A DNA stretch of 63,842 nucleotides, filler included, from Collodictyon triciliatum (taxonomy: Eukaryota), in NCBI GenBank assembly GCA_043381765.1. It is 6 parts of 6 records of this genome, joined end to end, with 100 filler letters (N's around TTAATTAATTAA, not from the genome) between each part and the next. Parts side by side here need not be neighbours in the genome. Positions count along the whole stretch, not along the records: positions 1 to 16,512 come from JBHJMP010001542.1; 5 more parts are not named here. The stretch is one strand, 5' to 3'. Made by a program: the position numbers and the translations under genes. Numbering within the stretch: the first letter of the stretch is position 1; the number at the start of each line of letters is the position of its first letter. Positions 1 to 63,842 of the stretch are shown one piece after another. The notes under the pieces are model-generated. The model was not told the origin of the DNA. It worked only from the letters and a program-made list of their open reading frames with translations, and ran no database searches.

Positions 1-117
1 AAACGTGGTTTTTGTGCAAAACCAAAGGGAAACGTGGTTTTTGTGCAAAACCAAAGGGAAACGTGGTTTTTGTGCAAAACCAAAGGGAAACGTGGTTTTA
101 GTGCAAAACCAAAGGGG
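1..117. repeat. 29-bp tandem repeat (AAACGTGGTTTTTGTGCAAAACCAAAGGG) x4 with internal hairpin
   Basis: Four near-perfect units run from the window start. Each contains the inverted repeat TGGTTTT-TGTGC-AAAACCA. The array directly abuts the truncated left copy of the ORF1-like element. Confidence 0.95.
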
Positions 118-118
118 A

Positions 119-1655
119 TGTCGAGCAAATCGTTTAAACAAGAATAAGGCCCGCAGGCTCACAGATGCGCTCGCCTCCTTCTTGAAAGCGACCAAACTTT
201 GGGAAGAGTCCATCCAATTGCGCTTACCAGACAGCGAAGGGCTTTGCCTGATTGCCTTCCGCACTGCAGAAAACACCCGAAAGCTTCTGGAGCTGAAGCA
301 GGTAATTTTGAGCGATATTACAATCAGCTTAAGCAGAAGTAAACCAACAAAGACCTCGGTGATGCTCTACCAACTATCGCTGGAAGTGTGACCGCAACTC
401 CTTCGCGAGGAGCTGAATCCGTTCAGACCGACCCACGTGGAGATCAAAAAGGACAAAGGTTTCTTCACAGACACGGCCGTGGTGAAGATTCTTTGTCACA
501 AGAACCAGCTCCCTGCAAAGTTTACGGTCATGGGTAAGAAGTGTCCAAAGCGCATCCTCAAAGAGCATCCGCCAGCCGAGAACAACGAACGACAAGCAAA
601 AGTTCCGCAAAAGTATACACCTGCCAAGCAGGCAAGCAGCAACGGGTCAAGGAAGCCAAGGCCAGGAAACAACAGAGTCCGCAAGGCTCACAGCAGATAC
701 GCACATACAGCGATAGCGACGAAAGCATGGAAGGAAATCTCGGTTCCTCTTCAGAATCTTCGCACTCGAGCCCTCCACCGCCAACACCGGACAAGCCCGC
801 ACATCGCAAGACCCATTAGCAGCGCATCTCCAAACCCCGAAAGAAATCCCCCCCCTTAAACTACCCATTCAGACTGACGTGAATATGGTTAAAATAAGAA
901 GGCCTCAAGGCAGTCTTCGTTACTTATCCGAAAGGATACTCCAAAGCGAAGGCATCACAAAAACCAGCGCCCACCAAAGATAGTACGTTTATCCTGCCCC
1001 AGCCCGTCGAACCGAGAACCAAGGAGCAAGAGCAAACAGCACAAGTCGAATCCAAGCTTGGAACTTCACACACCAAAAACAGTCCGAGCAAGCAGGAGCG
1101 TATGTTTCTAAAACCACAAATGTGTATCCATACTCCGGTTAAGCAAAGTCCACTGCCAAATACGCATGGTTCCGAAACCAGGGGACAGTCAAGCGTCACT
1201 TCATTGAATACCAGACAAACAACGATGTGTCGCTTTTTGTCAGAGTCGCCCAGCAAGAAACGCAAGGAAAGGGACTCGTTGTCCCCTCAAAAGACTCATC
1301 CAGTGGAAAGAAATAGGATGTAAACCTTGTCTGAGATAGATGGTTGAAAGGACTCGTCGTAATCGCTTATCGAAGTAACTGCCATGTGCGTACTTTCATC
1401 GACCCGACAACTTTATCCGCTCTTCTGTCAGTCTCGAATGCAACCAGAAATCGCGTTTGAGCTGATTCACCTCGGGTAGAATAGCCTGCGTGTGAGAGCA
1501 CTTTCTTTTTCATTTCTATTTTTTTTCTCTTTTTTTCTTTCCCCCAAAACACAAAAACTCCAACCACACAATCCGGGGTTTTCCACTGTCTTGTCCATAG
1601 CTCATTTTATCCCAGAGGCGAAGGCGGTTTCCTCGGCTTTGTTTTCTCTTAGTAA
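119..1655 (+). mobile_element. Degenerate non-LTR-like element encoding a LINE ORF1p-like tandem-RRM protein (left copy, 5'-truncated)
   Basis: Reverse complement of ~14929-16443 (4-5 mismatches per 60 bp in windows checked by eye). The broken reading frame gives LCLIAFRTAENTRKLLELKQV...TSVMLYQLSLEV*PQLLREEL..F...FFTDTAVVKIL...LPAKFTVMG, resembling the two RRM-like domains of L1/Tx1-type ORF1p. It has stops and frameshifts, and no RT/ORF2 follows. Confidence 0.6.
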
Positions 1656-4600
1656 AACTGTTGAAATACAAACAAAATGCATATCTATTATATCATGATA
1701 TTGTATTATACGCAGCTAAATTTCTTCAAATATAATATACATCATAAATTCCATAATTGTATCCATATGAAGAATATTCGTAATCAACTTTGTCATCATT
1801 CCCTCTATTTTCCACAAATGTATGTTGCTGATATTGCGAACACTCACCCCACTTTTAAATTTTGTCAAAACTCCGAACATGGATTGATTAATCACAAACA
1901 AATAAACCACATACATCACTTGACTCCGGAGATGGCGAAGCTCGTGTTGGAAGCAGACCAAGCCCTCCTCGTCCCGGATTCGCCTATTTCTTCCGCCTCA
2001 AGCTTACAATCACTGACTAAAGAATAAAAGAAAAAGGAACGAACACTTTTATTTTATGCAAAGAAACACTGTTTCACCCCAGAGCGTGCATCTTTATGTG
2101 TTGTTTTGAAACATATTGTATGAGAAGCATCTTTCATTTCGGCCATTTGATGTCAGCAATCTGGTTTTTAAAATCGCTTTTCAAATTATTAAACTCCTGT
2201 GCTCTTCCATTAAAAAGATTCCGTTTGATTAGGGTCTTAGGCTGGCGGTCTTTCCTCAGGGTCACGGGAGAAATAAATATTAACAATATTGATATACCAA
2301 CAGCAGCGAAAGAAAAAAAATCAGAAGTATTATTTTAACTTCAGGACGTGCAAAAGGTTCACATTTTTTATCCATGAAGTAAAATATTTAGTTTTTGTGT
2401 TCAGGTTGAAATCAATCTCTCAAATATCTCATGTGCACGAGCAGCATTATCCAAGCATTCTCATTTTCAAAGGTTTTTATTTATTAATTAACTATCATGT
2501 GAAGGAAAAGATTATTCTTTCATGATTATTTTTTAGAAACAAAATCTTCACCAAAGAAACATATGTCACATTTTTATGATATAGCTCACTTGAGACGGTA
2601 TTCCTGCGTATCAAACATCCATGATAGTAATTATTGATTCACACGCAGCCATTTTTCTCGAATAATAGTATCTGAAATATTTATGAAGATGGTAAAGGTA
2701 TTTGCATTAAAATTATTTGATTTTGAATAAACTATCATTTTCGATTTCAAGAACACTTTTTGCGCCGATTGTGTAATTTTTTATTATAATGGTTTATAAA
2801 TAAAAATTGATGTGGTGTAATATTCCACCAGAATCTTGGTTGATAAAAGCGAGAAAACTTTGGCCAGATGTCAAATCAAGAAAGCCAGCATTAGCTTTAC
2901 GCCTACTCGCATACTATATCTCGATTTCCTTTGATTTTTTACCGACTATTAGCAACTTTCAAATGTCTAGGTTTATCAAGATAAGCCTCATCTAAAATTT
3001 TTGTAATTCAAATCATAAAAACTTTTTATCAGTGGTATAATGCATCATACTTCTCTTTTTAAAAAAATCATTCTTAAAATTCACACCTAAAGTTTTTCAT
3101 AGATTATGATGCCTTCATCATTATGCTGTGGGTTTATAAATTGTCCCTTTTCTTCAATCATTCTTGACTGTACGATAGGTATTGCAAGTTTCGTTATTCG
3201 AACCGATAATCATGAATATTCTTTATTGTTCGATATGCAATTTTTTCTAGCCATCGAATTCATTTTCTATTTTAGAATAATTCATATGGTTCTTCATTAT
3301 TACAAATTACTGCTGATTAAATGGACATAGTAATTCATTTAACCTATTTCATATTTTATGTTGAAACTCTACGGAAGTTTGTAAGCCCATCATGAGCGTG
3401 GAGAGCTTAGGTACAATCAAAATTCCTTTATTTCTCCTCAATGAAGCATCTTGAGCGGTTAGGCAGAAGATATTTTGGAGCACTGATGATATTTTTATTC
3501 GTTTTTGGGTGATTGCATTTTTTTTTGAAAATTATGGTGTAATTTTTTTATGCGATCGTATAATTAAGCTTAGTTATACCATCACCGTTGCTCACGATTC
3601 CGAAGCAAAAAAATACAAAAGAACAATTGCATCAGTTTCTTGGACATCTGCGCTATACTCACTTATCCATGGAACATCAAATCTCTTCGAAACGGAACCC
3701 ACCGGTTATAATTCCCTCAATTTACCAACAATATCTTTTAAAAAATCATCCTCCTTTTCCATACTTTGATATAATGATACATTTTATTGAGACGATATCA
3801 GGGTTTTATTATGCTCTCTCTTCATTATTAGATTTCGTGGATTTATTGTGTAACTCTGACAATTATAAGGTAAGGAAACAACGATATTCTTGTACCTCAA
3901 AAATTAAAAATAATCGATAGGTAAAAGTGTTGAATTCTTTCTATTTGAAATGGTGACTTAAGCAATTTATCTTGTGTCTTTTTTCGAATGATATATTAGC
4001 TAAACCGTATTTGATTTGCTTTTTCCGTTTTTTCACATGCGATAAATATGAACTTAATTAATTTAATTTCATATAATTTTTCATCAGATTAGATATAAAT
4101 ATTTCGATAAAATGAAGCGCTTATTTCATTTTGTAATCTATCTGGATAGAAGCGGTTAATATATTGATTGGAATAAATTATAAAATTTTCACACAATAAT
4201 GATCCATATGAATTTACATATCTTTATTGATTTTATTTGAATAGAATAATTCTAGGCTTTTCAGAGTATCATCTTATCTTTGGAATTTAGTGTAAGGTAA
4301 ATGCAAACGACTTAATTTGGTTATTTTGTAATATTATGAGTAAATGAATGATTATTCGCATTATTCCAAAATTTTAAAATGGTTTATAGGAACTTTTATG
4401 TAGAATTGACGAATTTAAGTTGAATTACACCGATTTAAAAGGCTTCATGTTTTACATCTTATTTATATTTATTTTTAAATCACAACTTGTCATAATTAAA
4501 TCGGGTTACTGAAAAGATTTATCATCTTTTCCATTTTTGGTGATGTAGAAAAAGAAAAATGAAATTAAGGGAAATTTTGATTATATACTTGTCAAACTCA

Positions 4601-5340
4601 CGTAGCATATTTTTAACCCAAAGATTAAAATTCAATCTTTAAATACTATTAAATTTTAGATAGATTTTCTAGTGCAAATTAGTGTAATATTCGGTTCTTT
4701 ATTTGACATAAATTTCAACTTCTATTTAAACTATAGATTCTATTTATTTTAACTAAAATTACAGACATGATTAATATACTAAAAATGAGGATTGATTAAG
4801 ACAAAACCAAAATGTTCAGCATTATTAAAAATTGAAATAAAATATGACTTTATTTTCTAGAATATCAACACAATTTTCTAATACATTTTATGATACTTAT
4901 GTGCGAAATTATAAAATCTATCGAAATTTACATCTTAAAAAAGCTGTAAAAAGAGAAATATTCTTAAAAACTACACTTCACAATTATCATTTATAAAATA
5001 TTTTTAGTCAAATGATATTATACCATGCAACTAAGATATGTTAGTTTATAAAATTGTGCCTTGGCTTTTTTTTCCATACTCTCATACACATTATGCTATC
5101 ATGTTATATGAATATTTCTGTTACACTTAGAAATAGTGATAAAACTTCGAATTATAATTGAATTTCTGTTCAAAATTAGTCGATCAAAAATTCAAAATAA
5201 CGGAAATACGATTACATATCAGTTACTATCAAATAGCAATCACAATATTCGAATTAATTAGAAAACAGAAGGCCGAAAATTACAAGAAAATATTGGATGA
5301 ATTAAGAGAGGTATAAGATGCTGATTATTGAAAAAATCTG

Positions 5341-8300
5341 ATGAATTATAATACGTCAATAGGCTCTACACCAATGAGGAAAAGTCCACAACTTCAGCAA
5401 ATAATACTGGGTAAGCCCTTTTCATTTCTAATCATTCTCTTTTCTATTATAACAAATACTTTATTAGCAATCACCATCCTTGGATACATTTCGTGTTCTT
5501 CTGCGCAAGTTTATTCGATTTACACTGTCGGAACGGGCCATACAAGTACTGTGTGGAGTGTTGCTGTTACTCCTGATGGTTCAAAAATTGTTTCAGGGAG
5601 TTCTGATAAAACAATAAAAATTTGGAATTTTTCAGATGGAGATTTGGTTCGCACATTGACTGGTCATACTAGTACTGTTATGAGTGTTACTATCACTCCT
5701 GATGGTTCAAAAATTGTTTCTGGAAGTAGTGGTAGCTCAATTATAATATGGAATCTATCTGATGGAGATTTGGTTCGCACACTGACTGGTCATACTAGTA
5801 CTGTTTGGAGTGTTGTTGTTACTCCTGATGGCTCAAAAATTGTTTCGGGAGGCGCTTGGCCAGATCAAACGATCAAAATTTGGAATCTTTCAGATGGAGC
5901 TTTGATTCGCACATTGACTGGTCACATTGATTCTGTTCGTAGTGTTACTATCACTCCTGATGGTTCAAAAATTGTCTCTGGAAGTGTTGATAGAACAATA
6001 AAAATTTGGAATCTTTCTGATGGAGCTTTGATTCGCACTTTGTCTGGTCATTATAGCACAGTTTGTGGAATTAATGTAACTCCCGATGGCTCAAAAATTG
6101 TTTCTGGAAGTGATGACCGAACAGTAAGACTTTGGAGTTTTAATGATGGAAGTCCTGTTTACTCAAGAGGTTCCAGGATTATGAGTGTTCTTACTTTTGA
6201 TCCGAAGTCGATTTTTATTTCAGCACATTCAGACAACATCATTAGAATATGGAATCTGTTAAATGGAAATCTAATCAGGTCATTGATTGGACACAATAAT
6301 GTCGTCAACGCGCTGACTTTAACAGCAGATGGCTCCAAAGTAATTTCTGGAAGTTCAGACAAAACAATAAAAGTATGGAATGTTGACGACGGGTCTTTGA
6401 TTCAATCATTTGAAATTCATACTGAAGCAGTTAACTCGGTTACTTTGACAGCGGGTGAAACTAGTGTTATATCCGGAAGTAGCGATAAAACAATAAAAAT
6501 TACCAACATATCTGATGGAAGATTAATTAGAACATTAAGTGGACACACTGGAATAGTAACGAGTGTTGCTTTTAATCCTGACAGCTCAAAAATTGTGTCT
6601 GGAAGTGCTGACAAAACCATCAAAGTTTGGAGTTTTTTTGACGGAACATTAGTTCAAGATATAAAATTTCACACTGATTCTGTAAATTCTGTTGCTATAA
6701 ACATAGATGGAAGAAAAATTGTTTCTGCAAGCAGCGATAAAACAATCAAAATAACAAGCATTTTAGATGGAACTCTAATTCGCACACTCAATGGGCACAC
6801 TGGGATTGTGAGAACAGTCTCTATTTTTACGGATGGCTCTAAAATTATTTCTGGAGGCAGTGATAATACAATTAGAATTTGGAATTTTTCAAATGGAGTG
6901 ACTATACATATTCTGAGTGAACATGGAGGTCCAGTAAATGGAATATCAGTTCTCTCAGATGGCACGAAATTTTTGTCAGGAAGCGATGACACAACAATCA
7001 AAATGTGGAGCTTTCCTGATTTCAGCTTGATTTTGACAGTTTCAGGCCACTCAAGTTCAGTGAATAGCGTTGCTTTGAGCCAAGATAAAACAAAAATTGT
7101 ATCAGGAGGCAGTGATAACACAATTAGAATCTGGAATTATGCTGATGGTTCTCAAGCGCTTTCAATAAATGCCCACACGAATTCTGTGAATAGTATAGTT
7201 GTTTCGGCTGATGGAACAAAAATCGTGTCAGGAAGCAGTGATAGCACAATAAAAATGTGGAATTTCTCGGATGGTTTATTATTGAAAACCTTTAATGGAC
7301 ATACTTCAGCTGTTCGAAGCGTTGCAATATCATCAGATAATTCTGTTATAGTATCAGGAAGTGATGATACAAATATAAATGTTTGGAGAGTTTTAGATGG
7401 TATTTTAACTCGTACCTTATCAGGACATACAAAAGGAGTGAATTCTGTTTTTATCATTCCTGACAATACCAAAATTATATCAGGCAGTGCTGATTTTTCA
7501 ATAAAAATATGGAATTTATCAGATGGAACATTACTCAGGACCATAACTGGTCATGGAAATGCTGTCAGATGTGTGATTACCTCTCTAGATGGAACAAGAA
7601 TCATATCTGGAAGCAGCGATAACACAATCAAAATTTGGAATATATCAGATGGCACTTTAATTAGAACAATAACAGGACACTCAAACTCAGTAAATAGCGT
7701 TTCAGTATCAACTGATGGAACAAAATTATATTCTGGGAGCAGTGATAAATCAGTCAAAATTTGGACACTGTCAGACGGTAGAGTAATTCGAACACTTCTG
7801 AGTCACACCGGTTCCGTCAATAGCGTTTTAGCTACCACTGATTCAAATATAATTTCAGCAAGCACTGATAAATTTATCAAACTCTGGAGTCCATGCCAAG
7901 GAGGATACTTTTTCAACCAACAATCAAATACATGCGAAAAATGTCCAATTGGCTCTTACAACAACGGAAATGAACTCACCTCTTGTTTATTATGTCCAAC
8001 TGGAACTTATAATCCATCGACTGGCTCAACGAGTCTTAGAGATTGCCTCCCATGTGAGGAAGGAACATACAATAATTTTGTGGGTCAATCAATTTGCAAG
8101 AAATGCGAGGCTGGAACATTTAATAATCTAAAAGGTCAAATTACATGTAGTAATTGCACTGCTGGATTTTACAGCAATTCAGGAGACAAGTCTTGTGTTC
8201 CGTGCCCTGCAGGAACATTCAATCCAACCATCAGAGGTGCTGGAAATTCTTCATGTCTTTTATGCGAACCAGGAACATACAACAGCGTCGATGGAAAGTC

Positions 8301-11300
8301 AAGCTGCTTCGATTGTCCTGTTGGGTTTTTTATGAATGAGAAAGGAAAGCAATTTTGTAATCCATGTCCGACTGGAACTTACTCAAACAAAACAAAATCA
8401 ATCACCTGTGAAAAATGCCCGGCTGGTTCATTCAATCAAAATGTTGCATCAAACAGTATCAACAACTGCCTACCGTGTCCTAAAGGAAGATTTTCATCAA
8501 AAACAGGCGAATCAACTTGTGAACTTTGTCAGCCTGGCTCATACAATCCACATAGTGGTCAACACTCGTGCATCAATTGTACAGATGGCACTTATAATCC
8601 AAAGTTTGGTTCAACAAGCAACTTCTCATGTATTAATTGTCCACAAGGCACTTTTGGAAACAGTAACAGAGACGATTGCATATCATGTCCAGCTGGAAAA
8701 TTCAACGATAAAATTGGCTCATTCAATGAATCATTATGCATTTCATGTCCGAATGGGAGTTACAGCTCAGATAGAAGCGCATCGTGTAGTTTATGCTTAT
8801 CAGGATTCTATCAAAAAGAAGGAATCGATAAAGACTCGAAATCGTGCTACGCATGTCCAAAAGGCACATTCAACTCAAACTCCGGCTCATATAGCAACAA
8901 ATCATGCATTGAATGTCCACAAGGGACTTGGAATGACAGAGATGGTCAAGCATCATGCACTTCGTGTCCAGCTGGTACATTCAACGATAAAATTGGCTCA
9001 TTCGATCAATCATCATGCATTTCATGTCCAGATGGAAGTTACAGCTCGGTTGGAAGCGCTTCATGCAGCTTATGTTCATCAGGATTCTATCAAAAAGAAG
9101 ATATCACAAAAGACTCGAAATCATGTTATGCTTGTTCAAAAGGCACATTCAACTCAAACTCCGGCTCATATGGAAAAAAATCATGTATTGAATGTCCACA
9201 AGGTACTTGGAATGATAGAGACGGTCAAGCATCATGCACATCATGTCCCGCTGGCACATTCAACAACAAAACTGGCTCATTCAATCAATTATCATGCATT
9301 TCATGTCCAAATGGAAGCTACAGCTCAGTTGGAAGCGCTTCATGCAGCTTATGCTCATCAGGATTCTATCAAAAAGAAAATATCACAAAAGACTCGAAAT
9401 CATGCTATGCTTGTCCGAAAGGCACATTCAACTCAATATCTGGCTCATATGGAAACGAATCATGTAATGAATGTCCACAAGGTACTTGGAATGATAGAGA
9501 TGGTCAAGCATCATGCACATCATGTCCCACTGGTACATTCAACAGTAAAACTGGCTCGTTCAATCAATCATCATGTATTTCATGTCCAAATGGAAGCTAC
9601 AGCTCAGTTGGAAGTTCATCGTGCAGTCTATGCTCATCAGGGTTCTATCAAAAAGAAAATATCACAAAAGACTCTAAATCATGCTATGCTTGTCCGAAAG
9701 GTAGATTCAACTCAAACTCCGGCTCATATGGCAACAAATCATGCATTGAATGTCCACAGGGTACATGGAACGATAAAGATGGTCAAGCATCATGCACATC
9801 ATGTCCCGCTGGCACATTCAACAACAAAACTGGCTCATATAATCAATCATCATGTATTTTATGTTCAAACGGAAGCTGCAGCTCAGAAAGAAGCGCATCA
9901 TGCACTTCATGTTCACCAGGATTCTATCAAATAGAAGGAATCATAAAAGACTCAAGCTCATGCTATGCTTGTCCGAAAGGCACATTCAACTCAAACTCCG
10001 GCTCATATGGCAACAAATCATGCATCGAATGTCCACAAGGTACTTGGAATGATAGAGACGGTCAAGCATCATGCACATCGTGTCCAGCTGGCACATTCAA
10101 CGACAAAACTGGCTCATTCAATCAATCATCATGTATTCCATGTCCCAATGGAAGCTACAGCTCAGAAAGAAGCGCATCATGCAGCTTATGCCCGACAGGA
10201 TTCTATCAAAAAGAAGAAATCACAAAAGACTCGAAATCATGTTATGCTTGTTCAAAAGGCACATTCAACTCAAAATCCGGCTCATATGGAAATGCATCAT
10301 GTATTGAATGTCCACAAGGTACTTGGAATGATAGAGACGGTCAAGCATCATGCACATCATGTCTCGCTGGCACATTCAATAACAAAACCGGCTCATTCAA
10401 TCAATCATCATGCATTTCATGTCCCAATGGAAGCTACAGCCCAGAAAGAAGCTCATCATGCAGCTCTTGCTCATCAGGATTCTATCAAAAAGAAAATATC
10501 ACAAAAGACTCGGAATCATGCTACACTTGTCTAAAAGGCACATTCAACTCAATATCCGGCTCATATGGAAACATATCATGTATTCAATGTCCACAAGGTA
10601 CTTGGAATGATAGAGATGGTCAAGCATCATGCACATCATGTCCCGCTGGTACATTCAACAACAAAAGTGGCTCATATAATCAATCATCATGCATTTCATG
10701 TCAAAATGGAAGCTACAGCTCAGAGAGAAGTGCATCGTGCATTTTGTGCTCACCAGGATTCTATCAAAAAGAAAATATCACAAAAGACTCAGAATCATGC
10801 TACGCTTGTTCAAAAGGCACATTCAACACAAACTCCGGCTCATATGGCAACCAATCATGTATTGAATGTCCACAAGGTACTTGGAATGATAAAAACGGTC
10901 AAGCATCGTGTACATCATGTCCAGCTGGTACATTCAACAATAAAACTGACTCATTTAATCAATCATCATGTATTTCATGTCCAAATGGAAGCTACAGCTC
11001 AGAAAGAAGCGCATCATGCAGCTTATGTTCATTAGGATTCTATCAAAAAGAAAATATCACAAAAGACTCGAAATCATGCTATGCCTGTTCAAAAGGCACA
11101 TTCAACTCAAACTCCGGCTCATATGAAAACATATCATGTATTGAATGTCCACAGGGTACATGGAACGATAAAGAGGGTCAAGCATCATGCACATCATGTC
11201 CAGCTGGTACATATAATAACAATACTGGCTCATACAATGTATCATTATCATGTATTTCATGTCCAAACGGAAGCTACTGCTCAGCTGGAAGCGCATCATG

Positions 11301-14300
11301 CACTTCATGTTCACCAGGATTCTATCAAAAAGAAGGAATCATAAAAGACTCAAGCTCATGCCATGCTTGTCCAAAAGGCACATTCAACTCAAACTCCGGC
11401 TCATATGGCAACAAATCATGCATCGAATGTCCACAAGGTACTTGGAATTATAGAGACGGTCAAGCATCATGCACATCATGTCCAGCTGGCACATTCAACA
11501 ACAAAACTGGTTCATATAATCAATCATCATGTATTCCATGTCCAAATGGAAGCTACAACTCAGAAAGAAGCGCATCATGCAGCTTATGCCCGACAGGATT
11601 CTATCAAAAAGAAGAAATCACAAAAGACTCGAAATCATGTTATGCATGTCCAAAAGGCGCATTCAACTCAATATCCGGCTCATATGGAAACGAATCATGT
11701 ATTGAATGTCCACAAGGTACTTGGAATTATAGAGACGGTCAAGCATCATGCACATCATGTCCCGCTGGTACATTCAATAACAAAACCGGCTCATTCAATC
11801 AATCATCATGCATTTCATGTCCGAATGGGAGCTACAGCCCAGAAAGAAGCTCATCATGCAGCTCTTGCTCATCAGGATTCTATCAAAAAGAAAATATCAC
11901 AAAAGACTCGGAATCATGCTATGCTTGTCCGAAAGGCACATTCAACTCAAACTCCGGCTCATATGGCAACAAATCATGCATCGAATGTCCACAAGGCACT
12001 TGGAATGATAGAGATGGTCAAGCGTCATGCTCATCATGTCCAGCTGGTACAATGAACAACAGAGCTGGCTCATTTAACCAATCATCATGTATTTCATGTC
12101 CAAATGGAAGCTACAGCTCAGAAAGAAGCTCATCGTGCATCTCATGCTTATCTGGATTCTATCAAAAAGAAAATATCACAAAAGACTCAAAATCATGCTA
12201 TGCCTGTTCAATAGGAACATTCAACTCAAACTCCGGCTCATATGGAAACAAATCATGTATTGAATGTCCACAAGGTACTTGGAATGATAGAGACGGTCAA
12301 GCATCATGCACATCATGTCCAGCTGGTACATACAATAACAAAACTGGCTCATTTGACCAATCATCATGTATTTCATGTCCAAATGGAAGCTTTAGCTCAG
12401 AGAGGACCCCATCATGCAGTCTATGCTTATCAGGCTTCTATCAAAAAGAGAAAGTTATTAAAGATTCAAAATCATGCTATGCTTGTCCAAAAGGCACATT
12501 CAACTCGAAATCCGGCTCATATGGAAATATATCATGCGTCGAATGTCCACAAGGTACTTGGAACGATAGAGATGGTCAAGCATCATGCACATCATGTCCA
12601 GCTGGAACATTTAATAACAAAACCGGGTCATTTAATGAATTATCATGCATATCATGCTCAAATGGAAGCTACAGCTCAGAAAGAAGTCCTTCATGCAATT
12701 CGTGCCCCACACGCTCAACCACAACTAAAGAAGGCTCAGATTCAATCGATGAATGTAGGTGTTTATATTCATACATAGCGTCAAACGGTGTGTGCACATG
12801 TCCTCCAGGACAATTCGAAGATGGCAATAGATGTGTTTCCTGTAGAATCGGCTCGTACAAATCAACAAATGACACAAATTTCTGCTTCTCTTGTGGTGAT
12901 AAATTTACGACAAAAAATAATGGCTCGATGAACTCAACAGATTGCGAATGTAAAGCTGGATTTGAATTAAGAAACTCCACTTGTGAATGCAAACCTGGAT
13001 GGTACGAAAAACAGAAAGAATGTTATCAATGTTTTAAGGGTACTTACAATGAAAATTATGGACAAACACTGTGCAAAGAATGCCCAATAAATTCATTTAC
13101 AAATATGACAGGCTCTAAATCTGTTGAAGATTGCAAGTGTATTTCAAACACATACCTCGACTCAAAGACCAAGTTTTGTAATTCTTGTCCAACAGGCTTT
13201 TTATGTGATGGAAGTCGTCAGCCGGCTGTTGCACCAGGCTATTGGCAAGCTCAAACTTCAAATGGAGAATACATAGCTTACAAATGTTTGAATGAAAAGG
13301 CGTGCAATGGAGGAAATGCTTCATGCGCTGATGGATATACTGGAGCTTTGTGCAGCATTTGCCATAATGGTTATGGAAAAATTGGATATTCATGTGTAGA
13401 ATGTCCATCTGAAGGAATTAATATTGCCTTAATTTTTTTGAGTATCATTTTCCCGCTCGCTTTTGTTTTATTCATGATAGAGCAATCAAGACAGACAAGA
13501 ACAGGAAATATTCAAATTCTTAAATCCCTTTCCACTCATTTCCAAGTTTTGTCATATTTGGCTAACTTTGACGCGAATTGGAGTACAATTATAATTTCAG
13601 CTATGAAAATCCCAGCCCTGTTTTCATTTTCACTTTCAATAGACAGCTATCCGATAGAATGTCAATTCAAAATATCTATCTATGGACAAGTTTTACTAAC
13701 CATGCTAAGTCCGGTTATATTTACTGGTCTGATGGTATTATTCGTCTTCATTAAAGAGTTGTGGATCTACAAAAAGGAAACTTCAAGAGATGTTTTAACA
13801 TTTACCCATTTTCGGGACGAAATCATGTACTCCATGTTGGTTATGCTATTTTTTGTCCATCCCTCAATCACATCGAGCATTTCTGAAATATTTCCATGTG
13901 AAAAACTTGGAGATATGAGTTATTTGAAGGCAGACATGTCTATATTATGTGATGATAGCTCATACAAAATGTGGAGGGATATTTCTTTCGCATTTTTAAT
14001 TTCTTATTGTATTGGCGGGCCCCTGCTGATTTTGGTTAGAATTGTTAGAAAAAGAACAGCCTTGAGTAATCCTACTTCAAAAACATACGCTCTCTTAAGG
14101 TTTTTAGTCGATGGATATACTGAAAAGTGCCAATACTGGGAAGTTGTAATGATGATGCAAAAGTTGGTCATTGTGATGATAAGCACGTTCTTTCCTGCTT
14201 CGCTGCAAATATACTTTGGCTTGTGGCTGCTGTTTTTGATGATTGCTTCGACCATTTATTTCAGGCCATTTATATCCAACGTGCTGAAAAAGTCACAATT

Positions 14301-14625
14301 GCAATCACTTATGGTGCTCTATTTCACGTTGATGCTGAGTTTACTGTTTCGATACAGCAATTTGAATCAAAGAACAGAAGTTGTGCTGGTGCTATTGGTT
14401 GTTATTCTGAATGGAGGGATAGGAATTGTTTTCCTGTCAAAGGCCGGACCTGTTGTACTGAGATTGGCTTTGAAAGAATTGATATACACGTTCAATTATA
14501 TTTGGAGCTTGGTAACAGATAATTACATTTCACAATTTATTGAAAGAAAAGTAATGGGAGCTAAAACACCAAAAGATCTAGAGATGCATGATATATTTCA
14601 GTTGGAAGCTCTTCAATATTCTTAG
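5341..14625 (+). CDS. Giant intronless surface protein: signal peptide, 19 WD40 repeats, Cys-rich (GCC2/GCC3, ephrin-receptor-like) stalk, C-terminal multi-pass TM domain
   Basis: Uninterrupted 3094-aa ORF. Hydrophobic segment at aa ~26-55. GHxxxVxSVxxTPDGSKIVSGSxDxTIKIWN repeats at ~5536-7890. CPxGT(F/Y)N repeats at ~7890-13400. About 7-8 hydrophobic helices at ~13410-14450 with the motifs HFQV, YLKADMSILCD and DGY..KCQYWEVVMM.QKL, typical of the protist Cys-rich/TRP-C-like multi-TM family. Confidence 0.92.
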   Translation: MNYNTSIGSTPMRKSPQLQQIILGKPFSFLIILFSIITNTLLAITILGYISCSSAQVYSIYTVGTGHTSTVWSVAVTPDGSKIVSGSSDKTIKIWNFSDGDLVRTLTGHTSTVMSVTITPDGSKIVSGSSGSSIIIWNLSDGDLVRTLTGHTSTVWSVVVTPDGSKIVSGGAWPDQTIKIWNLSDGALIRTLTGHIDSVRSVTITPDGSKIVSGSVDRTIKIWNLSDGALIRTLSGHYSTVCGINVTPDGSKIVSGSDDRTVRLWSFNDGSPVYSRGSRIMSVLTFDPKSIFISAHSDNIIRIWNLLNGNLIRSLIGHNNVVNALTLTADGSKVISGSSDKTIKVWNVDDGSLIQSFEIHTEAVNSVTLTAGETSVISGSSDKTIKITNISDGRLIRTLSGHTGIVTSVAFNPDSSKIVSGSADKTIKVWSFFDGTLVQDIKFHTDSVNSVAINIDGRKIVSASSDKTIKITSILDGTLIRTLNGHTGIVRTVSIFTDGSKIISGGSDNTIRIWNFSNGVTIHILSEHGGPVNGISVLSDGTKFLSGSDDTTIKMWSFPDFSLILTVSGHSSSVNSVALSQDKTKIVSGGSDNTIRIWNYADGSQALSINAHTNSVNSIVVSADGTKIVSGSSDSTIKMWNFSDGLLLKTFNGHTSAVRSVAISSDNSVIVSGSDDTNINVWRVLDGILTRTLSGHTKGVNSVFIIPDNTKIISGSADFSIKIWNLSDGTLLRTITGHGNAVRCVITSLDGTRIISGSSDNTIKIWNISDGTLIRTITGHSNSVNSVSVSTDGTKLYSGSSDKSVKIWTLSDGRVIRTLLSHTGSVNSVLATTDSNIISASTDKFIKLWSPCQGGYFFNQQSNTCEKCPIGSYNNGNELTSCLLCPTGTYNPSTGSTSLRDCLPCEEGTYNNFVGQSICKKCEAGTFNNLKGQITCSNCTAGFYSNSGDKSCVPCPAGTFNPTIRGAGNSSCLLCEPGTYNSVDGKSSCFDCPVGFFMNEKGKQFCNPCPTGTYSNKTKSITCEKCPAGSFNQNVASNSINNCLPCPKGRFSSKTGESTCELCQPGSYNPHSGQHSCINCTDGTYNPKFGSTSNFSCINCPQGTFGNSNRDDCISCPAGKFNDKIGSFNESLCISCPNGSYSSDRSASCSLCLSGFYQKEGIDKDSKSCYACPKGTFNSNSGSYSNKSCIECPQGTWNDRDGQASCTSCPAGTFNDKIGSFDQSSCISCPDGSYSSVGSASCSLCSSGFYQKEDITKDSKSCYACSKGTFNSNSGSYGKKSCIECPQGTWNDRDGQASCTSCPAGTFNNKTGSFNQLSCISCPNGSYSSVGSASCSLCSSGFYQKENITKDSKSCYACPKGTFNSISGSYGNESCNECPQGTWNDRDGQASCTSCPTGTFNSKTGSFNQSSCISCPNGSYSSVGSSSCSLCSSGFYQKENITKDSKSCYACPKGRFNSNSGSYGNKSCIECPQGTWNDKDGQASCTSCPAGTFNNKTGSYNQSSCILCSNGSCSSERSASCTSCSPGFYQIEGIIKDSSSCYACPKGTFNSNSGSYGNKSCIECPQGTWNDRDGQASCTSCPAGTFNDKTGSFNQSSCIPCPNGSYSSERSASCSLCPTGFYQKEEITKDSKSCYACSKGTFNSKSGSYGNASCIECPQGTWNDRDGQASCTSCLAGTFNNKTGSFNQSSCISCPNGSYSPERSSSCSSCSSGFYQKENITKDSESCYTCLKGTFNSISGSYGNISCIQCPQGTWNDRDGQASCTSCPAGTFNNKSGSYNQSSCISCQNGSYSSERSASCILCSPGFYQKENITKDSESCYACSKGTFNTNSGSYGNQSCIECPQGTWNDKNGQASCTSCPAGTFNNKTDSFNQSSCISCPNGSYSSERSASCSLCSLGFYQKENITKDSKSCYACSKGTFNSNSGSYENISCIECPQGTWNDKEGQASCTSCPAGTYNNNTGSYNVSLSCISCPNGSYCSAGSASCTSCSPGFYQKEGIIKDSSSCHACPKGTFNSNSGSYGNKSCIECPQGTWNYRDGQASCTSCPAGTFNNKTGSYNQSSCIPCPNGSYNSERSASCSLCPTGFYQKEEITKDSKSCYACPKGAFNSISGSYGNESCIECPQGTWNYRDGQASCTSCPAGTFNNKTGSFNQSSCISCPNGSYSPERSSSCSSCSSGFYQKENITKDSESCYACPKGTFNSNSGSYGNKSCIECPQGTWNDRDGQASCSSCPAGTMNNRAGSFNQSSCISCPNGSYSSERSSSCISCLSGFYQKENITKDSKSCYACSIGTFNSNSGSYGNKSCIECPQGTWNDRDGQASCTSCPAGTYNNKTGSFDQSSCISCPNGSFSSERTPSCSLCLSGFYQKEKVIKDSKSCYACPKGTFNSKSGSYGNISCVECPQGTWNDRDGQASCTSCPAGTFNNKTGSFNELSCISCSNGSYSSERSPSCNSCPTRSTTTKEGSDSIDECRCLYSYIASNGVCTCPPGQFEDGNRCVSCRIGSYKSTNDTNFCFSCGDKFTTKNNGSMNSTDCECKAGFELRNSTCECKPGWYEKQKECYQCFKGTYNENYGQTLCKECPINSFTNMTGSKSVEDCKCISNTYLDSKTKFCNSCPTGFLCDGSRQPAVAPGYWQAQTSNGEYIAYKCLNEKACNGGNASCADGYTGALCSICHNGYGKIGYSCVECPSEGINIALIFLSIIFPLAFVLFMIEQSRQTRTGNIQILKSLSTHFQVLSYLANFDANWSTIIISAMKIPALFSFSLSIDSYPIECQFKISIYGQVLLTMLSPVIFTGLMVLFVFIKELWIYKKETSRDVLTFTHFRDEIMYSMLVMLFFVHPSITSSISEIFPCEKLGDMSYLKADMSILCDDSSYKMWRDISFAFLISYCIGGPLLILVRIVRKRTALSNPTSKTYALLRFLVDGYTEKCQYWEVVMMMQKLVIVMISTFFPASLQIYFGLWLLFLMIASTIYFRPFISNVLKKSQLQSLMVLYFTLMLSLLFRYSNLNQRTEVVLVLLVVILNGGIGIVFLSKAGPVVLRLALKELIYTFNYIWSLVTDNYISQFIERKVMGAKTPKDLEMHDIFQLEALQYS
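5536..7890 (+). repeat. 19 coding WD40 repeats (~126 bp each); the first five are close DNA-level copies
   Basis: TCAAAAATTGT recurs at 5581, 5707, 5833, 5965 and 6091 (126 bp period, one 6 bp insertion). I counted 19 repeat-ending WN/WS/WR/WT/TN/TS motifs. Confidence 0.9.
8686..12705 (+). repeat. 279-bp (93-aa) coding tandem repeat, 14 full units plus a partial unit
   Basis: The QGTWN motif recurs at 8926, 9205, 9484, 9763, 10042, 10321, 10600, 10879, 11158, 11440, 11719, 11998, 12277 and 12556 (279 bp period, one 3 bp insertion). Confidence 0.97.
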
Positions 14626-14782
14626 TTAAATTTTTTATCAACACTTCTAATCTCATCCATTTTTTACAATCAATTGAGATGATAGGCTTAATACCCATTA
14701 TGAAGTCTACATATTTCGAACCTAACCCAAAACCACTGTCATCACGCTCAAACTGAAAGGAAGAATAAAATTATAAAGTATA

Positions 14783-16512
14783 TTTTTTTTTATCATGACC
14801 GCCGCTGTTTCAATCCGAAGATTTTGGGTTCATACGGAACCTACTCTTAATAATAAAATATTAGCGAGAAAAAATAAAAAGATAAAGCGACAGTCAAAAT
14901 AAACTACCATTTGTTCTTTTTTCAAAAAATACTGAAAGAGAATAAAAGTAAGGAAACCGCCTTCGCCTATGGGACAAAAATGAGCTGTGGACGAGGCATT
15001 GGAAAACCTCGGATTGTGTGATTGGAGTTTTCGTGTTTTGGGTGGAAAGAAAAAGAAAAAAATAGAAAGGAGAGAAAGTGTTCTCACACACAGACTATTC
15101 TACCCGAGGTGAATCTGCTCCAACGCGATTTCTGGTTGTATTCGGGACTGACAGAAGAGCTGATAAATTTGTCGGGTCGATGAAAGTACGCACATTGTAG
15201 TTCTCAAGCCGATTCTGACGAGTCCTTTCAACCATCTATATCGGACAAGATTTACATCCATTTCATTCCACTGGATGAGTCTTTTGAGGGGACAACGGTT
15301 CACTTTCCTTGTGTTTCTTGCTGGGCGACTCAGACAAAAAGCGATACATCGTTGTTTGTCTGGCATTATCGGAAGTGGCGCTTGACCGTCCCCTGGTTTC
15401 GGAAACATGCGTAGCCGGCAGTGGACTTTGCTTAGCCGGAGTATGGCTACGCGTTTGTGGATTTAGAAACATACGCTCCTGCTTGCTCGGACTGTCTTTG
15501 GTGTGTGAAGTTCCAAGCTTGGATTCGACTTGTGCTGTTTGTTCATGCTCTTTGGTTCTCGGTGCGACGGGCTGGGGCAGGGTAAACGGACTATCTATGG
15601 TGGGCGCTGGTTCTTGTGTTGCCTTCGCTTTGGAATATCATTTCGGATAAGTAACGAAGACTGCCTTGAGGCCTCCTATATTACCCATATTCACGTCAGT
15701 CTGAACAGGTAGTTTAAGGGGGGATTTCTTTCGGGGTTTGGAGATGCGCTGCTCTTGGGTCTTGCGATGTGCGGGCTTGTCCGGTGTTGGCGGTGGAGGG
15801 CTCGAGTGTGGGTATTCTGAAGAGGAACCGATTTTTTTTATTCTTCCTTTCAACTTTTGTGCAGGACCGAGGGTCTGAAGAGGAACCGAGATTTCCTTCC
15901 ATGTCATCGTCGCTGTCGCTGTATGCGCTTATCTGCTTGGCAGGTGTATTTTTTTGCGGAGCTTTTACTTGTCGTTCGTTCTTTGTAACTGGCGGACGCT
16001 CTTTGAGGATGCGCTTTGGACACTTTTTGCCCATGACCGTAAACTTTGCAGGGAGCTGGTTCTTGTGACAAAGAAGCTTCACCGCGGCCGTGTCTGTGAA
16101 GAAGCCTTTGTCCTTTTTGATGTCCACGTGGGCCGGTCTGAACGGCTTCAGCTCTTCACGAAGGAGTTGCAGCCACACGTCCAGCGGTAATTGGTAGAGC
16201 ATCGCCGAGGTCTCTGTTGGTTTACTTCTGCTGAAGATGTTCAAAATATCGCTCAAACTTACCTGCTTCAGTTCCAGAAGCTTTCGGGCGTTTTCTGCAG
16301 TGCGGAAGACAGTCATGCAAAGGCTTTCGCTGTCTGGTAAGTGCAATTGGATGGACTCTTCCCAAAGTTTGTTCGCTTTCAAGAAGGAGACGAGCGCATC
16401 TGTGAGTCTGCGGTCTTGTTCTTGTTGTAGACGACGTGCTCGACCCTGTGCAAAAATACTGTCCGATCAGACAGACTTTCAGGCGGCTTCCTTGCACGGG
16501 TCTTCCTGGACT
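14783..16512 (-). mobile_element. Degenerate ORF1p-like non-LTR element (right copy, runs off the contig end)
   Basis: Inverted homolog of 119-1655. ORF 15714-16382 plus upstream SDRTVFLHRVEH resembles RRM strand 1. On the minus strand the sequence continues past the shared region and ends in GGCGGTCATGAT-A9 (14783-14791), a possible poly(A) tail. Confidence 0.6.
15816..15889 (-). mobile_element. 42-bp poly(A)-tailed insertion with 16-bp target-site duplication
   Basis: TCTGAAGAGGAACCGA occurs at 15816-15831 and 15874-15889. The insert reads CCCTCGGTCCTGCACAAAAGTTGAAAGGAAGAATAAAAAAAA on the minus strand. The left copy (~740-755) has the empty site with a single copy of the 16-mer. Confidence 0.85.
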
Positions 16513-16612
16513 NNNNNNNNNNNNNNNNNNNNNNNNNNNNNNNNNNNNNNNNNNNNTTAATTAATTAANNNNNNNNNNNNNNNNNNNNNNNNNNNNNNNN
16601 NNNNNNNNNNNN
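16513..16612. other. Artificial contig linker (N44-TTAATTAATTAA-N44)
   Basis: 100 bp spacer with a six-frame stop core. Identical spacers occur at 33106-33205, 49683-49782, 58787-58886 and 62199-62298. Confidence 0.97.
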
Positions 16613-16849
16613 AAAAAAAAAAAAAAAGAAAAAAAAAAAAAAAATAAAAAAAAAGGGGGGGGGGGGGGGGGGGGAGGCATAGTCATTATAATTGTCATCC
16701 AATTGAATAAAGGAAGAGCTAACTAGCCTACGTCAAAATCACCCAACTACCACATGTTGAAAAGAATTTATGATAAAATAACAATGGTTAAATAAGAAAA
16801 GCGAAATTCCAGATGCTACTTAAAATTCAAATGATTATTATTTTCTGTG

Positions 16850-18865
16850 AAGCCTCATCTGTGGTATGAATCTGTATATAATAAAATTGAACTGAATATT
16901 AAACACTACCAATAGAGGGTTGTGGTGGAGGTTTAGGGGGCTGACTTGAACCAAGTTTGACAGAGCCCCATACTTTTTTGATCGCTTCTTCTGCCTTTTA
17001 GGTAATATCAAAAAAAGTAACTTTATACCATGAAGATTAACTTTACACTCAAGGTCAATTCAATTGCAATCATTGAAAAAAAAGGTATTCAATTAATAAA
17101 ATGGTATTAATATATACTTAATATTAAGTATAAATTGATATCATAATAAATGGCTGATTTTTTTGAGCGAACCTTGGATATAGATATATCTCCAACAACA
17201 TATACATTCATACGGTCGACACGATACCAATTTGTACTATAAATAAAGCCATGAAACTTCATTTATTAAAGGGACTTTACATAAAGCATTGGATTTTGCA
17301 ATTATTTAAAATAAACTCAGTATGAAATTAGGTTAATGTACATGAATTTTTGTGCATTTTCTACAGAGTAGTCCATATTTGCTGGGTCGCCAATTGGAAA
17401 TCTATTTGTAATCCGATAATTCGAGCCGAAGTGGTTTGTTAACAGTTCGGTAATTTGCACACTGTCGGAGCCATTACGGAATCGTGCTTCTCCTTTTTTT
17501 TTTTTTTCGATTTATTTTAATTGAAAGAAGAACAATCTTTCATTTAAAAGTCTTAAGGGTAGAGTATGCAATTTGAAGATTCTCAATTGGTATAAAGACA
17601 TATGTATAGCATTCCAAGAATGTTTTTTTAATCTCTGATATATAAATATTCATTTAATTAATAACATTGGAAATATCTCACTGAATCATAAAAAAAAAAC
17701 CTAGAACTGCCCCCTTTTCTTGGTCCATATTGGCTTGAACAAGCCTTATATGCAGAACTTGAGCCTGGTGTGCAGCAAGTCCCTGTTCGATTGAAGACGA
17801 GGGCAAATCCCAAAGCTCGTAAACAGTGGTCCGAAAAGATGTAAATGCGTTGAATAATGCACCAAGTTTCATTACTAAACGCAATGCAGATGTATTAATA
17901 GTACACAAATGTTTTCGTAATAAAGCATAAAGTAATAGTATCAGGCATGCGGTTATACATTGATCCCAGGTTCCACCCCGGGTAGGATAATCAGTCGTGG
18001 AATCAAAAGCCATATGCTCGATGAAGTGTGCAATCCCAAGTTGATTGTCATCTTCGTTTACACTTCCCGCCTGGACGGAAAAAATGTGGATAAGGTATAT
18101 GATTGATTTTTTTTTTTAAAAAAAAAATGTTACAAGTAAAGTGTATTTATCTAAATGGTATTGAGAATTTTTCGGAATAATCTCATTTTTCATCGCACCT
18201 GCACCCTGAGATATAAAGTTACACGTCCACGCTTGATTGGGTTTGCCAGGATTGAGTACCTTACGTTTCAAAAGAAATTTTATGCTCAAGACACATAAGG
18301 TGTGTATGACTACAAAATCAAACCATCACCTGCAGCATGGTAATTTTTTAATTTTTTATTATCCCTTGTTGGATTTTTTTTGATATTGTTTCGAAAATAT
18401 ACCTCAGTCCGTTGGACAACTTTCCTTGAGAAACAGAAGGTGATACAGACGGAACATTATCCAACTCTGAGGTATAAAATTGGCGAGAAACTCCAGCATA
18501 GACGAAAACGGATATCAATAGTATCAATCCCACAATAGAAAATATCATCAATCCTATAATTCATTTTCATATCAGGTATATCAGGAAGTGTGGTTGAGGT
18601 CATCCACTCTCCTTTCGTGTATTAATCTTAACACTATCATGGTTTTACAGTAAAGATTATATCTTCGAGCAACTTATTAGATTAAAACTATCACAGAAAA
18701 TATAACAAACCAACATAAAAAAAAAATCGATATTCATCTCGAGAAAAAGAAACACTTTGTGGATAATTTTTGGGAAATATGAATATAGGGAAACGAACTG
18801 AAGCAACCAAATCCACGAGACAGGCCCAAATCTTGGTTCCCATTCGCTGGCCTATGCTGCGGCAT
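16850..18865 (-). CDS. M16 (insulinase-family, PqqL-like) zinc peptidase with N-terminal TM anchor, spliced, 3'-truncated by the contig end
   Basis: Exons translate to GKLSNGLR, AGSVNEDDNQLGIAHFIEHMAF (HxxEH, ~18010-18070), FNAFTSFRTTVYEL, EKGAVLGEAR, RFPIG and WYRVDRMNVYVVGD. A hydrophobic segment FSIVGLILLISVFVYAGV lies upstream. The start codon is uncertain. Confidence 0.85.
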
Positions 18866-19005
18866 GACCTACACAACAAAGATGTATGTCAGATATGCCT
18901 AATTCTAATTTGTATACAGAATCATTCCGGCCCAGATATATGTTGAAGTAAGACGACTAGAACGAATCATCAAAGAGAATGATACATTTTTTTATAGCTG
19001 TTTCT

Positions 19006-19067
<62 letters not shown>

Positions 19068-19420
19068 TCATATATCAAGCTTAGATAAGACAGAAAATAA
19101 AAATCGGTGTGTATACCCCGTTGTTTGGCGCCAAACCAACCGGATAGTACGTAACTCCAGGGTGAGCTGTAGCCTGGGGTGCTGCTGACAAGATATTTGG
19201 ATGTATATTTCAGACGTTGATCATAGAAATGGGAAAGTATGACAAGGAGCGAGGTGAAAAGATTTCAAAAGTTGGCTGGATAAAAAAATGCTTTGTTCGT
19301 TTTCTTTCTATTGAATGATGGTTACATAGGAGTATTTTTTTTCTAATTTATGCAACTATTGTGAGACACTCACGCTGTTGTCCGCCTTCCATGCGCCGAT
19401 CCCTTGTTTTGCGTGACAAG

Positions 19421-19610
19421 GGTCTAAATTACAAGAGGTCTAAATTACAAGAGGTCTAAATTACAAGAGGAAGAAAATGAAAGGGAAAGAGAGAAAGAGA
19501 GAAAGAGAGAAAGAGAGAAAGAGAGAAAGAGAGAAAGAGAGAAAGAGAGAAAGAGAGAAAGAGAGAAAGAGAGAAAGAGAGAAAGAGAGAAAGAGAAAGA
19601 AAAAGAGAGA
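19421..19610. repeat. 16-bp unit (GGTCTAAATTACAAGA) x3 followed by a (GAAAGAGA)n microsatellite
   Basis: Visible directly in the intergenic region between the divergent M16 peptidase and PSD genes. Confidence 0.9.
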
Positions 19611-20479
19611 GATTACTATAAAGGCGGAAAGCTGATTGAGAATGATTCTTTTCCAAACAAGGTGCTTCTGAAGCGAGCCTGCCGCCTTCTCAACCTCGTG
19701 GGCAATCGCAAAAAATATAAAATAAAATCGGCCGAGTGAGGCGATAAGATAGAAAAGCAGATCGATCTCGAAAGCTTTGTAGAAAGATCCAAGAAATCAG
19801 TTTATGCATGCTTATCTGAAAATACAAATATGGAAAATATATAANNNNNNNNNNNNNNNNNNNNNNNNNNNNNNNNNNNNNNNNNNNNNNNNNNNNNNNN
19901 NNNNNNNNNNNNNNNNNNNNNNNNNNNNNNNNNNNNNNNNNNNNNNNNNNNNNNNNNNNNNNNNNNNNNNNNNNNNNNNNNNNNNNNNNNNNNNNNNNNN
20001 NNNNNNNNNNNNNNNNNNNNNNNNNNNNNNNNNNNNNNNNNNNNNNNNNNNNNNNNNNNNNNNNNNNNNNNNNNNNNNNNNNNNNNNNNNNNNNNNNNNN
20101 NNNNNNNNNNNNNNNNNNNNNNNNNNNNNNNNNNNNNNNNNNNNNNNNNNNNNNNNNNNNNNNNNNNNNNNNNNNNNNNNNNNNNNNNNNNNNNNNNNNN
20201 NNNNNNNNNNNNNNNNNNNNNNNNNNNNNNNNNNNNNNNNNNNNNNNNNNNNNNNNNNNNNNNNNNNNNNNNNNNNNNNNNNNNNNNNNNNNNNNNNNNN
20301 NNNNNNNNNNNNNNNNNNNNNACGGCGTATATTGCCCCAAAAACCAACAGACATTAACCCTGTTGTCTGCACCGACTTGCCGTACTGACATATCATTCCC
20401 CTGTCCCCGACTTTATAGGAAATCAAGCACCAAACAAAAACAAAAACAAAAACTTAGTCACCAACGGATCGACATTCTT

Positions 20480-23400
20480 ATGGGTGGTGCTGTCTGCAAA
20501 ACAAAGAAGCCGGAGACTACGGTTGCTCGTGAAATCTCACTCCCAGATGTTGGAGTCATCTGTGTCACAAGTGCGTCATGTTCAGTTGATGCGTTGGCCT
20601 GTTGCTATTTCATTCTATCAACCCACCGCTTTAACATTCTCTCCAAACACCATCTTAAACTTCTTTCTATTGGCCTCCTTTGCAACTCCACTCCTCTAGC
20701 TTGAGAACTTATCTCTATGGACGAGCTTTTCTTTTTTGATTCCTCTGTCCTTAAATGTCATGCTCGATCATTCTGAGACTATGATCTTAATGAGTTTACC
20801 ATACATTACTAACCTTACCTATAACATGGTTTCCAGTTATACAGGCCGAGTTTATGAAGCTCAAGGGCAAGGGTACGTCCCAAACCATTATTGTCATATT
20901 ATTTTAGCGTAAATAACGCATCTCACGATTTCGGTTGAGGAAGAAAAGAAACGAGTGTGAAAGCATTAAGTCTTAAGTACTTATGATACAATATCTGAGT
21001 CTAGAGTCTAGTCTCCACACTCTACTAATAGTAGTGTAAATTATCCTACCATTGACCTATTGCAAAATTTTAATTGTGCCAATTACGATAGAAAATAATG
21101 ACCCATTCTTTGTGATTACACTTGGCACGAGAACCTTCAGAACTAAGACTGTTCGAAATGCCTCAGGCGTATGGAATCAAAAGATCGTCATGTAATTTTA
21201 ATGAATATAAATTGTTTTAGATACTAAGCTGAAATAAAAATAAACATATGGTTACTTGCCAGTTTATTGAAATATTGTGTTCTATGTCAGAATAAAAAAT
21301 ATCGATATCTTTCTAGAAAGCACTTGAAGCTGAAGATGTCTTTATCAATGAACTAACTGTATCACTTTCATAATAAAAGCCCCTTGGACAGCCCGACGAT
21401 TGGTTATAAGCTGAAGTTGTCATTATATGACCACGACGATTTCAGTAAAAATGACTTTCTGGCTTCGGAGTTTTTTGATACCGAGGTGATTTGAGAGAAC
21501 TTTTCTGGTTTATTGAATTTGTGTCTGATATCCAACATCTAATTTTTCAATAAAAGAAAACCACCATTATGACCTATAAATATTGCAAATATGCAGAAAT
21601 TAATGGCCGAGAAGGAGTTCAAAAATTGGGTTGAGATGAAGACACCTGCTAAAGAGGTCCTTTATTTATTTTCAGTTTAATATTATGACCGAATCATAAT
21701 GCAGTGTGCTTTTTTTTTGTCAAAACTGTCTTGAAATTCCTAATTTATAATTAATTTACATCTAGTTGATCGGAAAAGTAGAAATCAACGTGCAATATAT
21801 ACCTAAACAAGGTTTCTTTAAATAAGTTTGATAATCTGCATTCCTTAAAAATTTTTGAATAATTTAAAATTTTATTTGAAAAAAAGATGTTATTCGGAGG
21901 TTTTGGCTCTCACTTGCTAAAATCTTTGATACCGACAAGAGCAATTTCCTTGACCGGTTTGTGATGGAGTTATTACGTATTATTTTCTCTGTGTGGATAG
22001 CGTCATAATGGCCAGTTATTAAATGAAAATAACTGAATGAAACTTAGCGCTGAACTGGCCTCCTTGTTGGAATCAATGAATCATTTCATGACCGACGATG
22101 AAATTGAACAGCTGGTGAGTAAATATTCATAATTTTCACCACAAAGCATTTAATAGTATGATTTGACACAAAATATAAATATGTATTTTATAATAGAAAA
22201 TATATAAAATCGTGTTTGTTTGCAAAACATTACCATAGTTCTTACGTGCCGACAAAGACAAAGACGAAAGACTCCAGTTCCAAGAGTTTATGGACGAAAT
22301 GATGCAAAATCCGGGTAAATATGAACCGCTAGATGTATTTTAATTTCGCTGTTTGTGATTCAACTAAGCTATCTCAAATGTTGTTCATGTCTCTCATAGC
22401 CTGATTCAAAGGAGTCTGAATGTTTTTCGTTCAATTGTTCAAACTCTTTCAAAATTTTTGGCACCATAGATATGCAGAAAATATCCCTCCAGAGAGACCC
22501 TATAACCAACGAGCCAGTCTCCCTATCTGGAGAAGATACACTAGTCAGAATGGTCGCATATGTCGACGAAGATGATACTACAGCCATAGGTTTGTCGCTA
22601 TACTTTCAGCGTAACATTCATGTGGCTCAATTTTGGTATGCCTATTCATCGTCATCTGTTCACGTAACAACACTCTGTTCTGATTTTTATCTTTGAAGTC
22701 GTGAGCCGCTTTTTGTCTGAAGAACATGCGTCCAAAGGCTGGTTGTCCAGAATAGTTCAAGGAACAACTTTTAAAGAGCAAGACTTGTGTGAAAATTCAG
22801 AGTTTGTCCAATTCGTCGAGCGTAGTGTAAGCATGAGACATTCTGGATTATAATACATAATTGCATCGTTATACCATTTGGTTCCATACTCTCTGGTAAT
22901 TAATCTTTGCTTTTGTATTTATATTGTTAGACGGGTGAAGTAAAGCAGGAATTGATACCCACTTACATCAAACTCGCCATGAGAATTATGTACTCTAACG
23001 TCATCGGGAAACTGCGTAAGTCAACCCCAGCGAGCACAACCTTACATTTTATTGCTATTAGGATTCATCAACGCCCGAATTGTATATTTTTTTTTATTCA
23101 GCTCCTAAATAAATACTCCTGTTGAATTCTTTTTTTTTAACATCATTCATACAATGTCAGATACTGAGAGTAAGAGCGTGAAGAAAATGCTGGCTCATCT
23201 TACCAATACCCATGGCCAAAAATACAATTCTCCAGCCAGTAAAAAGTACATCTTTAAGAAAACCTACATATGGCACCACTATATATGCAAATCGCTCGTA
23301 TTTCATCGCCTGTCTAATACAGGGAAATTCAGCACTTTGTCAAGTTCCATGGGTTAAACACAGACGAGATTCTAGAACCCATCGATAGTTTTCCAGTATG

Positions 23401-25087
23401 CTTATTTCCCTGTCCTTTATTCTTCTTATTAGCAACGTCTGTACATAGTAATCTACACCTTCACACACCGATAATAAATAGTATTTTTTTGCAGAACTTC
23501 AACGAATTCTTTTACCGAAAGTTGAAGCTCAGTGCCCGTCCTATTGCTGAAGCAGGAGTATCAGTATTGCTTTTATTTTCTCATAATATACCTACGCATA
23601 TATATCCAATTCAAAATGATATATGATGATGTTATTCCTCGCTGTGTCATCGTCTCACAGAGCCGCCTTGTTTCTCCCGCTGATTGCCGTTGTCTTGTTT
23701 TTCAGACTATCGACGAGGCGAAAAAGTGAAGCTTCAAATCTGAAATGAAAATCAAAATCTAGTTAATATTTATGACAGCTGTTGATAAAAAAAAACTGAA
23801 AAGTAAATTCATAAACTAAAATCATTGTAATTTTAATTAAATAGGATATGGGTTAAAGGAAAGCAATTCACTATAGAATCCTTATTGAATGATAAGGAAT
23901 TGGTAATTCTATTTTCAATAGTCATCCTTCAAAGCATCAAATCGTATACTAAACTTCTACTATACCGGCAGTTTGAGAAAACTGTTTGAGGCATTTGACT
24001 TTGGGGTTAACACCGGTAAATTTGAATTTAATGCGTTATGCTTCTGTAGGCGGAGCTGTATGTCGATGGGTCTATGATTATCTCGAGGTTGGCTCCCCAG
24101 GATTATCACAGATTCCATTCTCCAGTGAATTGTCGAGTAGTAGATTTTAAACCGGTTGACGGAGCATATTATACAGTTAGCTCCCATTCAATGACGTTCC
24201 CATGAATTTTTTTGTTTTGTTTTCTTTGCTTTTATAGCTGTTTATTTCTACATTTAATATAGGCGATGAAACAATGTACTCTTTAACATGACACTTGAAG
24301 TTCATTATTTCCCATTCAACCATACGTTTCTTCTGGACAAGTCTGGATAATTGGAAACAACATGATTAATTGTAAAGCACTGTTTTAGGTCAATCCAATC
24401 GCCATCAGGCAAAAGTTTGACGTCTATACGGAAAATAAACGCATTATAGGAATACTCGACAGCCCCGATTTCGGAAAAGTGATATATGTTATGATAGGTT
24501 CGTGGTATAATCGAAACATATTTACTTTAGCCACAACCACGCTGAGTAAATGCATCTATCATAATCTTACGTCTTTTCGACCTAAAATGTATTGAATTTC
24601 AGGTGCTACTATGGTGGGGTCGATTGTAACCACAGTGAAGCCTGGTGACAGCATCAAAAAGTGACCAGATTAGATGAACCTTGGATTACATATTTTCTCT
24701 TTTTTTTCGATTTCCATTATTTATTTCCTAAGACACAGACTTTGCATTATGACTTTTTTTTTTTTTAAAAAAATACCCATATGCAATTCCAGGGGTGATG
24801 AGATTGGGTACTTTGCCTTCGGAGGTTCGACGATTGTGACCCTCTTCCAGAAGAACATGGTCAAGTTTGATAAAGATCTAGTGGATAATAGTGTCAAGGT
24901 ATGCCCTCATTTTCGGCTGTTGCCCATCATTATCATCATAATCACAAACACAATCACAAACCACAATCACAAACCACAAACCACTGCGCAGCCGCTTGAA
25001 TCTCGCGTTTTCATGGGCGATTCGCTGGGTGTGTCTGCTTCGGCACAGCCCCCATCCAGCCAAGGAAAGAATACAGCGCAGGACTGA
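20480..25087 (+). CDS. PSD2: Phosphatidylserine decarboxylase, PSD2 type (C2 domain, EF-hands, catalytic domain), multi-exon
   Basis: Exons encode [13 protein letters not shown] (C2), [10 protein letters not shown] and [14 protein letters not shown] (EF-hands), [46 protein letters not shown] and [11 protein letters not shown] (GGST pyruvoyl autocleavage motif). Stop TGA at 25085-25087. Confidence 0.93.
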
Positions 25088-25499
25088 AGACTTTGAACTA
25101 TGTCCAATTAAAGAAAAGATGCCATTCTCGAACAGGCAAATCTAGTGACGTCCACAATAGGGCACTCCTTTCCGTGGAAATGTGACGAATAGATCCAAAA
25201 TAATGCCGACCCATTCTTGGAAATTGGCTGCTCTGGCGAACAGGTCTTGGCTGAACATGGAGACTCAGATTTGCGTGTGGTGCCTTGCGCGGCCAAATTA
25301 GAGCAACAAAGGGTCAGCCTATTGTGGATTTTCGATTCCACAATTGCATAAATACTTTTATTTTCCAGTTAAGTATAAGTTCAAAGAAACGTCCGTTGAA
25401 ACTGGCCAAAGCATTCCTTTTTCTCTTTGTAAATTTTTTTCATTGGTTTTTATTTATTGATCAGGGTTTATTTTCTTTGGTTAATATTTTTGTTGAGCG

Positions 25500-25711
25500 A
25501 TGAGTTCTCCAGAAAACGCTTCTCTCATTTCAACATCGCTACGCCCGCATAATTCGAGGCAAAGAATCGTAGACACCCCACAAAAACACATGTGTCCAAC
25601 ACATGAAGCCTGCGATCTTTGTCCCAACCCGCCGCAAGAAAAAAACTCAACAAAACAAAAACAAAAACAAAAACAAAAACAAAAACAAAAACAAAAACAA
25701 AAACAAAAACA

Positions 25712-25745
<34 letters not shown>

Positions 25746-28700
25746 AAAAAACAAAAAACAAAAAACAAAAAACAAAAAACAAAAAACAAAAAACAAAAAA
25801 CAAAAAACAAAAACAAAAACAAAAACAAAAACAAAAACAAAAAAAAAAAAACAAAAACAAAAAACAAAAAACAAAAAAAAAAAAACAAAAAACAAAAAAC
25901 AAAAAACAAAAAACAAAAAACAAAAAACAAAAAACAATAAACGATAAACAAAAAAAAAAATACGACGGAAAGCCGAAAACACTAACACGCTCAATACATG
26001 TTTATTTGAAGTATCCTTAGAATTTACATAATAATATGAAAATATTGAAACACAAAATAGATCGATTGTTCAAAATGCTCTGGGGGTTGTTATGACAAGG
26101 CCTGGTGGAACGCGAAAGTCAAGCATAGGACCCATTAGCGTTCCTAATATTTTTCGAGCAAAGCCGGCATCAGTTAAAGTCACACAAGTAGCTCCATCTG
26201 ATACCCTTCCCAACCATACACAATGTAGTGAGCTTAATCAGACATCAAATATGGCCAGCTCTGATGTTCAAGGTACAGAAGCTGAAGAAGTTGATATGAA
26301 TCCTCCCGAGCCTGCCTTCCAATCACGCAGTCACATACCAGAATCAACAGATGATACAAAGCAATCGAACCAAATATCTGAAGAACCGAAGCGTGCCGAA
26401 GAGAATACCCCAGCATCATTACCACAGTCTTCCACCGCCATAGAGCCCGAGCTGTCATTATCTTTGAATGCAACACAAACATCTATTCTAGCTGTCTCTA
26501 GTGAATCATCTGAATCGCGCAGTTCTTTGAACGAAGTCGAGCCAGAAACAGCCAAACCTGCGCCGTCTAGTCACCCCGAAGCTAGGACGCTTCGAGAAAT
26601 TCGCATGGTCCGACACGGAAAGCAAAAAGTTCCGTCTCTTTCACCAGTCATCTCTCAGCCAGACACATCTCCTTACATCGGCCCTCGTGATGGCCATGCA
26701 GAAAAAATTGTTTTGGAGCCATTAAAAATCGTTGTTCCTCCAATTGAGCCTCTCGTGCCAGTTAATCCACGCCGACTTCAAGAAAGGGATGATGCCATTC
26801 CGTCTATTCTGGTTGTTGAGGATAATCCACAATCCACAGAGGAAAAAAGCAGACAGAACATTCCCGCAAACCCTGGTCTGAACTCGTCTTCAGAGTTGTC
26901 ATCCACTAGCTTGGACAAATCAGCATCGCCCTCTGACGGCCGCAAGTATGAAGCAGTCGTCCCTAAACACATCAAGTTGCTACAGGCCATAAACCACAGA
27001 CCACAGTCACCAGGAGGGAACTTGCTGGGTTCATCAAGAGGAAGCTCGTTTGCAAATTTTGTTCTTTCCTTTACTCGAATGAATTCGATGAACAAGAGCA
27101 ATACCTTACTGAACCCAAATGACCCAGCACAAGCAGGCCCTGCTGTTCGTAAGTATCAGCCACTTTCACAGGAGGAAATCGAAGCTAAAAGAGAAAAATT
27201 TATGAAAATTCACGCGATGAGAGAGATACAAAAAGAACAACAAAGAAAACAGGAAGAGCAGAAAGAGCTTCAAGCAACACTGTCCCTGGTATGTAATATT
27301 TCAATATGTTTCTCTTGCATGCTGTGCAAACATGACGCTAGTTTTCTCTTATGCGTCTGACATTTCCTTTTTTTTTTTGTATTCTTCTATTTCTTCTTTG
27401 GTTGTTCTAAGAGTATTAATAATTATCGATTCCATCTCAGGAAGAAGAGAATCAGCCGGTAGAATTGACAATTAACGATCTTCAAATCAAATATTCAAAG
27501 AAAAAAGATTTTGTGGAGGGTAAATCAAAACAACATATGAAGTTAATGTAACACATGCGGTAATTTCATATAGTATATTTTAACTATTTTCTCTTAATCT
27601 CATATTCTCAGTGCGGTCCGATTCAATTACACTACTTGGCGCAATGACAGCGGGATTCGTCGCACATGGAGTCGGTATTCAACCTGTTCCGTTACCAAAG
27701 CCATTCGTCTTGCTTCAAGAATCCAGAACAAGACGAGCACTCACACTGCTAACTATTATTGTATGAGCTTTAGATAATCTACCCGAGGATTCTCATTATG
27801 TTTCTTTCCCCATATACATTATGAATAACAATTTCTATATGTAATAAAAGTAGTTTTGACAATTATTTACCTCCACCCCAATAATGTTTTGGGTAAAATC
27901 CAGGCCACTGTCTATAATATTTGGGCCATACCATTTCAAATAGGATTTCATGATGATATTGGATGGAGGCTGATGCCAGTAGATTACTCATTTGATTTTA
28001 TCTTTGTTGTGGATATTATTGCCAATTTTTACACCTCTTTTACCGATGAGGATGGAAAAAGGTTCACATTAATAATTTTTCGTTCCTTTTCTCCTTTTGG
28101 TGAGAGTCATCATTTGCATGCGTAGAATTCAAAATAGTCTTTCTATATATTAAACTAAACTATTCGCACACGACAGTTTTAATCACTTTTTTTTATTAAA
28201 AAAACTGAGCAGAGTCGTAAATCCTTTTGTTATCCGAAGACGCTATGTTGAAAGCTGGTTATTCTTGGATTTGTTTGCCAGCATCCCTCTCGACCTATTG
28301 GCCATCGCTTTTGGAACACGAATTATGGGCCTTCTTCGAATCCCACGAATTTTCCGTTTCTTTCGTTTGTTGCAATATACAAATACACTGGAGCAGAAGC
28401 TGCAGCTGAATCCATCCACATTTCGCATATGTAAATTATTTGCTCTCTTCCTGTTTTTCTCCCACACATTCGCGTGCATATGGTACATAGTACCAGAGTT
28501 AGTCGATAGCAAAGACAAGTGGTGGGAGGAGAAAGATGTCAGTAAGTCCGAATTCATTTTCACATGCAAGTACCCATATAAATATCCGTGTATACCGAAT
28601 ACTTTGATTTCTGACCTTCAAGTACTAGTAATGATACCCAAATTCAAAACCAACACAGACCACGCATCTTTGTTCACAAAGTATGTTACTTGCTTCTACT

Positions 28701-31599
28701 TTGCTATGACGACAGTGTGCACCATCGGGTTTGGTGATATCACTGCAAAGTCTGATGGAGAAAAGCAGTTCATGATTGTTGGTAAGTATGATGACAAGCA
28801 GGGACTTCCTTGAACATGGACATACTTTAGTTTTTTTTTTTTGATAAGAACAATAATCTTATTTCGATCAATAATTCGTATGCAAAGTTATGCTGATGGG
28901 CTCTGCAATATACTCAACTGTGTTTGGAAGCATGGTCACCCTGGTTTCCTCCCTCAATGTTGACGTACAGGCAAATAGGTATATTATATATATTTTGTAA
29001 AGTAAGCAGCCAACTAGGAACCTTTTCGATTGTTCCGTATTTTGATTTCTTACTGAACTCATCCACTTTATTAATCTCCAGACAAAAGCTGACGAACCTA
29101 GAAGAGTATATGAATCTTAGAGACATTCCGCCAGACCTGAGAGATAGGATTCGTCACTACTATGACATCATATGGACGAGACACAAGGTTATTTCTATAT
29201 ATTTCATATATTTTTGCTACGGGCGTTTGTCTCCTGCCTTATCATCAAGTGAATAAAAATCCCCTCTCTTGTCGTGTCCAAAATAACCTGATCTTCCAAA
29301 CTGCTTATCTAGGGACTAAACGAAGGCCAGATTCTTAATCAACTGCCTTACAACCTGAGGTCTGAAGTCGCTCTATTTTTGTATAAAGATACATTGTTGA
29401 AGGTAGTCCTTTCTTTTACTTTTTTATTTGTTGAAAGAACCATCATCGCCAAAATCAAGAGATAATTAAATCAAACACACATGCTATCTTATGGTTCACT
29501 CACTCACTCATTCACTTAACCAAAAAGATAATATTCACTTCAGCAAAATCATTTATAGGTTAATATTTTTCAAGGAATCAATAACATAAGTTTTATAAAT
29601 TCTATTGTGCTGATGCTTCGCCCCCAAATGGCTCTGCCTGGAGAGTATATTATTCGACAAGGTTTGACCTTTGCATGAGTAACCATGAAGATATTTTTTC
29701 TGCAGTCTTAAACACGCATTATGTTCTGCTCGAAGCCTTACTTGATGCAAAATTAATACTTATGAAGTCGAAAAATGTGAATTGTTCTTGAGCCAATTTT
29801 ATTGATATTAAAATTTGATTTTAGACGAGATTGGAAAGGAAATGTATTTTATTGTCAATGGGGAGGTCGACATCGTTGCCAATGGAAACCTTGTCTCAAA
29901 GTAAATTCATTACTCAAAGAATGAAACTCAATCATTTCTACCCTCTGACTCTATGGCGCTCTTTCATACGAACCGCTTTTTCCTAAATCTTCAATTCATT
30001 CGTAGACTTTCTTCAGGGGCGTATTTCGGAGAAATCAGCCTTATATTTTCCCAAAAAAGAACAGCATCTGTGATCGCATCAGAGTACTGTGAACTCTTGA
30101 TGTTGACAAAGGTTTTGCTGAACCTGTTGAACTTTCTTTTAGGCTGAAGATATTATCAATCGAGCCTTCTTTCCAAATAACTAGACAATGAATCAAATAC
30201 ACTTTTTTTTTTTATAACGCAGAAAAACCTCGACGAAGTCCTGGATGTATTCCCTGAATATTCGTCTATGTTCAGATCCATAGCGAAAGAAAGAATGAAG
30301 TATTGATTTTGGATTCCTTTCTTGGAGATTTTTTTTTCTGCGGAATGAACGTCGAATTGATTCTTGAAAAAAAAGAAAGGCCTCACCTGTGTACCCTATA
30401 TTGAACTTTTAAATTTTCTAGGCAGCAAACTTTCCATTCTGATAAAAACATCGTCATGAACCACGTAGAGCGGCAAAGTCAAATATGGAGTAAAATAAAG
30501 AGAGGTCTTAAGTTTGGGGAATCACGGATGAGGTTAAATGTTACTATAATCCTTTAATTTATAAATAAAAATGTATCCAATATCACTTTCATTAACACCT
30601 GGTTGGCGTTTTGCACGTTCGTCTATTTTTTTCTATCATTTCCTTTCACCTGTTTCATGGAATGGTCACATCGAAGCTGTATCATAACCACTATATATTA
30701 ATGAACGAAAACTATTTTTAATTCGATATACGTTACGTAAAATAGATCGACTTCGATGGGAAAGGACGATGTAAGTTTATCTTTTGACCTGTAATATTAT
30801 CCTATGCCCATATCATCTATCAAGGTTAGGGTTATCCTAATATTTGTGACCTAATGATTGGCACTCCAAAAAAAAAATATTCGAATAGGGAACAAGCTCG
30901 CCGATTGTCAGAGCAACATCTAATAGTGACAAGGATGATGTACGAAAGAAGAAAAAAACCTGCTCTGACTATTGTGTTCCCCAAATACAATTGATTGTGC
31001 ATACTATGACTCTTACACCCCTTTTTTTTATTCACCTCTTCGTGCAAAATTTTTTTCATTACTGAGGCTAATCAAGCTCAATCGGCAATGGCTTGTAGCA
31101 ATCGTCTCAGCCTCGGACACCTGTTCTGCGGAGCGATTCGCCTTTCATGAAAGCTCGTGGACTTTTCGAATTTGGCAAAGGATTGATAAAGACACCGACA
31201 TCGCCATATCTTGCAAGCGAGCCGAAATTGCCCAGCTCCCCCTTAGTGGGCTCATTCTTTTCCAAAGAACGGAGTCTTATGCAAAAAGAGGCCTCACCTG
31301 ACGACTCATTACCTGGCACATCAGCACCAGCACCAGAATTACTCGCATCTGCAAACAAATCAAAAGCTGTATCTGACATGCAATCATCAACAAAGTCCAT
31401 CCAACTTCCGATTAGTCTACCGTCAAACATGTCGCTTTTCAGAGAGGACGAACCGGATGCGCCAAAAACAGACACAACTGCGAGTCTACCGAAACAGGAA
31501 CAGAGGACAAGCACAGCCACATCGGCAGCAGTGGGAGAAAGAGCTTCAGCTTATCACATCGTTTCTGAAATCATTCACTTGGATAGCCACGACACATGA
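25500..31599 (+). CDS. Cyclic-nucleotide-binding-domain cation channel (EAG/CNG/KAT-like), multi-exon
   Basis: S2 VDIIANFYTSF, S3 DLFASIPLD, S4 LLRIPRIFRFFRL, pore TTVCTIGFGDI (~28710-28745), C-linker LRDRIRHYY and LPYNLRSEV, CNBD YFGEISLIFSQKRTASV. Both termini are long and disordered. The start could be 25500 or 26092. Confidence 0.9.
25649..25937. repeat. (CAAAAA/CAAAAAA)n microsatellite
   Basis: Visible directly; probably intronic in the channel gene. Confidence 0.95.
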
Positions 31600-32920
31600 C
31601 AAACGATTGCCACTCATCTCCTTCTCATCTCGCCTCTTCCACCATATTGTACTATGGAGTCATAATGAAGAAATATTGCCTGATAATTAATAAATATCAA
31701 AGATAAAAGTAAGGAAGATGATCTTGTGTTCTCCAGAGCCATCCCTCAAAATAGACACAATGCTGCAAGCTAAATGAAAGGGATGTCTGGACAATTTTCT
31801 TTTGTCTCCTTTGAAAGTTGCTCCTTTGCCCACGAATTCGTAGTGCATTGTGACTTTCAAAAGAGCGAAATTAAACGCCTATACCCCATGCATCCCAGAA
31901 GGAATCAAATCCGACTGCAAGCAGGTCTTGAATCGACATGAGTAAGACAACGCCTTTCATAGTTTAAACCATAACAATACAAAAAACAAAAACAAAAACA
32001 ATACAAAAAACAAAAACAAAACGCAAGGACAGATACGTAAGGGCATACCTGGATTAGCCCTATTTTAATCTGCTCTAAATCTGCCCTGATCCGCTCCTTT
32101 GAACCCTACATCATCACACGTCATCCTGATGCCATCCCGCGCAATCCGCAGACGCTTTGACACGCAAACACAGCATCACAAAGCCACAAACCCGAAACAC
32201 AAACACGCCAAAAACGAGACAGGCAGACACAGAACGGGGATTCCAGGATTCCCAAGTACCTGTATTTTCCGCAATTGGAAACGATGTAGTATTCTCATGG
32301 CAAGAATCGGCCAAAAATCTAATCAGAAAGAAGCCTTCTTGTCTATTTCTTTTAACCATTGCGTTGTGTGGCTCCACTGTATCGGTTATTTTCTTGCCGC
32401 GATTTGCCATGGGAGGCCGTGCGGGGCGCAAGGTAGAGGAAAGCGCCCAGAGACAGAGACAAAGCGAGTCTTTGAATAACTGCTGTGGCGGAGAAATGGG
32501 AGAAAGCAGCACCAAATATGTTGTTTTAACAAAGGAACCTACTAAAAAAAAGAAAAAGAAAAAGAAAAAGAAAAAGAAAAAGAAAAAGAAAAAGAAAAAG
32601 AAAAAGAAAAAGAAAAAGAAAAAGAAAAAGAAAAAGAGAAAAAAAGACTCTGAAGTTTCCCCCTTAGTTTCCTTGATCTTTTGATTCAAACGAACCCGAC
32701 CTCGCAAGCATTTTTCACAAGCCTGTTCTGCTGGCTACCTCAGGTCTTCATACCCGAATGAAATTGGACGAAATGGTCGACCTTCTTCAACCACGGGTCC
32801 TACTCGCCGCTGGTATCGGTGCTTTCTTCGTCATCGTTTTCTTCGCCCTCCAAGGAAATAAGAAACGCAGCGTTAAAGTAATCAAATAATATATCAAAAA
32901 AATTGAGTAAAACACATAGT

Positions 32921-33105
32921 AAAAACACATAATAAAAACACATAATAAAAACACATAATAAAAACACATAATAAAAACACATAATAAAAACACATAATAA
33001 AAACACATAATAAAAACACATAATAAAAACACATAATAAAAACACATAATAAAAACACATAATAAAAACACATAATAAAAACACATAATAAAAACACATA
33101 ATAAA
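32921..33105. repeat. 13-bp minisatellite (AAAACACATAATA)n at contig end
   Basis: About 14 perfect units running into the linker. Confidence 0.95.
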
Positions 33106-33205
33106 NNNNNNNNNNNNNNNNNNNNNNNNNNNNNNNNNNNNNNNNNNNNTTAATTAATTAANNNNNNNNNNNNNNNNNNNNNNNNNNNNNNNNNNNNNNN
33201 NNNNN

Positions 33206-33323
33206 TCCTATTACTATTACTATTACTATTCCTATTCCTATTCCTATTCCTATTCCTATTCCTATTCCTATTCCTATTCCTATTCCTATTCCTATTCCTA
33301 TTCCTATTCCTATTCCTATTCCT
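33206..33323. repeat. (TATTCC)n microsatellite; the same motif ends this contig at 49585-49682
   Basis: Visible directly at both contig ends. Confidence 0.95.
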
Positions 33324-33333
33324 GTTCTCACAG

Positions 33334-34618
33334 CGGATTTCTTGGTACAGATGTCTGAGGAGGGTCAGGTCGAATCCGTGGTAAGATTATCTCCCCAGCA
33401 AGCAACCCTCTTTGCCGCTTCTTATTGCCATTTATTTGGAAGTGAGACTTGCTCTTCGTTTGTTGTTTCTTTCGCTATGCCAGCAGTTTTCAATATCCTA
33501 GAAGTAAATAAATGCAAAAAATAGAACGTTCGAGGGCACTCCATGTGCATTTTCCTGCTGCTTAAAATATTTTTATATGTAAAACTAACCCCATACATAC
33601 CCTATACTTTAATACCATGTCAAACCCATACGGTATCCAAACATAGACATTCACTCTATTCAGAATATAGTGATATGTATTTATGTACTATCTTTTTGAA
33701 GAATTATTTGCCATCCTTTCACATCTGTAGCAACGAATTCTTTTTTGATTAAGACAAAGTAAATGCTATAAATGTAAATTTTATTTTTCTTTCTGCTCAT
33801 CTACAAAATATATTAGGAGGCACAGAAGGGTCGGTCTAATACAATCCTCTCTACAACGTCTGAAACCCAAGCCTTTTCGACTCGTGTATTCGAATGCATT
33901 AAATCGCGGTATATATAAATCAATAAATTGGAAGGATATAACAACTGCATCATTAAATTTGTGCATTTTAGTTGAAAGGAAATTTTATTACATTATAGGA
34001 ACAAAAAAAAAAAGAAGCAATTTTTGACTTTGATGTACTCTTCATGGTACGCAATCGACCATACGCATACATATATCCCAAATATATTGAGTACTTGAAT
34101 ATCTAGAGACCCAATATGGATCCAGGAAAACTTCATCGCTATAATAGCTTTCTATTTCTTTGGATTCCCACTGCTGTTTTATCGCCGTTACCATCGCTCT
34201 CGTATCATATATGCTGTATTTTCACACATGGTCGGCCTCTTGCTATATTGTATTCAAATGAGAAAAAAAAATTTTCTATCGAAATAGTATATCTATTATT
34301 TTTGTCAAGTGTATAGTTTTCATATTTTGCACCCATACGAGATGTTATGCGGATTATAGCTTTGCCTGGCCTTGATTATCATCAGCATCATCGTATATGT
34401 GAACTCTGATGTGACAACAGAGGCCGCTTTGGATGTATTCTATCCAATATTGTCTTATGTGGCGTGTGCATTTTGTACCTCTGCAGTGTTTTGTTACTCT
34501 GAAGAGTGGCACATTAATCAGGTATCTCCGTTCCATTTTCTCTTTCTTCTTTCTCTTTTCTCTCTTTTCTCTCTTTTCTCTCTTTTCTCTCTTTTCTTTC
34601 TTTCTTTCTTTCTTTCTC

Positions 34619-34717
<99 letters not shown>

Positions 34718-36684
34718 CTTATTTTATTTATTTCTTTATCTCTCTCTTTCACTTACTTTTCTATTATTAATCAAACCGTGCATACCAGTTGATTGTGTCC
34801 AAGTATCCTGGTATTCAAGAAAGAATCATAAAGAAAGAGGATAACATTATTCAATTACCTGACGATTACAAGCAAGATTTACCCCTGCTATCAACTCAAG
34901 AAACCACAGGTGATTTACAGGAGCTCGTAAACGACACAACTTCTGGCGGAAATAATTTTCCGTGAGTCCTTTTGAAGATTGACACACATATACACGATGA
35001 AAGCATATGCACTCAAGCAATATATATATATATATATAAATTGGTGTATCTCTTCGATTTTGGGTATAATCAGGTTTCTCTTATATCTACAGCACACATC
35101 CTCGCTACGTTAGGAAATGGCTATTTTTGTCATATTTATGTGCCCTACCAGTGTCCGTAATACTCCCCTTTTTGCGAATTATCCTTTCTGAGAATGGGTT
35201 TGGAGCACATAACCCCTCCAACACGCAAAGAGCCTTGGTTGTAATCAGCTGCATAAACTCCTTCTTTTTACAAGGATGGATTATCTTCATCGCAATTGAG
35301 GTAAGAAGAACATTTTATATTAATTCAGTTATCTACTTAAATAGTATTATTTTCTTGAGATTGGCTGCATGCTTCATGATGTATCAAACCTGCCTAAATA
35401 CACCTGTCCGACAATCTTAAAAGTGCGTCGAGTACTACTTTCTACGTCACAAAATGGTGCAAAACTTCACTGAAATGACCAAAGAGCATTCAACACAGGT
35501 ATATTATATAAACTTGTGTATTAATAAATTTGCTCTGCGTAACAGTGTGCTCTCTGAATGCATATTTTCACATTTCGTCATCGCTACAGAAAGATAATCT
35601 TCATTTCAACATGAGCACTCTGAAAGGGATTCAAGAGTGGTACATAACCCGACTCCGTATTCAAGTACGTGCACTTTTCATTTGGTGACGTTATTATCTT
35701 TTCATTACTTGCCATTTTCTTTTATTAAATAAATTAATAAATAAATTCCGCTTGCATGTTTTCAACAGCTATTCAGAAGAAAGAGAAGTTTGGGAGCTGA
35801 AAATCTCGCTGGACTTGGAGCCGTCTTTATTGTCGGAGCTCTGATATTCTTTTTAGTCAAGGTTTGCAATAGCTGTTTCTTGAATTGCGTAATTTTCTGA
35901 ATTTTAATTTTTGCTTTTACTTTGGCAATGGTTTAAAATACCTCTGGAGTAAGAAAAGGATGGAGGATAACGATAATTCTTCACCATTATGTCGTTTAAT
36001 TGAGTTCATTTCTTATGTGTCTCCTTCAAAGACTGTTAGGGCAGACTCTATTTCCATCATCTTCGAGTCAGTTTTGAGCCTACGCATTCTCTTTGATATT
36101 TGTGTCCTGCTACTGTTCTTCTTTATCGTATGTGTTATTGGCGCACGAATTAGCTCAGCTCAGAAGCAACACACCACAATCCTGATGATATTGAAGGTGG
36201 TTATTTTTAATTCGAATAAAAATGAAATCAAATCTGACTACTCAAGCCATAAATTACTCTACTATTGAATAATAACTTCCTTTTTCTAAACCCCCACGGA
36301 AAAATTCACGTCGTCGATTCCAAATTATTATTGTGCTCCATACACAAGACCGACGCGATTGCTGACAGTTTGAAAGGAGACGAATCTGTATCTTATCTCA
36401 TTTCATCCTTTTTTTAAAATCAGAATTTCCCTTCCCAATTTGATTCATAGTTATTATGATCAGAATTACATTATTTTGAAAGCCTACAGCGTACATAAAT
36501 GATTATTAATGCGCAGGCTGATGAGCGAGTTCAGATGATTGACGCCGTCTCAAATATAATCAGCCTTTTCGAGATTCAACCAGAAATTTTGGGCATCCCG
36601 TTGACTCCAGAATTCATCAATGGTCTCGTTGCAACAATGGTTGCGCTGTTGTCTGCTTACTTTTCCCAGCTGCTTAGCATATAG
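33334..36684 (+). CDS. PHTF-like seven-TM protein (7TMIC / insect Or-Gr-fold superfamily), multi-exon, probably 5'-truncated
   Basis: Spliced translation CVEYYFLRHKMVQNFTEMT...HFNMSTLKGIQEWYITRLRIQ...IGARISSAQKQHTTIL...QPEILGIPLTPEFINGLVATMVALLSAYFSQLLSI parallels, from memory, the PHTF C-terminal region (CVAERTYKQR...HFRLKKVQNIKMWLSLR...PFRLYGLTMNP...SGVISDLLGF). Confidence 0.7.
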
Positions 36685-36915
36685 ACAACTTAAGAAGAGA
36701 AAACAAGACATCTTCGCTTCTTGGTCGAAAGAAGAATTCCAGAATAAAAACCGGGCGAGTGGCTCCCTTACAACGCTGATTCCTTCGTCCAATCTATTTT
36801 ATTTTATTTTTTGCTCACATCCTCCTGAATGAAATTGCCATGATTCTGAAGAGTCCACCAAGCAAACAGCTGGCATGGGTGCCACTGCAGATGTAGGTGG
36901 ATAATGCGTGAAAAT

Positions 36916-39900
36916 CTAATTCCAATACAACCGCCCAACAACGACAGATTTGGCCAAATCTAAAAATGATGCGAAGCGTTGTATGCTCGGTTGTGGGTCA
37001 ATCAAAGTCTCTCGCGAGCCCGAAGGACTGATGATTTTAGTCTAGTTGTGTGTAGATAAATACTTAAAATAAACTTCCTTTTTTTTTTCATCGACAAGCC
37101 CTTGTTATTTTTTTTAAAAAAATAAAATAAAATAAAGAGCCTATTAAGTAATGTAGCATAATCTTCGAAAATTCAACGATAGAGTGGAGCTTACGCGATA
37201 GATTTCATAATGTGTTTGCTCCATGCTGGTCTTGGTTACATCCAGCAAGCGCACTCCGATATTTCCTATAACAGTGGTGCGATTTCTGGGTCAGAAATGT
37301 ACATTCCTCTGGTCGTACACACGAACAAACATAGATGAAGAAAATCGTATAAGATTACTGGTTAGTGCTTCACATACCTGGAAAGTGATAAGGCCGCACT
37401 GCCTTAAATAAGACTGAATAAATGGAATTACTGTTGGAGATATTGGCGAGTTGGGCTAATGTCATACAGACAATCTCAAGTGTAATTTGAACTGATGCGA
37501 AGAGGATGTAATAGAGAAATATTGTGGGTAGAACAAGAACAAGAACTGAGAAGCAGACCACCGATACAGATATATTTGTTACATCATATTTGTATTTGAT
37601 GTCCAACCCGCCTGGTAAAATAACTTGCTTCCCTATTCGTTTATTTATTTAATCTAAAGATTAATTTGCGCTCCCTTGCCGCACATAAAGAAGCTCATGT
37701 TTTACATAGCAGGAAAATAAATGAATGTATACGATTCATACTGCGAAGGAACTTAGCAATACCTCTCATGGTAGAGTAGGAAATGCCCATTAGATAAAGC
37801 AGGCAAAAATAACACTTGGTGAGGTAGATGTAAAAGAACCGGACATGGAACGTGAGAACTCTCACAGCATCACTTATGAACGCAAAGCTGCAAGAGATTC
37901 CAAATATACTTAAAAACGAAGCTAGCACCAAGGTATATCTAAATATGATGACTTTTCCAAGCAGAACATCTAGAATGGAGCACAAGACCAATTGTATATC
38001 AATAAATTATACACATATATACACCTCATGCAAAATAACATACCTCTCCATGCTTCTAAAAAGTATATGATAAGCTGGCTAAGAACTGGTGTCAAAGAAG
38101 GGTTCAGCTTGAGGCCAGCTGGATTTTTCGATAGCCAATCTACGTAGATGTAAAAGTGCTGAAATGTGATTTTCTTGTAGCCTTCAAAGATATAATCAGA
38201 TAGTTGGTCAATATTTGAGAGTATGAACGCAGAGAATAACATCCCAAAGAAGACATCTATCACAACGCTCAGCTGTGTGTTGTTGTACCTAAAAAAAAAT
38301 AAATGAAGTTCAAGACGTCACTTCACTCAAGGCAATACTTGTGATATTACAGAAAGAAATTACTGCAGACCGTAGATGATTCTCAAAGTCGATGAAGTCA
38401 TTCTCGAGAAGGAATCTGTGTCTCCTCATTGATATAATGCCAGCAAGTTGCTCTATGCGATTCTGAACAATACTTGCTATATTGGTCAATCGTATACAAA
38501 GTAAGAGCATTAATCATTATTGATAAGTAAATTCAGAATTTTTTCAATAATATGTATGCCACGCAAATATGAAAGTAGAATTCCTTCATATGAAGGAAAT
38601 AAAGGAGAACCTGATTGTATTGCAACTTTTTTATGCAGATACTCTAATGCCCTCCAATAACCGCGTCCTCGAATTCGAAATGGATCTGCTGTTGTTTGGC
38701 TGCTTTCCGTTTTCAACTGCCCATGAGGTTCGGACGTCGTGTTTTCAAAGGCATTCCAATAATTCAGCCTTTTTGATATTATACCGGAATATTGGAGCTA
38801 GATTGGGGATGAAAATTACTTTGAAGAATGAGGAAACCAAAAAAAATTTAAGAAAAGAAGGCGAAATAATACATTTAAGAACCTTACGATGTGACAAGCG
38901 ATTTCAAATGGACTTTTTTGAGCATTTGTGGCGGGGTGGCTATCTTCACGCTTGTAGGAGTCGCCAAAGGTAATAAAATTCGGGATTTTATCGCGTTGGT
39001 AACAACACCATACTACATGACGGTCTGTCGACCTAGATGATTACATGTTACGTTGTTCCCAATAAAATAATCAATGTTTGCTTCTCTATATTTTTTCGAA
39101 AAAAAAAGGAAAATTATCTATGTATCGTCATATATATGCGCCATGATAAAGCTTAAAGTGTCGTCGAAAAGAATCAATATTTTCTGGTATATGAACGTAA
39201 TATGATAGTCTTATGGAATGCGGAACCTTATTTGTGGGTGCTTTTCATCGAACACAATATCCAGATAATCGCGTCCTGGTCATAATTCAACAATATGATT
39301 GTATTAGCATATACCACATTTCATTTGTTAAAGTCTGTATAGAAAGATGACAATATCTTGTTAACATGCTTTCAATGATTGACCTAGAATTAATCCACAT
39401 AGATTATATTCAAATAGTTCTAGTATGCCGAAATACAGAAAAGATACCACATATTTTTTCCCTTTATTCGATTCAAACTAAGATACCACATATTTTGTAA
39501 ATATATATGCCATATAGTGGTTTGATCTACACCTGTAAGATATATATCAGGTACCCTGTTTAGCGTGCCCACTATACTCAAACCACTGATGTTTGGAGAG
39601 AAAATCTCAACAGCAAGTTTAGATTTGTTAAACTCGTCCATAAACCCTAGCAGCTAGCTATTCTCTTAGAAAACAATCAATAAAACCCAAAAAGAAAAGA
39701 AAAGGATAATTTTTCTTTCAGATTGAATATATTTTTCTAATCAAACTCAAAAAAAAAAGGTACTAGTGACATGAATTCATACGAAATGGAAGTAATGGAA
39801 CCTTGTCTTGGTCCCGGTCTTTATGAAGCTCGATGCAGCCGAATACTATGACAATACCCCCACGTAGTGCTGCGCCCACAAGCAATCCCTTGGCTCTCGG

Positions 39901-39948
39901 TCTGATTTGATCCATGGGGAAGTACAAATGGAGACATGAATCATTCAT
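36916..39948 (-). CDS. PIGQ: GPI-GlcNAc transferase subunit Q (PIG-Q/GPI1), multi-exon
   Basis: VDWLSKNPAGLKLNPSL (Gpi1 signature, ~38100-38145), IDVFFG, YDVTNISVSVVCFSVLVLVLPTIFLYY, and an N-terminal LYFP...GLLVG motif. Both ends are approximate. Confidence 0.85.
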
Positions 39949-40101
39949 CCAGGCAGCGACAAACCCCTCTCTCGGGGCAGCTGTTGCCTGGAAAAAAAAT
40001 GTTGCTTCAGTGGCATATTATTCACTTTTGGATTGTTTCTCAATTGCTTCCCAAGACACCCTTAGTATCCTTCTTGTAAACACGAGAGAGAGAGAGAAAT
40101 A

Positions 40102-40193
<92 letters not shown>

Positions 40194-41572
40194 AAATAGT
40201 GGTAATAGTGATAAGAATCAAAAACGAAAATGAAAATAATTTGAATGAAAAGAAAAGAAAAATGCAGAAGAAAAGAAAATAATTTGAAAGAAAAGAGAAA
40301 AAAAAAGGAATCTCCACTTGGCCTTGGATATGCGCCAGGAGCCGCACAAGGATGACCCACATCCAATCAAAGCCCTTCGCTCTGCTTCTTACGCGAATGT
40401 TCCAGAGCAATCCTTTTGCGGAAATTTCGACACAACTCATTTCTTCGCAACCACCACCCAGATCAGCACAACCGACAGCGCCCACTGCCAGATCACAAAA
40501 AGCGACAGAGACAAATCAAAGCGTACGGAAACACAGCAGAGTGCAGCCGCTTCTGCTACTTGTCTGCTCACTCTCACCCACTTCCTCCCGCCTTCTCCAG
40601 AGCCGCATTTTGCGTCAGTTTGTCTGCATGTCCGGTCGAAGCGCCCCCAGCACAAATCCACACCCCGCCGATCAAAGAGGCCCCCGGGAAGCGAAAAGGA
40701 ATCCGTCTCCAGGGACTCGGCCAAGCTACTCGGCGATATATCTGGCCGGCTCATCCAGCGGCCAAGCAAATGCACGGCGTTCTCAGACAACCAGCAAAGG
40801 CACGTCCCCAGCAAGAGCCGCGCAGGCCTCCCAGGGCGATCAGCTCATGGCTGCAAAGGCAAGACGCCAACAGGAAATGTCTGCCGCCGCTTCACGGCCG
40901 TCTTTGCCTCTCCCGGAATTCCAGTGACCATATCTCCCTATTCCTTTAGTTTATTGACAGTGCAGATGACACAATGCCGGATTCATGAAGGGCTTGGGCT
41001 GCCTTCACAAGGGCGCAATAATTGGTGGAGTGTAGGGGGAAAAAAATAATACATCTGCGGAACTACCTTGCGATGTCTCCGCGAAAAAAAGAAAACTTCG
41101 CAAACTAATTCACGCCTGAAATATCGCCGCTGTCGCTTCTTCCATATTTGCTTCTTATTTCTTTGGGCTTGGGACTCGAGAAACAAATAAAAACAAGACC
41201 ATACAGAACACAAGAAGGGAAGGGAGAGAGAAAGGACAAGCGATTGAGCTATGTCTTCATGGAATCTTTTTGGCTGCAGCACCACCCAAATAATAATAAT
41301 AATAATAATAATAATGAATACTCGTTGTAGTCATCTTGCTCAGCGTCATAATACCCAACTCAAACTCATTAAGGATGATAGAGACAATCGTTTACACCTG
41401 CGTTATATCTTGTCATTCTGTGAGAGTCAGGGGACTCATTCAGGATGACGCCACTGCCATTCTAGGGGAGGCTTTCTCTGTGATTATTTCTTCCCGCTGC
41501 AATTCTGACCCAGGAAATGAAGCCAGGTGGCAAGTGGCCAAAAAGAAATATGCCTGCTTACGAAAACGCACA

Positions 41573-42523
41573 ATGCTCGCATCATTAACACAGACACGAG
41601 GAGGCCGAGGTTGAAGGTGAAAAAGCCAAAGACACTCAATAAAAGTACCCAAAAAATAGAAATCAGGGCACTGCATCTCCCGACCAGCCAACCAACCAAG
41701 AAACGTTGCAAAGTATATACATACTATTATAGCTCAAGTATTTAACTTTTTTTTTTTGTTTTCAGCACCTTCCCTCACTCTTGCCGAGAGTCTAACTGAG
41801 TCCTTTTTTTTTCGGCTTCCTTATTTTTTCTTTCAAACTGCCTCTGTAGTGTCCTCCTCCTCCAAAAGCCACGAAGACTTTCGCGCCAAACTGACTCCTG
41901 AACAGGTTCGCTCCTTCCGAATCCCTTCGCCTTCCTTGTTGAACTCGTGTTTAACCGTGGAAATGAGGATTCTTTCCATTCCTCTCGAATAGAAACGCTG
42001 CGTTCCTGAGAAGAAATAATTTATGAATTCCTTTTCCTTTTCCTTTTCTTTTTCTTTTTCTTTTTCTTTTTCTTTTTCTTTTTCTTTTTCTTTTTCTTTT
42101 TCTTTTTCTTTTTCTTTTTCTTTTCCTTTTTCTTTTCCTTTTTCTTTTTCTTTTTCTTTTTCTTTTTCTTTTTCTTTTTCTTTTTCTTTTTCTTTTTCTT
42201 TTTCTTTTTCTTTCCTTTCCATTTTCCTACGTCTTAGTATGGTTTGAAATGAATGAATATTCCCCTCTGCAATGCTGCTTTGTTGCGAGGTTGGAGTCAT
42301 ATCTCTCACTGATGATTATTGCGGACATAGTTTAATGTATGCCGTATGAAAGGGACTGAACGCGCGTTCACCGGAAAGTTTTATAAGCACTCTGAGAAAG
42401 GCACATATGTGTGTGTTTGTTGTGGAGCAGATTTGTTCAAGTGCCTTTCCTTTCCTTAGTCTCGGATTATCATCTTTCATGTTTAATTCGTTTCTTGCAA
42501 TCGAGGAACTCATATGACAACTT

Positions 42524-42579
<56 letters not shown>

Positions 42580-43093
42580 TAATAAGACAATACATGCTTG
42601 ACATTCCCTCTTCGTACGAGCTAGGTCTGAACATAAGTATGATTCTGGCTCTGGATGGCCTTCTTTCTACTCGACCGCAAACAAGTTAAATGTAAAGGAG
42701 ATAACTGATTACAGCCACGGAATGGTCCGTGTGGAGGTCGTTTGCGCGAAGGTAACCGAGTTCACCTTTCAAGATGATTGACAATTCTATGATACCAAGT
42801 TGTAAATATACCGACATATTTGCCCCTCTAATTAACGTGCGTATCCATCTCGCTCTAGTGCGACTCCCACCTCGGGTAATATACCGCCTGATGCTCTCAA
42901 TCAAAACACCCACGTCGTCAGACATTTCATTATTTAATTTAACACGTATTTATTATGCGACTATTCCATCATAAGCATGATGCATACCTGAAATATTTCA
43001 ATTAGACATGTTTTCGAAGATGGCCCCAGAGACAAAGGAGGCCTCCGCTTTTGCATCAACAGCGCATCGTTAGATTTCACATCCTCTCTCTGA
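41573..43093 (+). CDS. msrB: Methionine-R-sulfoxide reductase MsrB (Cys, Zn-binding form), multi-exon
   Basis: [61 protein letters not shown] and [10 protein letters not shown]. Stop at 43091-43093. The first exon is tentative. Confidence 0.92.
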
Positions 43094-43827
43094 ATGACTT
43101 GATGAACTATCCAAGGCCCAATCACAGATGTTGAATAAAAAAGTCATGGGCATAAATAACACGCTAACCTCAAGCAAGACTGTTTTTAATCCCTTTATTC
43201 GCTTCGAGTTAAGGAATAATTACAAAATCTTAATTAGATAAACGTGAATTCTCTATCTTTTATTTCTTTAGTGCCTGCTTTCTCCAGAACATAGTCAAAT
43301 TAACGCTTAAGCTTTGAAGTAAAATCATACATGTTTGACACGAAGCACCCCTGCAAAAGTGCGGGCGGATTTAGACATCCCAGCGCACAAAAGGCAGCCA
43401 CGCACTTCAACGCCGTGTGCCCTCATATATTCCACATTTAGCTAATAGACAAAAATTGCCTAATTATTAATCACTTCTTTGAAACTGCGACCGCTATATG
43501 TGGAAGGCACCCAGGATTGAATCGGCTCCACAACGGCTTCGGCAAAGATCGGGACTCGGAACTGTCCAAAGGCTTTGTCTCCTCCTGCGCGCAACTCTTC
43601 GTTGTGCCTTTCGCTGCTTCGATGACTCTTGTTATGATCCAATTATTTCATTTCTTTTCGTCTTGGTTTTTTTTTTTTGGTATAGTTCTTATTTTGTTGG
43701 CCATTTTTCTATTATCATCATCTTTCATCGATGTCTGGGATGTTTTGATTATTTTTTTTTAATTTCATTTTTATTTTTCATTTATCTCGTTTGCTCTCTT
43801 TTTCCTTGCGTCAGACTGTGTGCAGCA

Positions 43828-49682
<5,855 letters not shown>

Positions 49683-49832
49683 NNNNNNNNNNNNNNNNNN
49701 NNNNNNNNNNNNNNNNNNNNNNNNNNTTAATTAATTAANNNNNNNNNNNNNNNNNNNNNNNNNNNNNNNNNNNNNNNNNNNNCCCCCCTCCTCTAAAACA
49801 CACTCCCCTTTTTTTTCTCTCTCTTTCCTCCC

Positions 49833-49864
<32 letters not shown>

Positions 49865-50983
49865 GATATACTCAGGCCACCCATAATGGCCGTTTGCAAG
49901 CTCCTGTACCGATTCTTTGGGTGCCTGACTCGATTTGAAGAGGCTGTGCAAGCGAGTACTCCTAACCTTTTTTACACCCCGATGCGCCCGTTGCCTGGAA
50001 GTGACCCTGTCGAGTCTGAAAGACGGAGGTATGAATTTATCTAAGCCACGGGGTTCTTTTCGACATGATATTACATCACAAACACAAAATTTTCCTTGGC
50101 AGTTTCTTTTCTTTTTTCTTTCTTTCTTATCTGTTTTAATGATTTGATTAATGTGGTGGTGTACATTACTGTCTCATATATTGGAATATGGATTTGTCGA
50201 GAATAGGCAGTTAGCCATGAAGGTTATGGAGGAGCGGCTCGGGGCTGCCCCAAATTCTTTCAGCGATGTCCAGCCGGTGTCTTCTGTCTAAGCAAAAAAA
50301 TAAAAATAAAAAATAAACAAGATATACCAAAAAATGCAACTCATCTCTATCTCCACCCTTTTTTCCACAACGGGCAGCAGTACGGCCAAGATACAACGGA
50401 GCCCAACCCACAACAACACATTTCTGGAAAGGATGTTCCTTCTATGAACACGGACTAATCAGACTATGTTTCCAATCTTCCAATTTCAATTATCATCCAT
50501 ATATGTAATTTACAAAAATAGAAATAGATTGCTTTGTGACAAAATCGCCACTTTTGCCACGCAAGCAAGGTCTTTTGATCACAACCACAAAGAAGGACGG
50601 AAGCCAGCCAAGTGGAGGGAAAAATACATCGTGTGAGGCGCACTGGGAAAGTCTTCTGGGTTGAGTCTTGGAACTGCCCGAAAACTGCTGATGGGATAAA
50701 ATAGAAAAAGCCACTTTTTTTTTTTAATATAATAATGTACAATCTTCTGTATTCTCTCTTTTTTTCTTTTCATTTGGACATAACTAAGCTTTTTTTTTTT
50801 CGGCTTATTTCTTGAAAGCAAGGGCGAGTGGAATCACTCGAAGGCAAAAATAAATAAAAAAAAAAAAACAAAAACGATTGAGTAAAGCGTTGATTTGCTA
50901 CACTGAGATTGTAATTATTATTTTTTTGTTGAACCTTTTCCTCCTTTTTTTTTTTTTTAATCTTTTTTGAAAAATAGAATAGA

Positions 50984-52471
50984 ATGAGGCTCTTTACAGA
51001 TGCGCATAATCCCCACGCAATCAAGGCACAAATCGTCGCCGCTGCGGCCAAAGTTCAAATCCCAGTTATCGTCGTTTCAGACTCAGGTTTTTTCTTCATC
51101 TTTTTCTCTTAAAGTCTTTTGTTTATTCTATATTGAACGACTGATTCTGAAAGTTTGACGGATGTTGCCTTTCCATTCTCTGTAATCATGCAACATCGAA
51201 ATTTTTGAACTATGCAGTCTTCAATTTCTTTAGCATTTGTCTTTGATATGCATTCTGACACGCGGTCATCAATCTCATAAAACAACCATATGTTTTAAAT
51301 GGCACTGATTTGTTTGACGCCAGTTGAACTTTTGGTGCAATACTCACAATCAACATTCCAGCAAAACACGGAGTACTTCCCACATTGGACTTTGGCGAAG
51401 ATAGTGTAATCACTGGGGCGAATTCCATCGCCTTGTAAGAGTCATTTAATTTCGAATTGATTCATTTTATAGCTAAGAGAAAAAATGCAACTGATTTTAT
51501 CCTACGCCATATTCGTTGTCATGTTATCATGCATGCATGTAATCTAGTATTGGATTTTCCATAGCTGGTTCTAATTGATATAGTTCTCTTTCTCTTTTTT
51601 TTCTTTTCTTTTTTACATTCTTTGACTTTGATTACCTATCAACAAGACATATCGTTACGAAGCATGAAACCCCCTTGTACCCTGTGAGCAAAAAAGAGGC
51701 TGTTTCGGCTATTCTGAAGTGGGTTGAATGGGAATACAAGGCTGAATCAGTTATCTCAAACTACCAACTTAGCAAAGAGCAGCGCGGAGTTGGAAGAGTA
51801 TGAACTTGCATACCTGATTGCTTCCTATTACAATACATTCTTAAGATGGATTTATACTCTTAATTTCCTTTCCTTTATCTGTAACTTGATGTATCATGAC
51901 TGAGTAATTCACTAAAGGTCGATTCAGTTTCTGCTGAAGAGTTCAATAATCTCTTAAAGGAAACGGAAGAGCATCTTTCCAAAAACGCCTATTTAGTTGG
52001 TGTATGTATCCTCAATTAGTATACCAGGGCTCCTATAGTTGATTACCCACACGTACTATGTATTCATCAAAATTATTTAATTATCTCCTTTTAAACTAAC
52101 CGCCAGGCCGAAATCACCTTTGCTGACATTATTGTCTGGGCCACCCTAAGTGTTGTTTTCCATCCCTCAATTGAAGGCGATTTCGCGAGAACAACATACT
52201 CTGCTCTGAGCTCTTGGTTTGACCGTGTTTCTGCTGATGCTAATGTAGTCCAGGGCCTGAAACAAGTGTCTTTCCATGCGACTAAATCGAAGGTGACGTT
52301 TTACATCTCTTAAATCCAGTTAAATAAAAAAAAATAATGAAGACATGCACTTTTGCCTCAATTCTTTTCACGATATTATTCAGTATGCTCTTTGGAATCG
52401 CTATCTTCAAACATACAGTTTTGGAGAAGGGTATATTGTCTTTCTAACATGTTTTCAAAATGTATCCCCCC

Positions 52472-52531
<60 letters not shown>

Positions 52532-55500
52532 GTTTAGTTTTTTGCAGTTGGATACAATATTCAACCTACATATTTCAAATGGAAATAAATCATTTATATA
52601 AGTAATAAGCAATTGAATGAATCAATAGTTCTGACCCAGTGAAAGGCTCAAAGGCTCCCGTCAAAGGACTGCGAAACGTTCTCATTACAAGGTTGTTTAA
52701 AGCAGTACTTGCCATATTAGAATTATCCCTTCAAAAGTTGTTTATTACGCCATCGAAATACACGAAACGATCATCACTTGCATATATTTACATTATGCCA
52801 TCCAAAACTGATAGCTTGTTTTTTTCTTTCTCAGTGAATTGCCGATCCGTTTTACATAATTTTATTTATAATTACATGTATAATAGTGCCCTTCCATATG
52901 TCAATAATGTGCCTCATCTGGGAAATATTATCGGATGTGTTCTATCTGCTGATGTTTATGCTCGTTTCTGTCGCCTCCGTCGGTATAATGTCCTTTATGT
53001 CTGTGGAACGGATGAATATGGAACAGCTACAGAACGCCAGGTCTCCATATCACTTGCATTAGACTTCCTTTCTTTTACCCGAGCTTCTGACCTTCAGCCA
53101 TTATTATTCACAATACAAACGAATACATTATGATACCTCGCCTATAATCTGCCTCAGAATACACCAATTGTAGTGACCCATACAAAATCACTGGAGTTTA
53201 GGCTCAAAAGGAAAATATGACTCCCCGACAAATCTGCGACAAATATAACAAAATACACACGGAGATTTATGACTGGTTTGACATCGGATTTGATCACTTC
53301 GGGCGTACATCTACTGATTACCAAACAGTATTATCTAAATTTTACATTTTATTGCTTATAATCTATGATAAAAAAGATAATTAATGCAATCTTTTACTGA
53401 ATCCGATGCAACGCAACCATTTATTGCATTTTGCAACAATCATAAGGTTTATAGTCTCACACAGGTATTTTGTAATTTTTCAATCTAGGACGTGGCTCAA
53501 GGCATTTTCCGAAAGATTCATGAACGCTCTTTGCTTAGCGAGGACACAGTGGAGCAGCTTTTTTGCTTGAAGTGCGACAAATTTCTGGCTGATAGATTTG
53601 TGGAAGGAGGTCAGAATATATATATATATATTTAAAAAAATAACTCAAAGTTCTTTCTTCCTCTTTTAAAGGTTATATCTTTGGGGTAAGCTTTTTAATA
53701 AAATGATGCATATTAGTCTGCCCTCATTGCTCATATGAAGATGCTCGTGGAGACCAATGCGACAAATGTGGAAAGCTGCTGAACCCCACAGAGCTGAAGG
53801 CTCCCAGATGTTCGGTAGATGGAACAAAACCTGAGCTTCGCACATCAAAGCATCTTTTCTTGGACCTTCCGAAAATTTCAGAAAATCTTGAAAGCTGGGT
53901 CAACCAATCATCCACAGACGGAAAGTGGGCTTCCAATTCGATTCAGGTGTTTATTTCTGCATTTAAAACCAGTATCTTCAGATCTATACAATGTTGGAAT
54001 GGTCACCAATTAAAATGTAGCGCAAATATATGGGAATGAAAACGAGCCCTCTTGAAGGTGTATTCACCGTTTATGGTGGCTTCTAGGTTACAAAGTCATG
54101 GCTTCGTGATGGTCTGAAACCGCGATGTATCACTCGCGATTTACGCTGGGGCACACCTGTTCCGTTGGAGGGATACGAGAAAAAGGTATTCACAGCTACA
54201 AATCAGCATTAATTAATGGAATGTAAGGCGAGGAGGTAATAAAGGGAGGAAATACTAACTTACTTCAGGTATTCTACGTTTGGTTTGATGCGCCGATTGG
54301 ATACATCAGTATTACTGCCAGCCTGACTGACGGTTGGAGGGATTGGTGGCTTAATGTATGTGCACCAAAATTTACATACAGTTCTATTCTAACCTTTCCC
54401 TTTGTCCTTGTTATGTATGCACTAAACTTTCTCAACCAAACAGCCTGATAACGTTGAGCTTGTCCAATTCATGGGGAAGGACAATATCCCATTTCACACA
54501 GTCATTTTTCCTTCTTCACTCATTGCCACTGGCCAGCCATGGACTATGCTCCACCACATTTCAACCACAGAGTACCTCAATTATGAGGACGGCAAATTCT
54601 CAAAGAGTCGTGGGACTGGTGTCTTTGGTATACATTGTGTAGATTTTAGCTGCTTCCACATTATTTTAATTCAACACAAGGGACTTTCCTTTCAAAAAAA
54701 AAAAACACCATTTCGATGTGGTTCATGAACTTTGAATGGACGCCAATATTGGAATTTAGGCGACCATGCAAAGGAATCAGATATCCCCAGCGAGGTATGG
54801 AGATATTATCTGCTGGTGAATCGACCTGAAAGTCAGGTACGAATGCATCCTATATTCGTAATCGTTTTATTTAATCGGGAAAGGGTAGAAGGGATGAAAG
54901 AATTGAACTGAGTGTGGTTCCATTTTACTTTCCAGGACTCCGTCTTCTCCTGGGCTGATTTGCACGCCAAACTCAACGCCGAACTATTGGCAAATCTAGG
55001 CAATTTTGTCAATCGTGGACTTAGTTTCATGGCAGCTAATTTCGAGGGCGTCATCCCGAACCCGGGTCCAATGACTGAGAAGGACATGTATGGAGCCATA
55101 CTTATATCCCCTTCAAAACGTATCATTTCTAAACTCAATTTATTTCCCCATCTTGTTCTATGAATTCAGTGATTTATTTTGCATTCGTAATATCCAGGAC
55201 ATACTATGAAAACATCAACAATGCATTCGTCAACTATGTTGAGCTGATGGAAAATGTAAAGATTAAGGATGCTCTTCGCCAGGCCATGGAAATATCACGC
55301 TTTGGAAATCAATACCTCCAAGTATGTACTCTATTTGATTGATTTTGCCATTATATTTTGAAAAAGAATATGTTGAACAGAAAGATATTTTTGATACATA
55401 AATGTTGATGGTGCNNNNNNNNNNNNNNNNNNNNNNNNNNNNNNNNNNNNNNNNNNNNNNNNNNNNNNNNNNNNNNNNNNNNNNNNNNNNNNNNNNNNNN

Positions 55501-56936
55501 NNNNNNNNNNNNNNNNNNNNNNNNNNNNNNNNNNNNNNNNNNNNNNNNNNNNNNNNNNNNNNNNNNNNNNNNNNNNNNNNNNNNNNNNNNNNNNNNNNNN
55601 NNNNNNNNNNNNNNNNNNNNNNNNNNNNNNNNNNNNNNNNNNNNNNNNNNNNNNNNNNNNNNNNNNNNNNNNNNNNNNNNNNNNNNNNNNNNNNNNNNNN
55701 NNNNNNNNNNNNNNNNNNNNNNNNNNNNNNNNNNNNNNNNNNNNNNNNNNNNNNNNNNNNNNNNNNNNNNNNNNNNNNNNNNNNNNNNNNNNNNNNNNNN
55801 NNNNNNNNNNNNNNNNNNNNNNNNNNNNNNNNNNNNNNNNNNNNNNNNNNNNNNNNNNNNNNNNNNNNNNNNNGCAGATTTCATGCTTTGATTCCACAAT
55901 ACCTTTTAGCAAACTGTACAAGTGTTCAGCAGATAAATGCAGCAATATATTACAGCTCTGAATGTTTATATATGTATTTGCTTTTATAATATCTAATGCT
56001 CGCTCTGGTTATGTTAAGGATGTTTACTGATATCCCTGGGGGCCACAAGATTGGCACACCAACTGTAATCTTCAAGAAACTCACAGACGAGGAAATTGTA
56101 TCCTATCGCAGCCGCTACTCGGGACAACAAAGTGCACAAAGCAAACCGGCCGCAGCTCCCGCCCCAGCAAAGCCTGCCAAAGGAGTTAAACCCGACCCAA
56201 ATGCATTTCCCCTCGATATACGTGTAGGCCGCATTGACTCTGTTGCTAATCACGAGCAAGCCGAGAAGCTCTACATCCTAACTGTCGACATTGGCTCCGA
56301 GAAGAGGCAAATAGTGGGTGGCTTCCGGGATAGCTACTCAGCTGAATCCTTGAAGGTAAGCCATAGCAACCATGTGGAATCGTGTCACTCCCTCCTTCCC
56401 TCTTTTCTTCTTCTTCTGTCATATGTAGTGTTTATCCATCCACTTTATCTCGCCTTATATACATAATAATGCAAGAGCCTTAATTATACTTTTTCTTTTT
56501 CATTCACCTTTTTTTCTTACTATTTTTTTCTTCCTATTCATCGTTTGATTTTCTTTGTCGCACTCACGAAACGACTTTGCCGTGGACTTTGCAGGGCACA
56601 CTCGTCTCTGTCGTCTGCAACATCAAGGCAACAAAGTTCCGCGGCGTTGACAGCCAGGGCCTTGTCTTGGTTGCCGAGGACGAGTCTGGACAGCATCTCG
56701 TGCGCCCGGAGGACAAGTATGCAGACCACGCCGTCCTGGGTTCGAGCATCCACACTCCGGACGCTGTCATCCCAGCGGCCTATGCCGTCTTTGACTTCAA
56801 GGAGTTTTTGAAGCTTGACTTTGCCACGCAGGAGGCGGGGATTGTGGCCTTCAAGGGGACGCCTCTGGCAATTAAGGGTGGCGATGCAAGTGCTGCTGTG
56901 GTGACCAACGCGAAGCCTGGCTCCAAGCTCAAGTAA
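50984..56936 (+). CDS. MARS1: Cytosolic methionyl-tRNA synthetase with N-terminal GST-like and C-terminal EMAPII/Trbp111 OB domains, multi-exon (internal N gap 55415-55873)
   Basis: [17 protein letters not shown] (HIGH), [69 protein letters not shown] (KMSKS) and LGNFVNR. C-terminal [21 protein letters not shown]-terminal ITFADIIVW (GST-C like). Confidence 0.95.
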
Positions 56937-57305
56937 TTGCAAACGGATGCGACACAGTCACGGGTTTTCTTTCTATTTTCCCTTTTCCCTTTTCCCTTTT
57001 CCTTGTTCTCCTTTTGCGCTAATGAAGTGAGTCTGAGCCTTCCCCACCCAAGGAAATAGAGGAAGAAAAAAAAATTAAAGCAAAAGAAAACAAAACATAA
57101 AAGCAAAGAATAGATATTTTGGAGCAGCATGCCACCATGGCCAGTGAGCGCCTCTGTTGGTGGTTTCTTGTCTTGATACAAACATGTAGGAAAGAAAGAA
57201 AGAAAGAAGCCACATTCACAAGCATGACCTTAATTGACCGAGGTAACATCTGCCGTATCAGTTTACTTACTTTTTTTTTCTACAACTCTTTTTTTTTTTC
57301 TTTAT

Positions 57306-58502
57306 TCATTTTATCTTGCATTCGGAAAAGATGTTTTTTTGCTCAAACATAACCCGCGTGGACGGGTCGCCCAGCCTGAGGGCGGCGCAGTAGTTTGCAT
57401 TTTTCTGCTGCTCATGGTCGATGATGGGGTGATAAAACTCGTGGGAAAAGGGGACCCACTGCTGCGGCGAGACTTTGAAGAGGACAAAGCCCAGCCGAGA
57501 CAGGAGCCGGTCCAGTCCCGCATGGCTGCTCCCGACACTTCCGAGCCTGCCTGCCATGGAGGCGAGGTGGCACTCGAACGTGAGGACCTTGACGTCCTGC
57601 AGAACTCGCGATGCCCCGCGGAGGATGCGCTCCACATTCGAGGACGGCCCGACATGCAGCAGAACGAAAGATGCATTTGTGTACAAGCCAAGCTCCTTCG
57701 CAAAGTACTGGTCCAGTGTGATGACTGGCACCCGCATGGTTTTGCCCTGCGCATGCTTCTTGTCTGCCCCGGGAGGCATCAGCCTTGCAAACGGATTGTC
57801 TGGGACATCGCGCTGAAAGACCAGGTCCAGAAGCCCAGTGCCCGGCTCGTCGGAAACAGCCTCCCCAACCAGAGTTGCGCCTTTCAAGCCTGCAAGCGCG
57901 TCTGCGTACACGGCCTGCTTGGCCGGGTAAGCGTCGAAGAGATAGAGCAGCCGATTGAACGGGAGCATCCTGCCGATGCTTCGGATCGTCTCCTTGCTTT
58001 CGGGGCCCACGCTGACAGCCACCCGCAGGGAGTTTGGAGATCCGAACTTGAGAATCGAGCCTGCGACGGCTTCCTCCAGCTTGTTGTGGAGAAGGGTTTC
58101 TGCGGCGTTGGGTGCAAAGTCTTCGCTGTAGCGCTCAAAGTGCTTCCACAGGCGGCAGTAGCACAGAGACGGCGTTTGGAGTTGGCTCGAGAAGCCGAGG
58201 CCGCGTTCGTCCTCTGCCGCATAGTGGCTCATCTGTCGGGCGATGTTGCGCACGCAGTCCGCTTCGTCCTTGACGTTTGCCCATTCGGCCTTGTGACGCT
58301 CCGGAGTGCGGCCTGGGCGGGGACTTGTTGGAAATGCCGCCGCCTGGTGATTGCTGTGATCGCCGGCAGGCTGATCGGCGCTGGTGTCTGGGCCAGTGCT
58401 TCTCGGCGCGAAAACGAGGCGGGGCAGGTTTGGGCCTTGGCTGATGAGGAAGCCGAGGATGAAGACAGCCGCCAGGTTTCGTTTGGAGTCGATCTTGACC
58501 AT
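57306..58502 (-). CDS. Intronless FkbM/Methyltransf_21-like protein with N-terminal membrane anchor
   Basis: 398-aa GC-rich ORF. N-terminal hydrophobic LAAVFILGFLI. VPVITLDQYF...ILRGASRVLQDVKVLTFECH...LLSRLGFVLF matches the FkbM C-terminal pattern, but the SAM motif is degenerate (VAVSVGP). Confidence 0.65.
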   Translation of the reverse strand: MVKIDSKRNLAAVFILGFLISQGPNLPRLVFAPRSTGPDTSADQPAGDHSNHQAAAFPTSPRPGRTPERHKAEWANVKDEADCVRNIARQMSHYAAEDERGLGFSSQLQTPSLCYCRLWKHFERYSEDFAPNAAETLLHNKLEEAVAGSILKFGSPNSLRVAVSVGPESKETIRSIGRMLPFNRLLYLFDAYPAKQAVYADALAGLKGATLVGEAVSDEPGTGLLDLVFQRDVPDNPFARLMPPGADKKHAQGKTMRVPVITLDQYFAKELGLYTNASFVLLHVGPSSNVERILRGASRVLQDVKVLTFECHLASMAGRLGSVGSSHAGLDRLLSRLGFVLFKVSPQQWVPFSHEFYHPIIDHEQQKNANYCAALRLGDPSTRVMFEQKNIFSECKIK

Positions 58503-59299
58503 GGGAAACCCGGGTCTTGGATCGGGTGGTGTGTGGGATTAGCCTGTGCGCGCATGCGTGGGTTTGTGATGTCGGTGACAGGATGGGGCAAAGGGAGTGT
58601 ATATATAAATATATTACTTTCTCTGCTATTTCTTTCTGTTTTAATGGTTTATTCCGTAGTACGTGCAACTATTCATGCAGTTTGCGCCGTATTCTATAGA
58701 CTTAAATGCGGATAAGATGAAATAAATAGAAGTAAAATAACGAAGATAGAAATGTAGATGTAAAAAAAAAAAAAAAAAAAGAAAAANNNNNNNNNNNNNN
58801 NNNNNNNNNNNNNNNNNNNNNNNNNNNNNNTTAATTAATTAANNNNNNNNNNNNNNNNNNNNNNNNNNNNNNNNNNNNNNNNNNNNCTTCTTCTTCTTCT
58901 TCTTCTTCTTCTTCTTCTTCTTCTTCTTCTTCTTCTTCTTCTTCTTCTTCTTCTTCTTCTTCCCTTCAGTGTATGAGGAGGTTATTGCATGGGTTTAATC
59001 CACGATACATACACCTCGCTCTCTCTATTGTGCGCACACTCGATGCACACTACAGCGCCGACTCGCTGCCAGGAGCATCCTGCACCATATCCAATATCAA
59101 CACGCGGCCCGATTCGACCGCTTATATCCCCACGCTTCATCCCCGCTCGACAATCATGCGGCAGTATGCAATAAACTTGCAGCCCTAAGAAAAATAAAAT
59201 AAAACAAACCCCATTTCAAAAAACACAAAAAAACACAAAAAAACACAAAAAAACACAAAAAAACAACTGAAATAATAACATCAGCAACAGACTTGCAGC

Positions 59300-60229
59300 A
59301 TGATCCACAGCGTGTTTGTCTCGACCCGAGCAGGAGATTTGATCTTTGCCCGCTACTTCGACCCGGAGCTCCAACACTCGCTGGACGAACGCGTCCGCTT
59401 CGAAGGGCGTCTTTCACAGGCGGTTTCACACATGCCTGCTGCGCTACGAGAAGAGGCGACCGCGCAGTCAAAGCCGCAAATAGCCATGATAGAGTATGTC
59501 TTGAAGCCTATTATTCGACACGGGCTATAATGTATTTGAATACCGCGCGGAGACTCCCAGAAAACCCACATCTTATTAGTAGCCTTCATGAGTCCATTTA
59601 TATATACTCTCTTTGTATCCGCCCTCTCCAGTTTTTTTTTAATTGATAATCGCATTTTCCTACCAGCGAAATCGTTGTTGTTTACGGCGGGTTGGGTGAA
59701 GTAATCGTTTATGTTTGCGGGTTCGATGAAGATGACGAGTTCTCAAGTTTGTTCACATGATTTGACATGACTGTGTTCATGGGCACTACGATTATATTTC
59801 TTGTTAAATCCGCTATTTTTGCAGTATCATGATAATTCTTTCTTTTCTTTTTTGTTTTTGTTTTTGCGTGTGTATGTGTGAGCGTGTAAATTGTTTATAA
59901 ACACTTTTTTCAATATGTCGATGGAATAGTGCTTGCCTTCTTTGTCACGTTCTGCAATATCATCCGTGAAGCATCAAAGAAAGGGCCAATCCAGGAATCC
60001 TTCTTTTACGATGGCAAGATTCACAAAAAGATTCTGATTATGCTCTCCGAGACCGTGAACGAGGCACAATTTTTAATACAGAAATAAGAGTTACATGGAG
60101 TTTACATGTATTGATACACTTTTCATCTGACAAGCTATATTCACACAGGGGATTCTGGAGACGTGTGACATCAATATCATCAAATACATGACCAAAATGA
60201 AGTTCGAGTCCGACCAAAAGAAAAAATAG
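59300..60229 (+). CDS. TSET/TPLATE complex small longin subunit TSPOON (LOLITA-like), 4 exons
   Basis: MIHSVFVSTRAGDLIFARYF, VVYGGLGEVIVYVCGFDEDDE, ILIMLSETVNEGILETCDINIIKYMTKMK. These parallel plant LOLITA motifs (VYTxLGDVxIxxVGKDEYDE; LDEIVWxGLLENTD) as I recall them. Confidence 0.75.
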
Positions 60230-61449
60230 ACACAACTGCAGCCTCACATCGCCCAGAGGCCTTTGATTAGCTTGTGCAACTAGGGTTGTGCCTGTGCAAA
60301 ACCTTCTCGCCAAGAATAGCTTTTCAACACACGAGCAGCAAAATCACCTCCTTTGTTCGCAACACAACCTTCTCCGTCCCAAAACCCCACGAGATATCAT
60401 CCACTTTTTTTCTTTCTATATTCCCTCAATTGCCTCCCCCTCTGTGTATCACAAAAGAATGAGTGCCGCATAAAATACTTCATTTTTAAAGCAAAGGAGC
60501 TTTGGTGATGCATCAGAAGACAATAGAATATGAGAGACCTCCAAACCTGACGATGACAAGCGCCCTGGATGCGTTCTGCAGTCCGAGAGGCCGACTCACA
60601 GCAGCGCTTGTCCTAATCCATGCCAACCAATATTGGAATTTTCATATGTATAATCCATCCAAATATCTCAAGTTTGGTTGACCGGTTTCCTGACAAAACC
60701 ATCTGAAAGCGATCAAAAGCAAACAGAAAACATCCTCTGATTCTCGAGTAAAAAATAAAAATAGGAAAAAATGAAAAAAATTGAAAAAAATTGAAAAAAA
60801 TTGGAAAAAATAGAGAAAAAATAAAGAAAATGAAGCGGATCTGCAGAGAGCTGGTATTCGAGTGACCTGCAGAGTTGATCGTAAAGCTTTCAGCCCAACA
60901 ACTCAACAGACCAGCGATCAAGTCGCCCGCTCGATCCCCTCATTCTCTCTTTCACCTTTGCGAAAAACCGCACAACATAAAGCCAACAGTCAAGTTTTCT
61001 AGACCGCAAGAAAGTGAAGAAGGAGAGAAAAAGTATAGAAAAAAAAAGTGACTAAAGATACTAATTACCTCAAGAAAAAAAAGAGAAAGAAAACATATTA
61101 AAGAGGTGAAAGGATATAAACAAAAAAAACAAAAAAAAAAAAGCAAAAAGGTATACAATAGGGTAAAAGAAAAATGATAAAAGCTGAGAACATAGGAAAC
61201 CTTCATTAGCAGCGGGTTCTGTTCACAGACTCTCTGTTCTTCATGGCTCGCTAATACACGCATATGTGATCCCCACATGCAGAACCCCGCGCACGTTTCA
61301 CCCGCGCCATCGCCAGACTCTCTCGAAGCTCTGCGCCTGATTTCCGCCGTCCGCCTCCGCACTGGCACACTCTGACTCTCCCACACGGTCTCGGGTTGTA
61401 GCGTGCTCTTCAGGCATCGCGCTTGCGGCGGTATCTTTTGCTGTTGGTC

Positions 61450-61585
61450 ATGAATTCAGGCGCAACAAACAAACGATTAGATCTAAACGCACTCAAGCAG
61501 CAAATATCTGCTTACCTCGATACAAACAACACTATATACTGGGACTTGCTTCGGTTAGTCTTTGAACTGGACTCTTTTTTTTTAA

Positions 61586-61635
<50 letters not shown>

Positions 61636-62198
61636 CAATAATAATGCTAAAAGAGTGATGCAAAGCCCGTTCGAAGAAATCTCTAGTGGCGATGTTTTGT
61701 ACTTTGCAGGAGATCATGAATGAAATATCTGAAATGATTCTTTCGATGCGTGCTTTTTTTTTTAAAAAAAAAAAAGGGGGGTTTACACACTAATGATTTC
61801 TATGTGTATATTCCTCTGATTTTTCACAGGAACTTCTTCAAAGCCAAAGTATCCAAACTTGAGCTAGATTACTTTGCAAACAAATACTTTGGCGACAAAG
61901 GTAGCCTTATTTCAAACGATTCCTCATGTTATCGAAACTCTTCAAAGCCAATTTCTATTTCATCCATTGCCTGTAATTATCTCTTGCTTACATGTCACAC
62001 ATCCTCTGACTACAATATTATACCATTTATATATCCCCTTGTTTTCCAATCCACTTTGATTTCCTCACATATGCCAACCACTGCACGAAATCAAGTTCAT
62101 CTCCACAACGAATTCATCCTTGGGATTCTACACAACTCGTACCACCCAACAAAGCAATCTTCTTCATCTAGTGGTAACAAACGGGCCTCCGCAAAACC
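61450..62198 (+). CDS. TADA1: SAGA subunit TADA1/Ada1 N-terminus, multi-exon, 3'-truncated
   Basis: Spliced RLDLNALKQQISAYL...YWDLLRNFFKAKVSKLELD...VHLHNEFILGILHNS matches the SAGA-Tad1 N-terminal pattern. Confidence 0.78.
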
Positions 62199-62765
62199 NN
62201 NNNNNNNNNNNNNNNNNNNNNNNNNNNNNNNNNNNNNNNNNNTTAATTAATTAANNNNNNNNNNNNNNNNNNNNNNNNNNNNNNNNNNNNNNNNNNNNAA
62301 AGAGCCGCGTTTTTTGTTTTTTTTTTATTATTAATAGAAAAAAAATAAAAAAAAAAAAAATTTGGGGTTTTTTTTTTTTTTTTTTGAAAATAAGAAACAA
62401 AAACAACAGCCAAAAAATAGTTCTCTTTTCCCTTCGGCCTGTGTGGTGATTCTATCTCAGCTTCCTGTACCCCTTTTCAAGCCTCATGGGGCTGCGCCTA
62501 AATACATTGGTTTACATATTCGCATCCACTGTCTCTCTCTTCTCTTGAAAAAACAAACAAACAATATCTGCCGATGGCTGTGACGCTCATTAATGAAGAG
62601 GCATACACTCGGACGCCAATATGGCCACCCGCTCTGTGCTTTCTTTGGCTTACCGAGTCATACGATCTCTTCTAGGGCTCATATATCTTTCTCGGACACT
62701 CTTACTCACCCTGAATTTCCAATATCCTTTCTTTTTTCTTTCTTTTTTCGTTCGGCAAGTTTCGA

Positions 62766-63490
62766 ATGGACACTGTCGCAAGAACTGTCTGCGTCACGAA
62801 CGTGGTTTCGTCGATTACAGAAGATGCCCTCCGAAAGTTTTTCAACCATGCAGGCCCAGTTGAAAGCATCACTGCTCGCGCGTAATATTCAATCAGTACC
62901 CTAAAGTGAAGCAAAAACACTTTTTCATATTTATTCAATCAATGATTATAAAATTTCTTTTTTTTTATTATTATTTTTTCAGCGTTGTACTCAAGTATGA
63001 TTTTCATTTGTAAGAAAAATACATTCTTACTGAATTATAGACTTGCGTACGAAAGCATGGTTCTTATGAACAATTAACGAATCTAGCATTATTCCTTTTT
63101 CCATCCCTTTACTTCTGTGCTTTTTTTTTTATTCCTTTTCTCGCCCTTAGGAACCCAACTGGTGACCAATCAAGCTACTTAATTGTCTTTACTAACGAAG
63201 AGGGAGTCAAGAACGCATTGATATTCGACTCTGCCAACCTCTCCGGCAGAGTCATCCGTGTGGCCCGCTACACCCCGACTCCAAACCACGGCCTGTCTCC
63301 GGCCGTGCACTCTCCACATTCCTCCTCCGAGGCTGTGGTAAAGCCGGCGCCCGTCCTTGTCCCGGGCGCCGCTACTGTTCTCACCACAGGGATCAATTAT
63401 ACAGCTTTTGCCTTGGCCCAAGGAGGCATCAACCCAAGCAAGGCTGAAGAGATCACAAGGACTATCTATGTTGGAAATCTAACACGAGCG
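62766..63490 (+). CDS. SRSF11/SREK1-like tandem-RRM splicing factor, partial
   Basis: RRM1 RTVCVTNV...LRKFFNHAGPVESI...LSGRVIRV, then NPSKAEEITRTIYVGNL, characteristic of the second RRM of the SRSF11/SREK1 family. Confidence 0.75.
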
Positions 63491-63619
63491 GTCAGTATAC
63501 AAATCGACTCGTATTATAGGAAGAAGAAAAACACCGAGAAAAAGAAATGTTATGTGGCTTTCGTAGTCCCTTAAATCAGACTGTATCTTTTTACATTTAT
63601 CGTAATTGGTTCTTTTTTC

Positions 63620-63842
63620 TTTTCTTTTCTTCTTCTTCTTTCTTTCTTCTTTTTCTTCTTCTTTTTCTTCTTCTTTTTCTTCTTCTTTTTCTTCTTTTTC
63701 TTCTTCTTTTTCTTCTTCTTTTTCTTCTTTTTCTTCTTCTTTTTCTTCTTCTTTTTCTTCTTCTTTTTCTTCTTCTTTTTCTTCTTCTTTTTCTTCTTCT
63801 TTTTCTTCTTCTTTTTCTTCTTCTTTTTCTTCTTCTTTTTCT
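63620..63842. repeat. (CTTCTTCTTTTT)n-type pyrimidine microsatellite (intronic)
   Basis: Visible directly. Similar intronic or intergenic microsatellites occur at ~32545, 34550, 40101, 42031, 44040, 45063, 52478 and 58887. Confidence 0.95.

What the first reader, a model, noticed from the sequence alone, without database searches (positions are those of the whole stretch)
5341..14625. Giant surface receptor with an apparently extracellular WD40 sensor on a ~1800-aa Cys-rich stalk and a multi-TM base
Seen: one 3094-aa ORF ordered signal-like hydrophobic segment (…SCSSA/QVY) > 19 WD40 > Cys-rich repeats > ~7-8 TM helices, with no TM segment between the WD40s and the Cys-rich stalk. Known: WD40 propellers are overwhelmingly cytosolic. 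This repeat consensus (GH..V.SV..TPDGSKIVSGS.D.TIKIW) is the type found in fungal HET-E/HNWD NLRs and bacterial STAND proteins. The Cys-rich + multi-TM chassis is a widespread protist family that usually carries other N-terminal domains. Inference: an NLR-style recognition module has been grafted onto an adhesion-GPCR/TRP-like surface chassis, making a candidate non-self, prey or pathogen receptor.
Basis: partly seen in the sequence, partly recalled or inferred. Interest (0 to 1): 0.8.

Follow-up and report, generated by a model that had tools for sequence, protein, structure and literature searches.

The report
Membrane giant with outward-facing WD40 head
One unbroken 3094-residue gene of an unidentified AT-rich eukaryote puts a WD40 propeller array, a fold that normally works inside cells, at the outer tip of a long cysteine-rich stalk on a nine-helix membrane base, a widespread protist receptor-like chassis that otherwise carries other heads.

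Summary
Window 5341..14625 (+) is one open frame of 3094 codons. In order it has an N-terminal hydrophobic segment, 19 WD40 repeats, about 42 Ephrin_rec_like cysteine modules (including 15 near-identical 93-aa units), a DUF7630-like module, nine predicted membrane helices and a short tail.

No membrane segment separates the WD40s from the stalk, so both lie on the same side. Disulfide pattern, sequon excess, charge distribution and the family's topology all place that side outside the cell or in a lumen.

The base is neither a GPCR nor a classical TRP channel. It belongs to a very large eukaryotic family (7626 representatives) with interchangeable heads, including RCC1, PQQ and FG-GAP propellers. 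It is distantly tied to Pfam PF06011 (fungal Pkd2/Flc) and matches the published description of apicomplexan CRMP contact sensors.

None of 302 related proteins and 69 metagenome loci examined joins WD40 to this chassis.

The most likely role is a contact or adhesion sensor. A non-self or prey receptor role is untested. There is no expression evidence, and the host genome is not available.

The parts
5341..14625 (+). Whole gene: single uninterrupted ORF, 3094 aa plus TAG stop
5341..5502 (+). N-terminal targeting region (aa 1-54). It has a positively charged n-region (R13, K14, K25) and a 24-residue hydrophobic core at aa 27-50 (nt 5419-5490). A small-residue site SSA/QVY follows. It is either a cleavable signal peptide or an uncleaved type II signal anchor.
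   Evidence: Heuristic only: no SignalP or DeepTMHMM was available.
5512..7887 (+). WD40 array, 19 repeats (aa 58-849). Mean pairwise repeat identity is 0.47; repeats 1-4 are 0.74-0.81 identical to their neighbours.
5551..6162 (+). First five WD40 blades (aa 71-274). They are modelled as a module set apart by a low-confidence break, and are not matched as a closed 7-bladed propeller.
6169..7041 (+). Second WD40 module (aa 277-567): complete 7-bladed propeller
   Evidence: Z 45.6, rmsd 1.2 A, 284 aligned to 7bie_A; also 3ow8_A
7045..7899 (+). Third WD40 module (aa 569-853): complete 7-bladed propeller, running directly into the first cysteine module
   Evidence: Z 46.4, rmsd 0.9 A, 278 aligned to 7big_A; WDR5 Z 43
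7894..13134 (+). Cysteine-rich stalk (aa 852-2598): about 42 Ephrin_rec_like / TNFR-like modules. It holds 205 Cys in aa 851-2690 and 66 N-x-S/T sequons against 39.8 expected.
8677..12864 (+). Tandem array inside the stalk: 15 units of 93-94 aa (279 nt). Among the 13 units of exactly 93 aa, mean identity is 84% aa, all 10 Cys are kept in every unit, and dN/dS is 0.21.
13282..13404 (+). Juxtamembrane EGF-like module with a sub-threshold match to Pfam DUF7630. It is beta-stranded in the model.
13411..14448 (+). Nine-helix membrane domain (aa 2691-3036). The conserved outside-loop cysteines are C174, C253 and C270 of the 494-aa segment.
14449..14622 (+). C-terminal helical tail, 58 aa with 6 K+R; inferred to be cytosolic

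Best explanation
The gene encodes a giant multi-pass membrane glycoprotein of the 'variable head, Ephrin_rec_like stalk, DUF7630, nine-helix core' family. In this copy the ligand-binding head is a WD40 array of five blades plus two 7-bladed propellers.

Inferred path: the N-terminal hydrophobic segment takes the chain into the ER. The WD40s and the roughly 1750-residue disulfide-rich, glycosylated stalk then face the outside of the cell (or the lumen of a compartment), and the short C-terminal tail faces the cytosol.

Most likely function (inferred): a contact or adhesion sensor. The propellers bind a particle, cell-surface or matrix ligand far from the membrane. Binding or pulling is passed down the stiff stalk to the nine-helix core. 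The core then signals by ion (Ca2+) flux, as reported for fission-yeast Pkd2, or by triggering exocytosis or uptake, as proposed for apicomplexan CRMPs.

Shown here: the architecture, the same-side placement of head and stalk, family membership of the base, and purifying selection. Inferred: the orientation, the location at the cell surface, the ligand and the signalling step.
For: Architecture and integrity.

Same side: there is no hydrophobic segment between aa 48 and aa 2695, and the last WD40 ends 3 residues before the first Cys module.

Outside or lumen orientation:
- The stalk has 205 Cys in a strictly kept pattern, 130 of 130 cells.
- The stalk profile matches only extracellular modules in the PDB: Mst1 mastigoneme protein, Eph receptors, TNFRs.
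- Stalk sequons number 66 against 39.8 expected.
- K/R residues precede the N-terminal hydrophobic core.
- In the nine-helix model the K/R-rich loops alternate correctly. Loop 304-332 has 5 K+R and the tail has 6. The outside loops carry the conserved C174, C253 and C270.
- Relatives start with signal-peptide-like N-termini.
- Fission-yeast Pkd2 (PF06011) is described with a signal peptide, an extracellular N-domain, nine helices and a cytoplasmic tail (passages).
- CRMPs are described as N-terminus out, C-terminus in (passages).
- The loop after strand C reads W-N-x-S in 7 of 16 scored repeats, against 43 of 1317 in 97 WD40-only homologues, and no repeat keeps the W-D dipeptide. Binomial P is 3.7e-7; P is 4.0e-5 for 5 of 13, an approximation to about 5 of 14 once repeats 1-4 are collapsed.

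Family of the base:
- 7626 representatives at E<=1e-3. The best full-length hit, P0005, has E 4.2e-68 and 33% identity.
- Heads among 27 relatives are TIG, Filamin, FG-GAP, RCC1, PQQ, DOMON, Big_5, Sushi and LRR.
- PF06011 hits 3 of 27 and 5 of 59 relatives.

All three parts share one codon usage, with RSCU r of 0.69-0.80.

Purifying selection acts on the head and the stalk.
Against: - No topology predictor and no experiment: orientation rests on heuristics and analogy.
- No transcript or protein evidence.
- The source genome is not held, so paralogues could not be counted.
- The gene sits on a contig piece of at most 16.5 kb with no identifiable neighbour. That piece is joined to the other pieces only by artificial linkers.
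- Its GC3 (0.24-0.38) and codon preferences differ from the intron-split genes on the other pieces (GC3 0.447, r 0.31-0.46). Provenance from the same organism is therefore assumed, not shown.
- PF06011 does not hit the query itself.
- Homology to CRMPs was not tested.
- The sequon excess over the WD region as a whole is nil (10 observed, 12 expected). The position-specific excess is partly inflated by recent repeat duplication.
- The cysteine content of the WD region is not unusual: 46 of 97 homologues are as low or lower.
- A surface location rather than an internal compartment is not addressed by any result.
Confidence: 0.55

Rival explanations
1. Structural or adhesive coat protein. The stalk and head form part of a glycocalyx, scale, hair or attachment fibre. 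The nine-helix domain serves only as an anchor, with no signalling.
For: The stalk profile's best solved match is the Chlamydomonas mastigoneme protein Mst1, an extracellular filament protein (E 2.2e-14). The tandem, recently homogenised 93-aa units suggest selection on length. The cytosolic tail is only 58 aa with no recognisable signalling domain.
Against: A single-pass or GPI anchor would be enough for a coat protein. Yet the nine-helix core is the most conserved part of the family across 7626 representatives, with invariant residues in helices and loops. The two described families that resemble it are a reported stretch-activated Ca2+-permeable protein and exocytosis-triggering sensors.
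Confidence: 0.22
2. One reading: an NLR-style, fast-diversifying recognition module exposed on the surface as a non-self, prey or pathogen receptor.
For: The repeats are of the STAND/HET-E type. Repeats 1-4 are recent duplicates, 74-81% aa and 77-82% nt identical, as in unstable WD arrays. The head is outward-facing by inference. No other protein with this head on this chassis was found.
Against: There is no NTPase or other NLR part. dN/dS among repeats is below 1: 0.3 overall and 0.32-0.61 for repeats 1, 2 and 4. Variable positions are spread over the repeat and not confined to the top-face loops. No paralogue family could be examined. No ligand is known.
Confidence: 0.2
3. The same protein, but resident in an internal compartment (ER, Golgi, vacuole or phagosome) with the head in the lumen, like several fungal PF06011 proteins.
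For: S. pombe Pkd2 is reported at both the ER and the plasma membrane (abstracts of PMC11333956 and 10.1101/2022.09.20.508804). The topology evidence does not distinguish a lumen from the outside.
Against: A stalk of about 42 modules makes more sense for reaching away from a cell surface. A Thecamonas relative is annotated as a cell-surface receptor, but that is a name only. CRMPs act at the plasma membrane.
Confidence: 0.15
4. Artefact or dead gene: an assembly chimera of a WD40 gene and a chassis gene, or an unexpressed recent fusion.
For: No expression evidence. The protein is absent from the 5.8-billion-cluster collection. The contig is short and joined to others by artificial linkers. The combination is unique so far.
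Against: The frame is open for 9282 nt in AT-rich DNA (log10 P = -91.7). The junction falls exactly at a domain boundary, in frame. One codon usage runs across all three parts. Purifying selection acts within both repeat arrays. The signal-like segment sits directly before the WD40s, as expected for a head on this chassis.
Confidence: 0.07
5. Inverted topology: the WD40s and the stalk are cytosolic.
For: Eukaryotic WD40 domains are, from general knowledge, almost always cytosolic or nuclear. No predictor was run.
Against: This would place about 205 patterned cysteines and 66 sequons in the cytosol. It would contradict the positive-inside pattern at both ends and the topology described for Pkd2 and CRMPs.
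Confidence: 0.03

Closest known systems
Unnamed eukaryotic family 'variable head, Ephrin_rec_like, DUF7630, nine-helix C-terminal domain'. Examples are Thecamonas trahens XP_013760241.1 ('cell surface receptor IPT/TIG domain-containing protein', P0020) and Rigifila ramosa and Mantamonas plastica transcripts (P0005, P0006, P0008, P0009).
   Same: The C-terminal 494 aa are homologous: E 4.2e-68 to P0005 and 7626 representatives at E<=1e-3. The module order before the membrane is the same. Signal-peptide-like N-termini are shared. Heads are modular, and 7 of 27 scanned relatives carry propeller-type repeats (RCC1, PQQ, FG-GAP).
   Different: None of the 152 C-terminal-domain relatives examined has WD40. 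Here the head is purely WD40 with no TIG or Filamin spacer. The stalk is unusually long (about 42 modules), with 15 recently homogenised 93-aa units.
Apicomplexan and ciliate CRMPs (cysteine repeat modular proteins; TgCRMPa/b, PfCRMP1-4)
   Same: From passages of PMC9670195 and PMC9815656: a signal peptide; variable adhesive heads (MAR, Kringle, lectin); Ephrin-receptor-like and EGF-like cysteine modules; a conserved core of two EGF-like domains plus nine TM helices; N-terminus outside and C-terminus cytosolic; a proposed contact-sensor role in triggering rhoptry exocytosis. Dictyostelium homologues with a similar nine-helix core are mentioned.
   Different: CRMP heads are not WD40. CRMPs act as heterodimers with partner proteins, and nothing is known about that here.
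Fungal PF06011 'TRP-like' proteins (S. pombe Pkd2, Trp663, Trp1322; S. cerevisiae Flc1-3)
   Same: A signal peptide, an extracellular N-terminal domain, nine predicted TM helices and a cytoplasmic tail. PF06011 hits relatives of the window's core: P0009 at 38.8 bits, P0015 at 42.0 and P0021 at 28.5, against a cut-off of 28.5, and 5 of 59 members. Stretch-activated Ca2+ permeability is reported for Pkd2 (abstract of PMC9727806).
   Different: PF06011 does not hit the window protein itself, even at E<=10. The fungal head is a small Ig-like or ML-like domain, with no cysteine-rich stalk and no propeller.
Plant CRINKLY4 receptor kinases (ACR4, PpCR4)
   Same: The ectodomain is an N-terminal seven-bladed propeller, called WD40 by the authors, followed by a TNFR-like cysteine-rich domain (abstract of bioRxiv 10.1101/2020.08.10.245050). 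This is the nearest described example of a propeller on a cysteine-rich module outside a eukaryotic cell.
   Different: It is a single-pass kinase receptor with one propeller, one CRD, and no multi-pass core. No sequence relationship was tested.
Bacterial and fungal consensus-type WD40 arrays (cyanobacterial nSTAND1, caspase or CHAT proteins; fungal HET-E-like NLRs; PDB 2ymu)
   Same: 31-53% identity to the window's repeats. The model superposes on 2ymu over two propellers, 560 residues aligned at 42% identity. Several of the WD40-only hits (sources unnamed, presumed bacterial) begin with signal-peptide-like N-termini, for example P0247, P0188, P0227, P0244 and P0278, plus the named Pirellulales protein P0281.
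   Different: Those proteins carry NTPase, caspase, kinase or cytochrome modules and no Ephrin_rec_like stalk or nine-helix core. None is close enough to indicate recent transfer: the best 80 bacterial loci are at most 49% identical.

Membership tests
Variable head / Ephrin_rec_like / DUF7630 / nine-helix core family (unnamed) | Homologous C-terminal multi-helix domain | tested here: met
   phmmer over 1.84 billion representatives found 7626 hits at E<=1e-3 and 108 at E<=1e-30. P0005 aligns to query residues 1-424 of 494 at E 4.2e-68. The alignment keeps C253, C270 and P376 invariant.
Variable head / Ephrin_rec_like / DUF7630 / nine-helix core family (unnamed) | Ephrin_rec_like modules followed by a DUF7630 module directly before the first helix | tested here: met
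   Ephrin_rec_like gives 42 stretches. DUF7630 matches at the right place but below Pfam's cut-off: 21.1 and 23.4 bits against 27. DUF7630 is found in 27 of 59 aligned members.
Variable head / Ephrin_rec_like / DUF7630 / nine-helix core family (unnamed) | N-terminal signal peptide with the head outside | tested here: inconclusive
   A hydrophobic core at aa 27-50 with K/R before it and an SSA/Q site after it. Its length of 24 residues fits a signal anchor as well as a signal peptide. No predictor was available.
Pfam PF06011 TRP (fungal Pkd2 / Flc) | Match to the PF06011 profile at or above the gathering score | tested here: not met
   No PF06011 hit on the C-terminal 494 aa even at E<=10. Only relatives hit it: 3 of 27 and 5 of 59.
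Pfam PF06011 TRP (fungal Pkd2 / Flc) | Nine TM helices, N-terminus outside, C-terminus cytosolic | tested here: met
   The AF2 model has nine membrane-length helices. The charge distribution fits N-out, C-in.
CRMP (cysteine repeat modular proteins) | Sequence or structural homology of the 'conserved core' (two EGF-like domains plus nine TM helices) | not tested
The resemblance rests on the papers' descriptions.
Adhesion GPCR | Seven-helix GPCR fold | tested here: inconclusive
   The model has nine helices. GPCR chains appear only among weak Foldseek rows (E 0.07-0.3, TM-score 0.12-0.21), and nothing stands out in the VIA search (best Z 7.8).
Adhesion GPCR | GAIN/GPS autoproteolysis domain before the first helix | tested here: not met
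   A Pfam scan of aa 2501-2720 and aa 2601-3094 at E<=10 lists only Ephrin_rec_like, DUF7630, hEGF and cEGF.
Classical TRP / polycystin channels (six-helix, PF00520 / PF08016) | Ion_trans or PKD_channel profile match, and a six-helix channel fold | tested here: not met
   No such Pfam hit at E<=10. No such chain stood out in the fold searches, which on their own are inconclusive.
STAND / NLR proteins with WD40 sensors (HET-E, HNWD, nSTAND1) | NACHT, NB-ARC or another STAND NTPase domain N-terminal to the repeats | tested here: not met
   Only 57 residues precede the first WD40 repeat, and they are the targeting segment. The 25 of 47 matched Pfam families that were listed include no NTPase family.
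STAND / NLR proteins with WD40 sensors (HET-E, HNWD, nSTAND1) | Consensus-type, internally similar WD40 repeats | tested here: met
   38-53% identity to HET-E-like, nSTAND1 and caspase WD arrays. Internal repeat identity averages 0.47 and reaches 0.81.

The most novel reading that the evidence does not exclude
A eukaryote has moved the STAND/NLR-type WD40 sensor, an unstable and easily re-amplified repeat array normally used for intracellular non-self recognition, to the outside of the cell. There it sits on a stalk that may reach about 100 nm and is wired to a nine-helix CRMP/Pkd2-like core. Recognition of prey, pathogen or kin at a distance would then be converted directly into Ca2+ entry, exocytosis or engulfment. 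The five-blade N-terminal module, made of the youngest repeats, would be the evolving specificity determinant.
Probability: 0.2. Interest if true: 0.8.

Novelty: new variant of a known kind. Interest (0 to 1): 0.5.

Why it matters
Canonical WD40 propellers are textbook intracellular scaffolds in eukaryotes. A well-supported case of 19 of them displayed on the outer face of a membrane protein would extend where this fold is used, and would give a concrete protein for testing how it folds and is glycosylated in the secretory pathway.

The finding also draws attention to a very large, essentially undescribed eukaryotic receptor-like family (7626 sequence clusters). Its nine-helix core has no solved structure. 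Its only studied look-alikes are the CRMPs, needed for Toxoplasma invasion, and fungal Pkd2/Flc proteins.

Seeing that this chassis freely swaps heads, including four different propeller types, supports the idea that it is a general contact-sensing platform of protists. It also offers free-living organisms in which to study the mechanism.

Tried and rejected
- No whole genome is held for the window, so paralogues were not counted.
- Sequencing runs: no RNA holder was listed for nt 5341-8340, so expression could not be looked at and read laying was not used.
- The word-based search with the C-terminal region among 1701-5415-aa proteins gave only 2 weak hits. The exhaustive representative search replaced it.
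- Searches for the WD40 plus chassis combination all found none: 0 of 152, 0 of 120 of 793 hits, 0 of 30 shorter proteins and 0 of 69 metagenome loci. Only 150 of the 7626 family representatives were examined. No InterPro-style architecture query was possible. So the combination is 'not found', not 'absent'.
- Atlas look-alikes of aa 1-1100 were only WD40 clusters at scores of 0.86 or less. The first attempt failed on a length limit.
The single-protein scan of viral contigs found no relative, and the same query in metagenome contigs found none.
- Recent bacterial origin of the head: the best 80 of 591 bacterial loci are 31-49% identical, so there is no sign of recent transfer and the origin stays open.
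- Fold of the nine-helix core: no PDB match. The best Foldseek row has E 0.026 and TM-score 0.18. The best VIA Z is 7.8, within the noise for helical models. The PDB profile search matched only the cysteine-rich part.
- Cysteine depletion of the WD region as a sign of secretion is not distinctive.
- Whole-region sequon excess in the WD40s is absent: 10 against 12 expected.
- The first dN/dS run on stalk units was invalid because of a 1-residue register shift. It was redone on 13 in-register units.
- Flanking repeats that would mark a mobile element: none were found.
- Rfam and tRNA scans of the window found nothing.
- Literature: no paper in the held library was found describing WD40 on such a chassis. 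Searches found only CRINKLY4 and a cyanobacterial caspase review under 'extracellular WD40'. Searches by Pfam names and by the old name GCC2_GCC3 gave no description of the family, but led to the CRMP papers.
Full report
**1. The observation**

Window 5341..14625 (+) is the only long frame in the region. It translates without a stop into 3094 residues and ends in TAG. With the window's base composition (GC 0.382), log10 of the chance that 3094 codons lack a stop is -91.7. The 1 kb upstream is AT-rich and has no frame that could extend the protein.

Pfam finds Ephrin_rec_like in 42 stretches (E 3.5e-260), WD40 in 18 stretches (E 3.8e-149), and many propeller families that overlap the WD40s. Hydropathy shows one N-terminal segment (aa 20-47, peak 2.47), then nothing until aa 2695, then a cluster of segments up to aa 3044. 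Cysteines number 0-1 per 100 residues up to aa 800 and 10-13 per 100 from aa 900 to 2700.

A manual split gives 19 WD40 repeats at aa 58-849. The last ends in ...IKLW, and the first cysteine module starts 3 residues later. The one correction is the helix count.

**2. Anatomy**

*Head.* An AlphaFold2 model of aa 58-858 was built with 50 WD40 homologues as the alignment (pLDDT 88.1, pTM 0.48). It has confidence breaks after blade 5 and after blade 12.

- Model residues 220-510 and 512-796 each superpose on solved 7-bladed WD40 propellers (Z 43-46, rmsd 0.9-1.4 A).
- The two-propeller structure 2ymu covers both, with 560 residues aligned at 42% identity.
- The first five blades form a separate module. 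How it closes is not determined.
- Repeats 1-4 are the youngest: 74-81% identical to their neighbours at protein level and 77-82% over the 126/258-nt periods at DNA level.
- Mean identity over all 19 repeats is 0.47.

*Stalk.* It spans aa 852-2598 and holds 15 tandem units of 93-94 aa (nt 8677-12864). TRF reports 14.4 copies of 279 nt at 87% matches. Among the 13 units of exactly 93 aa, mean identity is 84%, all ten cysteines are kept in every unit (130 of 130 cells), and dN/dS is 0.21. If each roughly 45-residue module spans 2-3 nm, as recalled from TNFR and Eph structures and not computed here, the extended stalk would be of the order of 100 nm.

*Base.* The C-terminal 494 residues were modelled with 58 family members as the alignment (pLDDT 90.0, pTM 0.85). 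The model shows a beta-stranded juxtamembrane module (the DUF7630-like part), nine membrane-length helices, a beta-hairpin between helices 4 and 5, and a long C-terminal helix.

**3. Which side of the membrane**

No hydrophobic segment lies between the head and the stalk, so they are on the same side. This follows directly from the sequence. The evidence below says that side is exoplasmic. All of it is indirect.

- The stalk has 205 cysteines in a strictly conserved pattern.
- The family profile matches only extracellular modules among solved structures: Mst1 mastigoneme protein at E 2.2e-14, Eph receptors, TNFRs and thyroglobulin.
- The stalk has 66 N-x-S/T sequons against 39.8 expected from composition.
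- R13, K14 and K25 precede the N-terminal hydrophobic core, and no charge follows it for about 28 residues.
- In the base, loops assigned to the cytosol are K/R-rich (loop 304-332 has 5; the tail has 6). Loops assigned to the outside are K/R-poor and carry the near-invariant C174 and the invariant C253 and C270.
- Relatives begin with typical signal-peptide-like sequences.
- The two described families that resemble the base have this topology. Fission-yeast Pkd2 has a signal peptide, an extracellular N-domain, nine helices and a cytoplasmic tail, from an AlphaFold-based analysis. CRMPs have the N-terminus outside and the C-terminus in the cytosol.
- A new observation concerns the loop after strand C. 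The hallmark W-D dipeptide is absent from all 16 scored repeats, and 7 of them read W-N-x-S. The rate in 97 WD40-only homologues is 43 of 1317 repeats (3.3%), and 495 of those 1317 have W-D. Binomial P is 3.7e-7. Collapsing the recent duplicates r1-r4 leaves about 5 of 14; the calculation was run for 5 of 13 and gave P = 4.0e-5. This fits selection for a glycan at that loop.

Neutral or negative points:

- The WD region as a whole has no sequon excess: 10 observed, 12 expected.
- Its cysteine content is ordinary.
- The hydrophobic core is 24 residues long, so it may be an uncleaved signal anchor rather than a cleaved signal peptide. That would not change the orientation.
- No topology predictor was available.

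**4. What the base is**

An exhaustive phmmer search with the C-terminal 494 residues found 7626 cluster representatives at E<=1e-3, 2253 at E<=1e-10 and 108 at E<=1e-30.

- The best hit is a 293-aa fragment on a 1191-bp contig (P0004, 53% identity).
- The best full-length proteins are about 30-34% identical.
- Named sources of the best hits are Rigifila ramosa and Mantamonas plastica (CRuMs), Thecamonas trahens (annotated 'cell surface receptor IPT/TIG domain-containing protein') and Clastostelium recurvatum.
- An Aureococcus protein also has the stalk plus base.

Seven of the 27 carry propeller-type repeats: RCC1 in P0008, P0026 and P0027; PQQ in P0016 and P0032; FG-GAP in P0007 and P0017.

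PF06011 ('TRP', the fungal Pkd2/Flc family) hits 3 of those 27 and 5 of 59 aligned members, but it does not hit the window protein itself. Atlas look-alikes agree: the nearest clusters are DUF7630, TRP C-terminal and Ephrin_rec_like clusters, from eukaryotes and Nucleocytoviricota.

The model has no convincing solved counterpart. The best Foldseek row has E 0.026 and TM-score 0.18, and GPCR rows score 0.12-0.21. The best VIA Z is 7.8, within the noise for helical models. There is no GPS/GAIN, Ion_trans or PKD_channel hit.

The labels 'adhesion-GPCR-like' and 'TRP-like' are therefore analogies at most. I file the base as a member of the unnamed family, and only as a distant relative of PF06011.

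**5. Is the WD40 head on this chassis seen elsewhere?**

Not in what I could examine:

- 0 of 152 C-terminal-domain relatives.
- 0 of the 120 best of 793 hits to the junction region among 1701-5415-aa proteins. Each covers only the WD half or only the Cys half.
- 0 of 30 hits among shorter proteins.
- 0 of 69 metagenome loci.

The window's own protein is not in the 5.8-billion-cluster collection. These searches sample only 150 of 7626 family representatives and are biased toward repeat-rich proteins. The combination is 'not found', not proven unique.

*Origin of the head.* Bacterial arrays, mostly cyanobacterial, are 31-49% identical, and the best protein hits reach 53%. The named eukaryotic hits (Reticulomyxa, Stentor, Ceratobasidium, Flagelloscypha) are 38-44% identical. 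This shows no recent transfer, and the source remains open.

All three parts of the gene share one codon usage (RSCU r 0.69-0.80, GC3 0.24-0.38). That argues for a fusion that has had time to ameliorate, and against an assembly chimera.

**6. Selection**

WD repeats have mean dN 0.456 and dS 1.53 over 16 indel-free repeats. The youngest repeats have dN 0.14-0.18 and dS 0.30-0.43. Variable positions are spread over the repeat and are not restricted to the top-face loops.

This shows constraint on a working protein. It gives no sign of the diversifying selection known, from recall, for fungal HNWD repeats.

**7. Context and caveats**

The window is not one piece of chromosome. Linkers of 44 N, TTAATTAATTAA and 44 N at 16513-16612, 33106-33205, 49683-49782, 58787-58886 and 62199-62298 show that contigs were concatenated.

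- The gene lies on the first piece (1-16512). No other frame there has a Pfam match, even at E<=1.
- The other pieces carry intron-split housekeeping genes: Gpi1, PDEase_I, Met-tRNA synthetase, Ion_trans, Peptidase_M16 and PS decarboxylase.
- Those genes have higher GC3 (0.447) and different codon preferences (r 0.31-0.46).
- The assembly is thus an intron-rich, AT-rich eukaryote. That the giant single-exon gene belongs to the same organism is assumed, not shown.

**8. How it most likely works**

*Shown.* A modular multi-pass protein with a propeller head, a constrained stalk and a conserved nine-helix core.

*Inferred.* The head binds a ligand outside. The stalk presents it far from the membrane and transmits binding or pulling. 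The core signals.

Two studied look-alikes suggest what the signal could be. Pkd2 is reported to become Ca2+-permeable on membrane stretch (abstract of PMC9727806). CRMPs are proposed to sense host contact and trigger rhoptry exocytosis.

The main rival is a purely structural or adhesive coat or fibre protein. Its best support is the Mst1 match. The deep conservation of the core speaks against it.

It is neither supported nor excluded. I give it about 0.2.

**9. Novelty and score**

The chassis is a known kind in the sense of the CRMP and Pkd2/Flc look-alikes, and it is a huge but undescribed family. Searches of the held literature by domain names found no description of it.

Propellers on cysteine-rich ectodomains also have precedents: plant CRINKLY4, and the RCC1, PQQ and FG-GAP heads within this family.

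What is new is a canonical WD40 array as the outward-facing head. That makes this a new variant of a known kind.

Interest is moderate at 0.5. An outward-facing WD40 array is uncommon and testable. But it rests on one gene in one assembly, with no expression data and an inferred topology.

Noticed in passing
window 16513-16612, 33106-33205, 49683-49782, 58787-58886, 62199-62298: Each site is 44 N, then TTAATTAATTAA, then 44 N. This is an artificial all-frame-stop linker. The window is therefore a chain of at least six concatenated contigs, and gene order across these points says nothing about synteny.
   Followed up: yes
window 19845-20321 and 55415-55873: Two longer runs of N (477 and 459 bases), either gaps or masked stretches. 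The ORFs listed across them are not real.
   Followed up: no
window 17681-18115 (-), 24674-25084 (+), 28154-28810 (+), 37373-38317 (-), 48288-49362 (+), 52621-56933 (+): Exon-sized frames match Peptidase_M16, PS decarboxylase, Ion_trans, Gpi1 (3 pieces), PDEase_I (2 pieces) and Met-tRNA synthetase with a tRNA_bind domain (5 pieces). These are intron-split housekeeping genes. GC3 is 0.447, against 0.24-0.38 in the giant single-exon gene.
   Followed up: partly
window 57234-58712 (+) and 57309-58538 (-): A GC-rich stretch (0.507 for 56001-58000) has long open frames on both strands (493 and 410 aa) and no Pfam match. Its nature is unknown.
   Followed up: no
window 1-145; 16613-16675; 18987-19078; 19434-19633: A 29-nt tandem repeat sits at the very start of the window. 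Poly(A)/poly(G) runs sit at a contig start. There is also a long poly(T) tract and a (GAGAGAAA)n microsatellite.
   Followed up: no
P0178 (2044 aa) and P0218 (2023 aa), hits: These are metagenome or run-assembly proteins. They have an N-terminal WD40 array without a signal-like start and a C-terminal 4-6-helix region carrying Ion_trans (PF00520); P0178 also carries PKD_channel (PF08016). This is a different WD40-plus-channel fusion, presumably with cytosolic WD40s.
   Followed up: partly
P0247, P0188, P0227, P0244, P0201, P0207, P0180, P0278, P0280-P0283, P0288: Many long WD40 arrays begin with signal-peptide-like N-termini followed at once by the first repeat. Only P0281 is named (a Pirellulales cytochrome-domain protein); the others are presumably bacterial. 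Exported WD40 arrays may be common in bacteria.
   Followed up: partly
P0008, P0026, P0027 (RCC1); P0016, P0032 (PQQ); P0007, P0017 (FG-GAP): Relatives of the chassis, those with named sources being from Rigifila ramosa, carry three other propeller types as heads. RCC1 is another fold usually regarded as intracellular.
   Followed up: partly
window 26035-27357 (+): A 441-aa open frame with no Pfam match at E<=1e-5.
   Followed up: no
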